DNA from: an uncultured Myxococcales bacterium
GTDB lineage: Bacteria; UBA10199; 2-02-FULL-44-16; JAAZCA01
Reading direction: 5' to 3'
NCBI GenBank assembly: GCA_964480565.1
Contig: CAYZSU010000002.1
Location: 3,367 to 67,366, forward strand
DNA: 64,000 nucleotides
Shown: in pieces, positions 1 to 64,000 of the stretch
Position numbering within the stretch: the first letter of the stretch is position 1
Layout of the letters: every line of letters starts with the position of its first letter
Notes under the pieces: model-generated
Told to the model about the DNA's origin: nothing
What the model saw: the letters and a program-made list of their open reading frames with translations, nothing else
The model's database searches: none
Made by a program: the position numbers and the translations under genes

Positions 1-1
1 A

Positions 2-820
2 CATACGCCAGAAGGAAAGACCATATTAATTGACACTGGCCCGATGGATAATGCGCATATCATCCAATCCTATCTATATGCGCAAGGCATTCACACATTG
101 GATGCGATATTTATCACACATTATCATGCCGACCACATCGGCGGCCTAAGATCTATTTTAATTGGACCGGATAATACCATGCACACAGACGATGATATGG
201 CGATTACACTTGGCATTATTGATCGCGGCCATGATAGTCGCGCAAATGCACTATCACTGTATTCCACATATGATGACAGTGCCCATGAGTATCGTCATAC
301 CGCTTATAGTGGTGACACCTATACATTTGGCAATATGCTTATCTCAGTAATCGCTGTAAATGGACAGGTTGTTAATAATGATCTACGGATGGATATGGCA
401 TTGGATGAAAATGCCAAAAGCCTTTGCTTACGCATTACTATCAATGATCGCCATATTTTTATTGGCGGCGATATTACAGGTGGCAATGATTTACCGCCTG
501 ATCAAACACTGGACATGGAAACACCCATAAGCATTGAACTTGGTGACATTGATATACTCAAGGTGTCACATCATGGAAGTATCACCAGTACCAATGCCAC
601 ATTTTTAGCCAATACACAGCCAGAGCTGGCTATTATTTCCGCTGGCAATGAAAATGATTATGGCCATCCTCATTTTACAGTCATCGATCGACTGCATGCC
701 AATGACATTGACATCCATGCCACTCAAGCCGGGCATTTATCCGAATTACACCCAGCAACCGTGCATAATGATAATATTCATTTATATATTTCTAGCTCAG
801 GAAATTATTGGATTGAGTAG
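2..820 (+). CDS. MBL-fold metallo-hydrolase, ComEC/Rec2 C-terminal-domain type. It is 5'-truncated by the window edge; the reading frame is open back to nt 2.
   Basis: Motifs HYHADHIGG (HxHxDH), KVSHHGSITS and AIISAGNENDYGHP match the ComEC MBL domain. The in-frame upstream codons encode ...GKTILIDTGP. Stop codon at 818-820. Confidence 0.6.
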   Translation, partial: HTPEGKTILIDTGPMDNAHIIQSYLYAQGIHTLDAIFITHYHADHIGGLRSILIGPDNTMHTDDDMAITLGIIDRGHDSRANALSLYSTYDDSAHEYRHTAYSGDTYTFGNMLISVIAVNGQVVNNDLRMDMALDENAKSLCLRITINDRHIFIGGDITGGNDLPPDQTLDMETPISIELGDIDILKVSHHGSITSTNATFLANTQPELAIISAGNENDYGHPHFTVIDRLHANDIDIHATQAGHLSELHPATVHNDNIHLYISSSGNYWIE

Positions 821-829
821 AGCATCCTA

Positions 830-2227
830 TTAATAAGGATATACGGGTGTCTCATAGGATGAATGGATCACTTCTTTTTGACTATCTTTGGAAGTCGTGT
901 CATTGGGTGTATCTTTTGAATTTTCTTTTAAAGATGGTTTTGTCGTATCACTAGTTTTTGACTTGCTCATTTCTTTTGGCAATGCAGGTTTTTTATCGGG
1001 CGACTCATAGGATGATGCCACGATAGGTTTTTCTTCTGCACGAATTTTTTTGGCCCGAGGCACATGATGCGCACCTGACAAAGGGGGTTGATAATTCTGA
1101 TACCGATATCCAGCTACATTGAAAATAACTCGGCGATTTAATGCCCTGCCTGTTTCAGTGTCATTCGATGCAATGGGATTGGATGCACCATAGGAAATAG
1201 GAGTTAATTTTACATTGGCGCGCACATTCATTTTTTTCATATACTGAATGACAATACGCGCACGATGTTTGGAAATAATCTGATTGGCAGAAAAGCTCCC
1301 CACTGCATCTGCATTTCCACCCACACGAATTTCCTGAATCCACGTATTTTTATTCACTGTATCCACAACTTGAGAAATACCCTCTTTGGCCGCATTGTTT
1401 AAAGACGCACTATTAAATCCAAAGTATACCGGCTGTATGGTTTTAATTTCACCGCCCGATACAACACCTTTGCCTGTTTCTGGACATCCATCCTGGTCGG
1501 CAAAGTTATTAATTGTTTCTTTGATGCGCGGACATTTATCCAAATAATCATTAATGCCATCTGCATCTGTATCTAGTTTAGCCAACTCCATCATGGCCAT
1601 CCACTGTTGATCGCCATAATTATCGCGAAGCACATAAAATTTTGGGCACGATGCACTATCCACGCCATGCACATAGTTATCCGCATTGGCAGGACATTCA
1701 TCTACCATAGAAATAGCCGTCTTTAAATCATAATACTTGGGACATGCCGTATCATGATATTCATGCCGAAAATCAGCCGCATTATCCGGACAGCGCATTT
1801 CCATTTCTGACACGCTTAATGTATAAATCGAATGAATTTCACTCATTGAAAAATTATCGCTTAATTGAAAAACCTTGGGACATGCGGCATCATGGCGCGC
1901 TGGATCAAACTGATTTTCATCCGCTGGGCAGCGTAACACAAGATCCGATAAATCACGCAATTCATAGTATTTTAAGCATGATTCTTCATGAACCGATTTA
2001 TTATAATGATTGGGATCATCCGGACAATTGGTTTTTAAATCCTGCAATTCCACATAATTCATTTGCGGTGAAAATTTTAGCTGACAGGTAAATGCATCGG
2101 CTTGCGCCTTAGTTTTAAATTCATTAGTCATAAATCGATAGGATAATCCCAAATTTCCACGCACTTTTGCGCCCTTCACTCCACAAACCAAACACGTTCC
2201 TGCCCCTGCCACCATGGATAATCCCAA
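830..2227 (-). CDS. OmpA-family protein, C-terminal part. It has Cys-rich and thrombospondin-type-3-like Asp repeats, an OmpA_C peptidoglycan-binding domain and a Lys/Ser/Thr-rich tail. It probably continues from the upstream beta-barrel ORF through a frameshift.
   Basis: Repeats DTDADGINDYLDKCP and DQDGCPE. OmpA_C-like block NSASL...GGNADAVGS...NRRVIF. The frame opens only at 2242, there is no signal peptide, and the N-terminal residues GNLGLSYRF look like a terminal OMP beta-strand. Confidence 0.65.
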   Translation of the reverse strand: MGLSMVAGAGTCLVCGVKGAKVRGNLGLSYRFMTNEFKTKAQADAFTCQLKFSPQMNYVELQDLKTNCPDDPNHYNKSVHEESCLKYYELRDLSDLVLRCPADENQFDPARHDAACPKVFQLSDNFSMSEIHSIYTLSVSEMEMRCPDNAADFRHEYHDTACPKYYDLKTAISMVDECPANADNYVHGVDSASCPKFYVLRDNYGDQQWMAMMELAKLDTDADGINDYLDKCPRIKETINNFADQDGCPETGKGVVSGGEIKTIQPVYFGFNSASLNNAAKEGISQVVDTVNKNTWIQEIRVGGNADAVGSFSANQIISKHRARIVIQYMKKMNVRANVKLTPISYGASNPIASNDTETGRALNRRVIFNVAGYRYQNYQPPLSGAHHVPRAKKIRAEEKPIVASSYESPDKKPALPKEMSKSKTSDTTKPSLKENSKDTPNDTTSKDSQKEVIHSSYETPVYPY

Positions 2228-3182
2228 TTTTTTTATCTGATATCAGAGCCTCTGCTGGCGCTAAATCACGATCTCTAAAAAACTTATCATTAACCGATGT
2301 CATGGCATTCACTTCAGCAGCCACATGCCATGCTTGACTTAACTGTCCTGAAACACCCGCACCCAATGACAATAGATGTTGATAATTGATATTTTGAATA
2401 CTTACTTTTTTGCCTGTACGAAAACCCAGATTCACAGCAATACCCAGTTTAGAATGTGGATAGATATCCAGTGCAGCCTTCATACCACCGGTAATACCTG
2501 CATCACCAGTATAGTGAGTATCGCTACCTGTTGGAACAGTAATAAATGGCATTAATGCCACACCAATGGGTGATTTACATGCGCCTAGCAACTTACTCTT
2601 CAACTCAATGCGCAAATCCCCCACATCAATCTGTGTATTAAGCGATGTAGTTGACCTGTCCAAAGGCGATTTAAATGAATTATATAGTACAAATGGCATA
2701 TCAATGCCCAATTGCAACCACGGCATAATGCCCACCGCAGCGGTTAAATCACTGACCAGTAAATGATCGATTACCCCACGGGCACGAAAGTTACTGCTTT
2801 TTACCTGCATGGGTTTAAATGCATAGGAATGATGCATACCCACTAAAAACTGTTTGGCATACAAACTCTCTGATCCGCTAAGCATGGAATATGATGATGG
2901 ACCAATCACAGGTTGATGGAAAATACCATTAAATGTTTGCGAAGCTGCAAATGCATGGCCATGCATTATTGCAAGCATGCCAAAGGTCAAACAAATGAGA
3001 TTGTTGAAAAGCACCCATCTTCGGTGTTTCCCGCTACACCCGTAATCCTTAACAACTCGCATGGTCGCTCGGCCCACGGATTTACGGGCGCCTTGAATCT
3101 GGGCATTTTTGAATAACCCCACAAATTGTCCATTTTTCAATAGTCCCCAAATGAATAGGATTTTTCGATATGAATATGTCAC
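2124..3182 (-). CDS. Beta-barrel-like N-terminal part of the OmpA-family protein. Its signal-peptide region carries an in-frame MITE insertion; the ancestral start is GTG at 3182 with an AAGAGG Shine-Dalgarno sequence. Alternative internal starts at 3062 (ATG inside the MITE) or 2978.
   Basis: Alternating amphipathic beta-strand pattern (KAALDIYPHSKLGIAVNLGFRTG; LSLGAGVSGQLSQAWHVAAEVNAM). Residues 12-61 are a translation of repeat copy A. The reconstructed pre-insertion N-terminus VTYSYRKILFICLTFGMLAIMHGHAFA|AS is a clean signal peptide. Confidence 0.5.
   Translation of the reverse strand: MTYSYRKILFIWGLLKNGQFVGLFKNAQIQGARKSVGRATMRVVKDYGCSGKHRRWVLFNNLICLTFGMLAIMHGHAFAASQTFNGIFHQPVIGPSSYSMLSGSESLYAKQFLVGMHHSYAFKPMQVKSSNFRARGVIDHLLVSDLTAAVGIMPWLQLGIDMPFVLYNSFKSPLDRSTTSLNTQIDVGDLRIELKSKLLGACKSPIGVALMPFITVPTGSDTHYTGDAGITGGMKAALDIYPHSKLGIAVNLGFRTGKKVSIQNINYQHLLSLGAGVSGQLSQAWHVAAEVNAMTSVNDKFFRDRDLAPAEALISDKKIGIIHGGRGRNVFGLWSEGRKSAWKFGIILSIYD
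2999..3147 (+). mobile_element. MITE-like dispersed repeat, copy A (core type 1). Flanked by a direct duplication CAAATGA (2992-2998 and 3148-3154).
   Basis: Shares GATTGTTGAAAAG-CACCCATCTTCGGTGTTTCCCGCTACACCCG...TCTGGGCATTTTTGAA...CAATAGTCCC with copies at 27861, 31693 and 32744. Termini are inverted; flanks are target-site-duplication-like. Confidence 0.8.
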
Positions 3183-3250
3183 TCAAACCTCTTACTTAAG
3201 GAAAACATATTTTTTTTATCAAATTCACGATTGAAAGACAAGGAATTGCC

Positions 3251-4885
3251 CTAATCTTTCTTTTGATGCATTGATTTCAACTTACCTATTTTCTGCTGAA
3301 TAGTGACGATATGGGTTTTAGCGCTTTTTGTCCTAGATACAATATTTAAAATAGCATCCTTATAATAACGAAGCGCTTCGGAATACTCTTTTTGATGCGC
3401 ATATACATCACCCAAATGATCCAGCACAGCTGCAGACTGCGGTGATAATTGATGTGCTTTTTTCAAATAAACCAATGCCCGCACATAATCGCCCATTTTA
3501 AAATACACCCATCCCAATGAATCGACTATAAAACTATTATTTGGCCGAATCACCATTGCTTTTTTGATCATGGCCAAAGCCTTTTCCAAATGAATATCAT
3601 GTTCCGCATATAAATATCCTACAAAATTCAATGCATCCGCATTATTGGGATTTAATACAAGTACCTGCTGCATCGTTTGCAACGCATTTTCAGATTGATC
3701 GTTTTTTTCATATAACACTGCAAGAAGAACAGCTAAGCGCTCATTGTTAGGTAATTGTTTGCGGCCATTTTTTAATATACCAATACCCTTTTGAAGTTGA
3801 CCACGCCCTTCAAGCAATGCGGATAATAATTCATAGTAATCCACAATATTGGGCTGATTTGCAATGGCGTCATTGAGTGCATCAATGGCCTTTTGAGTTT
3901 GTTTGCTATTTTGATACAAGCTCGCTAAATGCAATCTAGCATCCCTATAAAAACTCGATTGATGCGATATCACCTTCATATGCATAATAGCGTGATCAAT
4001 ATCCTTTCGATTCTCATACAATAAACCCAAGTAAAATCGAATTTTATCCGCTTCCGGATGATCGATTAAAATCGCTTCAAATACCTTTGTGGCATGATCA
4101 TATTGTTTGAGTTCATAATGAATTAATGCCATCCGCAACATGGCCGACAGATTGTCGGGCTCTGATTCCGTTATTATTTTATAGTATGTTAACGCTTTTT
4201 CATATTCTTTATCATGCAGATATATAGTGGCGAGTGCAATTAATGCATTTTTATTTTGTGAATCTACACGCAAAGCTTCTTGATATGCATGCATTGCCAT
4301 GGTTATTTTCTTATCAATCTTCTCATATATATTTCCTAAAAGCACCCAGCCTGCGACATAATCCGGATACTCATTTAAGAGTTGCTTCAATATACGTACT
4401 GCTATTTTATGCTGCCCTAAGTACACATGGGATTGAATTAAAAAAACCGTGGCTTCATGATGATTTGAATTTTTTTTCAAAAATGAGTTAAATATATCAA
4501 TGGCTTTTTTATGTTGATTGGTAGCTGCAAATAACTTCCCTAGCAGCAATATCGCGGGTTTAAGCGATTCATCCAAACCAATCGCATGCTGGCAGGATTC
4601 AATAGCAGCATAGTGTTTTTTAGAAATTGCATCATTTAATGCAGACATATAATAAAAATATGCGGTATTTGGATGTGCATCGATCAAGTCCAATATGATT
4701 TTTTTTGCCTGATTGGATTGCCCACTTTGGCTGAGCAAATCAGCGTGAAGCAACTGATAATAAGGCATTTCATCGGATTCTCTTATCACAGGCCGCGCAT
4801 TTTTTTTACCTGCACAAGATATCATAATTGACATCAGACAGATAGCCATACCCCTAATATGCCATAATTTAAAAAACTGTCTCAT
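3251..4885 (-). CDS. TPR-repeat lipoprotein
   Basis: Multiple 34-aa TPR-like repeats. N-terminus MRQFFKLWHIRGMAICLMSIMISCAGKK has a lipobox (MISC). ATG at 4885 verified (plus-strand cat at 4883-4885). The longer ORF, back to 5014, would overlap tlyA. Confidence 0.6.
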   Translation of the reverse strand: MRQFFKLWHIRGMAICLMSIMISCAGKKNARPVIRESDEMPYYQLLHADLLSQSGQSNQAKKIILDLIDAHPNTAYFYYMSALNDAISKKHYAAIESCQHAIGLDESLKPAILLLGKLFAATNQHKKAIDIFNSFLKKNSNHHEATVFLIQSHVYLGQHKIAVRILKQLLNEYPDYVAGWVLLGNIYEKIDKKITMAMHAYQEALRVDSQNKNALIALATIYLHDKEYEKALTYYKIITESEPDNLSAMLRMALIHYELKQYDHATKVFEAILIDHPEADKIRFYLGLLYENRKDIDHAIMHMKVISHQSSFYRDARLHLASLYQNSKQTQKAIDALNDAIANQPNIVDYYELLSALLEGRGQLQKGIGILKNGRKQLPNNERLAVLLAVLYEKNDQSENALQTMQQVLVLNPNNADALNFVGYLYAEHDIHLEKALAMIKKAMVIRPNNSFIVDSLGWVYFKMGDYVRALVYLKKAHQLSPQSAAVLDHLGDVYAHQKEYSEALRYYKDAILNIVSRTKSAKTHIVTIQQKIGKLKSMHQKKD

Positions 4886-4889
4886 ACCT

Positions 4890-5681
4890 TTAACTTTCAT
4901 TTGTTGAAATTGTATCGGACACAATATCAAATGCAATGAGGTATTCTTTATTCCCTTTAGATCCACAAATAGGTGATTTTGAAACACCTTTACAAATCCA
5001 ATGACATTGCTCACCTTGTTTTTTTATCGATTCAATCACTCGCTGATGCACTGACAAATCACGCACTATACCTTTTTTGCCGATAAATTGACGACCTGCT
5101 TCAAATTGTGGTTTAATTAAGGCAATGAGTTGACAAGGCTTGGTAATAAAGCGCGCTATTTCTGGAAATATATGTGCCAAGGAAATAAAAGACACATCAA
5201 TCACAAATAAATCAATTGGATCCGTCAGTGATTGAACATTTAAATCACGAATATCTGTTTTTTCCATGGATATAATACGTGAATCACTACGCAAACTATC
5301 GGCCAATTGATCACGGCCAACATCAATGGCAATCACTTTTTGCGCATGATGTTGAACTAAGCAATCGCTAAAACCACCCGTTGATGCACCAATATCCATG
5401 CATATAAAACTTTTCGGATTAATTTTAAAAAAATCAAGCGCATGCGCGAGTTTTATTCCAGCACGGCCTACATAGGGATGATCACTACCTTGTATTGTAA
5501 TTAGCGCATCATGGGATACCGCATAACTGGGTTTTGTAATACATTGATTGTCAACAAATACACATTCCGATTGAATCAACGATTTTGCCCGCTGGCGCGA
5601 CAATGCCAATTTTTTAGCAACCAACATATTATCAATACGTTCTTTATAATTGGATTGTGCCATGGCATTCAGATCAATCAA
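4890..5681 (-). CDS. tlyA: TlyA-family rRNA 2'-O-methyltransferase (hemolysin A)
   Basis: N-terminal S4-like domain plus FtsJ-like methyltransferase block GRAGIKLAHALDFF...CMDIGASTGGFSDCL...VIAIDVG. Confidence 0.8.
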   Translation of the reverse strand: MIDLNAMAQSNYKERIDNMLVAKKLALSRQRAKSLIQSECVFVDNQCITKPSYAVSHDALITIQGSDHPYVGRAGIKLAHALDFFKINPKSFICMDIGASTGGFSDCLVQHHAQKVIAIDVGRDQLADSLRSDSRIISMEKTDIRDLNVQSLTDPIDLFVIDVSFISLAHIFPEIARFITKPCQLIALIKPQFEAGRQFIGKKGIVRDLSVHQRVIESIKKQGEQCHWICKGVSKSPICGSKGNKEYLIAFDIVSDTISTNES

Positions 5682-6539
5682 TTATAATGCATTTAGGATT
5701 TCTTGCCGCTTCTTTGCATATTCTTTATCTGAAATTAGTTTTTTATCGTGAAGCGATTTCAACTGAAGCAAGCGCATTTCTATATTTTTTGTAGATGCCA
5801 TATCACTCGTATCTGCCTGAGAACTAGCAATCACTTGTGTATGCGGTTTTACCTTCGCATCATCAGTACCTGGTGTAAATTCAGGTAAAATATCCGTAGA
5901 AGGTGGTACTGGCTGCACACTGCCACGCATTGCATAACCCTCATAGGGATGGTCCAACTTAAAAACCACTTCTCGATTGCTAGCCCCTAAAGACTGCCCA
6001 GGGGAAAGTTCTAGCTGTACGCGAAGTCCACGCGCACGATTCATGGCACCTCGTTCTGTTCCACGACGATCCGTATCGCCACTGATTTTGGCAAATAATT
6101 TACGAAACTCCATGTGCAACTCATTATCGCTAATCCAACATTTGACAATATGCACATAATCATTACGCACAATAAATCGCGGATTTTTGGATAAATAGGA
6201 AAAATTAATTTCTTCCAATGAATTGGCTTGCTCAAAAGCAGTAATAATAGCAGGTGCTAAATAATCAATCGCCGCATCATTAAAAATTTGCTGTGTATGT
6301 ACTTTACGCTTAACTAAAAATGATTTGGACAGCTTTAGTGATTTTAATGCCGCACGCACACCCATTTCATTTAATGTTACTGGATGCGTCATATGCCTAG
6401 AGGTGGATACAGATGGTTTGACTTCACGAAGCTTTACCGCATTAAATCGCCCATCATTAACAATATAAGTGGTTTTAGCGGCTAAGGCAACCATGGGCAT
6501 GCACATAGATATTATCATTATATAGATCAATTGTTTCAT
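5682..6539 (-). CDS. Secreted hypothetical protein with C-terminal SHOCT-like motif. Abuts tlyA and is probably co-transcribed with it.
   Basis: Signal peptide MKQLIYIMIISMCMPMVALA. C-terminus LKSLHDKKLISDKEYAKKRQEIL is SHOCT-like. GGAGG Shine-Dalgarno sequence 5 nt upstream of the ATG at 6539. Confidence 0.5.
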   Translation of the reverse strand: MKQLIYIMIISMCMPMVALAAKTTYIVNDGRFNAVKLREVKPSVSTSRHMTHPVTLNEMGVRAALKSLKLSKSFLVKRKVHTQQIFNDAAIDYLAPAIITAFEQANSLEEINFSYLSKNPRFIVRNDYVHIVKCWISDNELHMEFRKLFAKISGDTDRRGTERGAMNRARGLRVQLELSPGQSLGASNREVVFKLDHPYEGYAMRGSVQPVPPSTDILPEFTPGTDDAKVKPHTQVIASSQADTSDMASTKNIEMRLLQLKSLHDKKLISDKEYAKKRQEILNAL

Positions 6540-6776
6540 TATTTCCTCCAATGGCCATGGGATTTATATCAGAAATACACGCTTGTCCATAAAAATGCTA
6601 GTTTGCCCCAGGACTTTTCGCATTTAAAATTATTACAAAAAACAGCTATTGTGAGGTTTTTGATTGGACAATTGAAATGCATATTTTCTATTTTTAGGAG
6701 ATTTTCGTTGATACTTCCATCGGTAAAAATCGGCAGAGCCTCCCCATCTAACTCACTTTGTTCGCTCAAATCGAGA

Positions 6777-7136
6777 TTATTTTTGAACAAATAATGCTTC
6801 AAACATGGGATCTACCTCTGCAGCATTGACAATTTGATTAGCGATCTTTAGAGCCATAGCCTCGTCAACAATATCAAATGAATCGCCGATAATCTCCCAA
6901 ACACGCTTTGTAATCGCTTGTTTAAGCTTTTCACGCCGCAATGTCCCCTGATTACCCCCCTTGGTCAGTTCATTCAACCATGCCGCACGATCTGCAAGCA
7001 CATGATTGGGCACATCAATGGATGGTGTTTTTTGTACTATTTTTTCCTTTTGATGTTTATCTGTCTCAATGCTGCCTTGTTGCAAGGCTTCCACAGATAC
7101 TTTATCCGCTAGATATTTAATTAAATCTGCTACCAT
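6777..7136 (-). CDS. Hypothetical protein
   Basis: ORF with GGGAGGAG Shine-Dalgarno sequence upstream of the ATG at 7136/7142. No recognisable domain. Confidence 0.35.
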   Translation of the reverse strand: MVADLIKYLADKVSVEALQQGSIETDKHQKEKIVQKTPSIDVPNHVLADRAAWLNELTKGGNQGTLRREKLKQAITKRVWEIIGDSFDIVDEAMALKIANQIVNAAEVDPMFEALFVQK

Positions 7137-7228
7137 AGTCATCTCCTCCCAAAGTATTACTATGCAGTTGTTACTTATTATTGTTATCGCACTTTTCAAC
7201 CAAAAAGTTGCTAATTTTTTTAATTATT

Positions 7229-7258
7229 TTAAAAAAAAGAGCGATTTATATCGCTCTT
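7229..7258 (-). terminator. Rho-independent terminator downstream of mltD
   Basis: Perfect hairpin AAGAGCGAT-ttata-TCGCTCTT (7237-7258), followed on the minus strand by T8 (7229-7236). Confidence 0.6.
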
Positions 7259-7287
7259 TTAAATCAAAACAAGGGTAATACTTATGT

Positions 7288-9420
7288 TTATGGTGTTATC
7301 TGTAATGTCGTTCCCGGCGTTACTTTGGATGGATCATGCAGTTTATTCCATTTTTGTAATTGCGCAATGCTCACATTATGTTTTCTCGCAATATTCCATA
7401 ATGTATCACCTGCTCGCACTTGATAATACATATTTTGCTCTACCTTATCCGCATCTGCGACCAGTTGATCACGCACAGATGCCAGCTCTAAAGCAGATGA
7501 TTGCTTACCACGGATACGAAGGGACTTGCCTGCACGAACGGATTTGGCATGCCGAATATTATTCCAGACCATCAACTGTTTGATACTCACATTATGCCGA
7601 TTGGCAATACCGCCCAAGGTTTCTCCAGGCTTGACTGTATACTGATAGGATTTAGTTGCAGATATTGTTGATGAGGATATATTATTATCCGCCATGCGCA
7701 CTGATGAACGGCTACTGCGTTGACCGCTCCCCTGTCGTCCCACTTGCTCACCATAGATACGAAGGGACTTGCCTGCACGAACAGATTTTGCATTCCGAAT
7801 ATTATTCCATGCCATCAGCTGTTTAATACTCACATTATGTCGGTTGGCAATACCACCCAATGTCTCTCCAGATTTAATTGTATATTTATAGGACTTACTC
7901 GTATTTCTTTTAGAATTAGCCGTATTCTTTGCAATTGATAGTTGTGGACGAATTTTTATTTTCTGCCCTGCCCGAATGCGTTTTGGATTTTTAATATTAT
8001 TCCATGTCATAATATCCGCGCTAGTCACATGGTACTTTTTAGCAAGGCCTGACAATGTATCCCCGGATTTTAATATATGTATTTTAGACTTTGCTTTGGA
8101 TGATGTATTTGTAGCTATACGCGATGATGAATATATTTTTAATTTCTGGCCCAATCGTACTGTATTTCGTTTATTCAATTTATTCCATTTTTGTAAATTC
8201 GTTAATGAGACATGATATTTCCTGGCAATATGCCCAGCAGTCTCCCCCTTTTTTACACGATGATATACGGCTTGCTGACGTTTGGAAGTGCGCGACCGGC
8301 CATGCGATGCAACCGATGATGGCATTTTCCCATTTAGAGGTATAATTAGTTTTTTTCCCAACTTTAAATGACGATAATTTCGAATGTGGTTGGCACGTGC
8401 AATGGTCTTTACTCCTACATTATATTTTCTAGCAATACCTGATAGTGTATCCCCACGTTTGACACGGTGGTACGCCATGCGAATACGCTTGGACTTAGGC
8501 AATTTGGCATATTTTTGATTAAAAATAGCCGCTGTCCCTTTGGGCAAACGCACTTTATAATTACGCACTGGTGGTGTAATTTTACGATATAAATGCGGGT
8601 TTAGAATAAGAATGTTTTTATTTGTACTACCTGTTAAGTCTGCAATCACACTTAAATCAGTCTGAGTACCCACCATACTCACATCATAATCAAAGGGTGC
8701 TGCATAGTTGATATTTGTAAATCCAAATTTTTCAGGCATTTTTGCAATAATTGCTGCCGCTATATACTTTGGCACATAATTACGGGTTTCCGCACGAAGT
8801 GCACGCTTATGCGCTGCCCACGTCCAAAAATCTTTCACACCTGTCATTTTATATGCTTTGTTAATGCGACCAGGCCCTGCATTATATCCCACCATCGCCA
8901 CATACCAATCGCCATGCTTATCATATAAATCACGGAAAAATCTGGCAGCCGCACGTGTAGACTTATACACGTCTCGGCGTTCATCCACCCAATGACCCAC
9001 TTTTAAATCATAAATACGTGCAGTAGATGCAATAAATTGCCAAAAACCAACTGCGCTCGCATGTGAATAGGCCTGTGAATTGAACCCACTTTCAATCATA
9101 GCAATATATACTAAATCCAGAGGTAATCCTTCTTCTTTTAATATGCTGCGCATAATTGATATATATCGACCTGAACGTTCTAAATATCGTTGAAATGATT
9201 TTCGACCTGGACCTTGGAAATACTCTAACCACGCCACCACACGCTCATTAATAGTAATAGGCATATCAAATTTTGGCAAATATTTTAGATTATGTTCTTT
9301 AATATAACGATGTGAATACTTGGATGATCGTACTTTTGGCGTTTTCAAACAGGAAATACTTCCAACCGCGTAAATAACAACTAGAATGATCAAGAGTGCA
9401 TATCGAAAAGAATGTCGCAT
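7288..9420 (-). CDS. mltD: Membrane-bound lytic murein transglycosylase D-like lipoprotein (SLT domain plus five or six LysM repeats)
   Basis: SLT catalytic region ...ESGFN...VGFWQF.... Repeated LysM modules (YxVKxGDTLxxIAxKYxV...WN). Lipobox GSISC. Start at 9420, so that the ftsZ terminator hairpin (9445-9486) lies upstream of the CDS. Confidence 0.8.
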   Translation of the reverse strand: MRHSFRYALLIILVVIYAVGSISCLKTPKVRSSKYSHRYIKEHNLKYLPKFDMPITINERVVAWLEYFQGPGRKSFQRYLERSGRYISIMRSILKEEGLPLDLVYIAMIESGFNSQAYSHASAVGFWQFIASTARIYDLKVGHWVDERRDVYKSTRAAARFFRDLYDKHGDWYVAMVGYNAGPGRINKAYKMTGVKDFWTWAAHKRALRAETRNYVPKYIAAAIIAKMPEKFGFTNINYAAPFDYDVSMVGTQTDLSVIADLTGSTNKNILILNPHLYRKITPPVRNYKVRLPKGTAAIFNQKYAKLPKSKRIRMAYHRVKRGDTLSGIARKYNVGVKTIARANHIRNYRHLKLGKKLIIPLNGKMPSSVASHGRSRTSKRQQAVYHRVKKGETAGHIARKYHVSLTNLQKWNKLNKRNTVRLGQKLKIYSSSRIATNTSSKAKSKIHILKSGDTLSGLAKKYHVTSADIMTWNNIKNPKRIRAGQKIKIRPQLSIAKNTANSKRNTSKSYKYTIKSGETLGGIANRHNVSIKQLMAWNNIRNAKSVRAGKSLRIYGEQVGRQGSGQRSSRSSVRMADNNISSSTISATKSYQYTVKPGETLGGIANRHNVSIKQLMVWNNIRHAKSVRAGKSLRIRGKQSSALELASVRDQLVADADKVEQNMYYQVRAGDTLWNIARKHNVSIAQLQKWNKLHDPSKVTPGTTLQITP

Positions 9421-9435
9421 GACGACCTCATTAGT

Positions 9436-9486
9436 AAAAACTATATCGCACAACAATAATAACTACTATCATTACTGCTGTGCGAT
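9436..9486 (-). terminator. Candidate terminator after ftsZ (end of the dcw operon)
   Basis: Inverted repeat ATCGCACAaCAa...tgCTGTGCGAT (9445-9486), 5 nt after the ftsZ stop. Followed on the minus strand by TTTTTA. Confidence 0.4.
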
Positions 9487-9490
9487 TTAA

Positions 9491-10819
9491 TTAGTCCGCT
9501 TGTTTGCGTAGAAAAGTTGGAATATCATACTCATCATTTTGATATTCAATTACACCAATATCACGTGCCATCCCTTTCATTTCTTCACGAAATTCATCAT
9601 TATGAATGACTGATGGCTCAACAACTGCTTTTTGTGATGGTGCGCTGCGAGTGGCACCACTCGGATATGAAAATGTTCGTGCAGGTGCATCATCTATAAG
9701 AGGTTTGACTGTTTTTGTCACTGATTCCAAAATATTACTTCCTGATGAGGTTGTTCCTATTTTCGATGACCCTGCGATATTTTTTTGTGCATTAGCTTGA
9801 TTGGCCCGGCCTGCAATACCAATCGATTGTGTGGAATGTACTGGTCGATGCGCACGATTTAATGGCTTATTAAATCCAGTAGCAATCACTGTCACACGCA
9901 TTTCATCTTTCATGGATTCATCAATCACTGCACCAAAAAGTATATTGGCATCTTCATGGGCTTCCTCTTGAATAATCTTGGATGCTTCACTGATTTCAAC
10001 CAATGTCATATCTGAACCACCAGTAATATTGATGAGAATACCAGTCGCTCCTTTAATGGATGTATCCTCCAAAAGTGGACTAGAAATCGCATGTGTCGCA
10101 GCATCAATAGATCGACCCTCACCAACAGCAGAACCGGTACCCATAAGAGCCATACCCATTTCATTCATTACTGTACGTACATCTGCAAAGTCTAAATTGA
10201 TTAAGCCATGAACAATAATTAAATCTGAAATCCCTTTAACCGCTTGATGAAGAACTTGATCCGCCTGTTTAAACGCATCAACGACTGTCATATCAGGCGT
10301 AACAACACTAAGCAGCTTTTCATTTGGAATAGTAATTAATGTATCCACTGCATTTCGAAGTTCTGCCAAACCACGTTCAGCTTGCATATTACGATGACGG
10401 CCTTCGAAGGTAAATGGCTTGGTAACCACACCCACAGTCAATGCACCCATTTCTTTGGCAATTTTAGCAATGACAGGTGCGCCGCCAGTACCTGTACCAC
10501 CGCCCATACCTGCGGTAATAAAGACCATATCAGCGCCTTCCAAATGTTCTGCAATATTACGCTGATCTTCTAATGCCGCATTTTTACCTACATCTGGATT
10601 AGCACCTGCACCCAAACCTTTGGTGAGCTCGCGACCAATTTGAATCTTGGTTCCTGCTAAATTGGCATGAAGCGCCTGCATATCTGTATTTGCTGCGATA
10701 AAATCCACACCATCTAATCCGCATTCAAGCATTGTATTAACCGCATTTCCACCGCCACCGCCAATACCAATCACTTTTATTTTCGCATTCTGTGAATGAC
10801 TTTCTACTAATTCAAACAT
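9491..10819 (-). CDS. ftsZ: Cell division protein FtsZ
   Basis: GGGTGTG tubulin signature, NTDMQAL, and the C-terminal DIPTFLRK peptide. Confidence 0.95.
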
Positions 10820-10891
10820 GATTTTCCCCTTTCCTTTTCCCTTAAAGGTCCAAAGCTCACAATGTAAGCCTTAAAAAAGCGTATTTTGTAT

Positions 10892-12118
10892 TTAAAATAT
10901 TTCTCCCAACCACTCTCTCATGCGACCTTTTACTTTTGAATATACATTGCGTTCTTTGACTTTAAATCGTTTTTCATGATTGCTATTTGCACCTGCAAGA
11001 ACAAGCCCCACACCTGTGGAATACATTGAATTACGTACAACATCAACCAAACCACCAATACGCGTTGGTACACCTTTTCGAATTGGCATATTAAATACTT
11101 GCTCAGCAAGTTCTGCTGCACCATCCAACATTGAGGTGCCACCGGTTAATACAATCCCTCCGGCAATCATATCCTCATATCCGGATTTGGCAATTTCCTG
11201 CTGCGCTAAGCTGAAAATTTCTTCCATACGGGGCTCTAAAATTTCTGCCAAAATTTGTCGGGATAATACACGAGGTGCACGACCACCAACCGAAGGAACT
11301 TCGATCGTCTCATCCTTGTGAACCAAACCAGCTGTACAACAACCATATTTCTGTTTAATTTTCTCTGCTTCATGTGCAGGTGTTCGTAAACCCACAGCCA
11401 CATCATTCGTTAAGTGATTTCCACCCAATGTAAGAACAGCCGTATGCATAATCGATCCATTGGAGAAAATGGCAATATCCGTAGTACCACCGCCAACATC
11501 AATCAATGCAACACCCAATTCTTTTTCATCGGAAGATAAAACAGATTCTGAAGACGCCAACTGCTGCAGGATAATATCATTCACATTTAACCCAGCTCGA
11601 TTGCAACACTTGATAATATTTTGCGCTGACGTAACCGCCCCTGTAACAATATGCACTTTGGATTCCAAGCGAATACCGCTCATACCAATTGGATCTCGCA
11701 CACCATCTTGATCATCGACAATATATTGTTGAGGAATTACGTGAATGACTTCACGATCCAAAGGAATGGATACAGCCTGTGCCGCATCGATCACTCGGTC
11801 CACATCCAGCTGTGTTACTTCTTTTTCCTTAATTGCCACAATACCATGGCTATTAATTCCCTTGATATGACCACCCGCAATGCCTGCAAAAGCACTGCTA
11901 ATCTCACAACCCGCCATAAGTTCTGCCTCTTCTACCGCTTTACGAATAGAAGATACAGTGCTTTCAATATTTACTACCACGCCTTTTCGTAGTCCCTTGG
12001 ATGGATAAGTTCCAATACCGACAATATCAATGCCCTCATTACTAATCTCTCCTACTATAGCACAAATTTTTGTCGTACCAATATCGATCCCGACTACCAA
12101 GTCATCTCGTCTCGCCAT
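10892..12118 (-). CDS. ftsA: Cell division protein FtsA
   Basis: Actin-fold motifs VGIDIGTTKICAIV and DVGGGTTDIAIF. Position upstream of ftsZ. Confidence 0.9.
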   Translation of the reverse strand: MARRDDLVVGIDIGTTKICAIVGEISNEGIDIVGIGTYPSKGLRKGVVVNIESTVSSIRKAVEEAELMAGCEISSAFAGIAGGHIKGINSHGIVAIKEKEVTQLDVDRVIDAAQAVSIPLDREVIHVIPQQYIVDDQDGVRDPIGMSGIRLESKVHIVTGAVTSAQNIIKCCNRAGLNVNDIILQQLASSESVLSSDEKELGVALIDVGGGTTDIAIFSNGSIMHTAVLTLGGNHLTNDVAVGLRTPAHEAEKIKQKYGCCTAGLVHKDETIEVPSVGGRAPRVLSRQILAEILEPRMEEIFSLAQQEIAKSGYEDMIAGGIVLTGGTSMLDGAAELAEQVFNMPIRKGVPTRIGGLVDVVRNSMYSTGVGLVLAGANSNHEKRFKVKERNVYSKVKGRMREWLGEIF

Positions 12119-12195
12119 GTTCTTCTCCCCTCAGACTCATCCTTCTACATATATTTAACGTCTATTTTCTCTATATAGTTAATAATTTTTTTTAT

Positions 12196-12987
12196 TTATG
12201 CATTAAATCGTTTATATTTTATTATTAGTCGCGCTAAGTCATTCGCAAGTATATATTGAATCTTACCTCGCTGCTTGTTAATGCGTTTTTTTAAACGATC
12301 AATCTTAGCAAACTTGGCACGATATGCCCCTTGACCAAGCAATATTTGTATTGGCTCTTTATCCGTAATTACCGAATACCCTTTAATTGCATCATAATGA
12401 ATTTCAGCCAATGGGTAATCGCTCCCAAATATAGATTTATTATATATTTCCAACAAATCCAACATATGGGCTAATACCTGTTTTCTTTTTGACTCTTCCA
12501 ATCCCATAATACCTGTAAATATAGGAAAAGACACATTGTCACCTGAATCTAGTGATTTAAATAGCTGCCCATTATCATCAATAAATTGCATACTGGTATT
12601 CAGCACAATGGCTTTTGGATTATACTCATCGGCATAAATCAATAATGCATGAGGTAGATGCCGCCTAACTGACACATTTTTAATCCACTTATTCAGATTT
12701 AACTGCTCATGTACATTTTCCATGGATATCCAAAACAAATTATCACCTTTTCTGGCACTAACATGCTGCAACAATGCTTTTGATGTCGTATATTTAAAAT
12801 CCCCTTTAACGATAATATCCGTTAATGTAAAACTCGACCCAAATACAATGAGGTAATATATTCCATACAAACTAAATAAACCCACAATAAGAATAACAAT
12901 TGAAATCACTGCACGCTCAATACGCATCAGCTGTTTAAGCCAATGACGCTTTTTTTTCACCTGCTGTCTTTTCTTAAAAATACTCAT
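12196..12987 (-). CDS. ftsQ: Cell division protein FtsQ (POTRA)
   Basis: Single transmembrane helix, then POTRA-like region. Position between ddl and ftsA. Confidence 0.75.
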   Translation of the reverse strand: MSIFKKRQQVKKKRHWLKQLMRIERAVISIVILIVGLFSLYGIYYLIVFGSSFTLTDIIVKGDFKYTTSKALLQHVSARKGDNLFWISMENVHEQLNLNKWIKNVSVRRHLPHALLIYADEYNPKAIVLNTSMQFIDDNGQLFKSLDSGDNVSFPIFTGIMGLEESKRKQVLAHMLDLLEIYNKSIFGSDYPLAEIHYDAIKGYSVITDKEPIQILLGQGAYRAKFAKIDRLKKRINKQRGKIQYILANDLARLIIKYKRFNA

Positions 12988-12999
12988 TTATTCATCTCT

Positions 13000-13929
13000 T
13001 CATATATTTGCAGACATTAATAACTGCTCACATACATCTAAAAAGCAAAATCCATCATATGTAGCGGCTTGTGGCACTAAACTCAAGTCAGTCATACCCG
13101 GCATAGTATTGATTTCCAAAAAATAAGGATCATCATTTTTCACAATAAAATCAGCTCTAGCAATACCCTTACAGCCGATATAATCATAGAGCATCGTTGT
13201 AAACTGACGGGCTTTTTTTTCTGCTTGCGCAGATATGCGCGCGGGTAAAATATAATCTGTCATGCCTTCTGTGTATTTTGATTGATAATCATAAATACCT
13301 CCAGAGGGTACAATCTCTAATGGTGTCAATGTATTGCCATTCATGCTCACCACTGTAATCTCAATACCTGCGACATACTCTTCAGCAATCACTCGATTAT
13401 CCGATTGAAATGCCTTATCCAGCAATGCACTGTATTCATCATGATTGCACGCTTTTCCACTATTAATACTCGACCCTTCCTGTACTGGCTTTACAAATAT
13501 TGGATACGATAAAGCATGGGAAATACTTTTTGGATTATCTTGATGAATCACATGCTGAGTCGTACAAGTCACCCCTAGATGACGCGCAATATCGCTGCAC
13601 AACACTTTATCCATAGCAATTGCTGATGCCATAACATTACTACCTGTGTATGGAATATCTAGCGTCTCCAGTAAGCCCTGAATACACCCATCCTCACCAT
13701 ATTTACCATGAAGTGCTAATAGCACAATATCTGGATTCATCTGTGTCAAGGTGTCGAGCCATTTTAAATCCGTAGTCACATCCACTTGAGAAATACGATA
13801 CCCATGGTCCGCTAAACAATTGGCAATGGCCGCGCCTGTTTTAAGTGAAATATCCCTTTCAGGAGACACTCCACCCATCAGAACAACGATATGCGTGTTA
13901 TGAAACTGTGGTATCACTATTTTCTCCAT
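13000..13929 (-). CDS. ddl: D-alanine--D-alanine ligase
   Basis: ATP-grasp ligase motifs (HGKYGEDGCIQGLLE; EINTMPGMT). Confidence 0.9.
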   Translation of the reverse strand: MEKIVIPQFHNTHIVVLMGGVSPERDISLKTGAAIANCLADHGYRISQVDVTTDLKWLDTLTQMNPDIVLLALHGKYGEDGCIQGLLETLDIPYTGSNVMASAIAMDKVLCSDIARHLGVTCTTQHVIHQDNPKSISHALSYPIFVKPVQEGSSINSGKACNHDEYSALLDKAFQSDNRVIAEEYVAGIEITVVSMNGNTLTPLEIVPSGGIYDYQSKYTEGMTDYILPARISAQAEKKARQFTTMLYDYIGCKGIARADFIVKNDDPYFLEINTMPGMTDLSLVPQAATYDGFCFLDVCEQLLMSANI

Positions 13930-14079
13930 ATTTCTTACTGATTAGAAATGCCCTACGGTTGCTAAGTGCCAGTCACGTTTATACCTGAAACCTTTAGCAA
14001 TTCTATAGAGGCTCAAACAATCTGAATATTTTTAAACACTTCCTAAAAACAAAAAATGACAATTATTACAATCAATGCA

Positions 14080-15003
14080 TCATTTGCCAACTATCTTCAA
14101 ACGTGGCTCCAATACAATCCCTGCATACTGCTTAATGCGATCTCTGACCAAATTCATCAAGACGACAATATGATTGGCTGTGGCCTGACCTTCATTGATA
14201 ATAAAATTTCCATGCGTATCACTGACTCGTGCACCACCAATACGTATTCCGCATAAATTCATATCGTCAATAAGTGCCGCAACATTACTGCGTCCTACAT
14301 TTTGAAATAGAGGACCAATTGAAATAACACCATCCTCTAGCAATGCTTTCTTTTTTTCTGTTGCTAAACAAATATTTTTTTTCACTGTCGCTGAATCACT
14401 TTTTTTAAGCATTACACAAACATGAGACAAATATGATGTCTGTGGTATTTTAAGACGCTTATCATCGAACTTCAGTGATTTTCTTCTAATCGAAATTTCT
14501 TTACCCGCTCTATTTATTACACTCACTCCCGTTACATAGGTATCTATTTTTTCTGAATCACTAATATCCACCTTTTGCATCACAGCACCACCAATTGACC
14601 CCGCATACAATGCCAAACCTTCAATACCTGTTAATGCATGTGTATCACAAAAATTTAATACATCCGAAATTTTCATGCTCGATGTAATACGAAGACTGAC
14701 AAAATCATCGCCATTTTCAATAATATGACAATCACTATCCAAATCCTCCAAATCCACTACCAAACCATTTAATCCGCCATCCCGTATAATGGACTTGGAT
14801 CCATAGCAGATAAAATGATAATCAATAGCATGCTCATTGGCCCAGCGTACAGCGGATTTCACATCATCTATGGTCTTAACTCGAATATAACTTTCTGCAC
14901 ATCCACCAATATGTGTGACTGTCTTTTCAGACATTGGCACATTAAATGACACATCATTAGCCACAAACAATGTTGACAAGGATCGCTTTTGATCACGAGT
15001 CAT
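14080..15003 (-). CDS. murB: UDP-N-acetylenolpyruvoylglucosamine reductase MurB. The start is chosen at the ATG at 15003; the longer ORF back to 15234 overlaps the murC 3' end.
   Basis: FAD-binding region THIGGCAESYIRV and a MurB C-terminal domain. A 308-aa product matches typical MurB length. Confidence 0.8.
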   Translation of the reverse strand: MTRDQKRSLSTLFVANDVSFNVPMSEKTVTHIGGCAESYIRVKTIDDVKSAVRWANEHAIDYHFICYGSKSIIRDGGLNGLVVDLEDLDSDCHIIENGDDFVSLRITSSMKISDVLNFCDTHALTGIEGLALYAGSIGGAVMQKVDISDSEKIDTYVTGVSVINRAGKEISIRRKSLKFDDKRLKIPQTSYLSHVCVMLKKSDSATVKKNICLATEKKKALLEDGVISIGPLFQNVGRSNVAALIDDMNLCGIRIGGARVSDTHGNFIINEGQATANHIVVLMNLVRDRIKQYAGIVLEPRLKIVGK

Positions 15004-15062
15004 ATGTATGACTTCTTCCTGTTGGCGTTCAAAACGCGCTTTTTCACGTGCACTAAATGCGC

Positions 15063-16451
15063 TTAAATCAAGCTCTTCGCAAACATCTTCGCTACATTGG
15101 TGACGTTGCCCGCTCCCAAAAATAGTATCAGATCCGTTTTCAGGTACAGAGGCGCTAGCACTTCCATCACCGCTTGCATTGTCGGTGCAAATTGAATCGT
15201 TTTCTTTGGATAAGTCCTGCATACGTCTTTCCATAATTTTTCTCCTGAAAACTGTTTATCCTGTTTTTCCCCTGCAGCATAAACATCCATAATAATTATT
15301 ATATCCGCTAATTTTAATGAATCGATAAATTCATTATAAAACTGCTTGAGCCTGGAATATCGATGCGGCTGCATAACCACTACACGGCGTTTACGCGGCC
15401 AGCCTTTTTTTACAGCCACAAGTGTTGCATCTATTTCCACGGGATGATGTGCATAATCATCCACCACAATAGGGTTTGCATGATGCAAAATATCAAAACG
15501 TCGCTTAATGCCGCTAAAACTTTTTAACGCCAATCGAATAGCGCTAAAAGATACATCCAAATGCCTGGCAGCCGCAATGGTTGCTAGTGCATTTTGAATA
15601 TGATGCATTCCGCACATACACAAATCAATACGGCCCAAGCATTGAGTTTGAAAATAGGCATCAAAATGTACAGATGCCCCATTTTGCTCTATATTTTTTG
15701 CATGATAATCCGAATGCGCACGACCATAGGTAATCACCGGGGTTTGAATGCGTTTTATAATTCGTCTAATCACAGGATGTGCATCGCATACAATAGCTGC
15801 GCCATAAAAGGGTACTTTGTTCGCAAAGTCAATATATGCCTGCTGCATATCGTCAAAATTCGTATAATTTTCCATATGTTCGGGATCTATATTGGTAATT
15901 ATCCCAATTGTTGGCGTTAATTTCAGAAAAGATCGATCCGATTCATCCGCTTCTGCTACTAGAAAATCACCTTGCCCCAGCTTGGCATTGGATTGAAAAT
16001 TATTCACCTTGCCGCCGATAATAACCGTAGGATCCACATCCGATTTATGCAATACATGTCCAATCATTGATGTTGTGGATGTTTTTCCATGTGTCCCAGC
16101 AACAGCAATGCCATATTTTAATCGCATCAACTCTGCCAACATCGCGGCTCGTGGTACAACGACGATATTTTGTTTTTTCGCAGCCATCACTTCAGGGTTA
16201 GTCTTTGATATTGCAGAAGACACCACTATCACATGTGCATTGGCTATATTTACCTCATCATGCCCGCTAAAAATTTGCGCGCCCATGTGTTTTAACCGCG
16301 CAGTAGTATCACTCAAACAAGCATCAGAGCCACTCACATGATAGCCCAAGTTAATTAGCACTTCCGCAATACCGCTCATGCCGATACCACCGATGCCAAT
16401 AAAGTGAATATGTCTATATTTTTTAAACATAATTTTATACGGTCTCATCAA
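15063..16451 (-). CDS. murC: UDP-N-acetylmuramate--L-alanine ligase
   Basis: Mur ligase motifs FIGIGGIGMSGIA and GTHGKTSTTSMI. Confidence 0.9.
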   Translation of the reverse strand: MMRPYKIMFKKYRHIHFIGIGGIGMSGIAEVLINLGYHVSGSDACLSDTTARLKHMGAQIFSGHDEVNIANAHVIVVSSAISKTNPEVMAAKKQNIVVVPRAAMLAELMRLKYGIAVAGTHGKTSTTSMIGHVLHKSDVDPTVIIGGKVNNFQSNAKLGQGDFLVAEADESDRSFLKLTPTIGIITNIDPEHMENYTNFDDMQQAYIDFANKVPFYGAAIVCDAHPVIRRIIKRIQTPVITYGRAHSDYHAKNIEQNGASVHFDAYFQTQCLGRIDLCMCGMHHIQNALATIAAARHLDVSFSAIRLALKSFSGIKRRFDILHHANPIVVDDYAHHPVEIDATLVAVKKGWPRKRRVVVMQPHRYSRLKQFYNEFIDSLKLADIIIIMDVYAAGEKQDKQFSGEKLWKDVCRTYPKKTIQFAPTMQAVMEVLAPLYLKTDLILFLGAGNVTNVAKMFAKSLI

Positions 16452-16541
16452 TCAAATTATAATTACCCCTTAAACATTAAGGGTTTTGGGTATATAGTTA
16501 TCTAATGGCTAATCCTGTATTCATCAAGGATAAAGCTCCTT

Positions 16542-17654
16542 CTATCTTTCTTTTTTTTCATTAAAAACACATTCTTGAACTATTACTTTAGAAGCATGTT
16601 CTAACTTACATTTTGAAAATGCAGCATGCATTTTTTGCAATTCATCATTGTTATCCACAAATCGCTTCAAATACATTGTCACACAATGTTCATCAAATTC
16701 ATAATCTGAAATTGTTATTGCCGCACCTATTGCATCAAGCGCACGCGCATTGGCAAGCTGATGATTATCCGCTGCATGCGGGTATGGAATTAACAGTGAT
16801 GGCCGCTTAATCACCTTAAGCTCTGCAATAGTCCCCGCACCTGAACGCGCAATTACAAGATGCGCCTGTTCATATCCATTCCACATACATTCTATAAAAT
16901 CAGACACCGTCGCTTCAAATCCATACTGATGATAGGCCTCTCTCAACTCCCTAGTATCTTTTGAGCATCCTGTCTGATGAATGAATTTGATCGACTGACT
17001 ATAATCAGAAAGCAAGGGAAGTGCATTTTTTATAGATTGATTAATCCGTCGTGCACCTTGAGATCCACCAAACACTAAAATAGTCAACGGCATTTGCATT
17101 TGATATGGCGAATTCAATCGATCCCAAATTTCCGTACGCACAGGGTTTCCAATGCACTTTATATTATTATTTTTAAAATACTCTTTGGCCTCATCAAATG
17201 CTGTAAATACAATTTTTGCAAACTTCGATACTAATCTATTGGATAATCCAGGAATTGCATTGGGCTCTACCAAGTAGAGAGGCACGCGTAATATTGCGGC
17301 TGCCAATGCTACAGGTCCTGCAGCATACCCACCGATACTTAAAATAAAATCAGGTGGATCTGAACGAATAATAGCCATTGATTTTAGAATCGATTTTGGC
17401 AATTTAATCATTGTTTGTAATTTACCAACAAGCCCTTGCCCCTTTAATTTATATTTATTCGCGCATACTAATTCTAATGTCCACCCAAGCGCTGGCAACA
17501 ATGTTGACTCCATACCCTTCTCTGTTCCCAAAAAAGTAATACGATGATTATCGCTTAACCGACTAAATTGCTGAGCAATGGCAATACCTGGAAATACATG
17601 CCCGCCAGATCCGCCTGCCACAATCATCATATGCATGCGATTACTCATCCCCAT
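16542..17654 (-). CDS. murG: Undecaprenyldiphospho-muramoylpentapeptide beta-N-acetylglucosaminyltransferase MurG
   Basis: MIVAGGSGGHVFPG N-terminal motif. GT28 C-terminal domain. Confidence 0.9.
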   Translation of the reverse strand: MGMSNRMHMMIVAGGSGGHVFPGIAIAQQFSRLSDNHRITFLGTEKGMESTLLPALGWTLELVCANKYKLKGQGLVGKLQTMIKLPKSILKSMAIIRSDPPDFILSIGGYAAGPVALAAAILRVPLYLVEPNAIPGLSNRLVSKFAKIVFTAFDEAKEYFKNNNIKCIGNPVRTEIWDRLNSPYQMQMPLTILVFGGSQGARRINQSIKNALPLLSDYSQSIKFIHQTGCSKDTRELREAYHQYGFEATVSDFIECMWNGYEQAHLVIARSGAGTIAELKVIKRPSLLIPYPHAADNHQLANARALDAIGAAITISDYEFDEHCVTMYLKRFVDNNDELQKMHAAFSKCKLEHASKVIVQECVFNEKKER

Positions 17655-18769
17655 ATCCGATCAATTCGTTTATATGTTGAAATATTTAATAATACTCCTA
17701 CAGCCAATAGTGACATCACCAAAGATGACCCCCCATAGCTGATAAATGGCAATGTCAATCCCTTTGTAGGCAGCATTCCCATCACAACGCCCATATTAAA
17801 AATAGCTTCCGCACCAATTAAAAGAGTACATCCAAGCGCAATATATCGACCAAATAAATCCGGCGCTTTAAGTGAAATTCGAAGCCCTCGATAGCAGAAT
17901 AAACCAAATAAAAATACAACAAAGAATACTCCCATCAATCCCAACTCTTCACCAATCACAGAGAAAATAAAATCAGTATGCGCTTCAGGAAGGTAGAATA
18001 ATTTTTGTTGTCCCTGACCCAGACCACGTCCAAACCAACCACCCTCATTAAATGCCACAAATGACTGAATCATTTGAAATCCTGACCCATACTGGTCACT
18101 CCATGGATTTAAAAAAGAAAAAATACGACGTTGGCGATACGGCGAGTTAACAATCAGTATAATCGCAATCGGTATTATGCCACCGACCATGCCTAGTAAA
18201 TACGACAATCGCACGCCTGCAACAAACATCATCACCCATGTAATCAACGCAATAATTGCAGCAGAGCCAAAATCACGCTGAATCAAGATGCACGCGGCAA
18301 CCACACACATAAAGAAAATATGCGGCACAAATCCCACTGAAAATGTTTTAATTAAATGGGATTTTTTCTCCAATGAATAGGCAAGAAAAACAATCATTGC
18401 AATTTTAGCCGCTTCTGATGGCTGAAATGAAACTAATCCAAAATTTAACCATCTGGTAGCACCACCAATTTTTTTTCCTATCCCTGGTATAAATACGGCC
18501 CCCACCAATACAAGTGCCCCTAAAAGAATCAAATATGCATATTTGCGATATACTACATAGGGCATTCGGGATGCGATTGTCAGCGCTATAAATCCTGTTA
18601 TTGAAAATATCAATGATCGCTTTAAAAAGTAATAGCTATCATTAAATCGCTCACTGGACAGTACTGCACTGGCACTATAATTCATAGTAATGCCAATGCC
18701 TACGAGAAGCACCACACAAAAAAGTAACATCGTATCCATATGTCCGCGCTCATAATCAACAGCAGTCAT
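17645..18769 (-). CDS. ftsW: SEDS-family cell division protein FtsW
   Basis: Ten-transmembrane-helix SEDS pattern. Position between murD and murG. Confidence 0.9.
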   Translation of the reverse strand: MTAVDYERGHMDTMLLFCVVLLVGIGITMNYSASAVLSSERFNDSYYFLKRSLIFSITGFIALTIASRMPYVVYRKYAYLILLGALVLVGAVFIPGIGKKIGGATRWLNFGLVSFQPSEAAKIAMIVFLAYSLEKKSHLIKTFSVGFVPHIFFMCVVAACILIQRDFGSAAIIALITWVMMFVAGVRLSYLLGMVGGIIPIAIILIVNSPYRQRRIFSFLNPWSDQYGSGFQMIQSFVAFNEGGWFGRGLGQGQQKLFYLPEAHTDFIFSVIGEELGLMGVFFVVFLFGLFCYRGLRISLKAPDLFGRYIALGCTLLIGAEAIFNMGVVMGMLPTKGLTLPFISYGGSSLVMSLLAVGVLLNISTYKRIDRIWG

Positions 18770-18771
18770 AA

Positions 18772-20151
18772 TTAGTCCTCACAAGTTCCCTCACCACATA
18801 ATTCATATACACTTTGCAGAAAAGACCTGCCCCGATCGGCATAATCACTAAACATATCAAAACTCGCACATGCTGGAGATAGCAGCACCGTATCGCCATC
18901 AACGGACTGACTCACCGCTTCACGCACCGCTTTTTGCATACTGCTTACTTTTTTCACACTAACCACTTTGGAAAAAATAGATTTCATTTCTGATGCAGCA
19001 TCACCCATTAGAACCAGATGTTTGACTTTCTTATGAATAATATCAGTCAATACAGAAAAATCAGTTCCCTTACTCACACCACCAGCGATCAATACAATCG
19101 GCCCTTGAACTTGTTCCAATGCCGCATATGTTGCACCTGTATTAGTCCCCTTAGAATCATTGATATAAGTAATACCATGTTTTTTCAAAATAACTTCCAT
19201 ACGATGGGGAAGACCTTTAAATGTTAGCATTGCCTGTTGAAGGCATTTTGAGTCACATCCCATATGCCTGGCAGCTAACAATGCAGCCATCATATTTTCC
19301 ATATTTGCAGAACCATACAAATGAGCATCTTGTATATCATAATGCTCCACAATATCATTTATTTTCAGACTAATATTACCATTTTGAATGCATGCACCAA
19401 CACCAATATCATCTAGGATATCTGTCAATCCGCAAAAAGGGCTTGGCAATGCATCGATATCACCCAACAATTGCCTAATCATCTTATCCGCTGCATTGTA
19501 TATCGCAAATCCATCTGAACGCGATTGAGTTAATACACGCATTTTACTCTTCGCATACTCATCAAATCCCGCATATCGATCCAAATGATCCGGACTAATA
19601 TTAAGCAACACACTGATATATGGACGCAATGATGGCGTAGTATCCAGCTGAAAGCTCGACACTTCCAAAAGCACAACCTGCGCATGCATGATGTGATCAT
19701 GCATATCCAAAATAGGCGTTCCAATATTACCGCCTGTCACAACACTCAATCCTGCTGAGTTTAATAAATGGCTTAATAAAGCTGTTGTTGTTGTTTTACC
19801 ATTGGTACCTGTCACAGCAATAATAGGTTTATCCATCATAGTAACTGCAAGTTCCATGTCTCCCACAATTGGAATATTTTTTTCTTTTGCAGCAATAATA
19901 CCTGGATGCGACATCGCCACGCCAGGACTCGCAACAACCATATCCGCATGATAAAAAATATCGTGCATATGAGTGTTAAAATAATAATCCACATCTACAC
20001 CCTGTAAAATGAGTTGACTCTCATACATATCTTCTTTTGGCCTAGCCTCTACAACACTCACTTTCGCCCCATGCATAGTTAAAAACCGGCCAGCAGATAT
20101 GCCGGATTTCCCTAGGCCAATAATCACAATATGTTTATTCGTATAGTTCAT
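18772..20151 (-). CDS. murD: UDP-N-acetylmuramoylalanine--D-glutamate ligase
   Basis: IGLGKSG Rossmann motif and GTNGKTTTT P-loop. Confidence 0.9.
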   Translation of the reverse strand: MNYTNKHIVIIGLGKSGISAGRFLTMHGAKVSVVEARPKEDMYESQLILQGVDVDYYFNTHMHDIFYHADMVVASPGVAMSHPGIIAAKEKNIPIVGDMELAVTMMDKPIIAVTGTNGKTTTTALLSHLLNSAGLSVVTGGNIGTPILDMHDHIMHAQVVLLEVSSFQLDTTPSLRPYISVLLNISPDHLDRYAGFDEYAKSKMRVLTQSRSDGFAIYNAADKMIRQLLGDIDALPSPFCGLTDILDDIGVGACIQNGNISLKINDIVEHYDIQDAHLYGSANMENMMAALLAARHMGCDSKCLQQAMLTFKGLPHRMEVILKKHGITYINDSKGTNTGATYAALEQVQGPIVLIAGGVSKGTDFSVLTDIIHKKVKHLVLMGDAASEMKSIFSKVVSVKKVSSMQKAVREAVSQSVDGDTVLLSPACASFDMFSDYADRGRSFLQSVYELCGEGTCED

Positions 20152-20157
20152 ATAATT

Positions 20158-21294
20158 TTATCGCAATTTTAATGTCATTAAGCTCAATAACGCTAACACA
20201 ATGGATACAATCCAAAAACGTACAATCACTTTAGGCTCTGCCCATCCTTTTAATTCAAAATGATGATGCAGCGGTGCCATTTTAAAGATACGCTTTCCTG
20301 TCAGTTTAAATGAAGCCACTTGCATCATTACGGACAAGGCTTCAACAACAAAGACACCGCCAATAAGCACAAGTAAAATTTCTTGTTTTGTAATAATAGC
20401 AATATAACCGAGTAATGCACCAAGTGGCAATGAACCCACATCCCCCATAAAAATAGAGGCAGGATGCGTATTAAACCATAAAAAACCAATGCTCGCACCA
20501 ATCACCGCACAGCTAACTATCGCCAATTCACCACTACCCGTCACATATTCAATTCCAAGATAGCCCGCAATATGGGCATGACCCACAAAATAGGCGAATA
20601 CCGCATATGCAAAAAATGAAACAATTGCAGGCACTGTGACCAAACCATCCAAGCCATCCGTAATATTAATTGCATTGGATGCACCAACCATCACTAAAAC
20701 AAAAAATGGAATATAATAATTACCTAAATCGGGTCGAAATAGCTTAAAAAATGGAACGCTCATAGTCGTAGATAAACCAATAAATTGAAATACAATGATC
20801 GCTGCAATCAATGAAAATCCCACTTGCAGTACTAACTTCCATCGTCCAGCAAGACCTTTTGGGTTTTTTAGAATTACTTTCAAATAATCATCTAAAAAAC
20901 CAATTAGAGAAAAACAAACAATCACACTCAAACCAATATATACCAACGGTTCATCAAACTTAGTCCATAAAAATGAAGAGATCAGCACAGAAATCCAAAT
21001 TAACACCCCCCCCATCGTAGGCGTCCCGATTTTTTCAAGATGCGTACTCGGACCACAATCGCGAATCGCCTGCAAAAACTGAAATCGAGACAATAGACGA
21101 ATGAATGGACGACCAAAGACCAAATAAATAATCATTGCAGTAAATAGCGCCATAAGCATACGAAATGTAATATAACGAAATACATTAAAACCAATAAACT
21201 CCGTATGTAATGGATATAGTAAATAATAAAGCACGTATCTTCCTCTTTTCTTAAATGGGGCTACAAAATGCCCTAAACGCTCATCCCATTCCAA
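20158..21294 (-). CDS. mraY: Phospho-N-acetylmuramoyl-pentapeptide transferase
   Basis: Conserved NAINITDGLDGL motif. Confidence 0.95.
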   Translation of the reverse strand: MEWDERLGHFVAPFKKRGRYVLYYLLYPLHTEFIGFNVFRYITFRMLMALFTAMIIYLVFGRPFIRLLSRFQFLQAIRDCGPSTHLEKIGTPTMGGVLIWISVLISSFLWTKFDEPLVYIGLSVIVCFSLIGFLDDYLKVILKNPKGLAGRWKLVLQVGFSLIAAIIVFQFIGLSTTMSVPFFKLFRPDLGNYYIPFFVLVMVGASNAINITDGLDGLVTVPAIVSFFAYAVFAYFVGHAHIAGYLGIEYVTGSGELAIVSCAVIGASIGFLWFNTHPASIFMGDVGSLPLGALLGYIAIITKQEILLVLIGGVFVVEALSVMMQVASFKLTGKRIFKMAPLHHHFELKGWAEPKVIVRFWIVSIVLALLSLMTLKLR

Positions 21295-22669
21295 TCATGT
21301 GTTTTAAATCATCAACAATGCGTTCCATACGCATACCACGAGAACCTTTAATTAACACAATATCCCCTACTTTGATCTGAGATAAAAGCTGATCCCGAAT
21401 ACTACTCACATTTGAATATTCCTTTGCATGCAAGCGATTAAGACCAGAACGCATACTCCCTTTTATAATATCACATGAAAATTCACCCAGCGCATAAACA
21501 TAGTCTGCACCCATCTGAACAGATTCTTCGCCAATGCGTTGATGCCACATTGACGCACTTTTTCCTAACTCCAACATATCGCCAAGGACCACAATAAAGT
21601 CACCCGCACGCTTAGCTGCACCCACTGTACGAAGCGCTGCTAATACGGATTCTGGATTGGCATTATAGCTATCATTGACCACGCATACACCATTTGCCAG
21701 CTGTACTCTCTCAAAGCGCATAGTCATGGGAGTAAATCCCGACAAACGCCTCATAATATCGCATTCATCCACATTCAATGCCAAGCATGCACCAATCGCG
21801 GCCATCGCATTCATCACATTATGCGTACCCGGCACTGGCAATACAGTTTCATAGGTTTTACCAAATATATTTACGGCTAATGCCATATTATTTAACCCGT
21901 CAGTGCTCATATTTAAAAACTGCACATCGCAATTATTCTGCATTCCAAATGTAATTTTTTTACAAGATAGATCGCTGGATAGTTTTGATATCAGCTCATC
22001 TTCCTTATTAACGATAATATATCCCTGAGCAGGTATAGCCTCAAACAGCTCAAACTTTGCTTTTGCCACAGCATCGACTGTTTGCAAATGCTCTAAATGA
22101 GCCGCAGTCACATTGGTAATCACTCCAATGGAAGGTTTGGCAATTTCCGCCAAACGCTTAATTTCATTAATACGATTCATACCCATTTCAAAAATAGAAA
22201 TATCATGCGTATCGTTTAAGCCAAAGGTGGTTAGTGGCAATCCAATCAGATTATTAAAATTACCTGTTGTAGCCAATACATTTCCTTTTCCCTTTGCCGC
22301 AGCACTGATCATTTCTTTTGTTGTAGATTTCCCATTGCTTCCTGTAATGCCAATGCATTCCACATTAAATTGATTTCGCCAATACTGTGCCAGATCGCCC
22401 AATGCGACTTCCGTACGATTCACTCGAATAATTGCCATTTCAGAGGAAGCCCTAACGTCCTTATGTACAATTGCAGCAATCGCACCTTTTTCCTTGGCAT
22501 CTGCAATAAAATCGTGACCATCAAAATGTGCACCACAAATAGCAATAAATAGCCCATTTGCGATGGAATGCCTGGCATCTATACCAACACAGGTCACTAC
22601 ATCCGACATATTTCCAGAAAGCAATTGCCCATTTACAGCCTGGCAAATTTGTTCAAGTGTGAGTCTCAT
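21281..22669 (-). CDS. murF: UDP-N-acetylmuramoyl-tripeptide--D-alanyl-D-alanine ligase
   Basis: GITGSNGKSTTKEMI P-loop. Mur ligase architecture. Confidence 0.9.
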   Translation of the reverse strand: MRLTLEQICQAVNGQLLSGNMSDVVTCVGIDARHSIANGLFIAICGAHFDGHDFIADAKEKGAIAAIVHKDVRASSEMAIIRVNRTEVALGDLAQYWRNQFNVECIGITGSNGKSTTKEMISAAAKGKGNVLATTGNFNNLIGLPLTTFGLNDTHDISIFEMGMNRINEIKRLAEIAKPSIGVITNVTAAHLEHLQTVDAVAKAKFELFEAIPAQGYIIVNKEDELISKLSSDLSCKKITFGMQNNCDVQFLNMSTDGLNNMALAVNIFGKTYETVLPVPGTHNVMNAMAAIGACLALNVDECDIMRRLSGFTPMTMRFERVQLANGVCVVNDSYNANPESVLAALRTVGAAKRAGDFIVVLGDMLELGKSASMWHQRIGEESVQMGADYVYALGEFSCDIIKGSMRSGLNRLHAKEYSNVSSIRDQLLSQIKVGDIVLIKGSRGMRMERIVDDLKHMIGMG

Positions 22670-24156
22670 ATATATTTTTCCACAATCTTAACATCATCGA
22701 AATAAATGCGCTCAGTTCCTAAAAGTTGATAATCCTCATGCCCTTTACCTGCAATTAAAAGAACATCATTGCTACGAAGATCTGAAATACTATGTGCAAT
22801 GGCATCTTCACGATCGAGAATAATATCATAGCGAGCCACAGAATTATTTTTATCTTTAAGCGCTTGAATGCCCATGACAATATCATCGATAATAGCACTT
22901 GGATTTTCTGTCCGCGGATTATCATTGGTGATAATAACATGATCTGCCAATGTAACCGCACTTGCACCCATGAGCGGACGCTTTACTTTATCGCGATCCC
23001 CACCACAGCCAAAAACAACAATCAAACGCCCTGAACGACTAGCAGCTATTTTCTGTAAATCAGTCAGCACATTATCCAATGCATCGGATGTATGCGCATA
23101 ATCCACAAAAATAAGTGCATTTTTATTATTTGATATGGATTCGAGTCGACCTGGCGCAGAATAAATAGACGTAAATGCCGCAAGCATATCACTTAATGAC
23201 CAACCAAAACCAAGCCCCACAGAAATTGCAGCCAACACATTACGCACATTAAATTGGCCATATAAGTTCGTATGGCAGATACCGCATTCATCAAATGCAT
23301 GAACCATAAATGACAATCCATTTTCTGTCTCATAGATATCACTGGCATAGCACGCACATTGATTGGATAGTCCATAAGAAATAATACGAGAGGTACACAT
23401 ATCACTTAATTGCCGACCATAGGGATCATCGTAATTAATTACTGCAAACGCATTCTCCTTCTTAGTATTGCTTAAATAATCAGTAAACAACTTGGCTTTA
23501 CTTAAAAAATAATCATCCATGTTTAAATGATAGTCCAGGTGCTCCGGTGTTAAATTTGTAAATACCGCACAGTCAAATTCACAACCCATCACACGATATT
23601 GTTTTAATGAATGCGAACTTACTTCCATGGCACATAAATCTACTTTTTTCTCAGTTAATGTATGCAATACAGACTGCAACTTAATGGATTGCGGTGTTGT
23701 ATGGGATGCAGACTCACTATACCCCTTACATCGATAGGCAATTGTTCCAATAACACCGGGGTTAAAACCGCAGGCATTTGCTAGTTTTTCCAATAAATAG
23801 GTAATGGTTGTTTTTCCATTTGTCCCTGTAATACCTGCTATTTTCATAGCCATTGATGGGCAATCATAATATGCAGCCGCCATCAAACCCATGGTAACAG
23901 CGACATCATCGACACATAACCATGCAATATCATCACGATCAATCGGTATATTACTGATGATACATGCTGCACCTTTGGCTATTGCGTCCTCAATATAATT
24001 ATTTCCATTCAATTGATTACCTGAAATTGCAAAAAAACAATCCCCCGCTTTAACAAGCCGCGAGTCCAAACAAAGTCCGGATATTTCAGTATCCAAGATA
24101 TGTTTAGGACCATTCATACAGTGCAATAACTTAAGTAATTTCACGACAGCCTCCAC
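22666..24156 (-). CDS. murE: UDP-N-acetylmuramoyl-L-alanyl-D-glutamate--2,6-diaminopimelate ligase
   Basis: AGITGTNGKTT P-loop. Mur ligase C-terminal domain. Confidence 0.9.
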   Translation of the reverse strand: MEAVVKLLKLLHCMNGPKHILDTEISGLCLDSRLVKAGDCFFAISGNQLNGNNYIEDAIAKGAACIISNIPIDRDDIAWLCVDDVAVTMGLMAAAYYDCPSMAMKIAGITGTNGKTTITYLLEKLANACGFNPGVIGTIAYRCKGYSESASHTTPQSIKLQSVLHTLTEKKVDLCAMEVSSHSLKQYRVMGCEFDCAVFTNLTPEHLDYHLNMDDYFLSKAKLFTDYLSNTKKENAFAVINYDDPYGRQLSDMCTSRIISYGLSNQCACYASDIYETENGLSFMVHAFDECGICHTNLYGQFNVRNVLAAISVGLGFGWSLSDMLAAFTSIYSAPGRLESISNNKNALIFVDYAHTSDALDNVLTDLQKIAASRSGRLIVVFGCGGDRDKVKRPLMGASAVTLADHVIITNDNPRTENPSAIIDDIVMGIQALKDKNNSVARYDIILDREDAIAHSISDLRSNDVLLIAGKGHEDYQLLGTERIYFDDVKIVEKYI

Positions 24157-26198
24157 TACAATAATGATTTAAACATTACTTTGCATATTCGCCCTGAGGG
24201 TATAATGCTACCTGGCACAGGATCCTGGTGATATGCCAAACCACTGCCTTCAAACTCCCATACAATATCCATATCCGCAGACAATGATAAAATTGACTTC
24301 ATTGTCATTCCCGTTAAATTTGGAATGCGCCACAAGCCATCTTTATCTTTTTTAAAATATTTTTTCTTTACTTGAGCAGCATCTGCAACTTTTAACTGAT
24401 CCGCGTCATTAATCGACCACAGCCCAACCACATCATTCTTTGGTTTTGGCGGTGGCAATTGTCTAATCGCGTCATCAGACATTGCAGTCAATGTTCCAGG
24501 CACTTTCAGATAGTGAAGTGTTGATTCCGTTATTTCTCGAAATACAGGCGCTGCGACTTGCCCCCCATAATAATGACGTCCGCTAGGCTCGTCCAACCCT
24601 ACATATACTGCGATCAATGGATTACTTGCAGGCGCAAACCCCACAAATGACGAGTGATATTTGCCAACCGCATATCCACCCACTTTGTGATCTGCTTTTT
24701 GTGCAGTACCTGTTTTTCCAGCCACATCATATTCCATACTTGCAGCTAAAGTACCTGTTCCACCTGCAGATACAACACCCTCTAATATAGCACGCATTGT
24801 TTTGGATGTATGTCGACTAATCGGATAACTCACAATTGTTGGTGTATTAATTGTTCGCACAGAATCATCGCCCATAACAACTTCCTTAACAAGATACGGT
24901 TTCAGTAATTTTCCTCCATTGGCAATAGCTGAAAAAGCCATCACCATCTGCAGCGGCGTTGCTGCAATACCCTGTCCAAATGCAATTGTCGCATATTGCA
25001 ATACAGACCATTTATTTGGTTTTGATAAAATACCCGATGATTCACCAGGCAAATCAATGCTTGTTTTTGAGCCAAAACCAAATGCTCGAATTGACTCATA
25101 AAGCAAATCCCTGCCCATTTTATTTTCAATTTTATATGTTCCAATATTGCTGGACACTTTAATGATCTCAGATACTCCCAAATCGCCATAGGGATGAGTA
25201 TCTTTAACAATATGATCTGCGATTTGAATCTTGCCATTTTCACAATTAAATTCATCATCCAATGTTATAATGTCCCTATCCAATGCAGATGCAACGACAA
25301 TCACTTTAAATGTTGAGCCAGGCTCATAGGCATTAACAACCGCACGGTTTGTCCAATGCGATAATGGGTACTTAGAGTAATGATTTGGATTAAACATAGG
25401 ATAACTTGCCATAGCAAGAATCTCCCCTGTATTTACATTAACAACAATAGCTGTTCCATCCTTGGCATCAGATGATTCAACAGCTTTAAGCAATTCCCGT
25501 TCCACAATATACTGCAGTGTTTTATCAATTGTTAATACAATATCCGATATATTAATAGATTGTATATCTGTCGGAGATAAGTATAAATACCCTCTTGCAT
25601 CGCGCTTTAAATTGCCATAACTCAACTGCATTGCCAGAACATCATTATAGGATAATTCAATACCACCGAGCGGCTTTGAGTCATAACCCACAGCGCCTAA
25701 TACAGATCCTGCAAGAAGCCCACTGGGATATTGACGTTTACTCTCATCCATCAAATTAATACCAGGAATATTCAATGATTTAATACGCATTGCCAGATCT
25801 TCATCAATCCGACGCTTGACCCATACAAATTTACGCTTACTTGAAAAACGATCCAATAGTGTTCGTCGTTCTACATCCAGTAAATCTGATAATTTTTGTG
25901 CAGCCTCTACGGGTGTTTTTAATTTTGATGGATTGGCGTATACAGACTTAACTTTAATATCAATGGCCAATTCACGCCGTTCTACATCCAAAATACGCCC
26001 GCGCAAACTGCTCGTACGAACAGCTGTTTTATATTGCCGAAGGGCCACTTCATCCAACTGATTGCTATTGGTTAAACGAAAAAATGCCGCACGGCAAAAG
26101 AGCGCTCCCAGGCAAAATGCAATAACACCACCCACCGTAAAAATGCGTCTGGCAGTTTTTACTTCCTCATTATGTTCCTCTAAACGATATCGTGGCAT
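24156..26198 (-). CDS. ftsI: Penicillin-binding protein 3 (FtsI) with C-terminal PASTA domain
   Basis: Transpeptidase STFK, SSN and KTGT motifs. C-terminal ~60 aa (IPNLTGMTMKSILSL...GSIIPSGRICKVMFKS) is PASTA-like. Confidence 0.9.
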   Translation of the reverse strand: MPRYRLEEHNEEVKTARRIFTVGGVIAFCLGALFCRAAFFRLTNSNQLDEVALRQYKTAVRTSSLRGRILDVERRELAIDIKVKSVYANPSKLKTPVEAAQKLSDLLDVERRTLLDRFSSKRKFVWVKRRIDEDLAMRIKSLNIPGINLMDESKRQYPSGLLAGSVLGAVGYDSKPLGGIELSYNDVLAMQLSYGNLKRDARGYLYLSPTDIQSINISDIVLTIDKTLQYIVERELLKAVESSDAKDGTAIVVNVNTGEILAMASYPMFNPNHYSKYPLSHWTNRAVVNAYEPGSTFKVIVVASALDRDIITLDDEFNCENGKIQIADHIVKDTHPYGDLGVSEIIKVSSNIGTYKIENKMGRDLLYESIRAFGFGSKTSIDLPGESSGILSKPNKWSVLQYATIAFGQGIAATPLQMVMAFSAIANGGKLLKPYLVKEVVMGDDSVRTINTPTIVSYPISRHTSKTMRAILEGVVSAGGTGTLAASMEYDVAGKTGTAQKADHKVGGYAVGKYHSSFVGFAPASNPLIAVYVGLDEPSGRHYYGGQVAAPVFREITESTLHYLKVPGTLTAMSDDAIRQLPPPKPKNDVVGLWSINDADQLKVADAAQVKKKYFKKDKDGLWRIPNLTGMTMKSILSLSADMDIVWEFEGSGLAYHQDPVPGSIIPSGRICKVMFKSLL

Positions 26199-26201
26199 TG
26201 A

Positions 26202-26585
26202 TCAGTTTATCTTTCCTTTTTTCTCAACATTTGTTTTGACGTATACAATTTCATCACCCAAAGGCAGACGCATATAATAATGTTTCTTTGCAATTTTCTC
26301 TAATCGCTCTGGTGATTTTAATTCCGCTACTTTCGCCTGTAATTTATTTTTTTGCTCAGATAATTCATGCACTTCTTTTCTAAGCTGACTAACACCATAA
26401 CCCAACTGAATCATCTGAATTCGCATCCAAACAAAGAGCATGGCAATACTCACAGCAACAATAATTAAACTCACTACTTGGCGAATATGTTTGCGACGTT
26501 TAGCCAGATTTTTTTGTGCAACCGGCTGTTTTCGCACAACACTAAATGATGAATACCCAGTACTTGAACGACCAACATCCATCAT
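26202..26585 (-). CDS. ftsL: Cell division protein FtsL
   Basis: Small bitopic protein with a coiled-coil region (QLRKEVHELSEQKNKLQAKVAEL). Position between rsmH and ftsI. Confidence 0.7.
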   Translation of the reverse strand: MMDVGRSSTGYSSFSVVRKQPVAQKNLAKRRKHIRQVVSLIIVAVSIAMLFVWMRIQMIQLGYGVSQLRKEVHELSEQKNKLQAKVAELKSPERLEKIAKKHYYMRLPLGDEIVYVKTNVEKKGKIN

Positions 26586-27469
26586 ACACCCCTTACCAAC
26601 ACTCGCATCTTTGCACTACGCGATCTAGGATTTTGAGCAATCTCATCATCACCTGCACAAATAATTTTTTTATATGCCAAATGATAGTCTTCATCCTTAG
26701 CCAATCGTTTAAATGTATGCTTTACCAGTCGATCTTCCAATGAATGATAGCTAATCATAATCATTTTACCACTCACTGCTAACAACTTTGGAGCTGTATT
26801 TAGAAGTATATTTATCTGCGCTAATTCCTGATTAACTTCAATACGAATAGCCTGGAATGTACGTGTTGCAGGATGAATCCGACCATAGCGCATCTTCGGT
26901 GGATAGCATGCTGCAATAATTTGAGATAATACCAATGTACTATCAATTGGACGCGCCTTACAGATGGCACGTGCAATACGCCTAGCAAATCGGTCCTGCC
27001 CATAGTCTTTAATGATAATAGCCAGCGCATCCTCTTCCATTTCATTAATCACAATACCTGCATGATATGCATCCGATTGATTCATACGCATATCCAGCGG
27101 TGCATCTTTTTGAAAACTAAATCCACGCTTTGCAGTATCCAATTGAAAGCTAGACACACCAAAATCTGCCAATATCCCTACTATATTTAATTGTCTAAGA
27201 TCAGGTAATGATGACACATCTTTCATATCTGCATGAATGGCATTAAATCGATTGCCAAAACATTTAAGACGTTCAGATGCTGCTATAATTGCATCCATAT
27301 CCCTATCAATCCCAACAATATTAATACCTGGCATTGACTCCAGCAATGCATGACTATGCCCGCCACCACCCAATGTCACATCCAATATACTACCCGCCAT
27401 ATTTATGGATGAAAATTCGTCTAGCACTTCCTTGCACAGTACCGGCACATGATAGGATTCGTCGATCAC
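26582..27469 (-). CDS. rsmH: 16S rRNA (cytosine1402-N4)-methyltransferase RsmH/MraW
   Basis: HVPVLCKEVL N-terminus; SAM-binding DVTLGGGGHS. Confidence 0.9.
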   Translation of the reverse strand: MIDESYHVPVLCKEVLDEFSSINMAGSILDVTLGGGGHSHALLESMPGINIVGIDRDMDAIIAASERLKCFGNRFNAIHADMKDVSSLPDLRQLNIVGILADFGVSSFQLDTAKRGFSFQKDAPLDMRMNQSDAYHAGIVINEMEEDALAIIIKDYGQDRFARRIARAICKARPIDSTLVLSQIIAACYPPKMRYGRIHPATRTFQAIRIEVNQELAQINILLNTAPKLLAVSGKMIMISYHSLEDRLVKHTFKRLAKDEDYHLAYKKIICAGDDEIAQNPRSRSAKMRVLVRGV

Positions 27470-27846
27470 TGCATGACCTCTGGCCTATAATCGCCAGCAA
27501 AACTAATCAATGCCTCTTCTACGGATGTATATAAGTTCTCATTCCATCCCATAGCCTGAAAAATATAGCGAATATAATCACTGACTGCGGCCATCTTTAA
27601 ATCACCGCCATCACATTTAAATGCAATAATTTGATCGACTATCTTACGAACTAACTTGTAGTCAAGATGCGTCAGTCCAGAGAAATTAAGCACTACATTA
27701 TTCTGTTCACACTGAGCCAGAGACATAAATACATTTTCCAGCACATGTATATTATGACTCGACAATTCTCCATTTACGCCAACAATAGATACATCATGAC
27801 ATCTGGTAACTTCAAACATATCTCTCTCCCCAAAGATCCCTCGCAA
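27466..27846 (-). CDS. STAS-domain protein (anti-sigma-factor-antagonist-like), inserted between mraZ and rsmH
   Basis: SpoIIAA-like pattern (VSIVGVNGELSSHNIHVLEN...VVLNFSGLTHLDYKLVRKIVDQI). 4-nt overlap with rsmH. Confidence 0.55.
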   Translation of the reverse strand: MRGIFGERDMFEVTRCHDVSIVGVNGELSSHNIHVLENVFMSLAQCEQNNVVLNFSGLTHLDYKLVRKIVDQIIAFKCDGGDLKMAAVSDYIRYIFQAMGWNENLYTSVEEALISFAGDYRPEVMQ

Positions 27847-27860
27847 TTATTTCAATAGTG

Positions 27861-28009
27861 GGGCTGTTGAAAAATGCCCATCTTCGGTGTTTCCCGCTAC
27901 ACCCGCAATCCTCACGTACTCGCATGTACGCTCCGGTTACGGGTTTGCGGAAGCCTAGAATCTGGGCATTTTTGAACAACCCCTAAAATTGCTATTTCTC
28001 AACAGTCCC
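27861..28009 (+). mobile_element. MITE-like dispersed repeat, copy B (core type 1). Perfect 6-bp direct duplication ATAGTG (27855-27860 and 28010-28015).
   Basis: GGGCTGTTGAAAAATGCCCATCTTCGGTGTTTCCCGCTACACCCGCAATCC...TCTGGGCATTTTTGAACAACCCCTAAAATTGCTATTTCTCAACAGTCCC. Termini are mutual reverse complements. Confidence 0.85.
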
Positions 28010-28058
28010 ATAGTGAAAGCGCCTAAAAAACATCCCTTCCTTAGGCCAGTCTGCCCAC

Positions 28059-28499
28059 TTACAATCCCAAATCAGCCAAGCGACTACCTAAATTTTCTAA
28101 TGTACTTTGCGCATCATTAAATACAAGATCCCAACGATCTTTGGCCCAAATCTCAAATCGTTTTGTCATGCCCACAATAATGACATCACGCGACATTCCA
28201 GCATAATCACGCAATGATGCGGGAATGATAATCCGACCCTGCTTATCAATAGGGCATTCCACTGCAGCGGATATAAATACGCGCTGCAATGCTTTAACTT
28301 CTTCCATGAATTGCGGCAATGCGCTGACTTTTCCTTCCAACACCTGCCATTCACTCACTGGATAAGCCCATAAACATTGATCAAAATTGGTAATAATCAC
28401 ACGCTCATCATAATTGGAGCCCAATGTATCGCGAAAACGCGATGGCACTGATAATCGCCCTTTTGCATCAATTTGATGATTATATCGCCCTCGAAACAT
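28059..28499 (-). CDS. mraZ: Transcriptional regulator MraZ
   Basis: Duplicated MraZ/SpoVT-AbrB-like halves (IDAKGRLSVPSRFR; IDKQGRIIIPASLR). Confidence 0.9.
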   Translation of the reverse strand: MFRGRYNHQIDAKGRLSVPSRFRDTLGSNYDERVIITNFDQCLWAYPVSEWQVLEGKVSALPQFMEEVKALQRVFISAAVECPIDKQGRIIIPASLRDYAGMSRDVIIVGMTKRFEIWAKDRWDLVFNDAQSTLENLGSRLADLGL

Positions 28500-28830
28500 G
28501 AATACTCCCTAAGCATGGCCATCCATACCACTTCATACCACCATATGGGATACATACTGATATAACATGGATATCGTCAAGGTCTTTGCAGGCTAATTCA
28601 TTGAAATATCATTACTTTTTTCAAAATGGACTTATTCTTGCGATAAAAAAAGTCGATTAAAAAACAAGACGTTAATACGACGCATAAAAGCATTATATTG
28701 ATAAGCGCCGCAACTGCTTGTTTTTTATACTCTTTTTGAAATGATTATTTTACATGGTGGAACTGTTAAAAAACACCCATTTACTCAATAGAATTGAAGA
28801 TTGTGGTAATTTATACATCAAAGGAAAACC

Positions 28831-29922
28831 TTATGATCGTATCAACTCCTGATAGATTAAATCATGAAGCTGCGGTCGAAATGCACGAATTGCAGTATTG
28901 GTAGAGGTGGGATGAATTCGATTACTGAGTAATATAACATGATACTTATTATCCAAATCAATCCACAGCGAACATCCTGTATACCCCAAATGCCCGATGG
29001 AATTGGCTGAAAAAAATCGACCCGAAGATGAATTCACAGAGGAAGGCCTCATCCAGCCTAGTACATATTGATCATTCTCCGGTTTATTTTCATCCGTATG
29101 CAAAAAATCATAGACTGTTTGTTGGGGCAACCAAGAACAATTTTTATGATAGCTACAGGCCAATGCCGCAGCAAATGCATCCAAATCCAAAGCACATGAA
29201 AACAAACCGGCATGCCCAGCCACTCCACCCAATGCATAGGCATTGGGATCATGCACCTGCGCATGAATGATTCGTTTGCGCCACGGGCAATCCTCTGTAG
29301 GGGCAAATCGACGGTTTTGCGCTAATATATCAGCCTGCTGTTTGGATATTTGCCCAATATTGCGAATGAAAAATGTATGATGCAATCCTAATGGCTGTGC
29401 AATATGATGACTAAAGAGCACATCTAACGGTGCATTCCCCGCTTCTTCTAAAATTCGACCCAATAAAATATACCCAATATCACTATAAATTATTTGATCT
29501 CCTGCCAAAGCAATCGCAGGCTCCTGATAGCAGGCATCCAACACCCATGCACGCCCTTCATCCGTACCCACCAAACTTCGCGGCAATTCTCGATAAAACG
29601 GTTGCCATGCGGCAAGCCCTGATACATGGGATAATAATTGCTGAACAGTCATCTGGCTATGAATTGACAAATCAGCTTTACCCAACCATTGCCCCACTGT
29701 ATCAGACAAACGAAGCAACCCAGAAGAGCATAGTTCCATTGCAACACTCGCAGTACAAACAGCCTTACTCAACGATGCAATATCGAACAATGTCCCATTT
29801 CTGGCATCACCAAAATAAGAATGAAATACAATTTGATCTTCATGCCTAACCAATACTTCAGCTGCAGGAAAGACATTATCCCGAATCGCATGTTCACATA
29901 ATTGTATAATGGCCTGATTCAT
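28831..29922 (-). CDS. Beta-lactamase-family serine hydrolase (class C / PBP4*-like)
   Basis: SxxK active-site motif FDIASLSKAV. Beta-lactamase-family length and composition. Confidence 0.7.
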   Translation of the reverse strand: MNQAIIQLCEHAIRDNVFPAAEVLVRHEDQIVFHSYFGDARNGTLFDIASLSKAVCTASVAMELCSSGLLRLSDTVGQWLGKADLSIHSQMTVQQLLSHVSGLAAWQPFYRELPRSLVGTDEGRAWVLDACYQEPAIALAGDQIIYSDIGYILLGRILEEAGNAPLDVLFSHHIAQPLGLHHTFFIRNIGQISKQQADILAQNRRFAPTEDCPWRKRIIHAQVHDPNAYALGGVAGHAGLFSCALDLDAFAAALACSYHKNCSWLPQQTVYDFLHTDENKPENDQYVLGWMRPSSVNSSSGRFFSANSIGHLGYTGCSLWIDLDNKYHVILLSNRIHPTSTNTAIRAFRPQLHDLIYQELIRS

Positions 29923-30881
29923 ATCGCATCCATAAGATAAAGCGTGCTATCTTGCGCTGTCATTGCAGATAGTGTACATGCTCGGTTTAGTGCAACAGTA
30001 AATGTATTTGCACAATGCCCGAATGGGCAACTCATCACAATTGGACCAGAAAACCCGGACAAACAATCCAGAATCATCTCCTTCATGTCATGGGTATCGT
30101 CCGCTCTATTTTCAAGAGTTCCAAATAAAATTGCTTTAGCGTTTAATAGCTGGCTCGAATTAATTAAATGCATTAGCATACGGTCAAGTGCATAGACATG
30201 CTCATTCACATCTTCAAGCATCACAATTTTTCCAGGTAAATCACTATGATATGCAGTCCCGACACTGGTGCTGAGCATACTAATACAGCCACCTGCTGTA
30301 CGACCCTCACAGTTACCAGATTGAATAATATCTGCCTGTTGCAAGGAAATCGTGTATGATTTTGAGGGTGATAGCAATGCACGTAAAAAAGATCCCTTTG
30401 CATCCATATCTGTACCTTGTGCAAGTTGTGTTAATACAGGACCATAATAAACATGGCATTTAGTGTGTTTGGCAATCATATTAAGCAATGGTGTTAAATC
30501 AGACAATCCAACAATCGTTTTGCTGATATGCGCATATTGCGCCCAATTTATTTGAGTTAATAAACGTTGCACACCATAGCCACCACGCGCAAACAAAATA
30601 ATATCAATGGAATCATCCGTAAGCAGTCGATTGATTTCATTCAAACGACGTTGATCATCACCCGCAAAATAGCGATATTGATCAAATATACTATTATCAT
30701 ATATAACGTCAAAACCATGTGCATGTAATTTTTGAATACCTACTTGAAATAAATCACGAGAAAAATGCCCAGAAAGCGCAGCAATACCCACACGTTTTTT
30801 TTCAGATCTTAATTTATCCCCCAACATGTATTTACTATACCCGCGTCCATCAAAAATCGCTAGTATTATATGACAATACAA
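29919..30881 (-). CDS. ldcA: LD-carboxypeptidase (peptidase S66, muramoyltetrapeptide carboxypeptidase-like). Alternative start ATG at 30827.
   Basis: S66 family blocks (IGIAALSGHF, FARGGYG) and a C-terminal catalytic region. Confidence 0.75.
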   Translation of the reverse strand: MYCHIILAIFDGRGYSKYMLGDKLRSEKKRVGIAALSGHFSRDLFQVGIQKLHAHGFDVIYDNSIFDQYRYFAGDDQRRLNEINRLLTDDSIDIILFARGGYGVQRLLTQINWAQYAHISKTIVGLSDLTPLLNMIAKHTKCHVYYGPVLTQLAQGTDMDAKGSFLRALLSPSKSYTISLQQADIIQSGNCEGRTAGGCISMLSTSVGTAYHSDLPGKIVMLEDVNEHVYALDRMLMHLINSSQLLNAKAILFGTLENRADDTHDMKEMILDCLSGFSGPIVMSCPFGHCANTFTVALNRACTLSAMTAQDSTLYLMDAI

Positions 30882-31155
30882 TTTACATCATGTAATTGTT
30901 AACAATCCAATATTTCTTCCCGTTTAAGAGAAATTTTCTATCTTCTGATAAAATACAGCCATCATCAGCTAACACATGTATACAAAGGAGTTATCAGTGT
31001 TAGTAAAAAAAATAATTTTAGTAATCGAGAATTAAAAAAAAAGAAATATCTTCCAACCTATTGATATCTTTCATATTTAAGTTTGGCATATCATTTGCGA
31101 ATTCCCTTGATCACAATATCTGAAATCATAGTGATTATCAAAAAAAGGAGAAAAA

Positions 31156-31665
31156 ATGACACGTACTTGGCTTATCGCACTCACAGCACTTATCACAACT
31201 TGCATGGTATCACCTCTTGTATATGCATTAAATGACTGCTACCATTCAGGGGAACAATTACTCATACATGATAATAGTACAGGACATGTTCGTTATGAAC
31301 GTACTGAGACAATTTATCAGCAACCTGATAATTTTTTACTCGCCACAATTGAAGATGAACGTATTATTTTCACACCCATTGTTGAAGTTTTCAAAAATGA
31401 GCTTACCAATCGTTTACTTCGCATTGAATTATCCACTGGCCATAGTTTGATGATCACAGAATCCCATCCAGTATGGGTGAATGACACATTTATCACAGCT
31501 GGCACATTAAGCATCGATGATACATTAACCAGTATTACTGGCGAATCCGTAAGCATCATGGATGTCAAGGTGATGAATTATGATGGATTTGTATATAATT
31601 TTGCTATCAATGGTTCAGGCATACAAATCAGCGATGGCATCCGCCTAGGCGGATCAGACATATAA
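31156..31665 (+). CDS. Small secreted protein consisting essentially of a Hint (Hedgehog/intein / bacterial intein-like) domain
   Basis: Strong AGGAG Shine-Dalgarno sequence. Signal peptide MTRTWLIALTALITTCMVSPLVYA. Hint-like blocks: LTGHSLMITESHPVWV, AGTLSIDDTLTSITGESVSI and the terminal VYNF. Confidence 0.45.
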   Translation: MTRTWLIALTALITTCMVSPLVYALNDCYHSGEQLLIHDNSTGHVRYERTETIYQQPDNFLLATIEDERIIFTPIVEVFKNELTNRLLRIELSTGHSLMITESHPVWVNDTFITAGTLSIDDTLTSITGESVSIMDVKVMNYDGFVYNFAINGSGIQISDGIRLGGSDI

Positions 31666-31692
31666 AACCAACTCAACAACTAATTACACTAT

Positions 31693-31843
31693 GGGACTGG
31701 TGAAAAATAGCAATTTGTGGGGTTGTTCAAAAATGTCCAGATTCAAGGCCTCCCGCAAACTCGTAACCGGAGCGTACATGCGAGTACGTGAGGATTGCGA
31801 GTGTAGCGGGAAACACAGAAGATGGGCGTTTTTCAACAACCCC
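31693..31843 (-). mobile_element. MITE-like dispersed repeat, copy C (core type 1, inverted orientation). Direct duplication (C)ACTAT at 31687-31692 and 31843/31844-31848.
   Basis: Reverse complement of copy B along its whole length (GGGACTGGTGAAAAATAGCAATTTGTGGGGTTGTTCAAAAATGTCCAGATTC...GAAGATGGGCGTTTTTCAACAACCC). Confidence 0.8.
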
Positions 31844-31868
31844 ACTATCAATACACTATGATTTCACA

Positions 31869-31899
31869 AAAGCGCCAGCATAATGCTGGCGTTTTTTAT
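31869..31899 (+). terminator. Rho-independent terminator for the Hint-like gene, located beyond the inserted MITE
   Basis: Hairpin CGCCAGCA-taa-TGCTGGCG followed by TTTTTTAT. Confidence 0.6.
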
Positions 31900-31910
31900 A
31901 AGAGAATAAA

Positions 31911-32040
31911 TCCAGATGGCATCCGTCTAATTTGGAATTTTCTGTATGCGCCCTCATTGAAATTTGCTGTTTAGCGAAGTGACAGCGTAATGAGTGTTAA
32001 TGCAATTATTACATTGATCAAGCGCTTATGCATTACAGAA
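31911..32040 (+). repeat. Internal fragment of the long (mosaic) MITE variant; related to the core of the element at 62391-62610
   Basis: Shares ...TGCGCCCTCATTGAAATTTGCTGTTTAGCGAAGTGACAGCGTAATGAGTGTT...GATCAAGCGCTTATGCATTAC with 62450-62555. Confidence 0.6.
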
Positions 32041-32130
32041 TTAAAAAACTGAATCTATACAACTTTCTTCAAAAATCAAATTTCTACTGGACAATCTCAT
32101 AAACTCATTATATTTAGTAAAACTCTATTT

Positions 32131-32217
32131 GGGGAGGTGGCCGAGTGGCTGAAGGCGGCACCCTGCTAAGGTGTTATACGGGAGACCGTATCGAGGGTTC
32201 AAATCCCTCCCTCTCCG
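32131..32217 (+). tRNA. tRNA-Ser (anticodon GCU), long variable arm. CCA not encoded.
   Basis: Folded by hand. Acceptor stem GGGGAGG/CCTCTCC (one G-U pair). D-arm GCCGAGTGGCTGAAGGC. Anticodon loop CTGCTAA. T-arm GAGGGTTCAAATCCCTC. Discriminator G. Confidence 0.9.
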
Positions 32218-32225
32218 CAACAAAA

Positions 32226-32252
32226 AACCCTCACTAATGTGAGGGTTTTTTA
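32226..32252 (+). terminator. Rho-independent terminator after tRNA-Ser
   Basis: AACCCTCAC-taat-GTGAGGGTT followed by TTTTTAT. Confidence 0.7.
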
Positions 32253-32354
32253 TTGCGGCAAAGGGTCGGTGAGAACGCTCACGTTCAAACAGGAATGGCC
32301 TATAAAAACAGAAATCCTAAAAATAACTGTGTAATTGCATAGGAAAAGACCTAT

Positions 32355-33565
32355 ATGAATAAAAAGGGACTCCAAAAAATCGGATACGATGAACGAATAG
32401 ACAGTGTAAGCGGTGAATACCTTCAGGACGGGTTTACGATTGCCAGAATAATCGAGGTAAAAATAGCTATACCGTATCAAATGGTCGTCATGAGATGCCG
32501 GCAGAACTCTGCGGTAAATTTCTATTTGATATAGAGAATACAAGCAATTTTCCGACTGTCGGTGACTGGGTAACAATACAGGCCCTTTCTGATAATGCAC
32601 TTGCCCTTATCCACTCTGTCTTGCCGCGCAAGACGCTATTGAAGTGTAAAGAAGCTGGCAGAAAAATAGCATTCCAGCTGATTGCTGCCAATATAGACAT
32701 CGGATTAATCGTACAACCAGCAGATCAGATTAACCTGCTGGATGGGACTGTTGAAAAACGCCCATCTTCGGTGTTGTTCAGCAAATTCAATTCAGTTACA
32801 TACTCGTATGTATGCGCCTTCATTGAATTTGCTGTCCGCCTAGAATCTGGGCATTTTTGAACAGCCCCTAAAATACCTATTTCTCAACAGTCCCTGGATA
32901 GGTATTGCGCGATGCTATAATGAGAGCGATATACAACCTATAGCGGTATTTACGAAAAAAGATCTGATCCCACCTGATGAGATCTCATCCATACAAAATG
33001 ACCTTGCCATGTTACACATGCAATATGTGTTTATCAGCAATGCCGTCAAAGGTGGAGAAACGGATCTATCCAAAAATCTCGTTTCAGGTAAAACATATTG
33101 TTTACTTGGCAAATCCGGAGTCGGCAAGACATCCCTTCTCAATCGATTGCTTCATAGTGATGAGTTCAAAGTAAATAATGTTCGAAAAAAAGATGGAAAA
33201 GGAAAGCATACCACTACAAAACGACAGCTGGTGTGTCTTGATTCCGGCAGCATCTTCATTGATACACCAGGCATGCGAGAACTTGGAAATTTTAAAATAA
33301 ACAAAGGCATCGATGAAACGTTTGAAGAGTTCTCTTTGCTAGCATTATCCTGTCGCTTCAAAAATTGTACCCATAACCACGAAGAGGGATGCGCAGTTCT
33401 TGACGCTATCTCACGGGGAAAATCGAACAAACTAGATATGATAATTTTTTAAAGCTCAAACGAGAGGCAGAATTCTATGACATGTCATATCATGAAAAGC
33501 GCCATAAGGATAAATCCTTTGGAAAAATGATAAAACAGTACAAAAAATTTAAAAATCAGCAATAG
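32355..33565 (+). pseudogene. rsgA: rsgA (ribosome small-subunit-dependent GTPase A) pseudogene, split by MITE copy D and at least three frameshifts
   Basis: RsgA blocks recovered in three different frames: OB domain (...CGKFLFDI...PTVGDWV), IAANIDIGLIV / LDRY / IAVFTKKDL, G domain (GKSGVGKTSLLN, GKGKHTTT, DTPG), zinc finger (CRFKNCTHNHEEGCAV) and tail RYDNFLKLKRE. Confidence 0.75.
32744..32893 (+). mobile_element. MITE-like dispersed repeat, copy D (core type 2), inserted inside rsgA. Direct duplication (C)TGGAT at 32738-32743 and 32894-32899.
   Basis: GGGACTGTTGAAAAACGCCCATCTTCGGTGTTGTTCAG...TCTGGGCATTTTTGAACAGCCCCTAAAATACCTATTTCTCAACAGTCC. Same termini as copies A-C but a different core. 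Confidence 0.8.
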
Positions 33566-33660
33566 CGCTTATCCGGCAACCGATTGACCCGCTGCTCGTG
33601 TACAAGCAACGCACACACATATATATTATTGCGATTAATCTTTAGATTGCCCTCACAAAC

Positions 33661-34662
33661 CTACCTCACATGTACATCCACTATTTGAAATCGACTTGGA
33701 TTTTTTGTCGTATGCGGATCATTATCATAGGTGATCATCAGTCGCAGTGTATCATCATGATCATACGGTAGTACACAAATGCCTTCGGCTTTCATACCAT
33801 AACCAAAACTAGTGATTTCTCGCAATACATGCGGTGTATCTTTTGAAACCAACCATAGTTTATTCTCAAAAAAATTATTTTCATCATCCTCGCTGGCTGT
33901 TGTTACTAAAAAACCTTTTAGCCGAGGCACGTATTCCAAAGAGGATAATTCAAATCGTGTACCTGAGCTGGCTACACCTGCTTCAAAATCCAGTTGTTTT
34001 ACAAATGCAAGTTGATCGCCATTTTTTGCAGACGTTAAATCATCTGACAAATAGATGCGAAATGATTTTTTCAAATCCACAGCCTGCCGCACACCAATGG
34101 CGAGTCTCCCATCCCATATAGCAAGGCCTTCCAACTTCACAAGATCCCCATTTTTATCCGGTGGATATACACCTTTCCTCGTTAAGGCCTGATCCAAGTA
34201 AAACCTACTCACATCCATTATTTTATTTGGAATACCCTTTTTATTAAATGATGTAAGCGCAAAACGGATTAAATAGGAATTCACCTGATAGTATTTTAAT
34301 CCACCCGTATGCGAACTGAGCAGATAATAATAATGTCCATCATAGGCCATGGCTTCCCATTTAATGAATGGATTTTTCTTTATTGATGCAGATAGTTTAA
34401 AATTACCGTTATAAATGCGCGCCACTTCCTTACCCGTACGGACATTCACCACAAACACCCCTTTAGTTCGATCATCCGCAACCAACACATAGTTTCCTTG
34501 CCCAATGGGCGCAACTGCCGATGCCTCCAATGCAGTATCCACTTTATTTTTTGATTTCATGAATGGCCATGTGGGCGATGACAATTCATATGAATCCGCC
34601 CATGCAGTGGTTATTGCGCATATGCATATAATGATATAACCGACAAATGATTGAATTTTCAT
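33661..34662 (-). CDS. Secreted hypothetical protein (possibly beta-propeller-like)
   Basis: Signal peptide MKIQSFVGYIIICICAITTAWA. No confident domain assignment. Confidence 0.4.
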   Translation of the reverse strand: MKIQSFVGYIIICICAITTAWADSYELSSPTWPFMKSKNKVDTALEASAVAPIGQGNYVLVADDRTKGVFVVNVRTGKEVARIYNGNFKLSASIKKNPFIKWEAMAYDGHYYYLLSSHTGGLKYYQVNSYLIRFALTSFNKKGIPNKIMDVSRFYLDQALTRKGVYPPDKNGDLVKLEGLAIWDGRLAIGVRQAVDLKKSFRIYLSDDLTSAKNGDQLAFVKQLDFEAGVASSGTRFELSSLEYVPRLKGFLVTTASEDDENNFFENKLWLVSKDTPHVLREITSFGYGMKAEGICVLPYDHDDTLRLMITYDNDPHTTKNPSRFQIVDVHVR

Positions 34663-34786
34663 AAATATAATCCCATCTATAAAAAATAATGGAGCAAATT
34701 CACTATTAAAAATAATTATATATCAATGAGTTACAAATATATATCGATTTTCTGAGGTATAGCTCGAAAAGACTACCAGTTCCAAT

Positions 34787-35476
34787 TTAATCTTTTTTCA
34801 TAATGAATAAATAATTAAATCCGCGCAAATAAAAATTGCCCTTCACCGCCTCATCCAAAAAATTCTTTCGTTTGAGTTTTTTATTATGGCGCACCACAGA
34901 AACAATATCGAGTGCCCGGAAGTATTTTTGTAATATTCCAAACAACTCAAAACCAATAGGTACAAACCCTTTTTTATTTTGATAGGTGTCGGACACATAC
35001 AATGCCATACAGCGCTTAGGCCGCATGATACGGTGAATTTCAGCAATCACCCGATGCATGGATTTAAAATAGTCCACCTCAAATGCAGATAGTTTACCAA
35101 TACATCGCTTATCATCGGAATAATCAATATGCGTGGAATATGGCGGATCGATAAATACAAAATCCGCTTTTTCATCCTCTAAAGGTAGCTTTCTTGCATC
35201 GGATCGAAAAATATCCTTTCGCGTGGGATTTAAGTCATAGCCCAATGCGCGCCGATTTAAGTCCCTAGCCACATCCAATGTCGTCCCGCTGCCACACATG
35301 GGATCCACGATTAAATCTTTTTTTCTTGTATAACGATTTAACAAGTTCCAAATAATATAGGATGGTGTTGCTCCTTCATAGTCTTTACTACCCTGTATTT
35401 CCCCACCATAATGTTGAGAAGGATAATCCCACAAAGTGGTACCATGCATGGGCACATTGTTTCTAGTATTATTCAT
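34787..35476 (-). CDS. Small SAM-dependent nucleic-acid methyltransferase (N6-adenine / N2-guanine amino-methyltransferase family; UPF0020-like)
   Basis: Motif I LIVDPMCGSGTTLDVA and motif IV FVFIDPPYS. No adjacent restriction endonuclease. Confidence 0.55.
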   Translation of the reverse strand: MNNTRNNVPMHGTTLWDYPSQHYGGEIQGSKDYEGATPSYIIWNLLNRYTRKKDLIVDPMCGSGTTLDVARDLNRRALGYDLNPTRKDIFRSDARKLPLEDEKADFVFIDPPYSTHIDYSDDKRCIGKLSAFEVDYFKSMHRVIAEIHRIMRPKRCMALYVSDTYQNKKGFVPIGFELFGILQKYFRALDIVSVVRHNKKLKRKNFLDEAVKGNFYLRGFNYLFIMKKD

Positions 35477-35492
35477 ACAATCCTCTTTGTTA

Positions 35493-37619
35493 TTAATACG
35501 ATTTTTTTCCGTAAATCCGCTGATAATTCCAATAGGCTGTCATGACTTTTTTCACATATAAATTTGTTTCTGCATACGGTATTTCCTCGATCCATTCATC
35601 AATACTTTGTTTTTTATTTGACTGAACCCAGCGTCCAGCTGCTTGCTCGCCTGCATTATAAGAAGCAATCATCGCAATTGGGTGGTCGGGAAACATCGTA
35701 TTCAATGTATGAATATAATGCATGCCCAATGTAATATTGAGCGTTGGGTTCATCAATTGCTTTCGCGATATGGCGCGATTATTCGCATACTGTTTAAATC
35801 GGTTGGCAGTGTAAGGCATGAGCTGCATAAGCCCCACTGCCCCTGCAGACGACACAACCTTTTCTTGGAAAAAAGATTCTGTGCGCATCAACGACCAAAT
35901 GAGTATGGGGTTAATCTGCAATAGTCGACTTAGCGGCATGATCACCAAGTCATAGGCAGGAGGAAATCGACTTGCAACCGAACGATGCGCCTGATAATTC
36001 GTATAGGCATTTTTCACAGATCCTTTATAATATAGACCTGCCACTTTAACGCCAAAATAATAGGCATTATTTTTCTCAGCTAAACTCCGCAGCACATCGG
36101 CATAGTCTTTTTTTCCGGCAATTGTCACATGCGCCAATTCCTTTTGCACCAAATCGGATAGCCCCATAGCATCAAATATAATCGCACGATTCACATGAAT
36201 CGCATAGGTATCATTGGGTGCAAATCGGATTGATGAATTATTTAACTTAATGCGCTTTAACTTCCGAGAAAACAATGTATGCATATTTATAGGTCTGCGC
36301 TTTAAGCGAAGTCTCGCCAACTGAGCATAATATCCATAGGGATATTTTTGAATGAGCGTTTGAAACAATGCCTTGCCTGTTTGTCGCTGTTTTATCCTCG
36401 TTAATGCAACTGCCTTCCAATACATGATGCGATCATTGATATGATATTTTTTAGCACTCCCTTTTAGCAATTGATCGAATATACGCACTGCCTTTGCATA
36501 ATTCTTCGTTTGATAATAACACCATGCCAAATACCAATTGGCCATGGTACGGAGTTTTCCCCGAAGCTTATACTTTGCCAATACATTCGTCCACTTGGCT
36601 ATTGCAAAGCGGTAGGCCCCTTTATCCATATGCAAATAAGCAATTCGGTAAGCAGTTAGACCTGCCAAACGTGACTTTGGATTTAATTTTTTCAACTGTT
36701 TTTTTCGTATTGCAAGCGCTTTTGAGTATTCACTTTTCTTGGCATATAAATTCACCATCAGCGATGGAATTGCATCCAAGTATGAAAATGTTCGCGCATA
36801 TTGCTTTATCTCGTGCAACAATGCCAATGCCTGATCATAATCATGCAACCATCGATAACTCTGCGCCAACAACCATTTCATCTTCACGCGATGGGCATGC
36901 GTGATATTTTTTGATACCAATGGTTTAAGCCGCAACACAATATCATCCCATTGTGAATACTCAGCAAATGATTCGCATAATGTGATTTGACGAGATGTAC
37001 TATCTGCCAGCCAAGCCATCACATCCACCTTAAATCGCTTGCGAATGGCGCTCGTCCATTCGGTTAACTGCATTAGCTCTGCTTCAGAACGACTGGACAG
37101 CATCAATTTCTTTGCCAATGCAATGCTTGCAGATTTCTTTTTAGCCGAAAGATATAGCTGCAATCGTTTGATATCCATATCGCGATGATTTATTTCCGGT
37201 AAATGTGACTTTGCGGACTCATACATATCTTCTGATTGCTGATATTTTTTATGATATGCATAAATCTCAGCCAAACCCTGATACGCATTTGCCTTCCATA
37301 TACTATCCAGGCTGTTTTGCAATATGGCTTGAAAAAGAATTTCCGATTGATTCCATTTTTTCGTATGCAGTGCAATAAGACCTTGATAATATAGCAATGT
37401 ATCATCAATTTGCCATAAATCTGGAAAAGCATCTTTCAACCAATACTCTGCCAAACGATATTCTTTATTTACAATTGCCTGATGCGCTTTTTGAAATTTT
37501 TTCACTGATTGTTTAGACGGAAAACCCATGGACGCACTGCCATAGGCATTAGCAGTCAGAAAAAAAATGATTAGAGAAATCCCTAAAAATAATTGTTTAA
37601 TCATAATGAGTAATTTCAT
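35493..37619 (-). CDS. slt: Soluble lytic murein transglycosylase (Slt70-like)
   Basis: Signal peptide, TPR-like superhelical N-domain, and C-terminal SLT catalytic block ...ESFFQEKVVSSAGAVGLMQLMPYTA...YNAGE. Confidence 0.8.
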   Translation of the reverse strand: MKLLIMIKQLFLGISLIIFFLTANAYGSASMGFPSKQSVKKFQKAHQAIVNKEYRLAEYWLKDAFPDLWQIDDTLLYYQGLIALHTKKWNQSEILFQAILQNSLDSIWKANAYQGLAEIYAYHKKYQQSEDMYESAKSHLPEINHRDMDIKRLQLYLSAKKKSASIALAKKLMLSSRSEAELMQLTEWTSAIRKRFKVDVMAWLADSTSRQITLCESFAEYSQWDDIVLRLKPLVSKNITHAHRVKMKWLLAQSYRWLHDYDQALALLHEIKQYARTFSYLDAIPSLMVNLYAKKSEYSKALAIRKKQLKKLNPKSRLAGLTAYRIAYLHMDKGAYRFAIAKWTNVLAKYKLRGKLRTMANWYLAWCYYQTKNYAKAVRIFDQLLKGSAKKYHINDRIMYWKAVALTRIKQRQTGKALFQTLIQKYPYGYYAQLARLRLKRRPINMHTLFSRKLKRIKLNNSSIRFAPNDTYAIHVNRAIIFDAMGLSDLVQKELAHVTIAGKKDYADVLRSLAEKNNAYYFGVKVAGLYYKGSVKNAYTNYQAHRSVASRFPPAYDLVIMPLSRLLQINPILIWSLMRTESFFQEKVVSSAGAVGLMQLMPYTANRFKQYANNRAISRKQLMNPTLNITLGMHYIHTLNTMFPDHPIAMIASYNAGEQAAGRWVQSNKKQSIDEWIEEIPYAETNLYVKKVMTAYWNYQRIYGKKSY

Positions 37620-37633
37620 GAACCTTCCACGGC

Positions 37634-40600
37634 TTAAAAAGATGATCCGAATGATAGAATCAGCATTCCATATTTCACATTACCGCCGGTAATTGGATCT
37701 GCGAGTGCAGATACGCGATCTCGGTTTAAGACAACAATACCATAGCCCAAACGCCCATGAATTGGCAAGCCATGGCCAACAATAAAATCCCCTTTTAGTT
37801 CCGCACCCACACTTAATAAAAAGTGATCAAAGAAGTCAGAAGCACGATCGCAGCTCCCTGATGTAGAACTACAATGCGCATACCAGGCATTGCCATAGTC
37901 CGCAAATACAGCAGCACTAACACTTTTCAAAAAAAATGGCATAGTGCCTAGCCCTCGCTGAGGCGATACAATTGGAATACGAAATTCGGATGAAAATAAC
38001 ATGGCCCGCGTTGCAGAAAATGTAGATAAAGGAATACCCCTTAGTGGAAAATAGTGTAATGAACCTGAACTTGCCAACGTACCTTCGCCTAAATCGCCAC
38101 CCATGCCAAATGTGCCCTGCACTAGCGTATCTCCCCACGTAATGCCACCTGCACCACGAAGTGCGACAACATAATGATGTCCCAAAGAAATATACTCCCG
38201 CCAGTCACCTGCAAAGATAATCTGCTCATTGCGTGCACCGCTACCAAAGACCTCATTGCTAATCGATGTGCTCAACTTGATAGATCGTCCTTTTTCTGAA
38301 CTAATAGATGCTGCATAGCGCCGTGCATTATTATAGCCATATCGCAAACGAAAACCTGTAAAATAGCCCAAGTTCAACAAGTTTCGATTCGCAGCTGTTA
38401 AGTTATTTTTCACCTTATGATGCTCCAAAAAATAACTTAACGTAAATCCATGGCCTTTAAAACTTTGTGATGCAAAAACAGTGGCTGCTCGACGATGTTC
38501 ATATAAATGGACAATGCCTGTGCTTCCACCAAAGTTTCTATTTCCAAAATCCACGGCATAGTCCATCACTCTAAATCCGAAACGCGGACGAAACTGACTA
38601 TAAGTATATTGAAAACTACCCCCTATATGGCTGATATCGCTTCGATACTGCACACCGCCTATCCAAGTATGCCACCGCAGCGGATCCATACCGCCTGTAT
38701 TTAACCCCATAAACATGGTATCGCCAAAAATAAACATCGGCGCAATAAAGCGAGGTAATAGAAGGGATTTTCCAAACGGACGATAGGATTTTGTATCTTC
38801 AAATACATGGTCAATTTTTTCCTGATCTTGCTTGGATAATGTTAATTGTTTATAATCAATAATCGCGTCGCGTGACTCTGACCGATTGTGATGCAACTGT
38901 GCAAGCATTGGTGTTGCAGATTTTTTTGGCATTACCCATCTTGCAATTTCATAACCACCCGAATGATATCGCCTGCCAATAATGCTGCTTCCATATGGAC
39001 GCGTGGGCTGAAATATCCCGGTAAGTGTATTGGTAAGTGCTTTTTCATTTTCCCCCTTATAGGAAATCCGATATAAATTATTAACCCCATTTTGATCGGA
39101 GCTAAACACAATATATTGCCCATCTGCATTCCACATAGGCCGTGACTGAATAATACGCCCTTTGGCGGAACTTAGTGCCATTGGCATCTTACCATCACTA
39201 TTATATCGATATATTCGCCATCCCTTATCTGCCTGCCATTTGGATGCTACAATGTATTTTCCATCTGGCGACAACCGTGGATAGGCCAATTGCGTATAAT
39301 CTTCATCCGATGTTAAATACGTTACTTTGCGTGTTTTACGATCAAATACAGCTAGCCGATCAATCATAGCGCCTGATTTAACGAATAATACATGATCGGT
39401 ATCATGATAAAATTCAGGATCCTTCGCACGCATGCCAAATGTTAGACGCTTTATTTCATGAGACTCGCCATCAAATTTAATGGCATATATATCGGATACA
39501 AAACGATGCTTTAATCGACGCATTGTTGAGTAGAGCAATTGTGTCCCATCTGCACTCCATGAAAAATAATTGGCCTTGTGACCGCGTTTTAACATTTTTA
39601 TTTTTTTTGTTTCAAAATCATACAAACGTATTTCACTGGATTGATGCGGTGTTTGCACGCTATACACCAGCTTCTTTGCATCCGGCGACAATGTGGGTGC
39701 ATTCAGCTGCTCATCTTTTCCTTGCTCAATAATAGTTTGGTATGCAGATATCGGATTTTTTGACAATTCATCACGTTGAATTAAATAGCGATGCTTTAAA
39801 AAAGCATACCATTCATACCATAAATCATAGACACTTTTCCCATAAATACGCTTGGCATGATGGTTAATCATCGTTAACAATAAGGATGATCGAATTTGTT
39901 TATCCCATTTTAGAAAATTATCTTCACCATAAGCGTCGACCAACCAATGCACAAATCGCACACCATAAATATATGCTGCTGCACTCCCTGGATGACGATA
40001 CCCCAACCCATCTGCTTGATCAATTTTAGGGAATTTTTTCTCTAATACTGCGCTTCGCACCACCATATCACTATAAGTTCCTCGCCCTCGCCCTGCTTTT
40101 GTATAAATTGTTTCATCGTATTGTGCCAAACCTTCACGCAACCATATGGGATTTAAACCAGACGGTGCCGTTGTTTTACCAAGAAGATAACGAAAGGGCG
40201 TCCATAAACCACCATAAGCATCAATTTGTACAATGTGAGTAAACTCGTGAGTCAGCAATGTGCGCAACCAATCATCGTAATGGGCCAGTGATGATTCTGG
40301 ATCTGGCGGACCTGCATAAATGATCATCCAATTATATGGCAAGACACTCGCAATGCCATTGGAATCATCATGACTATCAATAAGAACCACTTCCGTGCGT
40401 CCCCATGGCTCAAACGACCATTTTTTTGTAATCTCCGGATAGATTTCTTCCAAAATAATGGCCGACTGTTTTGCAATCTGCTCAATTGATTTGGGATAAT
40501 TAATTTTAAAATGCTCTGTCTGCACACTTTGCCATGAAAGCGTTGGATCAAATATGCCTGCAATGGATGGCGAAGAAAAGAATAGTACGGATAATAAAAT

Positions 40601-40648
40601 TAACACTACAACAACCAGGTATAATTTAAATATTTTTCGCATGTCCAT
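37634..40648 (-). CDS. Large outer-membrane protein: N-terminal HExxH metallopeptidase-like region, TolB-like PD40 beta-propeller repeats, and C-terminal beta-barrel
   Basis: HEFTHIVQ...EGLAQYDET (HExxH plus downstream Glu). PD40-type repeats (LSPDAKKLVYSV, WSADGTQLLYST, LSPDGKYIVASK, WNADGQYIVFSSD). C-terminal ~350 aa of alternating amphipathic strands ending ...GMLILSFGSSF. Signal peptide from the ATG at 40648. Confidence 0.55.
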   Translation of the reverse strand: MDMRKIFKLYLVVVVLILLSVLFFSSPSIAGIFDPTLSWQSVQTEHFKINYPKSIEQIAKQSAIILEEIYPEITKKWSFEPWGRTEVVLIDSHDDSNGIASVLPYNWMIIYAGPPDPESSLAHYDDWLRTLLTHEFTHIVQIDAYGGLWTPFRYLLGKTTAPSGLNPIWLREGLAQYDETIYTKAGRGRGTYSDMVVRSAVLEKKFPKIDQADGLGYRHPGSAAAYIYGVRFVHWLVDAYGEDNFLKWDKQIRSSLLLTMINHHAKRIYGKSVYDLWYEWYAFLKHRYLIQRDELSKNPISAYQTIIEQGKDEQLNAPTLSPDAKKLVYSVQTPHQSSEIRLYDFETKKIKMLKRGHKANYFSWSADGTQLLYSTMRRLKHRFVSDIYAIKFDGESHEIKRLTFGMRAKDPEFYHDTDHVLFVKSGAMIDRLAVFDRKTRKVTYLTSDEDYTQLAYPRLSPDGKYIVASKWQADKGWRIYRYNSDGKMPMALSSAKGRIIQSRPMWNADGQYIVFSSDQNGVNNLYRISYKGENEKALTNTLTGIFQPTRPYGSSIIGRRYHSGGYEIARWVMPKKSATPMLAQLHHNRSESRDAIIDYKQLTLSKQDQEKIDHVFEDTKSYRPFGKSLLLPRFIAPMFIFGDTMFMGLNTGGMDPLRWHTWIGGVQYRSDISHIGGSFQYTYSQFRPRFGFRVMDYAVDFGNRNFGGSTGIVHLYEHRRAATVFASQSFKGHGFTLSYFLEHHKVKNNLTAANRNLLNLGYFTGFRLRYGYNNARRYAASISSEKGRSIKLSTSISNEVFGSGARNEQIIFAGDWREYISLGHHYVVALRGAGGITWGDTLVQGTFGMGGDLGEGTLASSGSLHYFPLRGIPLSTFSATRAMLFSSEFRIPIVSPQRGLGTMPFFLKSVSAAVFADYGNAWYAHCSSTSGSCDRASDFFDHFLLSVGAELKGDFIVGHGLPIHGRLGYGIVVLNRDRVSALADPITGGNVKYGMLILSFGSSF

Positions 40649-40812
40649 AAAATACTCAAACATAGTTAAAACCTCAACGTCTAAATAAAATAATATACGC
40701 CGATCCAATCATTTTTTTGATTGATGGATGCGGTATGTATTTGTGTTTTTTAAAAAACATTTCTACTATACGAAAACAATTATTTTATATCATAATGTAC
40801 GGGGGAAATAGA

Positions 40813-42558
40813 ATGACAATTGCAATCCATGTCACCCATGAAGCCATTGGAAAAATCGGCGGCATTGGGGCTGTACTTGAAGGCTTATTGCCTACTCCCA
40901 TATATCAAAAAACATTTCCAACAACCCTGCTCTATACGCCTTTATTCACAAAAGATGCCTTGCTTGAAAATCGCTTGGGCGATAATGCAGAGGTTCTATA
41001 TTCCAGCATTGACAAGTATGATAGCGATCACTGGTCTGATATATTTGCCCCCATTCAATCCATGTATGGCATTCATATTGTCTATGGTAAAAAAACATAT
41101 CAGCCTGCAGGGTCGCAATTGCAAACAGTCACTGATATTTTAGCGGTGGACATCGCTGATATGACGCCAAAATCCATCGATGCATTTAAGTATGCACTTT
41201 GGCAGCATTTTCAATTTCGCTCAGATAAATACAGCGCAGACACTGACTTTGAGCAGTTCTTACGCTTAGGAATTCCATTAACAGCCATTTTAGACAGCCT
41301 TTATCCAGAGCAGGCCGCACACATATTCTCACACGAATACATGGGTATGCCATCGGCATTGGCCATTAAGATCGCTCAAAAAAATAACTGCCGCATGCAG
41401 GATAAAACAATCTTCTATGCACATGAAATATGTACAGCCAGATCCATTGTTGAAAACCATCCTGGGCATGATCTATCATTTTATAATCTTTTGAATGCAG
41501 ATACTAGCGATGGCATTTCTATGGAAGATGAGTTTGAATCCTTTGCGCATTACTCGCGTAGCGAATTGGTCAAGCTTGCCTGCGAACTCGATCATATCTA
41601 TGCAGTAAGTGATATTACCAAACGCGAGTATCAATATCTTTGTCCTCATGTGGATATAGATAAAATTCATACTGTCTACAATGGCATTTCATACAATCAT
41701 ATTCCTTATAAGGAAAAACAAAAAAGCCAGCGATTGATCAAAACATATTGCGAATCATTGTTTAACTTTAAACCGGATTTTATTTTCACCCATGTCACGC
41801 GCCTGGTGCCGAGTAAAGCAATTTGGCGAGATATCCGTTTACTAGAGAGCCTCGACAAACACTTTGCAGCCAATCGTAAAAAGGGAGTTTTCATTTTACT
41901 CTCTACATTGATGGGTAATGGCCGCTGCAATGACGATGTACATCAAATGGAATTTGAATACGGTTGGCCCGTACTTCATAAAGAAGGATGGCCCGATCTT
42001 GTTTATTCTGAAGTTGACATCTACCGCTCACTGGAAATTTTCAATGCGCGATCGCAAGCCATCAAAGGAGTTTTCTTAAATCAATTTGGTTTTGATCGTT
42101 TACGCTGTGGCATGCGTATTCCAGAAAAAGCCAATTTTCTCCATTTACGCCAAGCCTCGGACCTTGAATTTGGAATGTCCATTTATGAACCTTTTGGCAT
42201 TGCCCAACTGGAAACACTTCCTTATGGAGGACGACCCGTAGTAAGCAGTGTATGTGGTTGTGCCTCCCTATTAAAACAGCATATGGAAAACAATGATCAC
42301 TTTATTATTGATTTCACCAAAGTGCCGGCCAAATTACAAAATGCCTTTCAGCATAAAAATGACTATAAACATATTTCAACTCAGCTACGTGATTTAGTAG
42401 AAACAGAAATTTGTAATGATGTTAGCGGGCAGTTATTTGAGGCATTGCCACACAATCAAATCAGCCGTCAAGCCATCTATGAACATATGCAGGATTATGC
42501 CAAACGATTGGATTGGAACGAAATCGCAGTCAATGTATGCAGCCCTTTTTCCAAATAA
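40813..42558 (+). CDS. Glycogen synthase, eukaryotic-type (GT3 family). Start ATG at 40813 with a GGGGGA Shine-Dalgarno sequence.
   Basis: N-terminal IHVTHEAIGKIGGIGAV matches the GT3 FEVAWEVANKVGGIYTV block. FGMSIYEPFGIAQLETLPYGGRPVVSSVCG matches GYS YYEPWGYTPAEC...G.PSVTTNLSGFG. Confidence 0.65.
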   Translation: MTIAIHVTHEAIGKIGGIGAVLEGLLPTPIYQKTFPTTLLYTPLFTKDALLENRLGDNAEVLYSSIDKYDSDHWSDIFAPIQSMYGIHIVYGKKTYQPAGSQLQTVTDILAVDIADMTPKSIDAFKYALWQHFQFRSDKYSADTDFEQFLRLGIPLTAILDSLYPEQAAHIFSHEYMGMPSALAIKIAQKNNCRMQDKTIFYAHEICTARSIVENHPGHDLSFYNLLNADTSDGISMEDEFESFAHYSRSELVKLACELDHIYAVSDITKREYQYLCPHVDIDKIHTVYNGISYNHIPYKEKQKSQRLIKTYCESLFNFKPDFIFTHVTRLVPSKAIWRDIRLLESLDKHFAANRKKGVFILLSTLMGNGRCNDDVHQMEFEYGWPVLHKEGWPDLVYSEVDIYRSLEIFNARSQAIKGVFLNQFGFDRLRCGMRIPEKANFLHLRQASDLEFGMSIYEPFGIAQLETLPYGGRPVVSSVCGCASLLKQHMENNDHFIIDFTKVPAKLQNAFQHKNDYKHISTQLRDLVETEICNDVSGQLFEALPHNQISRQAIYEHMQDYAKRLDWNEIAVNVCSPFSK

Positions 42559-42618
42559 ATTGCATTATATCTAATGAGATTACCTACAAAACAGCCATGT
42601 TGTAGGCAGTTCCATTAT

Positions 42619-42668
42619 GTGCAATCATGTGCAATCATGTGCAAAAGTGTGCAAAAGTGTGCAAAAAT
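42619..42668 (+). repeat. Five tandem 10-bp repeats GTGCAA(T/A)(C/A)(A/G)T, about 80 bp upstream of the TPR lipoprotein start
   Basis: GTGCAATCAT GTGCAATCAT GTGCAAAAGT GTGCAAAAGT GTGCAAAAAT. One helical turn per unit. Confidence 0.8.
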
Positions 42669-42748
42669 CAGTACAATTATCATTTTTTCTTGCCAAAAAA
42701 TCTCCATAGTCTATGACTCAAGAAACGACGAATAACGATGGAGAAACT

Positions 42749-43828
42749 ATGAACACTCATTATGCATGGATTGGCATTATTATCGCAATATTATGCAGCG
42801 TAACAGCATGCAATAGTGATAAAATTTTAGGAGATCAATCACGTATTGCAGGTACTAATAAAGGTTATCAAGAAAATGACAAATATCAATATGCAAAATC
42901 CTTATATGAGCAAGAGCAATATGCAGAAGCACTGGATTCATTTATAGAACTCGGGCACATATATCAAAAAAATGCGACTATTTTTAACTATATCGGCTTA
43001 TGCTACTATCATCTGGATAATTACGATCACGCATTAAAAAATTATAATCGCGCTAGCAGCTTATCACCCTTTTATGCAACACCGCTTCACAATATGGGGG
43101 TAATTTACCTTGAAAAAAATAATTATGAAACAGCCCTTGAGTATTTTTCAAAAGCAATTGCATGTGAAAAAGAAGATGATCCTTATACAGGAACTTATAT
43201 ATTGCGTGCGCGCGTTTTTTATTACTTGGAACAGTCTGTTAATGCACTCTCGGATTTAAGCACAGCAATTGAATTAGACCCAACATCCATACACGCCTAT
43301 GCATCACGTGCTGGCATATATCGACGCATGGGAGATTTTAACTCCGCACTCAATGATGCAAATACAATTATTCAAATGGATGATACGGAGATTGATGGTT
43401 ATATTTCCAGGGCATGGATCTATGCCAGCATGGATGATATTGATCAAGCAATCGATGAATTTGATATTGTTTACTCACATGCATCACCCAGTAAAATCCC
43501 AGTTCACAAATTGGCGCTTGTTGAAATGTTGATCATATTCAATCACTATGACAAAGCAATAGAGCAATTATTGTCACTTGAGCAAGAAAGCAACTTAGCT
43601 GAGAAAATAAACATTTTAATCAACTATCATCACGCCATACTTGCAAAAGTACAAAATAAAGACACAACACCATATGATCAATATTTAAATGATATGGCGA
43701 CAACCCCCATTACTCTTCACTGGAACTTTCATCTTATTGAAGAATGGTTAGACACTGTAAACTTACCAGAACACACCATTGACTATATTCGCGACAAAAC
43801 AGAGTGGATGCAGCATAAATTTTACTAG
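42749..43828 (+). CDS. TPR-repeat lipoprotein
   Basis: Lipobox ILCSVTAC. Several TPR units. GGAG Shine-Dalgarno sequence upstream of the ATG at 42749. Confidence 0.55.
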   Translation: MNTHYAWIGIIIAILCSVTACNSDKILGDQSRIAGTNKGYQENDKYQYAKSLYEQEQYAEALDSFIELGHIYQKNATIFNYIGLCYYHLDNYDHALKNYNRASSLSPFYATPLHNMGVIYLEKNNYETALEYFSKAIACEKEDDPYTGTYILRARVFYYLEQSVNALSDLSTAIELDPTSIHAYASRAGIYRRMGDFNSALNDANTIIQMDDTEIDGYISRAWIYASMDDIDQAIDEFDIVYSHASPSKIPVHKLALVEMLIIFNHYDKAIEQLLSLEQESNLAEKINILINYHHAILAKVQNKDTTPYDQYLNDMATTPITLHWNFHLIEEWLDTVNLPEHTIDYIRDKTEWMQHKFY

Positions 43829-44040
43829 GGCGTGTCCTCAATTCGTTTAAGAATCCACTAAATGCGTATAAATAGGCAAAAAAAGAAATTAATTCCCTAA
43901 TGCCATACATTTTTTGTCATCATCGGACTTGATCCGATGATCCATGAAACAACTGTAAACACTGGATTATCGGGTCAAGCCCGATAATGACAGATATTTA
44001 GATGTTCAATTGAGGATACGCCTTAAACCATCACTTAAAA

Positions 44041-44085
44041 TAAAAAAACCGCCATATATAATCATTCATATATGACGGGTTTTAT
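44041..44085. terminator. Bidirectional rho-independent terminator between convergent genes
   Basis: AAAAAAA-CCGCCATATAT...ATATATGaCGG-GTTTTATTT: imperfect palindrome flanked by an A-tract and a T-tract. Confidence 0.5.
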
Positions 44086-44102
44086 TTATAAAAGTAAAAT
44101 TA

Positions 44103-46700
44103 TTACCCCTTCCATTTCACATATTCAGGAAATACATGATGAAACAATGCATCGTTTGGCACAATTCGAACACCCGTTTCCTGCAATCCTGATCCTTTTA
44201 TATCTAGCTCAATATTATATTTCGCAACTTTATCATCATATGTTTCAACATATGTCATGGGCATATATTTATAGTCATTTAGACCTGCTCCATACTGATA
44301 AAACAGCTCTACATTAAATAAAGACATATCTGTATCACCTGTAAACACATAGCTATCAATCACAAGATGACCCTCTGTATGCAAACTCTTTTCATCCAAA
44401 ATTGGGAAAAAATCACGAATATGAACATCTGACCAATAGCGATCAATCAGTTCTTTATGCGCGAGTAAACGCTTTAATAGCTCCCCCTTATTATGGGTAA
44501 TGCGACTAGCCATATCCATCTGTGGCAAGTAAAAGCGATACAAATAATCTCGCACTGCGCGATGCATATTAAAACCCGACGATACTGTGGCAATAGATCG
44601 CTTCATCATGGATATCCACTTTGTCGGCACATCACCTTCACCACGATCATAGTATGTGGATGTAATATCATTTTCCAATAATTCGTAAATTTGATTGGCT
44701 TCCGCTTCATCAGCAATGTCATTATTGCAACACTCTTCACCCGCATTAATTGCCCAACCATTACTACCATCATAGGCTTCTGGCCACCAGCCATCAAGCA
44801 CACTAAAGTTCAATACACCATTAATACCGGCCTTCATCCCAGATGTACCGCTTGCTTCCATGGGTTTACGTGGATTATTCAACCATACATCCACACCCTG
44901 AACTAAATGACGACCAATATTAATATCATAATCTTCTACAAAAACGACATGATTCTCTACTGGATAGTCATTGATAAATTGAAAAATACGTTTAATTAAA
45001 TCCTTGCCAATACCATCTGCAGGATGTGCTTTCCCCGCAAATACAAGTTGCACAGGCCGTTCAGGGTTAGTTAGGATAGCGGCCAATCGCTCTGGGTCCA
45101 TAAAAATTAAATTCGCCCGTTTATATGCGGCAAAACGCCTTGCAAAACCAATGGTTAAATATTCTGGATTCAAGATACTACTGATATCCATTCGTTTGCC
45201 CTTACCAATGCCACGGTGCTTCGCCATTTTACGAAGTCGCCTACGAATAAATGATACATTTTGTTCTTTTCGACGTCGATGCGCATTCCATATTTCATTA
45301 TCTGGAATTGTATCCACCTTTTCCCATAATGAATCACTTTCCGCATTATGTAGATAATCAGGCCCCACATAGCGATCAAATAATTCAGCAAGCTGCAAAC
45401 TCAGCCAACTTTGAATATGCACACCATTGGTCACGCCTTCAATTGGATACTCCGTAGTATGGCGATTGGGATATAAGCCCTTCCACATACCCCGCGATAC
45501 TTCGGCATGCAATTCAGATACGGCATTGGCTTTTCGTGAAAATTGAAGCGCCAATGCAGATAATGAAAATGAGGCATCCTTAAAGACAATTTTCTTTGTC
45601 TTTTTATCATCTGAAACCATCTCTATTTTTTCTGTATTAACTTTTCCAAAGCATAATAAATCGTTCATGGAGATATGCAGCTCATTCGCAACAGGAGCTA
45701 AGTAATCTTGAATCAATTCATCATCAAAACTTTCATTTCCAGCAATTACCGGCGTATGCGTGGTAAACACAGTGCTGTATTGAATAGTCAGCTTTGCTTC
45801 TTCCATGGAATAACCTTTTTTGGTTAAACTCAATAATCGCTCAAAAATACTAAATGCCGTATGCCCTTCATTTAAATGATAGACTTTAGGAGTAATACCC
45901 AATGCGTTCATCGCAATGATACTACCACGCCCCACCAAGAGCTCCTGCTCTAAGCGCACACGACGATCCGAATCATACAACCGTGATGTAATATAACGAT
46001 GTTCAGGCTTATTTTTTTGAATATTCGTATCCAGTAAATACAGTGGCACTCGACCTACCTGAATCTTCCAGACCTTTGCATATATAATATCTTTTTTAAG
46101 AGGCACTTCAATTATAAGTGGCGTTTGATCGTCATTGAATACCTCTGAAATCGCCCGAAGATACCATTGTTGATCTTGATATTCCTCTACCTGAGTACCG
46201 TCTACAGAAATTTGCTGACCAAAATACCCCACGCCATACTTCAATCCAAAGCTCACCATATTACAACCAATATCAGAAGCTGCCTTTAAATGGTCCCCAG
46301 CTAAAATTCCTAAACCGCCAGAATATCCTGGAATCGATTCATGCAATCCATACTCCATACATAAATAGACGATCACATCATCGGATGAAAATGGTTTTGT
46401 TTCGCCATTTTCTTTGTATACACCTTCAAAGTTCATATAGCGTTTAAATTTATCATAGACGCTATTAACCTCATATATAAATCCTTCATCCTGAGCTATT
46501 TCATTTAAGCGCATTTCACCCACATTAAAGAGTACATCGATGGGACTATGATTGTGCTCCCGAAACAACTGCGGATTAATACGGTGAAACAATCGCTGAG
46601 CATCTTTATCCCAGCAAGACCATACATTCATTGCAATTTCGCACAATGGATTTAGTGAATCAGGTATGGTGGGCTTTACAAAAAAAGAGCATAAATCCAT
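44103..46700 (-). CDS. glgP: Alpha-glucan family phosphorylase (GT35, with DUF3417-type N-terminus)
   Basis: PLP-site block ASGTSGMKAGINGVLNFSVLDGWW. GT35 length and conserved blocks. Confidence 0.85.
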   Translation of the reverse strand: MDLCSFFVKPTIPDSLNPLCEIAMNVWSCWDKDAQRLFHRINPQLFREHNHSPIDVLFNVGEMRLNEIAQDEGFIYEVNSVYDKFKRYMNFEGVYKENGETKPFSSDDVIVYLCMEYGLHESIPGYSGGLGILAGDHLKAASDIGCNMVSFGLKYGVGYFGQQISVDGTQVEEYQDQQWYLRAISEVFNDDQTPLIIEVPLKKDIIYAKVWKIQVGRVPLYLLDTNIQKNKPEHRYITSRLYDSDRRVRLEQELLVGRGSIIAMNALGITPKVYHLNEGHTAFSIFERLLSLTKKGYSMEEAKLTIQYSTVFTTHTPVIAGNESFDDELIQDYLAPVANELHISMNDLLCFGKVNTEKIEMVSDDKKTKKIVFKDASFSLSALALQFSRKANAVSELHAEVSRGMWKGLYPNRHTTEYPIEGVTNGVHIQSWLSLQLAELFDRYVGPDYLHNAESDSLWEKVDTIPDNEIWNAHRRRKEQNVSFIRRRLRKMAKHRGIGKGKRMDISSILNPEYLTIGFARRFAAYKRANLIFMDPERLAAILTNPERPVQLVFAGKAHPADGIGKDLIKRIFQFINDYPVENHVVFVEDYDINIGRHLVQGVDVWLNNPRKPMEASGTSGMKAGINGVLNFSVLDGWWPEAYDGSNGWAINAGEECCNNDIADEAEANQIYELLENDITSTYYDRGEGDVPTKWISMMKRSIATVSSGFNMHRAVRDYLYRFYLPQMDMASRITHNKGELLKRLLAHKELIDRYWSDVHIRDFFPILDEKSLHTEGHLVIDSYVFTGDTDMSLFNVELFYQYGAGLNDYKYMPMTYVETYDDKVAKYNIELDIKGSGLQETGVRIVPNDALFHHVFPEYVKWKG

Positions 46701-46741
46701 AACAATCTCCCCTGTTATTTTTTTAAATTATATCTATATAA

Positions 46742-47935
46742 TTATAAGCGCTCGCGCAAATAGGCCACTGCATTCATGAAGAACATATAGGCTTGATGTG
46801 GTGTTTGATATGGTGAAAAGTATTTATGCACATCGCCATCTTGAAAATATTTTGTACACATATAATAGTAATGATCGGATGTGGATAGTCGACGCGCTGA
46901 TTCCATTAAATCGGTACGTCCTTTTTCTTTAATTTCACGAAATACATCATAAAATGATTCAATGGCATTATGCTGTAAATCATTTTCCAACCATGCCGAT
47001 AAATCACGTTCTGTATCTGCCCATGATACTGGATAGGGATAAGATAGCACTTCAGGCGCATAATTAAGAATATCAATAGCATCCGAAGGCCAAGCAAATG
47101 ACATATGCGGGTATTTAAATACCTGTTTGGGTAAATCACGCATAAAATCAAAAATACCTGTTTCTGCCCATTGATGCTCACCAAAGGTTTCATAATCCAT
47201 AAATAAGTTAGCAAATAAATGTTTATCCCCATGCTCAACCAAACTTAATTTAGATAGCCATTGTGAAAATTTATCCGCAGTTAACGGAAATTCTGGCCAC
47301 GCACGATTTGAAAATCGAAATGCAATATCATCTGCTAAACTATAATATTTTAACATCAGCAGCATATGATGATTTTGTGCCATATACGCATATAATGGTG
47401 AACGCCAGCCTAAAATTTTCTCCACACCTTCTGCTAAAATGACTTTAAAATCAGCCTCTTCCCACACTAAATTTGAAATTGCATCCTGATAAATCAGCTC
47501 TGTATTTCGAAATACAACAGGATCATATCCGAATTCATCCTGCATCAATTGTTTGTGCATACGGACTTGTGTTAAAAATTCTTCTTGATCATAAAAAAAT
47601 GACAATGAATGATAATATGTTTCACCAATAAATTCCACACATCCTGTACGTGCCAATTCTTTGAAAGATTCTAGCACTTCTGGATAATATTTTCGAAATT
47701 GCTCAATCGCCACACCTGTCACTGAAAATGCGATTTTTACACGCCCTTCATAACGATCGATGAGCTCTTTTAATAATTTATTAGTAGGTAAATAGCACTT
47801 ATCACCAACTTTTCGAACCACAGAAGCATTTAGCTTCTCATCGAATAAATCTGTATCTCGTCCAATATCCAATACATTTAAATGTCTGACTCGATAGGGT
47901 TGGTGAACTTGAAAGTAAAAGACTATATGGAGCAT
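46742..47935 (-). CDS. Glycoside hydrolase family 57 protein
   Basis: N-terminal FQVHQPYR signature of GH57. Confidence 0.7.
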   Translation of the reverse strand: MLHIVFYFQVHQPYRVRHLNVLDIGRDTDLFDEKLNASVVRKVGDKCYLPTNKLLKELIDRYEGRVKIAFSVTGVAIEQFRKYYPEVLESFKELARTGCVEFIGETYYHSLSFFYDQEEFLTQVRMHKQLMQDEFGYDPVVFRNTELIYQDAISNLVWEEADFKVILAEGVEKILGWRSPLYAYMAQNHHMLLMLKYYSLADDIAFRFSNRAWPEFPLTADKFSQWLSKLSLVEHGDKHLFANLFMDYETFGEHQWAETGIFDFMRDLPKQVFKYPHMSFAWPSDAIDILNYAPEVLSYPYPVSWADTERDLSAWLENDLQHNAIESFYDVFREIKEKGRTDLMESARRLSTSDHYYYMCTKYFQDGDVHKYFSPYQTPHQAYMFFMNAVAYLRERL

Positions 47936-49233
47936 ATGGTTTCCTTGTATACATCAATGGCTTTCACTGCAGCATCATACCAACCAATGGACAATGCTTC
48001 TTGTTGACCTGCTAGTGCAACGCTTTCTCTTTGTTTTGGATTTTCTAAAAGTTCTAAAATAACATTAGTCATCCGATCAATATCCCAGAAATCGATTTTA
48101 TAGGCATTGTGAATCACTTCTGACACACCGGACTGTTTTGACACAACAGCCACAGCGCCATAGGCCATAGCCTCTAAAGGAACGATCCCAAAAGGCTCTG
48201 AAACAGATGGCATAATAAAAATATCCGTTCCTGATAAAATCTCTTCCACTTGATCCCGATTTAAAAACCCACTAAACAGAAATCGATCTTTCAATCGCTT
48301 TGATGCTGAATTGTGTACCATACGATTAAACATATCACCACTACCTGCCATGACAAAACGCACATTGGGATATTTATCAAGCACGCGTCTGGCAACTTCT
48401 AAGAAATAGTCCGGTCCTTTTTGAATGGTGACTCGACCTAAAAAGAGCACCATGAGATCTTTAAATACTTTTCGCCGTTTTTTTCGAAGCGGTGACATCG
48501 AATAGGCATTATATACCACACGCACTTTTTTAGGATGAACCACATATCGATCCATAATCATTCGTGATGTATATTGTGACACTGAAATCACACGATCCGC
48601 AGAGGTTAGGCCCGCATATTCAATTTTATGAATTCGATCATCCCCCTCGCCACCAGAGCGATCAAATTCTGTGGCATGAATATGGGAAATCAATGGGATT
48701 TCCAATAGATCCTTTAACGGAACTGCGGCCGGATATGTCAACCAATCATGTGTATGAATCAAATCATACCCCAACAAGTTGTGCGCATTTTTCAATACTC
48801 GCTCTGTAAAAAATCGTACCTGCTTAAAAATATCCTCTTCGCCATATATATGTTCACTTAAATCATCGACCGCTTCCACTTTCCAATTAATTCGTTTATT
48901 TAAAATGCGATCTACTTTTTTTCGAATTTGTTGGGCAGGCGTCACATATGAATCAGGATACTGTTTATAGCCTAAATTAATCATGCGTTCCTGAACATCT
49001 TCACTCCAATTTTCTTCACAAATAGATTCCATTCGCTTGTCCATCGCAACATATGGCAAGTTATCCACATCATCCGGTGTACGTAATTGAAAAATGACAT
49101 TTTTTTCCGTGGGCAGTAGCATATCCACTTCCACGCCCAACTCCAAAAGTGCTCGGATTAATCCATAACATGCCATCCCCAATCCACCGGAAATAAATGG
49201 CGGAAATTCCCATGTTAGTAGCAGTATTTTCAT
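47923..49233 (-). CDS. Glycosyltransferase family 4 (GT-B), alpha-glucan-synthase-like
   Basis: MKILLLTWEFPPFISGGLG N-terminus and a C-terminal E-x7-E-like GT4 region. Confidence 0.7.
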   Translation of the reverse strand: MKILLLTWEFPPFISGGLGMACYGLIRALLELGVEVDMLLPTEKNVIFQLRTPDDVDNLPYVAMDKRMESICEENWSEDVQERMINLGYKQYPDSYVTPAQQIRKKVDRILNKRINWKVEAVDDLSEHIYGEEDIFKQVRFFTERVLKNAHNLLGYDLIHTHDWLTYPAAVPLKDLLEIPLISHIHATEFDRSGGEGDDRIHKIEYAGLTSADRVISVSQYTSRMIMDRYVVHPKKVRVVYNAYSMSPLRKKRRKVFKDLMVLFLGRVTIQKGPDYFLEVARRVLDKYPNVRFVMAGSGDMFNRMVHNSASKRLKDRFLFSGFLNRDQVEEILSGTDIFIMPSVSEPFGIVPLEAMAYGAVAVVSKQSGVSEVIHNAYKIDFWDIDRMTNVILELLENPKQRESVALAGQQEALSIGWYDAAVKAIDVYKETICSI

Positions 49234-49246
49234 GAATTCCCCTTAC

Positions 49247-51253
49247 CTATACATCCAATAGTAGATGTTCAATTTCCAATAGTGCAAATACATTTCTCGC
49301 ATATGCGCTACAACCTTTAGGCATGTATGGATCAATGCCATCCCATAGTTCTGCAACACTTGCCATCTCACCCTTTAAAAACCCATCCCGAAATACCCAT
49401 ACATATTCAGATAGGCGACGAATAATCAATTCTCGTTCCATTGTATTGGATAGCGCTTTTAATGCGAGCTTTACAAAGGGCAACATTAAAAATGGCCATA
49501 CAGTTCCTTGATGACATGCCAAGTTGCGTTGCCGCTCTCCACCCACATAGCGTTGCTTAAATGACGCATGATTTGGTTCTAAACTGCGAAGGCCATATGG
49601 CGTTAATAATCGCTCTTCTGCCAATTGCCAAATACGCTGCAGTTGATCTTTTTCTAAAAAATCAAACGGCAATGATGCTGCAATCACTGCATTTGGCCGA
49701 ATATCCCAAATCACACCTGTATTATCTATTCGATCCGCTAAGTAGTCATCTCCCATAAATCGCTGTAAGGACTGACGAACTTGATCACGAAGTTTTACAA
49801 TATCATCATATGTGGCATGAAGTGCATTGGATTGAAAGTCGGATAGTGTTAATGCGTCCGCCATCTCAATAAATGCACATAATCCATTATACCACAATGC
49901 ATTCACTTCAACAGGCTTGCCGCTACGCGGTGTCACTGGTTTTCCATTAATATCTGCATCCATCCATGTTAAAGCAAGATCATTATTGCGAATGCAGAGC
50001 AATCCATCCTCATCACAGAAAAATGGCAATGTCGCATCCAAATAATAATGAAGTACAATATCAACCATTGTTTGAAATAAAGCGCTATTTTTCAATTCAA
50101 ACGCGTGACTATGAATCAAAAACCATAGAGAAGCATCAATACTATTATAATTCCGTACTAAATTCTCTGATGCCAATTCATGTGGAATCAAACCATTTTT
50201 CTGTAAAGCCGCATATTTCTTTAATATCTGATGTGCAACCACTTTACCATTGGACGTATATTTCAAGCCACTCATACAGGTCATTGTATTCCGACCACTA
50301 AATGAATACCATGGATATCCCTTGGCAATATCACTCTTATTTACAATAAAATCATTGGCTGCAACCTCAAGCAATTGATAATAATCGGTTCGCTTAAAGG
50401 GCTCATTGTGCATAGCATTATGCGTTTCCAAATACGCATGCGCAGATGTGTTCTCAGGATGATCTTCCGGAGCAATCAATGATTTATAATGATGCTGCGC
50501 TTTTGCCACTTCAACCGCACAGTCTGTGACAGATGTATCAGAAAATAGCATCCACCGACTGGTATGTGGCTCCAAATGAATCATAATACGTACCGGTGAA
50601 ATTAAATCTTCAACAGATTGATAGCCGCGAGCAGCCTCAGTTGGGTAATAGATGGATTCGTAAATAGCCTTATCTTCCCATAGCTGCCCATCTTCAATAT
50701 ATCCAAATGCATTTATTTGATTATCTTCACGGCTTATTTGAAATGAATTTTCCTGAGCCTCATACGACAACTGTGTCCGATGCCATGTACCAGATAAGTT
50801 AATATCATAATGATTGCGCAAACTAAACTTTGGCCGGACAACTAAATCAATCGCTTGATCGCCAAGATTATTATATTTAACAACCACCGCATTTTTTCCC
50901 GGCACCATAAACAATTCACGTGAAATCATTAGATCCGGCATTGGCGGTGTTGTTGAATACACGGTACACGGATAGGGTCGCAACCATGTTTTTAATATTT
51001 GTGCATAGCCATGTGGAAAAATACAATTTGCATAATGGTTGGAATCCAAATGAAAGTTACTTCCTTCCAACTCAACCAACTCTTCCATACAGGATAAAAT
51101 ATGATGTTTATTTTCACTGTCCGTCGCTGCAATCAATAAACCATTATACTTTCGTTTATTGAGCATATTCCCAAAGCCAAGCGCATACCCGCCAATACCA
51201 TTGGTCAGCAGCCATTCTCTATCAGAAATTTTCTGAAAAGAACCACTTTTCAT
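49247..51253 (-). CDS. Amylo-alpha-1,6-glucosidase / glycogen debranching enzyme (archaeal type). Start ATG at 51253; the alternative ATG at 51271 runs through the poly-C/G tract.
   Basis: GDE N-terminal block EWLLTNGIGGYALG...RKYNGLL. C-terminal (alpha/alpha)6 barrel blocks. Confidence 0.8.
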   Translation of the reverse strand: MKSGSFQKISDREWLLTNGIGGYALGFGNMLNKRKYNGLLIAATDSENKHHILSCMEELVELEGSNFHLDSNHYANCIFPHGYAQILKTWLRPYPCTVYSTTPPMPDLMISRELFMVPGKNAVVVKYNNLGDQAIDLVVRPKFSLRNHYDINLSGTWHRTQLSYEAQENSFQISREDNQINAFGYIEDGQLWEDKAIYESIYYPTEAARGYQSVEDLISPVRIMIHLEPHTSRWMLFSDTSVTDCAVEVAKAQHHYKSLIAPEDHPENTSAHAYLETHNAMHNEPFKRTDYYQLLEVAANDFIVNKSDIAKGYPWYSFSGRNTMTCMSGLKYTSNGKVVAHQILKKYAALQKNGLIPHELASENLVRNYNSIDASLWFLIHSHAFELKNSALFQTMVDIVLHYYLDATLPFFCDEDGLLCIRNNDLALTWMDADINGKPVTPRSGKPVEVNALWYNGLCAFIEMADALTLSDFQSNALHATYDDIVKLRDQVRQSLQRFMGDDYLADRIDNTGVIWDIRPNAVIAASLPFDFLEKDQLQRIWQLAEERLLTPYGLRSLEPNHASFKQRYVGGERQRNLACHQGTVWPFLMLPFVKLALKALSNTMERELIIRRLSEYVWVFRDGFLKGEMASVAELWDGIDPYMPKGCSAYARNVFALLEIEHLLLDV

Positions 51254-51491
51254 ATTCCCCCCCCCGTACACCTCTTCATATGCAAATCACATAATTGAAA
51301 TAAAATATCATTAGCTTTAATTTTTAATCGAGTAATTATGATACTTAATTTGGATATTAATATCAGTACTTGATCATGAAAACAATATAGAAACACACAC
51401 TTATAACTTTTTTTTCAATTGAGTCACTTTTGTTTTGCGTCATTGTTCAAGAACGTGTACAAGACTTTTAAATAATTCATGGAGGAGAAAT

Positions 51492-51845
51492 ATGGCAAAG
51501 AAAATCGTAAAAAAAGTAGCTAAAAAAACAACAGCAAAAACAAAGAAAACAACGACACCAACAAAACGTACAACCAAAGCCAGCACGACTAAAACTGCTA
51601 CGAGCAAAACAGCTGTCACAAAACGGACACCCACAAAGCGAACAGTTAAAGCATCTACAAAGAATCAACGTCGCTTCACACTAACCGAAATTAATGCCTT
51701 AACACAAGTTCGTGCATTTGAGTTATACCAAAGCCGCACCAATACAGATGGCAATGAAAACTCTGATTGGCAAAGAGCTCAAGAACAAATCTGCATAGAA
51801 TTTGGAATTGATCTTAACACTGTATTAAATAAAAATTTCAAGTAA
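51492..51845 (+). CDS. Histone H1-like Lys/Thr-rich DNA-binding protein with C-terminal DUF2934-like motif
   Basis: GGAGGAG Shine-Dalgarno sequence. KK(V/T)AKKTTAKTKKTTTPTKRT... low-complexity basic region. C-terminal VRAFELYQSRTNTDGNENSDWQRAQEQI. Confidence 0.6.
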   Translation: MAKKIVKKVAKKTTAKTKKTTTPTKRTTKASTTKTATSKTAVTKRTPTKRTVKASTKNQRRFTLTEINALTQVRAFELYQSRTNTDGNENSDWQRAQEQICIEFGIDLNTVLNKNFK

Positions 51846-51873
51846 GCATATACCATTACATATTTATTTATAC

Positions 51874-52350
51874 TTAACACCTAAGCAATGCTTGGGTGTT
51901 TTTTCGTTTACCCACAAAAAACTGTTTTAACAACTGACCACACTCTTTTGCCATTACACCACCTGTAATATCCACCTGATGATTGAGACGTTTATCCGTC
52001 AACACATTGTATAATGACTCAACAGCACCTGCTTTTGGATCATAACAACCAAATACAATACGAGATATACGTGATTGATAAATAGCACCCGCACACATTA
52101 CGCACGGTTCACATGTCACAATCAATTCAACACCATCCAGTCGCCATGACTTTATTTTTTTTGAAACATCGCTGATTAAAAGTATCTCCGCATGCCCTAT
52201 TGGATTTTGATCACATTCACGACGATTATGTGCACGTGCAATAATTTGATTGTCTTTCACCGCAATGGCCCCAATGGGCACTTCATCCATTGCCATTGCT
52301 TTTTTGGCTTCATCAATGGCTTGCTTCATTAAAGCTTGACTAGCTATCAT
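51874..52350 (-). CDS. tadA: tRNA-specific adenosine deaminase
   Basis: Zinc-binding HAEILLI and CEPCVMCAGAI motifs. Confidence 0.85.
   Translation of the reverse strand: MIASQALMKQAIDEAKKAMAMDEVPIGAIAVKDNQIIARAHNRRECDQNPIGHAEILLISDVSKKIKSWRLDGVELIVTCEPCVMCAGAIYQSRISRIVFGCYDPKAGAVESLYNVLTDKRLNHQVDITGGVMAKECGQLLKQFFVGKRKNTQALLRC
51877..51905 (+). terminator. Rho-independent terminator of the histone-like gene, overlapping the last codons of convergent tadA
   Basis: ACACCTAAGCA-atg-CTTGGGTGT followed by TTTTTT. Confidence 0.6.
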
Positions 52351-52422
52351 TGGTAATTATCCTTCCAAAAAAAATAAAATAACTATTGCATTTTAAATGA
52401 CATTTCTACATTATCCGGCACT

Positions 52423-53394
52423 ATGCTACTACAATATATTCCTTTAAAAAATTTGAATGTTGCTGATGACAGCTACCGAATTACCTTTGCACCTGAATTG
52501 GATAACTTAAAACGTTCTATCAAGTCCGTAGGCGTTATTCAACCAATCAATATCAGGCACACAGCTGAAGGTACATTCCAAATCGTCACTGGGTATAAAC
52601 GCGTGCTTGTCATGCAAGAGATTGAACGTCAATCAGTACCAGCGCTCATTCACGAACCTGGAGATTTATCGCCCACACAAGCATTTTTGTGGAACCTTCA
52701 TGACAATGCAATCACACGCTCATTAAATCTAGTTGAAAAAAGCATTGCACTCAATAAGCTTCAGCAATTTTATTCCATTGCTGAAGATGATTTGGCCAAA
52801 CAATTCTTACCATTGCTTGGCATTGAGCCAAGCTATAAAATTTTACATCAGTTATGCGCGCTAGATCAACTTATTGAGCCACTCAAAACTCATATTGTTG
52901 AATCACAAATGGCATTATCATCTGCAGCTCGTATTGCTGACTTCTCACCAACGACGCAACAAGCACTATTAGCAGTGCTCTTACATATTAGACCCTCTAC
53001 AAGCAAGCTAAATGAATTACTATCCTTACTCCGTGAAATTTCAGCTCGCGATGGAATTACAGTGGAAGACATTTTAAGTCGTTATAAATTACTACAAGTA
53101 GTGGCCAATCCAGAGGCCACATCTGGTGAAAAAGTGGGCGCGCTCAGACAAGCATTGCGCGGCATTCGACTTCCACAACTCACACAACGCCAAAAGGAAT
53201 TGGCCAATCTCATACAAAATCTAGAATTACCTGATTCCGCAAAAGTAGTGGCAGACCCATACTTTGAAAACAATAATATGAAATTGGAATATCGATTTTC
53301 CAATCCAAAGGAATTGGATAGTTTAGTTAAAAAGATTCAAGATGCATTTTCAAAGCAAAAATGGCAGCAAATATTTGAATGGTATCGCAATTAA
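52423..53394 (+). CDS. ParB/Srx-fold (ParB-like) DNA-binding protein; no ParA partner in the window
   Basis: ParB N-domain pattern IPLKNL...YRIT...SIKSVGVIQPINIR...FQIVTGYKRVLVMQEI, followed by an HTH-like region. The arginine patch is GYKRV rather than GERRxRA. Confidence 0.5.
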   Translation: MLLQYIPLKNLNVADDSYRITFAPELDNLKRSIKSVGVIQPINIRHTAEGTFQIVTGYKRVLVMQEIERQSVPALIHEPGDLSPTQAFLWNLHDNAITRSLNLVEKSIALNKLQQFYSIAEDDLAKQFLPLLGIEPSYKILHQLCALDQLIEPLKTHIVESQMALSSAARIADFSPTTQQALLAVLLHIRPSTSKLNELLSLLREISARDGITVEDILSRYKLLQVVANPEATSGEKVGALRQALRGIRLPQLTQRQKELANLIQNLELPDSAKVVADPYFENNNMKLEYRFSNPKELDSLVKKIQDAFSKQKWQQIFEWYRN

Positions 53395-53507
53395 TAATAA
53401 GTTCAATAAAGTATTATTCTAACTGATACAATACTCAATTGAATTTATTCCCAACTCAGCAGATGGGTCATTTTTTAGCCCCCATAATGCGTCAGGGGAT
53501 AACAAGT

Positions 53508-54686
53508 ATGCATTCCCAAACCTCATCATTTTCTGTACAACCCTTAAAAACGCGACACCGTAAAAAGAAAACACTATTTCCTTTTTTACCAGAGCAAGTT
53601 TGGGTGGATCGAAATATAGTATCACATCCACAAACCATCCGTATTCTCAATCAATTACAAGATGCAGAAATAGACATCGTTGATAATATTCGTTCATTAA
53701 AAACACCCGCAAGCCTCAATATAGCCAAAAAACAACTTGTTCTCACTGAACACAAAGGGCATGCCTTTAAAGAATGCCAGGGTATCACTCCCAACCACCT
53801 GTGCTGTAATTACCGCACATTGGACTTAGTATCTGGCTGTCCCATGGATTGCAGTTATTGCATTTTGCAATCCTATCTAGCAAACAACCCCATCACCACT
53901 GTATATGTGAATTTGGAACAAATTCTCGACCAAGTGGCAAGCTTTCTAAAGTCAAACAAGGGTACCCATTTTCGTATTGGCACAGGTGAATTAGGAGATA
54001 GCCTCGCATTAGATCCAATCATCGATTATGCGAGTATTTTAATTCCCTTTTTTGCACAGCAAGACAATGCTGTATTAGAATTAAAGACAAAAACAAATTT
54101 TGTCGATCATATCCTAAAATTACGCCATCGCAATCGAACCATTATTGCATGGTCGATAAATACACCTGATTATATTCAAACAGAAGAAAGTCATACTGCC
54201 AGCTTAGAAAAACGGATTGAAGCGGCACAAAAAGTCATTCAAGCAGGATATCGTGTGGCATTTCACTTTGACCCCATTTTTATACTTAAGGACATTGATA
54301 CTGAGATGGCGGCATATCAAGATGTCATTGCCACTATATTCGAGCATATTGATCCACAGTATATTGCCTGGATCAGCTTAGGGCTACTTCGCTATCCAAA
54401 AAATTTACCTCAAATCGCAGAAAAACGATTTCCAAATACCCGTATTTATACGGGCGAACTCGTACCATCGGATTCAAAAGTCAGGTATTTGCGATTTATT
54501 CGTGAACACGCATATAAATTACTTTGGAATACCTTTCAAAAATATATTACCACCAACAAACTATACCTTTGCATGGAAACTCACACAGTTTGGCAAAAAG
54601 TAGATACATCCATTAACAGCAATGAATGCATTGATAAACGACTGTGCACACAGGAAAATGTTTTGTTTGATTTTAAAAATTTTTAG
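53508..54686 (+). CDS. Spore-photoproduct-lyase-family radical SAM protein (SplB-like)
   Basis: CxxxCxxC cluster VSGCPMDCSYCILQSY. Blocks YVNLEQILDQ and KRIEAAQKVIQAGYRVAFHFDPIF align closely with Bacillus SplB. The alternative start at 53439 is less likely. Confidence 0.65.
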   Translation: MHSQTSSFSVQPLKTRHRKKKTLFPFLPEQVWVDRNIVSHPQTIRILNQLQDAEIDIVDNIRSLKTPASLNIAKKQLVLTEHKGHAFKECQGITPNHLCCNYRTLDLVSGCPMDCSYCILQSYLANNPITTVYVNLEQILDQVASFLKSNKGTHFRIGTGELGDSLALDPIIDYASILIPFFAQQDNAVLELKTKTNFVDHILKLRHRNRTIIAWSINTPDYIQTEESHTASLEKRIEAAQKVIQAGYRVAFHFDPIFILKDIDTEMAAYQDVIATIFEHIDPQYIAWISLGLLRYPKNLPQIAEKRFPNTRIYTGELVPSDSKVRYLRFIREHAYKLLWNTFQKYITTNKLYLCMETHTVWQKVDTSINSNECIDKRLCTQENVLFDFKNF

Positions 54687-54702
54687 ATAATGGGATTGCC
54701 AT

Positions 54703-54726
54703 CAAAATGCCCATCTTCGGTGTTTC
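54703..54726 (+). repeat. Solo fragment of the MITE left terminus
   Basis: CAAAATGCCCATCTTCGGTGTTTC matches the left end of copies A and B. Confidence 0.5.
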
Positions 54727-54744
54727 AAAGATAATCCATAACTA

Positions 54745-55596
54745 TCACTCTAACATATTCGAAATAGATACAACTTGATTGAATTCTGGATATGACACAA
54801 TCCATTGATTTTGATTCTTATGATATCTAATATGATATGCAGGATAATGCGTATGCATTGCATGCTGCATGATATTACTGGAATTAACTTGAAAGACACC
54901 CGTCAATGCAGATGATGTAATAAATAATGATTCATCATGAACCACACAATCATATGCATTTTGAACCATTATTTCTGAAAGAAATTGCCGTTTCCCTTGC
55001 TTGTCATACATAAACAATGATGCACTTTGTGATGACGTAATATAATAGACTTTTTGTTGCTCATGCCAGCACATATTTTGGGGCTGATTTAATCTTACAT
55101 TCGCAATATATACTTGGGTTTGTTTTTTTTCTCGATCATATACCCAAATCGTATTTCTACCACTATCCACCAAAAGAATTTGCTGTTTTCCAACTGTTTT
55201 CACAGATTTAATATGCCCAAAATTAATATTCTCAGTCGATTGAATGGCATATAAGAATTTTTTTCGTTTTAAATTATAGACAAGAACACGATCAATATCA
55301 GCAATAATCAATTTATTCCCTGAAATGGCCATTCCCTTTGGTGCATGAAGTACATTATGTTTGTTGGATGATATAAAATACATATCATCGATTTTCCCAG
55401 AAGGATGAATGCGAGAAATAAATCCATTTTTATCCTTTGCATCAACGTCACCATTTACATTGGACACATAAATATACCCCTCCGCATCAATCACTAACCC
55501 CATAGGCCTGGAAAAGCCATTCAATTCAAATGACATTGCTTGCAATGATATAGCCATCAAAACTAGCCATAAACCAATACTACTGCACAGTCCCAT
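54745..55596 (-). CDS. Secreted NHL/SGL-like beta-propeller repeat protein (hypothetical)
   Basis: Signal peptide. Repeated blocks GLVIDAEGYIYVSN, MAISGNKLIIADID and YYITSSQSASLFMYD. Confidence 0.4.
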   Translation of the reverse strand: MGLCSSIGLWLVLMAISLQAMSFELNGFSRPMGLVIDAEGYIYVSNVNGDVDAKDKNGFISRIHPSGKIDDMYFISSNKHNVLHAPKGMAISGNKLIIADIDRVLVYNLKRKKFLYAIQSTENINFGHIKSVKTVGKQQILLVDSGRNTIWVYDREKKQTQVYIANVRLNQPQNMCWHEQQKVYYITSSQSASLFMYDKQGKRQFLSEIMVQNAYDCVVHDESLFITSSALTGVFQVNSSNIMQHAMHTHYPAYHIRYHKNQNQWIVSYPEFNQVVSISNMLE

Positions 55597-55607
55597 AAGA
55601 AACCCTC

Positions 55608-56111
55608 TTACCAATACCGATTGACTCGATACCAATCATTATTAATCGATTTATAACTCACCTTGCTATTATTACTCACTGGCAAGGGCCCATAATTTGG
55701 AATATATACATATGTAATATCATAAAACCAACCCTGTTTAACAAATTCCGCACGCACTATTTGTCGACCACGGCCAAAAACAATGCGGATATTCGAAATA
55801 TTATATACCATCAAGTATGAGCCTAATCTGTCATATATTTTTTTTGATGTTGGGCGAAATGACGACAATGATAGATGTAATGCATTTTCCACACACGATC
55901 TCTTTAATGAACTCGCATAGGATCCTTTATTATAGGCAATTATTTGACAGTTTTGATCGTGATAATAATAGCGAATATAGTGGGGTTTAATTGCCGTAAA
56001 AGAACGTTCGAACATAAATGTATGCCCATGATCACTTAATACACCTGCCACAAGCGCAATAAACACTGCAAATAACAATAAAACCAGGTACTGCTGTCTT
56101 TTTTTGGACAT
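55608..56111 (-). CDS. Hypothetical exported/membrane-anchored protein
   Basis: N-terminal hydrophobic segment LVLLLFAVFIALVAGV. No known domain. Confidence 0.3.
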   Translation of the reverse strand: MSKKRQQYLVLLLFAVFIALVAGVLSDHGHTFMFERSFTAIKPHYIRYYYHDQNCQIIAYNKGSYASSLKRSCVENALHLSLSSFRPTSKKIYDRLGSYLMVYNISNIRIVFGRGRQIVRAEFVKQGWFYDITYVYIPNYGPLPVSNNSKVSYKSINNDWYRVNRYW

Positions 56112-56233
56112 ATTTTAAAATAAATCATTCACAATAGAATTGCAAAATGAATTTCAGAAATATGGAATTGTCTATAAAATAAGTAATCGGCTTAGCTGGA
56201 AATTGCTTGTAAGTTCCAAAGTGGATATATTTT

Positions 56234-56836
56234 TTAAAAGCCAATCTGCATGCTCAAACGAGCTGGCAGCGCATATACATTTGCCCCACTCTGCGATAAA
56301 TTCCTGCCCATATAACGAATGTATCGCAATGGCAATTGAAAAGAAATTGCACCTGTAAATTTCTCTGTGCGTTTAAAAAAGTATGTAATCCCAGGACCTG
56401 CATTCACAACAATCCCTATAGAACGAGAATTATTATTTACTTGCCCTTCCATCAAATAGGTCCATCCCCCACCAAAAAGCACATGAATATCCAAGCCATT
56501 AGGCCATTCACGCAAATGCACAATCCCTTCCAATGTATTCGTAATGGAATTAATCCACTCTTCGCGATTTAATTTCATTCGATGAAACTCACCCAGCAGC
56601 TGCATACCAAAACGTTTACCACGAAAATCATAGCCCAGTGTCAAATTACCACCAAAACCAGGGCTAAAATGTATTTTCTGTGTGGAATTATCACTATTAC
56701 GATAATTGGACGTGTACATCACTAATGGAGCACCTCCCAATCCCACATACATTCCCTCATGACCACATGCAAATACATTATTTTGCATCAACAATACTGC
56801 TATTAAAATAGCGATACTATATATTAATCGTTTCAT
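56234..56836 (-). CDS. Small outer-membrane beta-barrel protein (OmpA-TM / opacity-porin-like)
   Basis: Signal peptide MKRLIYSIAILIAVLLM. Alternating hydrophobic strands. C-terminal ...ARLSMQIGF. GGGAGA Shine-Dalgarno sequence before the ATG at 56836. Confidence 0.5.
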   Translation of the reverse strand: MKRLIYSIAILIAVLLMQNNVFACGHEGMYVGLGGAPLVMYTSNYRNSDNSTQKIHFSPGFGGNLTLGYDFRGKRFGMQLLGEFHRMKLNREEWINSITNTLEGIVHLREWPNGLDIHVLFGGGWTYLMEGQVNNNSRSIGIVVNAGPGITYFFKRTEKFTGAISFQLPLRYIRYMGRNLSQSGANVYALPARLSMQIGF

Positions 56837-57042
56837 ATTCGAATCTCCCTTACGATTACTACGTATAAAGTGTTGCGCAGCACACTTCAAGATTTTTTTA
56901 CAAAATATTACTTAAACCGCTCACAAATACCCATATGTATTGTTGTAAGAGCATTCCTATATTTGATTTTTATATATTATTCCTATAAAACCGCTTCATT
57001 CAAATGAATAATGATGGAACGCATTGAAAAATAGGAATTTCC

Positions 57043-57684
57043 ATGACGCATTTCGCTTTCATACTAATCTATCTATGTGCATTTTGTTTTACCCTAACCA
57101 CTCATGCAAATGCATTACCTGGTTTTCATACTGGCCCATACCTCACATTATCCATGGGGATAAGCCAATCCAATCATGATTATAATCATGTGGAACAACG
57201 TAATTTTGGCAATAACTTTGAGCCTAATTTTGGATTTATCTTTGGTTGGAATATTAATGATCAGATTGCAACTGAACTGTCAGGTACATATACAACCAAT
57301 CTTACTAGTAATGCCAGGCAACACCTAGTCAGCTCTGCTATTTCAGGAAAATATAGCTTTGTTATTCCAGCGCTCACATCCTTTCGTACAATAGCGATAC
57401 TACCGTTTTTTAAAGTAAGCTTAACGAGTAAACTCAATGTACTTCCCTTTAATTTTACCAACTCATCCTCCAATGTATTTCAATATGCAATTGGTCCCAG
57501 CATAGGTACAGGCATATCTTTTTTATGGAAAAAATATGTGTATTTTGGCGTACTCATCCAAGAGGACATACTGTATTATTCAAGCTGCCAAAGAACAGTC
57601 AACACAGTCCCTGATACATTACTTTACAATGGTGGATGGAAAGGAAGCATTAATAGCTCTTTTTTTATCGGTGTTCACTATTAG
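57043..57684 (+). CDS. Small outer-membrane beta-barrel protein (OmpW/OmpA-TM-like), divergent from the previous one
   Basis: Signal peptide MTHFAFILIYLCAFCFTLTTHA. C-terminal aromatic ...FIGVHY. Confidence 0.5.
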   Translation: MTHFAFILIYLCAFCFTLTTHANALPGFHTGPYLTLSMGISQSNHDYNHVEQRNFGNNFEPNFGFIFGWNINDQIATELSGTYTTNLTSNARQHLVSSAISGKYSFVIPALTSFRTIAILPFFKVSLTSKLNVLPFNFTNSSSNVFQYAIGPSIGTGISFLWKKYVYFGVLIQEDILYYSSCQRTVNTVPDTLLYNGGWKGSINSSFFIGVHY

Positions 57685-57716
57685 GAAAAACACCCTTAAA
57701 AAATAGATAGTCCCGA

Positions 57717-58589
57717 TTAAGCTGATCTCATTTTATTTTGAATTTCAATCATTTCATGAGTAAGCACTCTATTATTGCGTTTAGATGCACCCTTTCGCAC
57801 AATTTCAGCTCTAGCCACAATTTGTTGCTTAATCATCGCGTGGTAGGATATATTGCATTTACTATCCAATAGTATTTTCTGAAGGGCATTAATTCGATAT
57901 CGATCCAATTTACTTTGTTTGGATAATTGATCTGCATGACCGCCGTACTTAATAATCAATGCATCTGGCATGGTTAAAATAGGATACCGAAGTGCCGCTC
58001 GCAACCACAACTCATAGTCTTCACAGGCTAAAAATGTATTATCAAAACCACCCAATTCACAAAAGGTTGATCGTGTCATCATTACTGCAGAGGGTGATAC
58101 AATACACAATGGCACACATTTTAAAAATATCCAGCCTGATTGTTTCACATGTTTTTTCTTGGCATTAACACGTTTATTATTTCGAATCCAAATTTCTTCA
58201 GTTTGGCATATACAGGCGCGCGAATAATCCGCCATATACTGTACTTGTTTTTCCAACTTTTCAGACAACCATTCATCATCCGAGTCTAAAAATGCAATTA
58301 AATCGCCAGATGATTTTTCAACACCCACGTTCCGTGCATTTGCCACACCTTGATTCTGTATATAAAAATATGAAATGCGCGAATCGAGCAATGAATGAAC
58401 ATATGTATCAGTATGATCATCACTACCATCATCAATGACAATTAACTCAAAATTACTGTAAGTTTGATTTAGAACAGACTCAATTGCACGGGGAAGTGCT
58501 GTTATACGATTATATGTAGGAATAATAATGCTAATTAAGGGAACAGAGGGCATATCAAAAAGGCGGGGGTTCATGCATGCTTGGATCAT
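57717..58589 (-). CDS. Glycosyltransferase family 2. Start uncertain; ATGs at 58553 or 58574 would avoid the overlap with dnaB.
   Basis: LISIIIPTYNR ... IVIDDGSDD ... DSDDEW (DxD region). Confidence 0.7.
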   Translation of the reverse strand: MIQACMNPRLFDMPSVPLISIIIPTYNRITALPRAIESVLNQTYSNFELIVIDDGSDDHTDTYVHSLLDSRISYFYIQNQGVANARNVGVEKSSGDLIAFLDSDDEWLSEKLEKQVQYMADYSRACICQTEEIWIRNNKRVNAKKKHVKQSGWIFLKCVPLCIVSPSAVMMTRSTFCELGGFDNTFLACEDYELWLRAALRYPILTMPDALIIKYGGHADQLSKQSKLDRYRINALQKILLDSKCNISYHAMIKQQIVARAEIVRKGASKRNNRVLTHEMIEIQNKMRSA

Positions 58590-59982
58590 TCATATCCGCA
58601 GGCAATGTAGCTGCATCCATATAATCATCCGCACTATGCGCATAATCATCAAAGCGTGTAATACTACCACGAAAAGCCAATGTTACTTTACCTGTTGGGC
58701 CATTACGCTGTTTACCAATAATAATCTCTGCCTTACCCTTATCAGGACTTTCTTTATTATACATTTCATCCCGATAGACAAAACCAATGACATCCGCATC
58801 CTGCTCAATAGCACCGGACTCACGCAAATCAGATAACTGTGGTCGCTTATCCTGCCTTGATTCCACGCCTCGATTTAACTGCGATAATGCAATTACAGGC
58901 ACATGCAATTCCTTAGCAAGTGCTTTCAAAGCCCTAGAGATTTCAGATATTTCACGTTCTCTACTCTCAATACGACCCACACCACGCATCAACTGCAAGT
59001 AATCCACAATAATCATATCCAAGCCATGATTGCGTTGTAGGCGCCTGGACTTCGCTCTTAGCTCCAAAACATTAATTGCCGGCGTATCATCAATAAATAT
59101 AGGGGCTTCAGAAAGCAATCCTGCAGCACGTGTTAGTTTTGGCCAGTCACTCTCACCCAAGAAACCTCCGCGAAGCTTAGAAGCATCCACTTCTGCACGC
59201 GAACATAGCATTCGTTGTACCAATTGCTCTTTTGACATTTCCAAGGAAAAAATAGCACATACTGCATTATGGTCAATTGCGGCGCGCTCAGCCATATTTA
59301 ATGCAAATGCAGTTTTTCCCATACTTGGACGACCGGCAATAATGATTAAATCTGAAGGCTGTAATCCACATGTCATCTTATCCAAATCTTTAAATCCACT
59401 GGATACACCTGTAATCAATTCTTTGCGCTCATACAATTCTTCTATTGCCTTAAAGCTATCCTTCACCACATCTTTAACGCTTGCAAAACCTTGTTTTAAT
59501 CGACGTTCTGAGATATCAAATATAATTTTCTCAGCTTCATCAACAAAGGCATCCACTTCACCTTCACCCTTAAAACCACGGTCAATAATTTCAGTGGCAC
59601 CTTCGATTAAGCGCCTTAACACTGATTTTTCACGAACAATTTTTGAATATGCTGAAATATTAGCTGCACTTGGCACGGCATCCACTAGTTTTGCCAAATA
59701 GGATGCGCCGCCCACTTCATCCAAATCACCTTTAGATTTTAAATGAGTACTTAATGTCACTAAATCTGCAGGTTCATTTTTTTGATATAAATCAATAATT
59801 CCCTGAAATATTTTTCGATGAGCACCACGGTAAAAATCATCAAAGGATACTTCCTCAACAGCACGGTTAATGGCATCATTATCCAATAACATACCGCCCA
59901 AAACAGATTGCTCTGCCTCTTGATTTTGAGGTGGAATTTTAAGTGATTCTATATTGGTTAATGTATTCATAGTAAATGTCAT
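58555..59982 (-). CDS. dnaB: Replicative DNA helicase DnaB
   Basis: Walker A IIIAGRPSMGKTAFALN, Walker B and arginine-finger blocks, and the N-terminal DnaB domain. Confidence 0.95.
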   Translation of the reverse strand: MTFTMNTLTNIESLKIPPQNQEAEQSVLGGMLLDNDAINRAVEEVSFDDFYRGAHRKIFQGIIDLYQKNEPADLVTLSTHLKSKGDLDEVGGASYLAKLVDAVPSAANISAYSKIVREKSVLRRLIEGATEIIDRGFKGEGEVDAFVDEAEKIIFDISERRLKQGFASVKDVVKDSFKAIEELYERKELITGVSSGFKDLDKMTCGLQPSDLIIIAGRPSMGKTAFALNMAERAAIDHNAVCAIFSLEMSKEQLVQRMLCSRAEVDASKLRGGFLGESDWPKLTRAAGLLSEAPIFIDDTPAINVLELRAKSRRLQRNHGLDMIIVDYLQLMRGVGRIESREREISEISRALKALAKELHVPVIALSQLNRGVESRQDKRPQLSDLRESGAIEQDADVIGFVYRDEMYNKESPDKGKAEIIIGKQRNGPTGKVTLAFRGSITRFDDYAHSADDYMDAATLPADMNDPSMHEPPPF

Positions 59983-60082
59983 TCAATAAATTATCATCAA
60001 TACAGCAATTATTTGATCTATACCCATATAAAAAAAGCCCAAGACAGATTGATTGCTGCCTTGGACTTTTCTAGCCAACAAT

Positions 60083-60526
60083 TTATTTTTTTACAACTGA
60101 AACTTTAATATTGCCGGACACCTCTGAATGTAAACGTACTGTTACATCATAGTTTCCTATTTCCTTTAAGGGTGATTCCATGCGAATTTTATGACGATCC
60201 ACATCCACACCTTGCTTGCTCAGCATACTCGCAATATCACTGCTCGTTACGGAACCAAAAAGTTTTCCTTCATCACCAGATTCACGTTCCAATGATATAG
60301 AAATACCTTTTAATTTCTTAGCAATACTTTCTGCAGCAATTTTTACCTTTTGCTGTTTTGCAGCAACAACGCGCTTATTATGCGCCAATTGTTTCATATT
60401 ACCTTGATCAGCAATCACTGCTTTCTCATTTGGAAGTAAAAAATTACGGCCATAGCCATCTTTTACAGTGACAATATCACCTGCATCTCCCAAATTTGGA
60501 ATATCTTCTTGTAAAATAACTTGCAT
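60083..60526 (-). CDS. rplI: 50S ribosomal protein L9
   Basis: MQVILQEDIPNLGDAGDIVTVKDGYGRNFLLP. Confidence 0.9.
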   Translation of the reverse strand: MQVILQEDIPNLGDAGDIVTVKDGYGRNFLLPNEKAVIADQGNMKQLAHNKRVVAAKQQKVKIAAESIAKKLKGISISLERESGDEGKLFGSVTSSDIASMLSKQGVDVDRHKIRMESPLKEIGNYDVTVRLHSEVSGNIKVSVVKK

Positions 60527-60540
60527 ACTATCCTCCTAAA

Positions 60541-61563
60541 CTATGATTCATATTGCGTTGTCTGAACAAGTCGCATCCGAAGATTTAACCAGACATCGGC
60601 AATTCCCAGCCCAATAACCAATATGGACATGGTGCTAAAAAAAATAATAATTGTAAAATACACAATTAATCGCAAAAATGGCATTGGTCGCTTTGAGAAA
60701 AAATAAGCGATCACAGCAATGCCTTGTAAAAAATATACACCTAATAAAATAAGTACACCGTTGATAGCAATGGATGCAAGCACTGGCAACGAAAGAAGAA
60801 AGGTTGACCCCGCATAAATGAAACCGCTTAGAATCAGTCCCCAAATTATTATATCTGGCACGCGATATGTCATTAAATCCGGCATTTGACCTATCTTAAT
60901 TCGTTTAAACAAATACGTACTCACAGTTGCATTGACGGATATAACCAACAATCCTGACAAACAAATAAATGCTGGCAGTATATGCATCACCTGCACGGCA
61001 AGTAAGCGATGATTATTTTTAATAAATTCAAAAATAGTATCATTGCTTGTTTTTGTTTGCACTATCGCAATCATATCGATCAGCATTCTATCAATATATT
61101 CAATCATTTGAGATAGCACATCCGGCTGTATAGCAATGGCTAAAATACCAATGACAGCACTTATACTAATTGAAACAAATGAAATACGCATGCATGTATT
61201 GAAAATATCACACTTATCCTTTAATGCATCGGCAAGCATCAATCCAATAAGCATATAACATAGAAATACGGCCATATTGCTTAAGATTAAAAAAGGAATT
61301 GAAAAAAAGTCTATAATATTGGGAGTATTTTGAAATACCGCCTGACTTTCCTGAGTGAAATTTGACAAACTCATTACCTGCAAACCAAGAACAATACTCA
61401 TGGCAATCCCTACAGCTATTCGTGCAGATTTTGCCCCATATTTAAGGCTTACATAAATAATAGGCAGCGGAGCAAGTATAGACAGAAGTCCTGTCATATA
61501 CATCATCGCTGAAATACTTATGCTAACGATAAACAGTGCTTTATTGTAATGTCCATTGCGCAT
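60541..61563 (-). CDS. Polytopic membrane protein, DUF2232 (YybS-like)
   Basis: About 8 transmembrane segments. Position between rpsR and rplI mirrors yybS in Bacillus. Confidence 0.45.
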   Translation of the reverse strand: MRNGHYNKALFIVSISISAMMYMTGLLSILAPLPIIYVSLKYGAKSARIAVGIAMSIVLGLQVMSLSNFTQESQAVFQNTPNIIDFFSIPFLILSNMAVFLCYMLIGLMLADALKDKCDIFNTCMRISFVSISISAVIGILAIAIQPDVLSQMIEYIDRMLIDMIAIVQTKTSNDTIFEFIKNNHRLLAVQVMHILPAFICLSGLLVISVNATVSTYLFKRIKIGQMPDLMTYRVPDIIIWGLILSGFIYAGSTFLLSLPVLASIAINGVLILLGVYFLQGIAVIAYFFSKRPMPFLRLIVYFTIIIFFSTMSILVIGLGIADVWLNLRMRLVQTTQYES

Positions 61564-61583
61564 TTTTTTATCTCACCATATAT

Positions 61584-61835
61584 CTACAGCAATGGTAGCT
61601 GCGTTGCTGTAAATGGAATAATTGCTAATACGCGTGCACGTTTAATCGCAATAGTAACTTGACCTTGATGATAGCGGCAATTACCTGTAATACGTCTGGG
61701 TATGATTTTACCGCGCTCAGTCAAATATGGTTTTAAGACCTTGGCATCTTTGTAATCAATAGTTAAATCTTTTTCAGAACAAAATCGGCAACAACGACCG
61801 CGTGCATTCTTATGATTTTTCTTTTTGAATGACAT
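61584..61835 (-). CDS. rpsR: 30S ribosomal protein S18
   Basis: ...CRFCSEK...[26 protein letters not shown]... Confidence 0.9.
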
Positions 61836-62312
61836 TTATGCCTCCTTACTTTCTAACTCAGCAACAGCTTTGGGACGTATTTCAGAAGTAGTTTCTTCTT
61901 TTTTAACGTCATTGGTGCTATCGCTCATTTTTTTTGCACTTACATTCACAGCACTTGTTTCCACTGCATCAGCAGCCTCACCTTTGGCTGCAATTTCTGT
62001 CTGACGTACATTGACATCCACTGTTTCTGCTTTAACAACTGTTAAAAAACGCAATACTGTTTCATCCAAACGAAACATGCGTTCAAGTTGATTTACCACT
62101 TGTGTATTGGCAGCTGCATAGTTGATGCAGGTATACACACCCTTATTTTTCTTATTGATGGGATATGCAAGTGATTTTTGCCCCATACTGCGCGCATAAA
62201 ACAAATGCCCATCATGTTGCTTAATCAAGCCTGCAACCTTATCCTTCATGTCGGATTTTTCCTGCTCAGATAAATTAGGGGTGGTAATTAAAACAGTCTC
62301 ATACTCTCTCAT
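61836..62312 (-). CDS. rpsF: 30S ribosomal protein S6 with acidic C-terminal extension
   Basis: MREYETVLI... S6 fold. AGGAGG Shine-Dalgarno sequence 5 nt upstream. Confidence 0.85.
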   Translation of the reverse strand: MREYETVLITTPNLSEQEKSDMKDKVAGLIKQHDGHLFYARSMGQKSLAYPINKKNKGVYTCINYAAANTQVVNQLERMFRLDETVLRFLTVVKAETVDVNVRQTEIAAKGEAADAVETSAVNVSAKKMSDSTNDVKKEETTSEIRPKAVAELESKEA

Positions 62313-62390
62313 AGATCCTCCTTCCGGGTCTTAAAAATAAGCTCTGGGCCAATCCCAGAACTAAGGAGACTGATAAGTCTTTAATTTAAT

Positions 62391-62610
62391 GGGTTTTTTT
62401 AAAAACGCCCATCATCAGTGTTATTCAGTAAATTCAATTCAGTAGCATATTCTTATGGTTGCGCTCTCATTGAATTTTCTGTTTAGCGATGTGACAACCT
62501 GAGTGTTTGCATTCGCAAATAGCCAAGCTGATCAAGCGCTTATGCATTACTGACAGTGAAAATATAATAGTCGCTGTCTGCTTAAAACCTGGATATTTTT
62601 GAACAGTTCC
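62391..62610 (+). mobile_element. Long mosaic MITE variant (copy F). It has the type-2 left end plus a ~75-bp extra core module, and a truncated/divergent right end that abuts the pth stop codon.
   Basis: GGGTTTTTTTAAAAACGCCCATCATCAGTGTTATTCAG... matches copy D. The middle matches 31911-32040. The end is ...GGATATTTTTGAACAG. Confidence 0.65.
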
Positions 62611-63177
62611 TCAATTTGTATGAAATCGTTGTTGAACATCTGCAAGTGTCATATCGCTTACCAAACATTTAATTGCGCGACTTGCAGTATTAATCAACTC
62701 TTTCAATTGTATATCATCATTACTATCAAAGGCTTGCAATACATAATCCGCGGGATTCATATAATTTGGTGGTCTGCCAATGCCAAACCGAATGCGGTAT
62801 ATGTCCTTACTGCTAAGCATTTGATAAATTGACCGAATGCCATTGTGACCACCATGACCACGATTCGTATCAATTTTTATTTTTCCAAATGAAATATCTA
62901 GATCATCATGAATCACAATAATATCATGGCACTCTATTTTATAATACCCTGCAATACTAGCAACCGCTTCACCAGATAAATTCATAAATGTTTCTGGCTT
63001 AATCAATATGGCAGGCCGATTTTCAATTAGCCCTTTACCGATAAGTGACTTAAATTGCTTATTGCATACATCGATATTCCACTGACCTGCCAAGTAATCG
63101 ATTACATGAAAGCCAATATTATGGCGATGTCTAGAATATCGTCTACCCGGATTACCTAGTCCAACAATTAACTTCAT
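62611..63177 (-). CDS. pth: Peptidyl-tRNA hydrolase
   Basis: MKLIVGLGNPG...HNIGF... catalytic His/Asp blocks. Confidence 0.9.
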   Translation of the reverse strand: MKLIVGLGNPGRRYSRHRHNIGFHVIDYLAGQWNIDVCNKQFKSLIGKGLIENRPAILIKPETFMNLSGEAVASIAGYYKIECHDIIVIHDDLDISFGKIKIDTNRGHGGHNGIRSIYQMLSSKDIYRIRFGIGRPPNYMNPADYVLQAFDSNDDIQLKELINTASRAIKCLVSDMTLADVQQRFHTN

Positions 63178-63182
63178 TCAAC

Positions 63183-63800
63183 TTATGCCTTTGCTACATC
63201 TGCAGCATCATCAGCCTCTTCATCGCTTGAATCGGGTTGTTTAACTGCAGATACAATGGAGACAATCGTAAAATTATCATTATGTGGAAATTCCACACCG
63301 TCACTTAATGTTAAATCATCGGCATGAATACTTTCATGCACACCCAAATCACTGATATTTACTACAATCTCATTTGGAATTTTATCTGGCAATGCACGAA
63401 TGTGTAATGTACGACGCAATTGTTCCACAATACCGCCATCGTTTTTAACTCCCTTGGACAGACCTTCCAATACAACAGGTACTTCCACTTCCAGCTTATC
63501 TTCAGGGCTAACAGCTTGAAAATCCAGATGTCGGATTTCACGTTGAAATGGATCGGCTTGATAATCTCGAATTAATGCCAAACCAGAGTCAAAACCTTCC
63601 ACGCTTAAATCAACAAGCACATTGAGTTTATTATGTTTACGAGCAATTAAGTCCAAATCACCAGCACTTATTGAAATCGCTTTTGACTCAATTGTTTTTC
63701 CATACACAACTGCAGGAATGCGTTGTTCGACACGCGATCTACGTGCAAAGCCTTTACCTACATCTCTTAGCTGTGCTGTTAAGCTTACTTTTTCCATCAT
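63183..63800 (-). CDS. rplY: 50S ribosomal protein L25 / general stress protein Ctc (long form)
   Basis: L25 beta-barrel N-domain (RRSRVEQRIPAVVYGK) plus a Ctc-type C-terminal extension. Confidence 0.85.
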   Translation of the reverse strand: MMEKVSLTAQLRDVGKGFARRSRVEQRIPAVVYGKTIESKAISISAGDLDLIARKHNKLNVLVDLSVEGFDSGLALIRDYQADPFQREIRHLDFQAVSPEDKLEVEVPVVLEGLSKGVKNDGGIVEQLRRTLHIRALPDKIPNEIVVNISDLGVHESIHADDLTLSDGVEFPHNDNFTIVSIVSAVKQPDSSDEEADDAADVAKA

Positions 63801-63848
63801 ATCCTCCTAATAATCGCATTCTATATGCGTATGAATTTCAATATATAA

Positions 63849-64000
63849 TTATACAAATAGCAATGAAATCGAATCTGAATTATGAATTCGTCGAATTGCT
63901 TCTCCTAATAAATCTGCAACAGAAAGAACACGTATACGACCCAATTCTTTTGCTTCTTTTTTCAATGGAATTGTATCGCTTACAATAAGCTCACTCAGCT
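63849..64000 (-). CDS. prs: Ribose-phosphate pyrophosphokinase, C-terminal end only (gene continues past the window edge)
   Basis: Minus-strand translation ...VADLLGEAIRRIHNSDSISLLFV* matches the Prs C-terminus. Stop codon at 63849-63851. Confidence 0.65.
   Translation of the reverse strand, partial: LSELIVSDTIPLKKEAKELGRIRVLSVADLLGEAIRRIHNSDSISLLFV

Follow-up and report, generated by a model that had tools for sequence, protein, structure and literature searches.

Within the 64,000-nucleotide stretch of DNA analysed here (referred to as the window), the gene beginning at position 31,156 probably encodes a Sec-exported, bare Hint autoprocessing domain, that is, a minimal and partly eroded representative of the C-terminal Hint subgroup in which the N-terminal chemistry has likely been kept. 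Its predicted layout would parallel that of Hedgehog proteins, with the Hint domain at the C-terminal end of a secreted protein, the N-terminal cargo domain being missing here. The poorly studied bacterial Hint family is known as such; new is this rare, stripped-down and partly eroded cargo-less member. The gene is an ordinary chromosomal gene located between ldcA and a tRNA-Ser gene. Features of the locus are compiled in Table 1.

Table 1. Features of the Hint gene and its downstream region (window positions).
Feature	Position	Strand	Basis
Shine-Dalgarno sequence AGGAG, 5 nt before ATG	31146..31150	+	read from sequence
ORF, 169 aa: putative export signal, LND, Hint domain (residues 28-166), 3 residues	31156..31665	+	ORF listing
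Putative N-terminal signal peptide or signal anchor, residues 1-24	31156..31227	+	hydropathy profile
Cys28 codon, block A nucleophile (Cys1), preceded by Asp27	31237..31239	+	invariant column of alignment A1
Block B, Thr101-Glu-Ser-His104 (T-x-x-H)	31456..31467	+	T101 and H104 invariant in A1
Block F, Val-Tyr-Asn-Phe (146-149)	31591..31602	+	N148 invariant, Y147 nearly so in A1
Degenerate block G, G161-I-R-L-G165-G166	31636..31653	+	A1, motif survey, Bürglin's Additional file 17
Stop TAA at the position of the subgroup's invariant Gln, then in-frame N-Q-L-N-N and second TAA	31663..31683	+	ungapped A1 register
MITE copy C in the 3' UTR (element 31693-31843, 151 bp)	31688..31848 incl. duplications	-	five-copy alignment
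Intrinsic terminator of the Hint gene, GCGCCAGC-ATAA-GCTGGCGC plus T-run (hairpin 31873-31891)	31873..31897	+	
Fragment 'G', decayed piece of a longer MITE variant	31943..32036	+	blastn-short
tRNA-Ser (GCT)	32131..32218	+	ARAGORN; Rfam tRNA 58 bits

Inspection of the sequence revealed an in-frame stop seven codons upstream of the ATG, and the start yielding 169 amino acids is favoured over the 153-amino-acid start of the JGI gene call because of the AGGAG preceding it. The terminator reads on both strands, since a scan flagged the minus-strand hairpin and the plus-strand T-run was recognized by inspection; its hairpin also forms in the computed fold. With a ribosome-binding site and a terminator, the gene looks expressible as judged from its sequence. 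Its GC content (38.4%) does not deviate from that of the window (38.7%).

The Hint fold is predicted to be complete in the 169-amino-acid protein. The AlphaFold model (pLDDT 88.4, pTM 0.78) is confident across the whole domain, and Foldseek comparison with the PDB returned 62 matches at E<=1e-3 (E down to 5.6e-9, TM 0.6-0.8), of which the best 50 are all mini-inteins, bacterial intein-like (BIL) domains from C. thermocellum or Tetrahymena, or Hedgehog. PDB mini-inteins were matched by sequence too: a profile of alignment A1, composed of ten family members including all four cargo-less ones, matched 27 PDB sequences, all of them inteins or BILs (best 1e-10). Furthermore, the TIGR01445 intein_Nterm model was matched at 3.5e-4 and Pfam PT-HINT (PF07591) at E=6e-6, the latter marginally, with 27.0 bits lying below the gathering threshold of 27.7. 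Pfam, structural and profile matches thus agree with the Hint-like assignment proposed earlier by a sequence-only reading of this DNA.

The catalytic set C28, T101, H104 and N148 is retained, all four residues representing invariant columns of A1. The subgroup profile aligns to the protein end-to-end from its first position (Cys1). Block B, contained in ITESHPVWV, aligns with TPSH of the Pho RadA intein and block F with VYDL of the same intein. The blocks named in the sequence-only reading are therefore real (HPVWV being block B), but VYNF is not terminal as it had stated, because 20 residues follow, including the degenerate block G.

Based on inspection of hydropathy, residues 1-24 would represent a Sec-type signal peptide or signal anchor, as the earlier reading had also proposed: a charged MTR start is followed by a hydrophobic segment, W5-A24, ending in V-Y-A (Kyte-Doolittle windows up to 2.2). 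Judged solely by the -3/-1 rule, cleavage may occur after A24. The AlphaFold model places a helix at residues 5-15 with low confidence, and equivalent N-terminal hydrophobic segments were observed in the homologues P0004, P0009 and P0014. As a side observation, with its 20 residues the hydrophobic segment is long for a signal that is cleaved off. Interpretation of I-T-T-C16 as a lipoprotein signal was dropped, since Thr at -1 is unlike the lipobox consensus, which does not take this residue there. Only L25-N26-D27 separate the putative signal from Cys28 and three residues follow the Hint domain, so that cargo is indeed lacking on either side.

Sequence comparison places the protein in the C-terminal Hint subgroup and not among pretoxin or A-type BIL Hints. 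The homologue set comprised 49 HMMER matches among 1.84 billion representatives, and every protein in it ending in G-D-x-x-x-Q has Hint as its last domain. After trimming of this defining C-terminal motif, the window protein scored 91 bits against the profile of the G-D-x-x-x-Q class vs 65 bits against that of the His-Asn class (A-type BIL/PT-HINT); leave-one-out scores of true subgroup members were in the range of 51-122 bits. Moreover, the protein falls within the subgroup clade of the tree with 88% bootstrap. What had been described as a stand-alone BIL copy is hence stand-alone, but not of the BIL/pretoxin type. The layout is likewise that of the subgroup, with Hint last and an N-terminal secretion signal as judged by inspection. 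N-terminal cargo in the subgroup ranges from about 350 amino acids down to none, and the upstream secreted region with conserved cysteines (PPS-1 domain) is absent in the window protein as well as in P0004, P0009 and P0014. The subgroup probably corresponds to the 'C-type BIL' of Dori-Bachash et al. (2009), an equivalence that leans on Bürglin's supplement and on one sentence in PMC9185962. Bürglin (2008) noted the subgroup in Myxococcus, Stigmatella and Photorhabdus, and the same motif occurs in plu1731, STIAU_1829, MXAN_6253 and MED297_11140 (PMC2362128).

According to its sequence, the window copy has lost the C-terminal half of the Hint machinery. Instead of the subgroup motif G-x-x-[VI]-G-D-x-x-x-Q it reads G-I-R-L-G-G-S-D-I-stop, the counterparts of block G being G-I-V-V-G-D in the subgroup and G-x-L-V-H-N in A-type BILs. 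Gly stands in place of the subgroup's terminal Asp, which corresponds to the terminal Asn in inteins, and TAA is found where the codon for Gln would be CAA. Because of these two changes the protein is regarded as a partly eroded, minimal family member. Inclusion of the read-through tail lifts the profile score, a gain that was matched by 11 of 1000 random tails (p about 0.01); for comparison, P0034 and P0035 have the tails QNQLLS and QNRLNE. Since the read-through tail resembles a family tail, the C-terminal motif was probably lost recently. Metagenomes were also scanned for a CAA allele, using a DNA pattern across the stop codon, and none was found. Past the terminator lies a 15-nt near-duplicate of the ORF 3' end; interpretation as a trace of gene duplication was rejected, since the match is probably due to chance (10 of 500 shuffles).

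This erosion can also be read as advanced decay, with the gene being a functionless near-pseudogene that still encodes the fold and is the remnant of a larger Hedgehog-like or of a complete minimal protein. We consider this possible, although rather unlikely. Besides the Asp to Gly exchange and a stop placed exactly at the invariant Gln with the family-like tail still in frame beyond it, the adjacent rsgA pseudogene with its frame change and internal MITE, the MITE copies and fragments around the Hint gene and its orphan distribution are in line with decay. However, the 169 codons are otherwise uninterrupted and accompanied by a strong ribosome-binding site and their own terminator, the model is confident through the whole domain, and the loss is limited to six residues outside the fold. 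Moreover, the MITE inserted 23 nt (31666-31688) beyond the stop and hence outside the ORF, and 11 of the 16 columns invariant in A3 (the other small members; mapped through A1) are matched exactly and two conservatively.

Among the homologues, P0004 (189 aa), P0009 (183 aa) and P0014 (190 aa) are small cargo-less ORFs from metagenomes, P0009 originating from the NCBI MAG GCA_043820105.1, where it is annotated as 'Hint domain-containing protein'. All three are preceded by an AGGAG/GGAGG site of their own, with an in-frame stop located 6-9 codons upstream, and there are only 4-6 residues between the predicted signal and Cys1. As three other divergent members are cargo-less small ORFs, the cargo-less architecture recurs. 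The three group with each other and with members that bear cargo, in a clade of 100% support from which the window protein is excluded; since the window branch lies apart from them, their conservation tells little about the window copy. Their loci do not adjoin a tRNA gene or MITE, and a conserved partner gene beside the cargo-less homologues was not found. Within about 15 billion proteins, the same organism excepted, no orthologue exceeding 31% identity was detected. In a word-indexed protein search, the single sequence retrieved nothing beyond the protein of the same organism, and the A1 profile retrieved only three proteins. Scans of GTDB genomes with the Hint protein and the neighbouring LdcA revealed no relatives, a close species representative of the organism being absent there, and a metagenome scan with LdcA gave no match. 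The nearest relatives are MAGs whose FtsZ is 70-75% identical; the source samples are JGI 3300007510, 3300007511 and 3300009008 as well as SRR8062321. P0055 and P0057, considered as proteins of related strains, were rejected, since they come from alternative gene calling on DNA with 100% identity to the window.

The missing cargo would also suit a re-purposed fold, in which the protein serves as an exported, stable, non-cleaving binding or structural module of the envelope, with Cys28 used, for example, for a disulfide with Cys16 or for lipidation. This is very unlikely. There is no cargo to be released and the C-terminal catalytic position is gone; moreover, Hint folds without splicing activity exist in eukaryotes, and the nematode genes hog-1 ('Hog only') and 'Short-hog' set a precedent for doing without the N-terminal domain (PMC2362128). 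However, Cys1 and T-x-x-H are invariant in all ten aligned members, including the four cargo-less ones, as expected if the N-terminal reaction is still under selection, and no conserved partner gene accompanies the cargo-less homologues.

Downstream of the ORF, the anatomy described by the sequence-only reading was found as stated: MITE copy C lies between the stop codon (31663-31665) and the terminator hairpin, a second repeat fragment (G) follows, and next comes tRNA-Ser. The MITE left the ORF undamaged. It is bordered by a 5-bp target-site duplication, ACTAT (31688-31692 and 31844-31848), carries the terminal inverted repeats GGGACTG(G/T)TGAAAAA, is 92% identical to the copy at 27855-28015 and folds together with the terminator into a long hairpin (z = -8.9). 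Fragment G matches the internal part of a longer element at 62389-62614 (related to 62460-62550), namely 31947-31984 to 62460-62496 at 89% and 32015-32036 to 62529-62550 at 100%. The MITE family breaks short-read assemblies of the source organism at every copy.

The tRNA-Ser gene possesses its own terminator hairpin at about 32225-32252. Its 3' end (23-nt and 17-nt queries) has a single match in the 64 kb, allowing up to three mismatches, so that the att-like duplication proposed as a check was not found. Integrase, transposase or phage proteins were not detected among the neighbours tested (28.0-51.3 kb plus the upstream rsmH and STAS ORF), nor toxin, immunity or Rhs genes among those at about 26.6-51.3 kb, and the Hint protein gave no match to PHROG or PADLOC. 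Housekeeping genes flank the locus. One side carries the dcw cluster, a beta-lactamase-fold gene and ldcA, the other side rsgA, a methylase and a lytic transglycosylase; of these, rsgA is the next gene past the tRNA and a pseudogene, its frame being changed and a MITE lying within it. Together with the normal GC content and the location of the cargo-less homologues away from tRNAs, these results give no support to the earlier suggestion that the locus may be the remnant of an integrated element. That the gene is a BIL/pretoxin Hint module stranded from a polymorphic-toxin locus or a tRNA-Ser-integrated element is extremely unlikely and largely refuted within the window. In its favour, PT-HINT is the best Pfam match, the two best HMMER matches (P0002, P0003) are large and contain His-Asn Hints in tandem or repeated form, the Hint gene is an orphan, the distance to the downstream tRNA gene is 466 bp and includes MITE debris, and an orphan DNA methylase is encoded 2.6 kb past the tRNA. 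However, the PT-HINT score stays under the Pfam cut-off, profile test and tree point to C-terminal Hints of the G-D type, after which a toxin domain never occurs, the His-Asn end is absent, and the locus offers neither the toxin-associated, integrase or phage genes, nor a repeated tRNA 3' end, nor deviating GC. For annotation, the Hint gene is a chromosomal orphan and no mobile-element remnant, missed by Pfam by 0.7 bit.

For the favoured interpretation as an exported, minimal Hint protein, the following course is proposed. With Cys28, Thr101 and His104 all retained, the protein would most likely carry out the usual first step of Hint domains: an N-to-S acyl shift would take place at Asp27-Cys28, followed by hydrolysis or the attack of another nucleophile. 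The portion shed would be LND if signal peptidase cuts after Ala24, and otherwise the whole membrane-anchoring leader. The product would be a Hint domain that starts with a cysteine and is either free in the periplasm or secreted.

Hint domains are understood as processors of something else, namely an extein, a toxin or a signalling domain. The proteins considered here are exported and carry the N-terminal catalytic residues, yet have nothing to process, and this layout is present in four divergent lineages. It raises the question whether the released Hint domain or its thioester has a use of its own. It is conceivable, though unlikely, that cargo-less secreted Hints form a functional class of their own, using the thioester for self-release from an uncleaved signal anchor or for acyl transfer of a short peptide. 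If true, self-release would represent a self-timed, protease-independent shedding from the membrane into the periplasm, and acyl transfer would link a short upstream peptide to an envelope or small-molecule nucleophile, as a bacterial counterpart of Hedgehog cholesterol transfer with a minimal 'signal'. Since its C-terminal motif is eroded, the window copy is a poor test case; it points to the small family of P0004, P0009 and P0014.

Compared with known systems, the window protein shares the fold (TM 0.6-0.8) and the N-terminal catalytic blocks with A-type BILs (PF07591) and mini-inteins, and the V-Y-N-F block with A-type BILs. A-type BIL and pretoxin Hints, however, are internal, often tandem, and end in His-Asn followed by a toxin or extein, none of which occurs in the window protein. 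Likewise, it has no exteins, ends in G-G-S-D-I and lacks His-Asn; inteins also depend on a +1 nucleophile and on a host protein. To B-type BILs, which we assume to correspond to Pfam Hint_2 (PF13403), the window protein has no match at E<=10, and one of the ten family members matches weakly. With the Hog domain of Hedgehog, the layout of signal peptide, (cargo) and a C-terminal Hint cleaving at its own Cys1 is shared. Hog, however, is eukaryotic and has a sterol/adduct recognition region after Hint, whereas the window protein is bacterial and has no residues past the fold; it gave no match to Pfam Hint (PF01079).

The subgroup described by Bürglin, which also has Serratia and Yersinia homologues, shares secretion, the terminal position of Hint, Cys, T-x-x-H and V-Y-N-[FL] with the window protein. 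In these proteins the C-terminal strand [AG]-x-G-[IVF]-x-[VI]-G-D-x-x-x-Q replaces His-Asn, an upstream secreted region with two conserved cysteines is present (the PPS-1 domain in C-type BILs), and a tail of 10-20 residues extends past Gln, whereas the window protein has three residues upstream of Cys1, carries Gly for Asp and ends one residue before Gln. P0004, P0009 and P0014 share the architecture of signal peptide, 4-6 residues, C-[FY]-H, Hint and end; unlike the window protein, to which they are 22-26% identical over full-length A1 and 24-31% over the HMMER-matched stretches, they retain G-D-x-x-x-Q and a short tail.

The Hint open reading frame (ORF) encodes 169 amino acids. Since an AGGAG motif is located 5 nt ahead of its ATG and an in-frame stop occurs seven codons upstream, this start, which is likewise used in the ENA gene call, was favoured over the 153-aa call of JGI. 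The protein begins with MTR followed by a 20-residue hydrophobic stretch with a V-Y-A end, and L-N-D are the only residues between this predicted signal and Cys28. The product is a stand-alone Hint domain and is predicted to be secreted, as the sequence-only reading had claimed. The motifs highlighted in that reading are Hint blocks, namely T101-E-S-H104-P (block B) and V146-Y-N-F (block F); the latter, described as terminal, is followed by 20 residues including the last strand of the fold. Assignment to the Hint fold was confirmed by matches to Pfam PT-HINT (E = 6e-6; 27.0 bits versus a cut-off of 27.7), Pfam Intein_splicing (E = 3e-3) and NCBIfam intein_Nterm (E = 3.5e-4), and by five mini-inteins matched in the PDB using phmmer (E = 2.5e-4 to 1e-3). 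A profile of the family alignment matched 27 PDB sequences, without exception inteins or bacterial intein-like (BIL) domains (best 1e-10). Furthermore, an AlphaFold model built from this alignment (pLDDT 88.4; at least 90 at 123 residues) obtained 62 Foldseek matches in the PDB at E <= 1e-3, the best 50 of which (TM 0.6-0.8) are mini-inteins, the Clostridium thermocellum BIL (2lwy), Tetrahymena BIL2 (6y75) and the Hedgehog autoprocessing domain (1at0, 6tyy).

When 1.84 billion cluster representatives were searched exhaustively with HMMER (E <= 1e-3), 49 hits were obtained, of which a single one is close, namely this protein again, from the same organism; metagenome contigs carrying the gene are all 100% DNA-identical to the window. 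Most of the remaining 47 proteins belong to one of two classes. In the His-Asn class, which is the A-type BIL or pretoxin Hint kind, Hint domains end in His-Asn and are internal, often tandem, in host proteins of up to ~3,400 aa. The G-D class comprises 13 proteins ending in G-x-x-[VI/T]-G-D-x-x-x-Q, the Hint being the last domain in all of them. Their N-terminal parts range from ~350 aa with a lipoprotein-type signal (homologues P0034, P0035, P0029, P0043) through 60-100 cysteine-rich residues (P0013, P0037, P0039, P0020) to nothing. This group, some members of which possess a signal peptide and a conserved pair of cysteines upstream, was termed "yet another subgroup" by Bürglin (2008; PMC2362128), who credited an earlier sighting to Dassa and Pietrokovski. 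In Additional file 17 of that study, such proteins end in FAGGILVGDNNLQ (Photorhabdus plu1731), FAGGFLVGDKSMQ (Stigmatella STIAU_1829), AGGFLVGDMTMQ (Myxococcus MXAN_6253) and FANGIAIGDLGYQ (Reinekea MED297_11140).

For the window protein, export through Sec may be followed by an N-to-S acyl shift at Asp27-Cys28 and resolution of the thioester, which would detach the leader; this chemistry is proposed because the Cys28/Thr101/His104 set is intact and Hint chemistry is established. The leader would be the tripeptide LND if signal peptidase cuts after Ala24 and otherwise the whole hydrophobic anchor, both options being compatible with a hydrophobic stretch of 20 residues. Judging by the sequence, no C-terminal reaction should be possible in the window copy. 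When the 16 columns invariant among the other small members were mapped onto the window protein via the family alignment, 11 proved to be kept exactly (including Cys1, the block B Thr and His and the block F Asn), two were conservatively changed (Phe to Tyr, Val to Leu), and three were lost, namely a loop Gly, the terminal Asp and the Gln four residues later. Without gaps, the Asp of the G-D class (G-I-V-V-G-D) aligns with the terminal Asn of His-Asn Hints (G-I-L-V-H-N), and the window protein reads G-I-R-L-G-G. The terminal Asn of inteins cyclises and thereby cleaves the C-terminal junction; inteins ending in Asp or Gln are reportedly functional. Because the equivalent residue is Gly in the window copy, any C-terminal reaction should be abolished. 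Moreover, the TAA stop is located exactly at the invariant Gln column (a single transition turns CAA into TAA) and is followed in frame by N-Q-L-N-N and a second TAA; the corresponding tails are Q-N-Q-L-L-S in P0034 and Q-N-R-L-N-E in P0035. Of 1000 random tails, 989 raised the score against the family C-terminus profile less than Q-N-Q-L-N-N did when appended, which is suggestive of a fairly recent nonsense mutation having removed six residues. The window copy is partly eroded. Decay of the gene as such, to which the eroded C-terminus, the adjacent rsgA-like pseudogene and MITE activity at the locus all point, is a serious rival to this reading, though the less likely of the two.

The alternative of a stranded pretoxin BIL fares worse, as the window protein fits the C-terminal-Hint (G-D) subgroup instead. 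Against class profiles built without the window protein and trimmed by the last eight residues, its domain scored 91 bits, end to end, for the G-D class versus 65 bits for the His-Asn class; G-D members reached 51-122 bits in leave-one-out comparisons. In a neighbour-joining tree it is placed inside the G-D clade (88% bootstrap), outside the best-supported inner clade. Dori-Bachash et al. (2009) reportedly described a "C-type BIL" that occurs alongside a PPS-1 domain in predatory bacteria. We take the G-D class, and with it Bürglin's subgroup, to be probably this type. C-type BILs carry PPS-1, as stated in a passage of PMC9185962. The FtsZ of the organism is at best 74-75% identical to anything known, its named relatives being MAGs labelled Deltaproteobacteria or Pseudomonadota bacterium; this is compatible with kinship to predatory groups and does not show it.

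Features of the Hint locus and repeats in the window
Feature	Position	Strand	Remark
MITE copy	3001-3128		duplication CAAAT
243-nt tandem repeats	7288-9456	-	in SLT-LysM lytic transglycosylase gene
dcw cell-division cluster	9.5-28.5 kb	-	mraZ through rsmH, ftsI, mur genes, ftsA to ftsZ
STAS-domain ORF	27466-27846		directly precedes rsmH
MITE copy	27855-28015		duplication ACTAT
mraZ	28059-28499		
Beta-lactamase-fold gene (PF00144)	28831-29922		
ldcA, LD-carboxypeptidase gene	29919-30881		
Hint ORF	31156-31665	+	169 aa
MITE copy	31693-31843		duplication ACTAT; in Hint 3'UTR
Terminator hairpin and T-run	31873-31891		downstream of Hint ORF
Repeat fragment	31943-32036		
tRNA-Ser(GCT)	32131-32218		own terminator
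rsgA-like pseudogene	32355-33452	+	frame change, internal MITE
MITE copy	32742-32894		duplication TGGAT; inside rsgA-like pseudogene
Secreted protein, unassigned	33661-34662	-	
Orphan type II DNA methylase	34787-35476	-	
Lytic transglycosylase	35493-37619	-	
MITE fragment	54704-54726		
MITE copy	62389-62614		duplication TTAAT/TCAAT (approximate)

The window (~39% GC) is a chromosomal segment in which the Hint ORF and ldcA are divergently transcribed from a 274-bp AT-rich spacer. The MITE copy between stop codon and terminator and the repeat fragment followed by tRNA-Ser, both pointed out before, were recovered; of the reported "repeat junkyard", the repeats themselves stand (five MITE copies plus fragments) and are accounted for by one MITE family scattered over the window. 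It features terminal inverted repeats GGGACTGTTGAAAAA and 5-bp target-site duplications (clear at four of five copies), and occurs in a short form of ~150 bp and in variants whose internal segment differs or is longer. Since the copy behind the Hint gene starts past the stop codon, after 23 nt (31666-31688), the ORF is untouched; together with the terminator this copy forms a very stable fold (-95.8 kcal/mol, z = -8.9). Short-read metagenome contigs of the organism (L001, L005, L006) all end inside MITE copies. Another copy lies between mraZ and the STAS-domain ORF, inside the dcw cluster leader; a STAS gene ahead of rsmH is, in our impression, unusually placed.

Further observations concern the neighbouring sequences. 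A 15-nt near-duplicate, GATGGCATCCG(C/T)CTA, encodes DGIRL both within the Hint ORF (31633-31647) and just past the terminator (31915-31929); it is probably due to chance, because 10 of 500 shuffles equalled its alignment score. At 31861-32001 (-), Rfam gave a match below threshold to STnc430, an sRNA of enterobacteria (38.7 bits versus a gathering score of 47; E = 0.002); it overlaps the repeat fragment and the terminator hairpin, readable as such on either strand, and is likely spurious. The rsgA-like ribosome-biogenesis GTPase pseudogene has its N-terminal part in two frames (ORFs 32355-32534 and 32495-32860), and only its C-terminal piece (33009-33452) matches Pfam RsgA_GTPase. For the unassigned protein (333 aa, signal-like N-terminal segment), Pfam, PHROG and PADLOC gave no match; its gene adjoins that of the N6/N4 methyltransferase, whose neighbours gave no match to a restriction enzyme. 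The 243-nt repeats called by the repeat finder are the six LysM repeats of an ordinary MltD-like enzyme.

The suggestion that the locus is the remnant of an integrated element is not supported: the 64 kb hold no attL/attR-like second tRNA-Ser 3' end at up to three mismatches, the neighbours tested gave no integrase, transposase, phage or defence match except the orphan methylase, neither gene nor locus deviates in GC within the window, and housekeeping genes occupy both flanks. The Hint gene is an orphan; lateral gain or rapid divergence is possible because, the same organism aside, no orthologue above 31% identity was found among ~15 billion proteins.

The layout of the window protein recurs in P0004 (189 aa), P0014 (190 aa) and P0009, an NCBI MAG protein of 183 aa that carries the annotation "Hint domain-containing protein". 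In these, a signal peptide is followed after 4-6 residues by C-F-H and the Hint domain, and a short tail closes the protein. All three genes are preceded by an AGGAG/GGAGG site of their own and, 6-9 codons upstream, by an in-frame stop; they are therefore not truncated gene calls, and the stand-alone architecture is real and recurrent. These genes share no genomic context with the window locus and have no tRNA nearby; that of P0009 is located between hemB and a sigma-54 regulator. Behind the P0014 gene lies a class-A beta-lactamase-like gene (PF13354; contig L004, 943-2166), and the window Hint gene lies one gene from the PF00144 gene, near ldcA; given two cases that involve different families, this may well be coincidence. 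The four cargo-less proteins all retain Cys1 and T-x-x-H unchanged, an argument for the continued importance of the N-terminal reaction in the family. To our knowledge, cargo-less Hint proteins have not been described for bacteria. Among eukaryotes, cargo loss has a precedent in the nematode genes termed "Hog only" (hog-1) and "Short-hog" (PMC2362128).

Follow-up and report, generated by a model that had tools for sequence, protein, structure and literature searches.

RsgA, also called YjeQ or EngC, is a GTPase of 30S-subunit maturation whose activity depends on the 30S subunit; the family is defined by the profiles TIGR00157 and PF03193 and represented by several solved structures (6H4D, 2YKR, 5UZ4, 1T9H, and 1U0L). 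Pseudogenes arising from duplicated genes that have been hit by an IS or a MITE are a general bacterial phenomenon, for example with the Correia elements in Neisseria and the RPEs in Rickettsia. Another described group of small elements is that of the TIMEs, Tn3-derived MITEs that are 262 bp long and carry 38-bp terminal repeats homologous to Tn3-family repeats (PMC4133298). A literature search for rsgA pseudogenes or rsgA paralogues found nothing relevant.

The locus described here occupies positions 32355–33565 (+) of a 64,000-nt stretch of DNA from an uncultured bacterium, which was analyzed as a whole and is called the window below. This locus holds a full-length rsgA homologue that, with a probability of about 0.8, is what remains, in non-functional form, of one member of a pair of rsgA paralogues, that is, the product of an ordinary loss of a redundant duplicate in which RsgA function is kept. 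By exact protein match, the window sequence lies within a 67,963-nt metagenome scaffold (ENA ERZ23498660 SUTE22-1_SAMN10231913), and the nearest database relatives of the bacterium are MAGs labelled “Deltaproteobacteria bacterium.”

Three-frame translation and the ORF list divide the RsgA blocks between the frames of 32355 and 32357, and the ORFs left at the locus are 59, 121, 147, and 27 aa long. Because 32355–33565 contains no continuous full-length RsgA ORF, it is filed as a pseudogene of the family and not as a member gene. When the reading frame is conceptually repaired, the resulting 352-aa product scores 163.3 bits on TIGR00157, above the curated cut-off of 100, and the 351-aa repair made in a preliminary description of this DNA reaches 138 bits on PF03193, where the cut-off is 30, so that the profile comparison proposed there came out in favor of RsgA. 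Compared with solved RsgA structures, the repaired product reaches E = 4e-32 and aligns to residues 80–327 of 6H4D. The conceptual translation has the whole architecture of the family with its circularly permuted GTPase: an OB-fold, then G4 (TKKD) placed before G1 (GKSGVGKTS), followed by G3 (DTPG) and the zinc finger CRFKNCTHNHEEGC, which has the C-terminal CxxxxCxHxxxxxC form of the family. Within RsgA, the window copy belongs to a subfamily of 354–357 aa with an “LGYDEW” N-terminus and a lysine-rich tail.

When the repaired product was searched against 5.8 billion proteins, a single close match emerged, an intact 355-aa RsgA (P0001) encoded on another contig (L022), with 83% protein identity and 100% query coverage; the next matches are at ≤65%. 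P0001 scores 169.4 bits on TIGR00157. None of these proteins represents an intact allele that would exceed 83% identity, the GTDB species-representative genomes yielded only relatives of ≤41% identity, and a metagenome scan gave only matches of 34–37%, among them neither a MITE-free allele nor a close relative. The preliminary description had named a search for an intact paralogue as a check on its reading that RsgA is lost, and the continuous 355-aa ORF on the other contig goes against that reading.

The lesions were positioned by nucleotide alignment of the window to the intact gene (L022 10001–11068), in which 1,054 aligned positions are 86.8% identical. The two loci become homologous at a leader of ~37 nt (32318–32354, +) 5′ of the ATG, which matches the leader of the intact copy (blastn, L022 9955–10389 vs. 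window 32318–32736, and the alignment). The first segment of the gene (32355–32458, +) is read in the ATG frame from MNKK to ARIIEV, with MNKKGLQKIGYDERIDSVSGEYLQDGFTIARIIE(V), and ends at frameshift 1, a loss of 4 nt (TAAC) between 32458 and 32459 (GAGGT[TAAC]AAAAATAG). The second segment (32459–32743, +) is in the frame of 32357, runs from KNSYTVSNGRHEMPAELCGKF to IAANIDIGLIVQPADQINLLD, and comprises the OB-fold together with the first part of the GTPase domain. It also has a derived in-frame deletion of 6 nt at ~32730, by which Asn-Leu was lost from the conserved N-x-N-L-L-D-R-Y block, and its final 5 nt are the left TGGAT copy of the target duplication of the MITE that follows. Beyond the MITE and the right TGGAT, the frame of the second segment is resumed at 32900–32920 (+) and is right for six codons (RYCAML), up to frameshift 2, an additional A at 32919/32920 (CTA TA[A] TGA) that creates a TAA stop at 32918–32920; the ancestral peptide here is LDRYCAMLYESDIQP. 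The third segment (32921–33414, +) returns to the ATG frame with (Y)ESDIQPIAVFTKKDL, carries G4, G1, G3, and the zinc finger, and ends in AIS at frameshift 3, a loss of one A between 33414 and 33415 (TCAC[A]GGGG). The last segment (33415–33565, +), again in the frame of 32357, reads (Q)GKIEQTRYDNFLKLKREAEFYDMSYHEKRHKDKSFGKMIKQYKKFKNQQ / (Q)GKIEQTRYDNFLKLKRE and continues to NQQ and a TAG stop at 33563–33565, and homology to the intact copy stops at this stop codon. A 3-nt indel near 32541 is, by outgroup comparison, an insertion in the intact P0001 and no lesion of the window copy.

Measured against this alignment, the preliminary description stands in outline and changes in detail. Its count of three frameshifts is upheld, although two of its placements were wrong: the N-terminal split, put near 32490, is at 32458/32459, and the T said to be inserted directly after RY, giving a peptide LDRY-AR-CYNESD, is the extra A at 32919/32920. 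Likewise, all RsgA blocks are present as it had said, but they are spread over two frames by translation, not three. It was also correct on the presence and the place of a MITE with a target duplication, while the end given at 32893 moves to 32894 by the empty site, and the RY described as displaced by the element is in frame, within RYCAML.

The MITE in rsgA (32744–32894, +) is 151 nt long and belongs to core subfamily B. Only incidental ORFs of ≤33 aa start within it, so it is small and non-coding. Its TIRs, GGGACTGTTGA and TCAACAGTCCC, are paired at 11 of 11 positions, the full length of the element forms a long hairpin (z = −6.6), and it has a stop codon in the incoming frame. The insertion is located at the boundary between the OB-fold and the GTPase domain, flanked by a 5-bp target duplication, TGGAT, at 32739–32743 and 32895–32899 (+). 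In the intact paralogue, TGGAT occurs only once at the empty site (CTGCTGGATAGATAT), and the limits of the element were set at 32744 and 32894 for this reason.

Profile searches found five copies of the family in 64 kb, ~1 per 12 kb, and one full copy plus one remnant or weak partial copy on L022; a 30-nt probe of the MITE end gave 3 matches against 0 expected. Besides the rsgA copy, the window contains subfamily A copies at 27860–28009 (+, duplication ATAGT), 31693–31843 (−, duplication ATAGT; given as ~0.9 kb upstream of the pseudogene), and 2997–3147 (+, duplication CAAAT, left end degenerate), a longer and more diverged copy at 62391–62637 (+) with a subfamily B core and ~100 nt of extra internal sequence, and a fragment at ~54704–54741. 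The duplications at these three subfamily A copies, ATAGT, ATAGT, and CAAAT, are also 5 bp long. The two core subfamilies have common ends, and the copy in rsgA is closest (88%) to the full copy on L022 (11292–11445), which lies 224 nt downstream of the intact rsgA. No copy was found by profile search in the loci of four relatives, a whole-window Rfam scan gave no match on the MITE, and neither the window nor L022 showed a transposase gene.

The first of the ATAGT copies stands where the dcw cluster begins, between mraZ (28059–28499, −) and a STAS-domain gene (27466–27819, −); the latter, wedged between mraZ and rsmH, is an unusual gene at that place. Taken with their borders (27855–28018 and 31684–31848), the two ATAGT copies are 3.7 kb apart in opposite orientation and have not only the same ATAGT but also nearly the same adjoining bases (ATAGTGAAA vs. 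ATAGTGTAA), which could reflect either a preference for certain targets or a duplication in which the flanks were copied as well. Between them are mraZ, a beta-lactamase-family gene, an S66 peptidase gene, and a small Hint-domain gene. A 169-aa ORF (31156–31665) with a signal-peptide-like N-terminus and a weak PT-HINT match is located between the peptidase genes and a MITE. Elsewhere in the window, the direct repeats with a spacing of 243 nt inside 7288–9456 are no mobile DNA; they are the six LysM repeats of a 722-aa SLT-LysM lytic transglycosylase-like protein.

As for the surroundings of the pseudogene, its upstream neighbor is a tRNA-Ser(GCT) gene with a hairpin just 3′ of it (32131–32218, +; ARAGORN, Rfam RF00005, and inverted repeat), outside the rsgA remnant. 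The GC profile of 26–40 kb of the window has no island-like anomaly around the locus, and a scan for promoters and terminators found sites no more numerous than in shuffled sequence.

The lesions recur in independent assemblies. A contig of JGI 3300007511 spans frameshift 1 and the left MITE junction, and contigs of JGI 3300009008 and 3300007510 span the right junction together with frameshifts 2 and 3; wherever they overlap the window, all three match it at 100%. These contigs terminate inside the MITE, and contig ends within a dispersed repeat are the usual behavior of assemblers. A further contig, from Logan SRR8062321, is also 100% identical, covering the neighboring gene but no more of rsgA than its final 100 nt (the 3′ tail, from window 33463). 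Because the ENA assembly agrees at each lesion with one or more of the three JGI assemblies, assembly or sequencing error is excluded for practical purposes, and the earlier view that this is real gene-specific decay and no sequence-quality noise is borne out. One might still suppose that the frameshifts are consensus errors, or that the contig is a chimera of two paralogues, with a gene that is truly intact, given that frameshifts 1 and 3 lie next to short runs of A or G and that two similar paralogues in one sample can mislead assemblers. This is highly improbable: the ENA and JGI assemblies come from different samples and pipelines, a chimera of colinear paralogues would keep the frame, and deletions of 4 and 6 nt and a 151-nt insertion with a target duplication are no homopolymer miscalls. 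Moreover, 83% is the highest identity to the repaired product that any database protein reaches, which means that an intact allele has yet to turn up in an assembly. That the locus still functions as a split gene, by programmed frameshifting, or by read-through has in its favor that the upstream leader is conserved and that the 147-aa ORF (33009–33452) alone scores 111 bits on TIGR00157, above the cut-off; yet three independent frame changes in different directions would all have to be bypassed, in addition to the stop in the MITE and the TAA before the third segment, and we regard this as extremely improbable. The 147-aa ORF has neither the OB-fold nor G4, whose TKKD is encoded upstream of it at ~32954–32965 in the third segment, and the 121-aa ORF has no family match in the profile search. 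As no ORF at the locus keeps more than the G1–G3 and zinc-finger part, no RsgA protein can be made from 32355–33565.

Whether the cell is nevertheless provided with RsgA depends on where P0001 belongs. Homology between the window and L022 is limited to the gene and the ~37-nt leader, and the flanking genes are unrelated. Four indirect lines of evidence make it very likely that the intact copy is in the same genome as the pseudogene, the two contigs themselves being physically unlinked. The P0001 gene occurs in JGI 3300007511 and 3300007510, both of which also have the pseudogene, and Logan SRR8062321 contains a gene from the contig of P0001 together with the neighboring gene of the window. The compositions agree: GC is 38.7% vs. 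39.1%, and the tetranucleotide correlation of L022 (rsgA removed) with the window halves is 0.984–0.986, as compared with 0.987 between the halves themselves and ≤0.89 for eight other loci. The MITE subfamily is common to both (88%). Finally, among the 5.8 billion proteins, FtsI of the window has no match between itself (100%) and 58%, and for RNase G of L022 the first match below 100% is at 74%, so that a sister species is not represented there. In principle, given a dS of 0.5, an unsampled relative with the same composition and MITEs could own the intact copy. L022 also carries a set of oxidative-stress genes of an anaerobe.

The preliminary description had read the broken gene as a loss of RsgA that fits a reduced or host-associated lifestyle. 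In this reading, the window copy was the only rsgA of the organism, the function disappeared through genome reduction or host association, and the intact copy would be that of a co-occurring relative. The two copies are indeed on separate contigs and differ by 13% at the nucleotide level, and the MITE density of ~1 per 12 kb is high, as is sometimes seen in recently host-restricted bacteria. We nonetheless consider it unlikely. A sister organism that yields a 31-kb contig in several samples should leave orthologues at 85–95% identity, while the best non-self matches are the 58% (FtsI) and 74% (RNase G) given above; the identical composition, the common MITE subfamily, and the joint occurrence of the contigs in three datasets speak for one genome. 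In addition, the window has a complete dcw cluster, genes of glycogen metabolism, and other intact long genes, and with the oxidative-stress genes of the other contig there is no sign of genome reduction. Because an intact rsgA copy exists, the inference on lifestyle is dropped. A pseudogene in a single window is no evidence of a lost function unless paralogues have been excluded.

The preferred reading, in which the window copy is a redundant duplicate, also bears on the tempo of the decay. Compared codon by codon in the ancestral frame, the two copies have dS = 0.51, dN = 0.072, and dN/dS = 0.14, and the ~350 codons of the ancestral frame contain no nonsense substitution. At 35 conserved positions both copies differ from the outgroups, and the two are for this reason taken as sister copies within the lineage. 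Relative to 21 outgroup proteins, 26 lineage-specific amino-acid changes fall on the window copy and 18 on P0001 (p = 0.29), so that the dead copy has no significant acceleration. At outgroup-invariant positions, the changes are four against one, the four of the window copy being I to L, R to C, S to P, and R to K (in the GKGRHTT motif). From the low dN/dS, the absence of nonsense substitutions in these codons, and the lack of significant acceleration, both copies would have been under purifying selection during nearly all of their divergence, and the window copy probably died recently; the small excess of replacements may represent a neutral period of a few percent of the branch. The decay is unusually rich in indels, with five disabling or derived indel events against a small and non-significant excess of substitutions, although these numbers are small. 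Divergence is uneven along the gene: at third positions, it is 35% in codons 1–130 vs. 19.5% after these (Fisher p = 0.002), and the last ~150 nt of the two copies are ~96% identical. A possible explanation is that the paralogues have undergone partial gene conversion.

These data are consistent with the following course of events. Two rsgA copies would have diverged long ago (dS ~0.5), both under purifying selection, and the intact 355-aa P0001, at an unrelated locus of the same genome, would supply the RsgA function. The copy in the window may then have become dispensable and been inactivated only recently through the 151-nt MITE and the frameshifting indels (−4, +1, −1), the MITE being one of several lesions and the order of MITE and indels being either way around.

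A different history can be imagined for the two loci, in which a housekeeping gene was relocated or replaced with the assistance of MITEs, and the original copy next to tRNA-Ser then decayed in place. At ~9900–9955 of L022 there is a foldback remnant of a MITE end, 46–55 nt long, with GGGGGTGCCCTCAAAATGTCCATCTTCTGTG followed by TTTTTCAACAACCCC, and it ends precisely where homology begins on the 5′ side (L022 9955 = window 32318). With this remnant on its 5′ side and the full copy 224 nt on its 3′ side, the intact rsgA is placed between MITE-family sequences, an arrangement that recalls the TIME-bounded composites moving passenger genes. A composite transposon is a weak candidate for the intact copy, since the outer flanks of the MITEs share no 5-bp duplication (TTGAG vs. 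ACTCT) and homology to the window extends no further than the stop codon, 224 nt short of the downstream MITE. Relocation of this kind is, on balance, very unlikely. Among four relatives, no two rsgA neighborhoods agree and none is like either locus. The RsgA subfamily, with its 354–357 aa, “LGYDEW” N-terminus, and KDKSFGKM-IKNYKK tail, has a different neighborhood in each relative examined, which is unusual for a housekeeping gene of ribosome biogenesis and suggests that it may be a mobile or secondary paralogue.

Viewed as the remnant of a redundant paralogue, the locus offers a dated example of a ribosome-biogenesis GTPase copy that was probably discarded shortly after it became dispensable. 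It also provides a description, verified by an empty site, of a previously undescribed family of 151-nt MITEs with 5-bp duplications and two core subfamilies, which is dense in an uncultured lineage.

Compared with RsgA/YjeQ/EngC proteins that are made and solved, the window copy is untranslatable owing to the MITE and the three frameshifts, and the identity of its repaired product to the solved proteins is ~30%. Like the TIMEs, the elements of the window are small and non-coding and make target duplications of the 5- or 6-bp class. Their ends start with GGGG/GGGA, like those of the Tn3 family. Unlike the 262-bp TIMEs, however, the element is 151 nt long, no Tn3-type transposase was seen, and only the 5-bp duplication matches the published definition (PMC4133298). 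The resemblance is therefore only a lead, and the family is not assigned to the TIMEs. A further parallel is found in the pseudogenes of duplicated genes hit by an IS or a MITE, with which the locus has in common a small TIR element and its target duplication within coding sequence, additional small indels, and a redundant intact copy. It differs from the cases with Correia elements and RPEs in that its element is outside the named families, with no Rfam match, and that its host is an uncultured lineage. The locus is a new instance of this well-known phenomenon, a redundant paralogue hit by a MITE.

Follow-up and report, generated by a model that had tools for sequence, protein, structure and literature searches.

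A POTRA-less Omp85-type protein with a predicted gluzincin peptidase domain and a TolB-like propeller, encoded beside a lytic transglycosylase gene in an uncultured Myxococcales bacterium

Three tightly spaced ORFs lie on the minus strand of a 64,000-nt stretch of DNA from an uncultured Myxococcales bacterium (GCA_964480565.1 CAYZSU010000002.1:3367-67366; hereafter, the window), and the ORF list of the window gives their products as approximately 1004-1009, 708 and 229 amino acids (Table 1). A 14-nt spacer separates the large gene from the lytic transglycosylase (Slt) gene, and a 16-nt spacer separates the latter from the methyltransferase (MTase) gene, with the Shine-Dalgarno (SD)-like sequences GGAAGG and AGAGGA preceding the respective ATG codons; the spacer lengths are those given in a preliminary description of this DNA. 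A scan of the window for promoters and terminators returned nothing above shuffled controls. The large ORF extends over 37634..40708, with TTG at 40708 as its first codon and internal ATGs at 40663, 40648 and 40642. The preliminary length of 1004 amino acids corresponds to ATG 40648, which is a possible start but one of several, and an SD-like GAGG is located 8 nt 5' of ATG 40663. Public gene calls for the identical protein give 1009 (P0001) and 1024 (P0387) amino acids. Residues are numbered here according to the 1004-amino-acid form.

Table 1 Genes, domains and motifs at the locus (residues of the large protein in the 1004-amino-acid form)
Feature	Coordinates	Strand	Remarks
Peptidase-propeller-Omp85 gene	37634..40663	minus	ORF list; 1009 aa from ATG 40663
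Signal peptide	40559..40648	minus	residues 1-30, ...SSPSIA/GIFDP, read from the translation
Gluzincin (clan MA(E)) metallopeptidase domain	39749..40558	minus	residues 31-300
HEFTH	40235-40249	minus	residues 134-138; zinc-site motif
Glu172, zinc-ligand candidate	40133-40135	minus	downstream of HEFTH
Tyr226, catalytic-Tyr candidate	39971-39973	minus	peptidase domain
Six-bladed TolB-like (PD40) beta-propeller	38924..39748	minus	residues 301-575
Variable linker	38750..38923	minus	residues 576-633; no POTRA
16-strand Omp85-type beta-barrel	37637..38749	minus	residues 634-1004; last residue Phe1004
Loop-6 LRG motif	38036-38044	minus	residues 869-871; long loop, strands 11-12
FADYG	37892-37906	minus	residues 915-919; strand 13 motif
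TPR + SLT lytic transglycosylase gene	35493..37619	minus	708 aa, predicted secreted
SLT domain	35592-35918	minus	residues 568-676; Pfam SLT (PF01464) 93.8 bits, E 7e-27
Catalytic Glu581 (in TES)	35877-35879	minus	E581-S582 then GLMQLMP; TES...GLMQLMP motif
N6/N4-type amino-methyltransferase gene	34787..35476	minus	229 aa

The large ORF exceeds 1000 codons in DNA of 39% GC and has 366 homologues in one search, and its reality is far beyond chance. At E<=1e-30, a profile of the N-terminal domain finds 2663 cluster representatives. The identical protein or ORF was also recovered from JGI 3300009008, JGI 3300007510, Logan SRR8062320, ENA ERZ23498660 and one NCBI record, and four or more independent assemblies or samples thus share the full-length ORF without any difference. 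An assembly chimera, a concern raised in the preliminary description, is rejected because of these identical copies. No point was found in favor of an artefact, whether a chimera fusing unrelated genes or a decayed pseudo-enzyme; the peptidase-propeller-barrel architecture is present in hundreds of genomes across phyla and the catalytic and barrel motifs are invariant, and we regard the artefactual reading as already refuted.

The product begins with a Sec signal peptide, for which AF2 modelled a single helix (residues 3-23) and then a low-confidence segment (25-30). The signal peptide has no lipobox Cys, and the protein is therefore expected to be a substrate of signal peptidase I. The domain that follows has the thermolysin-like catalytic fold, with a beta-sheet subdomain and a helical subdomain, and carries the HExxH and the downstream Glu, a candidate third zinc ligand, that characterize clan MA(E). 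Across 40 homologues, the most distant at 21% identity, H134, E135, H138, E172 and Y226 never vary. Compared with the M1 aminopeptidase 3cia, E172 falls on the zinc-ligand Glu of WLNEG, Y226 aligns with the Tyr of an M1 aminopeptidase, and the domain as a whole is the best-conserved region of the protein (42%). As judged from these residues, the predicted gluzincin active site is catalytically intact, and given their invariance the domain is likely to have peptidase activity.

Assignment of this domain to a peptidase family is less direct. Relatives among the gluzincins include M1 (ERAP1, APN, LTA4H), M30 hyicolysin/lugdulysin, M9 collagenases, M4 thermolysin and Pfam Peptidase_MA_2 (PF13485). 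The last scored 17.6 bits (E 0.0035) against the protein, under its gathering threshold of 32.4, and 32.2 and 27.4 bits against two homologues (P0083 and P0088), which makes for a borderline relationship. The GxMEN exopeptidase motif is absent from the protein and was seen in only 1 of the 40 homologues. The spacing from the HExxH His to the Glu is 33 residues here and in 31 of the 40, whereas in M1 aminopeptidases the HExxH-to-Glu spacing is 18; domains I and IV of the M1 enzymes are also missing. The domain is thus M1-like in fold and not a member of the M1 family, and because HExxH, Glu172 and Tyr226 are present while GxMEN is missing, we consider it a putative endopeptidase.

Pfam detected PD40 repeats behind the peptidase domain (E 9.5e-14), and the AF2 model folds them into a propeller of six blades. 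TolB is its best solved match (Foldseek, 5e-11; sequence profile, 7e-33). The NCBIfam TolB model TIGR02800 scored 84.7 bits (cutoff, 343) in an alignment that covers the propeller only, and the N-terminal TolA-binding domain of TolB is missing. TolB is soluble, whereas the propeller here is predicted to be covalently anchored in the outer membrane. The flexible linker between propeller and barrel is the least conserved region (19%) and varies in length; it comprises a disordered stretch (residues 577-604, AF2 pLDDT <50) and a helix (606-617), and ends in a conserved Y622...P632-R633 motif immediately before strand 1, in which Y622 and P632 are invariant in the 40 homologues. Pfam gave no POTRA hit in the protein and AF2 shows only the disordered stretch and one helix, so the protein is not a BamA or TamA orthologue.

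The AF2 model of the whole protein (pLDDT 87.5, pTM 0.88) contains a C-terminal barrel of 16 strands, of the BamA/FhaC type that defines the Omp85/TpsB superfamily. This barrel matched BamA by Foldseek (7e-9) and by a family sequence profile (E 5e-8), and is closer to BamA, TamA and Sam50 than to TpsB transporters or porins. The Omp85 hallmarks LRG, EYR, FxDxG and terminal Phe are conserved in the family: within L869-R870-G871 the Arg is kept in 36/40 and the Gly in 39/40 homologues, and the three residues of F915-x-D917-x-G919 in 32/40, 40/40 and 37/40, both motifs aligning with their BamA counterparts. The C-terminal Phe is the beta-signal. Pfam Omp85 (PF01103) gave no hit with the window protein, and its cutoff of 24 bits was passed by full-length homologues (P0076, 54.7; P0108, 34.9; P0083, 32.9; P0073, 24.6). 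Conservation of the barrel is 39%, only slightly below that of the peptidase domain.

The anatomy set out in the preliminary description, namely an HExxH region (HEFTHIVQ with a downstream Glu), at least four TolB-like PD40 repeats and a C-terminal barrel of ~350 residues ending in Phe, is therefore borne out, the barrel measuring ~370 residues. The two outcomes that would have spoken against it, a C-terminus that is no barrel and an HExxH outside a peptidase fold, were looked for in the structure prediction and the fold comparison; barrel, propeller and gluzincin fold were all found. The same description suggested surface proteolysis as an alternative to envelope remodelling. Strands 11 and 12 flank the LRG loop, as they do loop 6 of BamA, and strand 1 would therefore begin on the periplasmic side. 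By strand parity with BamA, the peptidase and propeller are inferred to face the periplasm, which makes a surface location the less likely topology, although the 28-residue disordered linker and the helix before the barrel could conceivably run through the pore.

The domain order, which the preliminary description did not recognize, is that of the "WD40-like" Omp85 subfamily of Heinz & Lithgow (Front Microbiol 2014, 5:370; PMC4104836), who counted 62 proteins with N-terminal PD40/WD40 repeats (PF07676) followed by an Omp85 barrel (PF01103) and no POTRA. For members from Caldithrix, Rhodothermus, Sideroxydans, Myxococcus and Chloroherpeton, Phyre matched BamA/TamA, TolB and M1 aminopeptidases (1z5h, 4kxd, 4fgm), as listed in their Table S3. 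The protein studied here has propeller repeats before an Omp85 barrel, no POTRA and, as in that table, an M1-type aminopeptidase-like region ahead of the propeller; it is a member of this subfamily, showing the same three fold classes and no structural difference that we could find. It is a divergent member, with at most 52% identity to any relative except its own copies. The architecture is widespread, was catalogued in 2014 and hence is not new, and the family has thousands of members; the intact catalytic site was not stressed and the Slt pairing was not reported in that study (PMC4104836). The literature searched yielded no experimental data on any member.

The family is probably also that of the "OMP-TolB-like" or "FhaC-TolB-like" proteins (Mol Biol Evol 2025, msaf138; PMC12204202; example A0A1F3SUA3, Bdellovibrionales), which are proposed to be ancestral to TolB and to take part in remodelling septal peptidoglycan. 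These are widely distributed, have, besides their outer-membrane barrel, a TolB-like propeller of six blades in the periplasm with an N-terminal domain next to it, and are often auto-annotated as TolB, as is one cluster member here ("translocation protein TolB"). By contrast, their adjacent domain is described as a Rossmann fold (PMC12204202), whereas it is a gluzincin peptidase in the window protein.

In the product of the second gene, Pfam places TPR families ahead of the SLT domain, which upholds its preliminary identification as an Slt70-like lytic transglycosylase. SLT Glu-Ser after superhelical repeats is the family-1 (Slt70-type) arrangement, shared with Slt70 of E. coli and BB0259 of Borrelia; the protein is not an Slt70 equivalog, and both NCBIfam matches are below cutoff (BB0259-like, 151 versus 234 bits; Slt70 PRK11619, 84 versus 536). 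It also gave a YbgF-type TPR match of 35 bits. What sets the gene apart from those of Slt70 and BB0259 is its place in a clade-conserved pair with an Omp85-peptidase gene. An orthologous TPR+SLT gene lies directly 3' of the large gene in eight loci (L004, L005, L006, L007, L010, L062, L063 and L078), where the intergenic distance is 267 nt for L063 and ranges from -26 to +24 nt for the other seven. The pairing is kept by seven of the ten loci that share at least 35% identity, plus L078. In the close lineage, the two genes form a conserved two-gene unit. Among the family loci compared there is no universally conserved neighbor, and only 8 of the 55 loci having a called same-strand downstream gene have an SLT gene in that position, so the link may be lineage-specific synteny with no functional requirement.

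The third gene was correctly described as an amino-methyltransferase: Pfam N6_N4_Mtase (PF01555) scored 75.3 bits (cutoff, 26.7), and the SAM-binding motif I (DPMCGSG, residue 58) and the catalytic motif IV (DPPY, residue 110) were identified. It matches PADLOC type II MTase models (E 1e-22) and has more than 5000 homologues of 68-82% identity across phyla; no restriction endonuclease was found beside it in the window or in four homologue neighborhoods. The preliminary proposal that all three genes make up one functional envelope-remodelling operon is consistent with the two short spacers, each with an SD-like motif and without an intervening terminator, which make co-transcription in this genome plausible and indeed probable. 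However, the MTase gene was seen behind the Slt gene solely where the contig is identical to the window. GCA_018645265.1, the closest genome, encodes a 76%-identical MTase on a separate contig, where its neighbors are genes for aldehyde dehydrogenase and acetyl-CoA synthetase, and other homologues occur in unrelated housekeeping contexts. The enzyme has no signal peptide and matches DNA/RNA MTase families. We therefore consider a three-gene functional unit very improbable: the Slt partnership of the proposed module is conserved and the MTase is a highly conserved orphan, a passenger in the transcript that stands outside the system.

Which role the large protein plays can be weighed against known barrel, propeller and peptidase proteins. 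It might act in outer-membrane-protein assembly or quality control, combining a BamA/TamA-like insertase or lateral gate with a BamB-like propeller and BepA-like degradation of stalled substrates. Heinz & Lithgow put forward a "BamA-BamB fusion" for the WD40-like proteins (PMC4104836), and the affinity of the barrel to BamA, TamA and Sam50, the strong conservation of its loop 6 and strand 13 motifs, the small difference in conservation between barrel and peptidase, and an AsmA/YhdP-like gene (TamA-partner class) located divergently upstream in two related loci all point in this direction. However, POTRA, the substrate-handling element of BamA and TamA, is replaced by the enzymatic domain and propeller. 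BAM lipoprotein or chaperone genes do not recur in the neighborhoods, the AsmA-like neighbor is limited to one lineage and absent from the window, and the conserved barrel motifs may serve folding alone; an assembly factor is possible and, on balance, unlikely. BepA (M48 + TPR, BAM-associated), like the propeller-gated tricorn and the S9 prolyl oligopeptidase/DPP-IV, belongs to another peptidase family and is soluble or peripheral, without a barrel fusion.

A Tol-Pal-like coordinator is an equally tentative alternative. The propeller would bind a Pal/OmpA-type or peptidoglycan-linked partner and, with the CpoB-like TPR + SLT enzyme, remodel peptidoglycan and outer-membrane tethers during growth or division, while the peptidase would release or trim tethering proteins. 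The tight TPR+SLT pairing in the close clade, the TolB match of the propeller and the septal role proposed for OMP-TolB-like proteins (PMC12204202) are consistent with this, as are sub-threshold YbgF/CpoB-type TPR hits in 8/8 partners and the window Slt (35-84 bits versus a cutoff of 90), although TPR_6 repeats in general show such similarity; the neighborhood contains no Pal/OmpA-like gene, and most of the family lacks the Slt pairing. More doubtful still is a surface-displayed protease for nutrient acquisition or surface proteolysis, with the enzyme exported through or alongside the barrel. Its precedent is PlpD (type Vd, patatin-Omp85), in which an N-terminal enzyme on an Omp85 barrel is secreted (PMC4104836), and the disordered stretch (577-604) and helix (606-617) ahead of strand 1 recall autotransporter linkers. 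PlpD, however, has POTRA and a lipase passenger, whereas the window protein has no POTRA, and its peptidase and propeller are probably periplasmic by strand parity. The passenger would comprise ~570 residues in two compact, confidently packed folded domains, and the conserved neighboring gene encodes a lytic transglycosylase of the periplasm. TolB-type propellers are likewise periplasmic.

Taken together, the three-part anatomy and the Slt and MTase identities of the preliminary description stand, and its unrecognized domain order, three-gene module and surface topology are not supported. We favor, with a probability of roughly 0.55, an outer-membrane-anchored, periplasm-facing peptidase at the outer-membrane/peptidoglycan interface, whose orientation and substrate are inferred. 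By homology with BamA, the barrel would serve as the outer-membrane anchor, possibly retaining Omp85-type gating, and would keep both N-terminal domains at the inner face of the membrane. The propeller may provide a platform for substrate or partner binding and gating, as in TolB, tricorn and the S9 family, and the thermolysin/M1-like site would cleave unfolded or tethered envelope polypeptides beside the outer membrane; to our knowledge, gluzincins are not typical hydrolases of peptidoglycan stem peptides. In this lineage, the Omp85-Slt two-gene unit points to the outer-membrane/peptidoglycan interface, where the pair may contribute to envelope maintenance or remodelling.

The three open reading frames of the preliminary description, encoding a large peptidase-propeller-Omp85 protein, a lytic transglycosylase (Slt) and an N6/N4-type methyltransferase, all exist and are encoded on the minus strand. 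As a whole, its observation is confirmed, and its interpretation is supported in part. Residues of the large protein are numbered here from ATG 40648, the start behind the 1004-aa product first described. A GAGG motif lies 8 nt 5' of ATG 40663, and public gene calls give 1009-aa or 1024-aa versions; the choice among start codons is without consequence for the analysis. Both spacers (14 nt and 16 nt) contain a Shine-Dalgarno-like motif. A scan for consensus promoters and terminators returned no more sites than shuffled sequence and was uninformative on transcript boundaries.

Genes in the window (nucleotide positions) and AlphaFold2-predicted regions of the large protein (residues)
Feature	Position	Strand	Remark
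S66 LD-carboxypeptidase (LdcA-like) gene	29919-30881	-	
Gene for small secreted protein	31156-31665	+	169 aa
tRNA-Ser(GCU)	32131-32218		
rsgA, N-terminal ORF	32495-32860	+	
rsgA, C-terminal ORF	33009-33452	+	
Gene for secreted protein	33661-34662	-	333 aa
Methyltransferase gene	34787..35476	-	229 aa; begins 16 nt past the end of the Slt gene
Slt gene	35493..37619	-	708 aa; begins 14 nt past the stop codon of the large gene
Large ORF	37634..40708	-	TTG start; in-frame ATGs at 40663, 40648 and 40642
ORF divergent from the large gene	40813-42558	+	581 aa
Signal-peptide helix	N-terminal part		AlphaFold2
Alpha/beta domain	residues 39-295		AlphaFold2
Propeller	residues 303-572		AlphaFold2; six four-stranded blades, 24 strands
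Disordered stretch	residues 577-604		AlphaFold2
Single helix	residues 606-617		AlphaFold2
Barrel	residues 634-1001		AlphaFold2; 16 long strands

The architecture of the large protein is close to certain: it is exported and carries an intact gluzincin site, a TolB-like propeller, a BamA/TamA-type barrel and a C-terminal Phe beta-signal. In Pfam and NCBIfam scans, PD40 repeats were found (E 9.5e-14), together with a partial TolB propeller match (84.7 bits vs a cutoff of 343) and a sub-threshold match to Peptidase_MA_2 (17.6 bits vs 32.4); the last ~400 residues had no Pfam or NCBIfam match. An alignment of 40 homologues, with identity down to 21%, was used as input for AlphaFold2 and yielded a model with a mean pLDDT of 87.5 and a pTM of 0.88. 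Both structural points that the preliminary description had exposed to refutation, the membrane barrel and the peptidase fold, were tested, and the three-part anatomy stands.

The N-terminal domain is a gluzincin catalytic fold, in which H134, E135, H138, E172 and Y226 are invariant across the 40 homologues. When a profile of this domain only was compared with the PDB, a single marginal match was obtained, to the M1 aminopeptidase 3cia (E 0.024), with E172 aligned on the zinc-ligand Glu of WLNEG and Y226 on the conserved Tyr. The domain lacks GxMEN, the exopeptidase motif of M1 enzymes, and has a His-to-Glu spacing of 33 residues; it thus resembles M1 in fold without belonging to that family, and its sequence makes an endopeptidase the likelier activity. 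Mean identity is highest in the peptidase (42%), followed by the barrel (39%), the propeller (30%) and the linker (19%). Since the zinc-peptidase site is invariant and lies in the most conserved part, the family is better treated as enzymes than as 'TolB-like' scaffolds.

The barrel belongs to the BamA/TamA type and retains its hallmark motifs. A C-terminal profile matched BamA (E 5e-8) and Fusobacterium nucleatum BamA (3e-7), aligning the LRG, EYR and FaDxGxxW motifs and the terminal aromatic residue, and the corresponding positions are strongly conserved in the family (R870 in 36/40 homologues, G871 in 39/40, R890 and D917 in 40/40, G919 and F1004 in 37/40). Some full-length homologues exceed the Pfam Omp85 threshold (for example protein P0076, 54.7 bits). 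The large protein has no POTRA domain.

An identical protein was found in JGI 3300009008 (on a 37-kb contig), JGI 3300007510, Logan SRR8062320, ENA ERZ23498660 (on a 68-kb scaffold) and one NCBI record. Relatives occur in at least 590 GTDB species genomes, as judged by a pattern-plus-tblastn scan of one genome per species, among them Nitrospirota, Gallionellaceae, Myxococcota, Acidobacteriota, Ca. Manganitrophus, and Sericytochromatia and Saganbacteria MAGs. When the peptidase-domain profile was run in an exhaustive HMM search, 9388 representatives of 50%-identity clusters reached E<=1e-3 and 2663 reached E<=1e-30, the best matches being mostly 950-1130 aa long. The identical copies in independent samples and the wide spread of relatives rule out an assembly chimera, and we give an artefact of any kind practically no weight. 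In the GTDB-species scan, the nearest genome apart from copies of the window was a 'Deltaproteobacteria bacterium' MAG at 50% identity, so the collection contains no close relative of the organism. One Sericytochromatia MAG locus (L067) carries two divergently oriented family copies side by side, at 5690-7774 (-) and 8001-10778 (+), the second matching query residues 12-694 at 26% identity.

The domain order had been described as unrecognised, which is literally true of characterised families; the architecture itself was already known. Among the ten subfamilies into which Heinz and Lithgow divided the Omp85/TpsB superfamily in 2014, a 'WD40-like' one combines PF07676 repeats with PF01103 and lacks POTRA domains (PMC4104836). 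Its listed members (Table S3 of that study) come from Caldithrix abyssi, Rhodothermus marinus, Sideroxydans lithotrophicus, Myxococcus xanthus and Chloroherpeton, and their Phyre matches were BamA/TamA, TolB and a 'best aminopeptidase hit' to 1z5h, 4kxd and 4fgm, three fold classes identical to those found here. A later paper likewise ascribes divergent WD40 and peptidase domains to the subfamily (PMC11358297). The large protein is thus a divergent new addition to a catalogued kind of Omp85 protein. No experimental or functional work on any member was found in the literature searched, and WD40 appears in the BAM reviews consulted solely in relation to BamB.

The partner encoded directly downstream combines a signal peptide with TPR repeats and a family-1 SLT domain (93.8 bits), in which a catalytic Glu581-Ser is followed by GLMQLMP; it scores under the equivalog cutoffs for Slt70 and Borrelia BB0259. 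Among 80 related loci, eight (L004, L005, L006, L007, L010, L062, L063 and L078) have a TPR+SLT gene directly downstream on the same strand, separated from the family gene by -26 to +24 nt in seven of them and by 267 nt in L063. The pairing was present in 7/10 loci with a large protein sharing at least 35% identity with that of the window, plus one at 32%, and absent from all more distant loci of the 80. All eight partners have sub-threshold YbgF/CpoB-type TPR matches. No universal neighbour was found across the 80 loci, where synteny is clade-specific and involves, for example, SLT in the close clade and an NAD-epimerase in Nitrospirota. Nine Myxococcota/Polyangiaceae loci (L044, L046, L047, L049, L053, L054, L058, L059 and L065) have a gene for a conserved Pro/Ala-rich protein of ~356 aa preceding the family gene on the same strand, which is clade-specific synteny distinct from the Slt pairing. 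In a single lineage, and not in the window, a divergently transcribed AsmA/YhdP/DUF748-family gene (~610 aa) lies upstream of the family gene (L010, 6028-7863 (-); L062, 6039-7865 (-)); proteins of this class partner TamA, an Omp85 protein.

The proposed three-gene module held for the Slt pairing, which is kept in the close clade, and failed for the methyltransferase, whose gene comes after that of Slt solely in contigs identical to the window. By sequence the enzyme is a genuine N6/N4-type methyltransferase (75 bits), with motif I (DPMCGSG) before motif IV (DPPY), the opposite of the order in the Pfam model. It has more than 5000 homologues, 68-82% identical across phyla that include Planctomycetota, Gemmatimonadota, Hydrogenedentes and Myxococcota, and in the MAG whose Omp85-Slt pair is closest, its gene is on a separate contig beside unrelated metabolic genes. 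In the neighbourhoods examined the gene is solitary, in unrelated or housekeeping contexts, with no restriction enzyme, a pattern that suits a housekeeping methyltransferase acting on RNA, DNA or protein better than an enzyme of restriction-modification. It is probably co-transcribed with the other two genes in the window; on conservation and genomic context it was rejected as part of the module, and a functional operon of all three genes is very improbable.

Several nearby genes were also noted. The 333-aa and 581-aa products have no Pfam, NCBIfam-level or PADLOC match, and PADLOC likewise returned no defence-system match for the large protein. The 581-aa ORF borders a glycogen-metabolism cluster (GDE, GT5 glycogen synthase, GH57, alpha-glucan phosphorylase at 44103-46700). 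The 333-aa gene lies just downstream of the methyltransferase gene. LdcA is a peptidoglycan-recycling enzyme, and the LdcA-like gene lies ~4 kb downstream of the cluster on the same strand; the intervening tRNA and plus-strand genes place it outside the same operon. The tRNA was the only match of tRNA and Rfam scans. Adjoining it, the 169-aa gene stands alone, with a marginal Pretoxin-HINT match (27.0 bits vs a cutoff of 27.7). The ribosome-assembly GTPase gene rsgA appears split into two ORFs separated by ~150 nt and frame changes, the first without a Pfam match and the second matching RsgA_GTPase (91 bits); the public gene call on an identical contig covers only the 144-aa C-terminal piece, and the apparent split could mark a pseudogene or an insertion, or else an assembly error that both contigs share.

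Like loop 6 of BamA, the LRG loop connects strands 11 and 12, and AlphaFold2 places short helices at the positions of BamA loops 4 and 7; strand 1 should therefore start on the periplasmic side. The peptidase and propeller would then sit in the periplasm beneath the barrel, an orientation that we consider likely, and the high pTM speaks for a defined packing of the three domains. If it resembles TolB and propeller-gated peptidases in this respect, the propeller would bind substrates or screen them for the zinc site. The site of action suggested by the conserved Slt partner is the outer-membrane/peptidoglycan interface, and a periplasm-facing peptidase at this interface is the reading we favour overall, with a probability of roughly 0.55. 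PlpD-like surface display of the peptidase is improbable.

Two other readings are each unlikely but not negligible. A BamA/BamB/BepA-like role in assembly and quality control is compatible with the interface peptidase, and Heinz and Lithgow liken WD40-like Omp85 proteins to a BamA-BamB fusion (PMC4104836). Tol-Pal-like coordination together with Slt overlaps with the favoured reading; in a 2025 study, 'OMP-TolB-like' barrels, which probably belong to the same family, are put forward as possible precursors of TolB, and an early role in septal peptidoglycan remodelling is suggested for them (PMC12204202). Somewhat more speculative still is that the large protein and its CpoB-like Slt form a self-contained, outer-membrane-anchored machine coupling peptidoglycan cleavage to the release or turnover of outer-membrane tethers. 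If so, the pair would be a functional analogue of the periplasmic half of Tol-Pal, possibly an evolutionary relic, with proteolysis standing in for energised TolB-Pal cycling.

For the window, the annotation is routine and well supported, superseding 'hypothetical / PD40 domain / TolB' labels and dropping the methyltransferase from the module. To the published catalogue, our analysis adds an invariant and most conserved zinc-peptidase site, a BamA/TamA-type barrel with hallmark motifs, and a tight coupling to a TPR+SLT lytic transglycosylase in one deep lineage, which provides a testable hypothesis on the outer-membrane/peptidoglycan interface. The family is large and phylogenetically broad, and few Omp85 branches besides it have a periplasmic module that is plainly catalytic; its size, its intact catalytic site and this concrete partner-based hypothesis make it worth experiments.

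Follow-up and report, generated by a model that had tools for sequence, protein, structure and literature searches.

In the classical glgBXCAP cluster of E. coli, synthase, phosphorylase and debranching functions for storage alpha-glucan are encoded together. Another arrangement, the archaeal GT4-GH133-GH57 cluster, has been described in Picrophilus torridus and Sulfolobus, and a Sulfolobus GH57 null mutant shows a low-glycogen phenotype (PMC11046441). The ~400-aa type of GH57 enzyme has been raised as the possible 'missing' branching enzyme in organisms without GlgB (PMC11046441). Canonical GT3 glycogen synthases occur in PVC bacteria, Bacteroidetes, DPANN and Euryarchaeota; how GT3 arose and came to be scattered among prokaryotes is unsettled (PMC11046441). 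A CAZyme survey of Cloacimonadota reported GH57 and GH133 and never mentioned GT3.

Here we describe a glycogen-type gene cluster in a 64-kb window (the whole stretch of DNA analysed) from an uncultured marine bacterium. The cluster is a real variant of a known glycogen-gene type. From the genes present, their folds and profile similarities, and the conservation of both catalytic motifs and gene linkage we infer, with somewhat better than even confidence, that the region serves as a chromosomal module that makes and degrades an intracellular alpha-glucan, in which a 581-aa protein (GTX581) would act as a second, GT3-like synthase.

Layout of the presumed alpha-glucan locus

The cluster and the elements inside it are as follows.

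40813..42558, plus strand: GTX581, a 581-aa GT-B glycosyltransferase of an unnamed bacterial family with a GT3-like fold and N-domain
42617..42668, no strand: 10-bp tandem array, 5' of the TPR gene (Tandem Repeats Finder and direct reading of the sequence)
42713..43828, plus strand: TPR lipoprotein gene between GTX581 and the operon (TPR_1/TPR_2 matches, lipobox)
44049..44078, minus strand: intrinsic-terminator-like hairpin directly past the GT35 stop codon (13-bp stem, then TTTTTTTATT)
44103..46700, minus strand: alpha-glucan phosphorylase, 865 aa, GT35 of the DUF3417 type
46742..47935, minus strand: GH57 enzyme, 397 aa, candidate branching enzyme or amylase
47923..49233, minus strand: 436-aa GT-B protein at the GT4/GT5 border, archaeal-GlgA-like, candidate alpha-1,4-glucan synthase (Glyco_transf_5 and Glycos_transf_1)
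49247..51253, minus strand: GDE-type amylo-1,6-glucosidase, 668 aa, with an alternative GTG start at 51271

An operon of four genes on the minus strand encodes the GDE-type enzyme, the 436-aa transferase, the GH57 enzyme and the phosphorylase, and ends at the hairpin. The GTX581 gene is convergent to this operon, with the TPR lipoprotein gene in between. An earlier note on this DNA had called these ORFs, and we found them in the same places; its observation that a TPR lipoprotein gene, preceded by a 10-bp array, splits the cluster was also borne out. The TPR protein has a signal peptide and a lipobox (...ILCSVTAC), and none of 80 related loci carries a homologue of its gene, which is a lineage-specific interloper. 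The array consists of 2.8 copies of ATGTGCAATC followed by 2.9 copies of TGTGCAAAAG (scores 56-62), contains five TGTGCAA cores and does not belong to the glucan module.

Like the E. coli cluster, the locus combines synthase, phosphorylase and debranching functions. In contrast to that cluster, no glgC-type gene (NTP_transferase) and no GH13 branching enzyme (glgB) were found in ORFs of at least 150 aa in the 64-kb window, as the earlier note had claimed, and the window likewise holds no GH13 GlgX. Moreover, neither candidate synthase is a GlgA equivalog: against TIGR02095 (bacterial GlgA, NF001899; cutoff 328 bits), GTX581 scored 22.2 bits and the 436-aa transferase 113.8 bits. With the archaeal clusters the locus shares three adjacent enzyme types (a debranching enzyme resembling GDE/GH133, a transferase of the GT4/GT5 type and a short 'amylase' of family GH57) and has neither a classical branching enzyme nor glgC alongside them. 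The present cluster, however, is bacterial and is extended by the DUF3417-type GT35 phosphorylase and by GTX581, and the likeness is one of description rather than of aligned proteins. That the alpha-glucan gene set is non-canonical, as first proposed from the sequence, is supported, and its style is archaeal.

The GC content of the cluster (0.36-0.40) is the same as that of its flanks, the surroundings consist of housekeeping genes (the dcw cluster, dnaB and ribosomal proteins), and the nearest relatives retain the same five genes. These observations lend no support to a recent lateral acquisition, which the earlier note had suggested.

Enzymes of the four-gene operon

The core of the operon would be a debranching enzyme of the GDE type followed by a GlgA-like GT4/GT5 transferase and a ~400-aa GH57 enzyme, to which a GT35 phosphorylase is added here. 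This GDE-GT-GH57 core occurs widely among bacteria and is similar to the archaeal arrangement.

The proposed archaeal-type amylo-1,6-glucosidase carries both GDE_N (PF12439, 1.4e-46) and GDE_C (PF06202, 8e-67), each well above cutoff; gene callers take the 668-aa start. The score against the archaeal-type profile TIGR01561 was 241 bits, below the cutoff of 364. The 865-aa phosphorylase has the DUF3417 N-domain (PF11897, 2.6e-28) and the Phosphorylase domain (PF00343), and its 761.2 bits against TIGR02094 lie far above the cutoff of 191.7, confirming the DUF3417-type GT35 assignment. The GH57 protein, recognized before by HQPYR at its start, matched PF03065 at 2.7e-66 (224 bits, cutoff 21.2), and the two residues proposed for catalysis, E146 (RNTELIY) and D247 (FMDYETFGEH), do not vary among 18 homologues. 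Its modelled fold fits all GH57 structures, with about the same quality for 4-alpha-glucanotransferase, branching enzymes, amylopullulanase and AmyC. No recognized branching enzyme is present in the cluster, and the GH57 enzyme may branch or trim the polymer, which the phosphorylase and the GDE-type enzyme would degrade.

The 436-aa transferase, whose gene shares 13 nt with the GH57 gene, had been described as a GT4 transferase. A glycosyltransferase is indeed encoded there, but it has a full Glyco_transf_5 N-domain (PF08323, 76.9 bits, cutoff 22.7, residues 2-230) in addition to Glycos_transf_1 (PF00534, 121 bits), and the solved structure nearest to it is that of Pyrococcus abyssi GlgA (PaGS, GT5; 1.8e-19), followed by GlgM (GT4; 5.4e-16). 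Beside GlgM, Rv3032 is another mycobacterial GT4 glucosyltransferase. The protein also stayed below the cutoff of TIGR02149. It is of the same size as PaGS (~437 aa) and shares its E-x7-E and R-x4-K motifs, but in contrast to PaGS and GlgM it reads ISGG, lacking the lysine of K-x-G-G, and has an extra segment at approximately residues 45-140. Since the 436-aa transferase is closest to Pyrococcus GlgA, the cluster contains two candidate synthases, and the view of the 581-aa protein as the glycogen synthase becomes uncertain.

Relationship of GTX581 to GT3 and GT4/GT5

The Pfam GT3 profile PF05693 (Glycogen_syn) did not match GTX581 even at E<=10, and it gave weak matches in only 4 of 21 relatives (best 2.8e-6). 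We compared an AF2 model of GTX581 (pLDDT 90, pTM 0.90) with known structures using Foldseek. Matches 1-39 were all GT3 glycogen synthases (Gsy2, GYS1 and C. elegans GYS; E 1e-22 to 1e-18, TM 0.6-0.7), and the first match outside GT3 was P. abyssi GlgA (E 6e-15). The full-length fold match to GT3 was ~100 residues longer than that to any GT4, at 13-17% identity to the GT3 structures. By hhalign, the GTX581 family aligned with the N-halves of GT3 over residues 6-324 (Prob 95.5, E 1.4e-8). The cluster's own GT4/GT5 family aligned with GTX581 in C-domain residues 260-578 only, with no N-domain match detectable, and reached only 30% against GT3. In a HMMER search of the PDB, the best match of the GTX581 family profile was GlgM (6tvp, a GT4 maltose-1-phosphate synthase; 1.5e-4), and Gsy2 was found at 0.018. 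Of the previous assignment of the 581-aa protein to GT3, what stands is that the eukaryotic GT3 glycogen synthases are nearer to GTX581 than bacterial GlgA is, as supported by the fold searches and the N-domain profile-profile match; membership in the family as defined by PF05693 does not.

The assignment had been based on the motif YEPFGIAQLE...SSVCG. The motif is present in GTX581, but its E-x7-E is common to GT3, GT4 and GT5, so it cannot tell these families apart, and it is closer to that of the cluster's 436-aa transferase. In the N-domain, the alignment with GT3 includes K-x-G-G, H-E-(W/Y), T-x-F-x-x-H...R, (D/S)-F-Y-N and N-G motifs. Invariant in the GTX581 family are E10, K14, G16 and G17 (the KxGG motif), H174-E175 (aligned with the HEW motif of Gsy2), H204 and R210 (aligned with TTHATLLGR), F223-Y224-N225 (aligned with the GT3 motif DFYN), R330, K335 and E459-x7-E467. 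GTX581 further shares with Gsy2 and GYS1 the GT-B fold, its best full-length structural match, an 'LFN..S..(V/I)K.(I/V)F..(E/Q)F' element ahead of E-x7-E and a C-domain insertion between the same strands. The insertion itself differs, being an invariant, family-specific ME.EYGWP..H..GWPDL in GTX581 and long tetramerization helices in GT3. GTX581 is also shorter (581 aa vs ~640-740 aa), has R-x4-K, the GT4/GT5 spacing, instead of the R-x5-K of GT3, and its C-domain aligns with the cluster's GT4/GT5 type, a likeness to archaeal GlgA and GT4. Its C-terminal 60 residues are variable, only R526, E530 and W568 being conserved there. The alignment contains neither an R-rich helix, such as the arginine cluster for glucose-6-phosphate activation (R580-R591 of Gsy2, compared by its established position rather than by superposed structures), nor phospho-regulatory N- or C-terminal tails.

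By these features GTX581 would be a retaining glucosyltransferase of GT-B fold from a separate, as yet unnamed bacterial family, with an acceptor-side N-domain and overall fold of the eukaryotic GT3 type and a nucleotide-sugar-binding C-domain closer in sequence to GT4/GT5. The reading of the earlier note, a canonical GT3 glycogen synthase that uses UDP-glucose as the donor and came by lateral transfer from eukaryotes or archaea, appears very improbable. It is consistent with the eukaryotic GT3 enzymes being the nearest structures, with canonical GT3 being known from several prokaryotic groups (PMC11046441; see above) and with a GalE gene adjoining the GTX581 family in 7 of 80 loci, the one hint of a UDP-glucose donor. 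It conflicts, however, with the failure of PF05693 to match, the low identity to GT3 structures, and a C-terminus without the G6P-sensing arginines or regulatory tails. The GTX581 family, moreover, is a separate island of 661 matches among 1.84 billion representatives (E<=1e-3) that spans many bacterial phyla, and the composition of the cluster and its presence as a whole in the nearest relatives also argue against such an origin.

Spread and gene linkage of the GTX581 family

At 32 of 80 loci of the GTX581 family, from many phyla, one or more of the four module genes (GT35, GH57, GT, GDE) lay within 10 kb; the other 48 had no glucan gene within this distance. At least three module genes were found at 19 loci, nine of them co-directional and ten convergent. 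A block from Delongbacteria, for example, has all five genes in one direction (GTX581-GDE-GT-GH57-GT35). Carriers of the family that can be cultured include Thermodesulfobacterium hydrogeniphilum and Brachyspira. By our rough estimate, the chance of a GT35 gene occurring within 10 kb of a random gene is ~1%.

This linkage, with its two architectures across phyla and co-directional five-gene blocks, speaks against a function unrelated to alpha-glucan, for instance as a cell-envelope or glycolipid glycosyltransferase placed here by coincidence, which we regard as improbable. The opposite strand of GTX581, the TPR lipoprotein gene that separates it from the operon, the 48 loci without glucan genes and source annotations of some family members as 'glycosyltransferase involved in cell wall biosynthesis' would fit such a function. 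GTX581, however, has neither a signal peptide nor a membrane segment, and its fold and N-domain are of the glycogen-synthase type.

In some genomes the GDE-GT-GH57 triad occurs by itself, without GTX581. This would agree with the 436-aa enzyme being the sole polymerizing synthase, and GTX581 a GT4-like enzyme whose product, a small glucoside or primer, feeds or caps the glucan pathway. Examples of such products are maltose-1-phosphate (cf. GlgM), compounds of the sucrose-phosphate or trehalose type and glucosylglycerate. GlgM as the best PDB match of the family profile, a C-domain nearest to GT4/GT5 and the R-x4-K spacing point in the same direction. We nevertheless consider this role unlikely: neither the window nor the conserved neighbourhood includes GlgE or another consumer of maltose-1-phosphate, the acceptor-binding N-domain is the very part that resembles GT3 glycogen synthase, and the fold match to GT3 extends well beyond any GT4 match.

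We favour a role for GTX581 as an additional synthase alongside the 436-aa enzyme, where one of the two perhaps starts chains and the other extends them. A more far-reaching possibility, which we put forward only tentatively and hold to be rather doubtful, is that the ~580-aa family constitutes a third, hitherto unrecognized class of prokaryotic glycogen synthase, a deep bacterial sister of eukaryotic GT3 in which a GT3-type acceptor domain is joined to a donor domain of the GT4/GT5 type. With the GlgA-like transferase and with the ~400-aa GH57 enzyme as the long-sought non-classical brancher, it would form a complete glgC- and glgB-independent pathway in many uncultured phyla.

In the literature we found no assayed member of the GTX581, 436-aa transferase or ~400-aa GH57 families. 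A widespread, slowly evolving family that bridges GT3 and GT4/GT5 and occurs in glucan operons would offer an outgroup for GT3 as well as testable enzymes. The enzymes most closely related to it, as far as is known, are glycogen synthases from animals and fungi, a hint that bacteria may have an unrecognized route to glycogen. The ~400-aa GH57 type carried by the same module bears on the question of the missing branching enzyme. Proteins of the GTX581 type are now annotated as 'hypothetical' in Cloacimonadota, Delongbacteria, Poribacteria, Planctomycetota, Thermodesulfobacteriota and Spirochaetota, and the glycogen capacity of these phyla may consequently be mis-scored.

Gene organization of the glucan region

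Four tightly packed genes on the minus strand form an operon (the module), and GTX581, a 581-aa GT-B protein, is encoded convergently to it. The features of this region and of the dcw cluster in the same window are as follows.

49247–51253, minus: 668-aa protein with GDE_N and GDE_C domains (ORF and Pfam)
47923–49233, minus: 436-aa GT-B protein, 13 nt downstream of the GDE gene
46742–47935, minus: 397-aa GH57 protein, overlapping the GT-B gene by 13 nt
44103–46700, minus: 865-aa protein with DUF3417 and Phosphorylase domains (GT35)
44078–44049, minus: terminator-like strong hairpin and T-run, 3' of the four genes
42713–43828, plus: TPR protein with lipoprotein signal ILCSVTAC
42617–42668: 10-bp array with five TGTGCAA cores, upstream of the TPR gene
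40813–42558, plus: GTX581, convergent to the operon
9491–27469, minus: dcw genes mraW, ftsI, murE, murF, mraY, murD, ftsW, murG, murC, murB, ddl, ftsQ, ftsA and ftsZ

We scanned every window ORF of at least 150 aa with Pfam. Outside the glucan region, these ORFs encode housekeeping functions (the dcw cluster, dnaB, ribosomal proteins, tadA), and as the dcw cluster is complete we conclude that the glucan cluster sits in the core chromosome. Neither an NTP_transferase (glgC or galU) nor a GH13 branching enzyme was found among the scanned ORFs, in agreement with the earlier note, which had reported glgC and a GH13 branching enzyme as missing. That the set stands in place of glgBCAPX, as the note proposed, is at most a possibility on the 64 kb covered. 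Rfam and tRNA scans gave no match inside the glucan cluster. The window is chromosomal DNA from an uncultured marine bacterium, and the same contig is present in JGI sample 3300009008 and in the ENA assemblies of SAMN10231913 and SAMN10231914.

The TPR lipoprotein gene lies between GTX581 and the operon with the array upstream of it, as had been described from the sequence. No homologue of this gene occurred in any of 80 loci carrying GTX581 relatives; we therefore regard it as a local insertion and rejected it as a component of the system. The array, 45–95 bp upstream of the gene, holds its five TGTGCAA cores at exact 10-bp phase, as ATGTGCAATC ×2.8 followed by TGTGCAAAAG ×2.9. Judged by this pattern, it could serve as a phased array of binding sites or as a promoter element prone to slippage. 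On the other side of the operon, upstream of the GDE gene, a region of ~600 bp contains an imperfect 21-bp direct repeat (AAAACAACAACAAAAACAAAG ×2; 51525–51565), which falls within a hypothetical ORF of 117 aa that has no Pfam match.

Relationship of GTX581 to GT3 glycogen synthases

Plain searches with GTX581 alone were uninformative as to its placement. No Pfam family matched at E 1e-3, and at E≤10 the only matches were Glycos_transf_1 and Glyco_transf_4 (~16 bits), with PF05693 (GT3) failing to match even at this threshold. NCBIfam GlgA models scored 18–29 bits (cutoffs >300), and a PDB phmmer search gave Agrobacterium tumefaciens GlgA at E 0.046.

Comparison of structures pointed to GT3. 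With the AlphaFold model of GTX581 (pLDDT 90, pTM 0.90), Foldseek matches 1–39 in the PDB were all eukaryotic GT3 glycogen synthases, among them yeast Gsy2, human GYS1 and Caenorhabditis elegans GYS (E 1e-22 to 1e-18, TM 0.6–0.7, ~660 alignment columns). The best non-GT3 match was Pyrococcus abyssi GlgA (E 6e-15).

For profile comparison, two Gsy2 fragments were rebuilt from a HMMER alignment, the N-terminal fragment was used to gather GT3 sequences, and 20 of these were aligned; a further profile was built from 12 sequences of the cluster's own 436-aa GT family. The GTX581-family profile matched the GT3 set over residues 6–324, the entire N-domain (Prob 95.5%, E 1.4e-8), and the 436-aa GT family over C-domain residues 260–578 only (Prob 96.7%, E 3.3e-10). 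The latter two profiles matched each other at 30% only. Within the N-domain, invariant positions of GTX581 align to GT3 motifs: E10, K14, G16 and G17 to WEVANKVGG, H174-E175-Y176 to HEW (the Glu being E169 in Gsy2), H204 and R210 to TTHATLLGR, F223-Y224-N225 to DFYN, and N290-G291 to PNGL. By its motifs, the C-domain is of mixed character. Its R330-x4-K335 spacing resembles GT4/GT5, whereas GT3 has R-x5-K, and the context of E459-x7-E467 is likewise GT4/GT5-like; the element preceding E-x7-E, however, parallels that of Gsy2 (IFNARSQAIKGVFLNQFGF in GTX581, LFNSPSDRVKMIFHPEFL in Gsy2).

GTX581 has matches in more than 4,200 clusters (90% identity), nearly all ~575–590 aa long and labelled 'hypothetical'. 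A search of 1.84 billion representatives (50% identity) with the profile of the family found only 195 matches with E≤1e-30, rising to 661 with E≤1e-3, indicating that the family is an island well apart from the very large GT4/GT5 populations. A 21-sequence family alignment has 93 invariant columns, including a family-specific ME.EYGWP..H..GWPDL segment; it shows neither the arginine cluster nor the regulatory tails found in eukaryotic GT3. Some relatives of 670–720 aa (P0441, P0452, P0456–P0458, P0466, P0468) match profile positions ~150–577 only and have an N-terminal ~250 aa that differs from GTX581. By sequence they may form a second subfamily. They were rejected as a bridge to Pfam GT3, as none matches PF05693.

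The earlier note had called GTX581 a GT3 glycogen synthase on the motif YEPFGIAQLE...SSVCG and had suggested lateral acquisition. The motif does not discriminate, but the GT3 direction is supported by the Foldseek matches and the N-domain profile match. That GTX581 is a canonical GT3 enzyme acquired laterally is contradicted by the lack of a PF05693 match and of the arginine cluster, and by the isolation of the family. The genomic context argues against it as well: GC is ~0.39 across the window, glucan region included, no mobile-element genes flank the cluster, and close relatives keep it. We thus also rejected recent horizontal transfer of the cluster as a whole. We conclude that GTX581 belongs to a distant GT3-like family and is neither a canonical GT3 member nor GlgA.

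Genomic linkage of the GTX581 family

A scan of species-representative genomes yielded 227 GTX581 relatives, from which 80 loci were kept. Represented among them are Thermodesulfobacteriota, Spirochaetota (with Brachyspira and Exilispira), Cloacimonadota, Delongbacteria, Planctomycetota, Poribacteria, Latescibacterota, Ratteibacteria and others; the set includes one cultured species, Thermodesulfobacterium hydrogeniphilum. Complete genomes also carry the family, for example OY759351.1 and OZ246958.1. Linkage was counted by tblastn with the window proteins, within 10 kb of the GTX581-family member. GT35 was linked in 27 of the 80 loci, the 436-aa GT and GDE in 20 each, and GH57 in 17. At least one of these four genes was present in 32/80 loci, and in 12/33 when loci with at least 8 kb on both flanks were considered.

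Two architectures recur. The convergent form, which the window shares with its closest relatives (L005, L006, L009), occurs in 10 loci, and a co-directional five-gene block GTX581-GDE-GT-GH57-GT35 in 9. Together with the 32 linked loci, these recurring arrangements contradict the idea that GTX581 lies beside the glucan operon by chance. In a further close relative (L087 15301–20610/L008, contig CAXXGI010000002.1), the GTX581 homologue is ~10 kb from the GDE-GT-GH57-GT35 operon; the part of this gap that was seen, its operon-side half, carries AbiEi/AbiEii toxin-antitoxin genes together with a 586-aa ORF that has no annotation.

When all neighbouring ORFs were clustered without supervision, GT35, GT, GDE and GH57 again came out as the top conserved neighbours, followed by a response-regulator cluster of heterogeneous make-up (17 loci) and, in Thermodesulfobacteria, by lineage-specific neighbours. 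GalE was a neighbour in 7 loci, a nucleotide-sugar dehydrogenase was one in 5, and no pyrophosphorylase was linked to the family among the neighbours of the loci. The GalE adjacency is a faint hint towards UDP-sugars; UDP-glucose, the donor presumed in the earlier note, is no more than a candidate.

Module enzymes and predicted glucan metabolism

The 436-aa protein, labelled GT4 in the earlier note, is a GT-B enzyme with a complete Glyco_transf_5 N-domain and a Glycos_transf_1 C-domain. Among solved structures, P. abyssi GlgA is its closest relative (1.8e-19), with GlgM next; the K of KxGG is missing from it, and it scores under the GlgA cutoffs. The most fitting description is an archaeal-GlgA-like enzyme at the border of GT4 and GT5 rather than a generic GT4. 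A ~90-residue segment (residues ~45–140) separates its first strand-helix unit from the rest of the N-domain and is kept in cluster homologues (e.g. the PESY motif); P. abyssi GlgA is not known to carry it.

The ~397-aa GH57 family is very large (at least 8,000 matching clusters) and very conserved, with 63–77% identity across phyla, and its members are annotated 'alpha-amylase' or 'GH57'. The GH57 signature regions are present, with E146 and D247 invariant, and no solved GH57 sequence matched the 397-aa protein above noise. Its fold did not single out a specificity, as 4-alpha-glucanotransferase, branching enzymes, amylopullulanase and AmyC matched the structural model (pLDDT 79) about equally (E 5e-12 to 2e-8). 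In other genomes the GDE-GT-GH57 operon is found without GT35 or GTX581, indicating that this triad is the conserved core.

The observations are the gene content, the folds, and the conservation of both catalytic motifs and linkage; from these we infer that the module serves to synthesise and mobilise a glycogen-like alpha-glucan. In this scheme the 436-aa enzyme and GTX581 would be two NDP-glucose-dependent retaining transferases, GH57 may branch or trim the polymer, and GT35 with GDE would break it down. A GlgM-like or small-glucoside role for GTX581 is supported by GlgM as the best HMMER PDB match of the family and by the GT4-like C-domain; we consider such a role unlikely. With a GT3-type acceptor domain, alpha-1,4 chain elongation is the most plausible role of GTX581.

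Canonical GT3 is known from PVC bacteria, Bacteroidetes, DPANN and Euryarchaeota, and Picrophilus has a GT4-GH133-GH57 cluster (PMC11046441, 2024 Chem Rev review). TACK archaea have no known branching enzyme, and the low-glycogen phenotype of a Sulfolobus GH57 null mutant prompted the authors to raise the GH57 'amylase' as a possible candidate for this function (PMC11046441). The archaeal-style triad, GT35 phosphorylase and bacterial GT3 are each already known. Our literature search found no paper describing the ~580-aa GT3-like family or its systematic linkage to the triad.

Further gene groups lie elsewhere in the window. Directly upstream of GTX581, in divergent orientation, 35493–40708 encodes a 708-aa TPR and SLT lytic transglycosylase (best NCBIfam match to the BB0259 type of spirochaete flagellar assembly, at 151 bits and under the cutoff) and an adjacent 1024-aa Tricorn/TolB-like beta-propeller protein. 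The stretch 31156–35476 holds a small PT-HINT (pretoxin) fragment ORF, an unknown 333-aa ORF, an N6/N4 DNA methylase and tRNA-Ser(GCT) (32131–32218), and may represent what is left of a toxin or restriction island beside the tRNA. At 52423–54686, a 323-aa protein with a ParB N-domain precedes a 415-aa radical-SAM protein like spore-photoproduct lyase, an unusual pairing.
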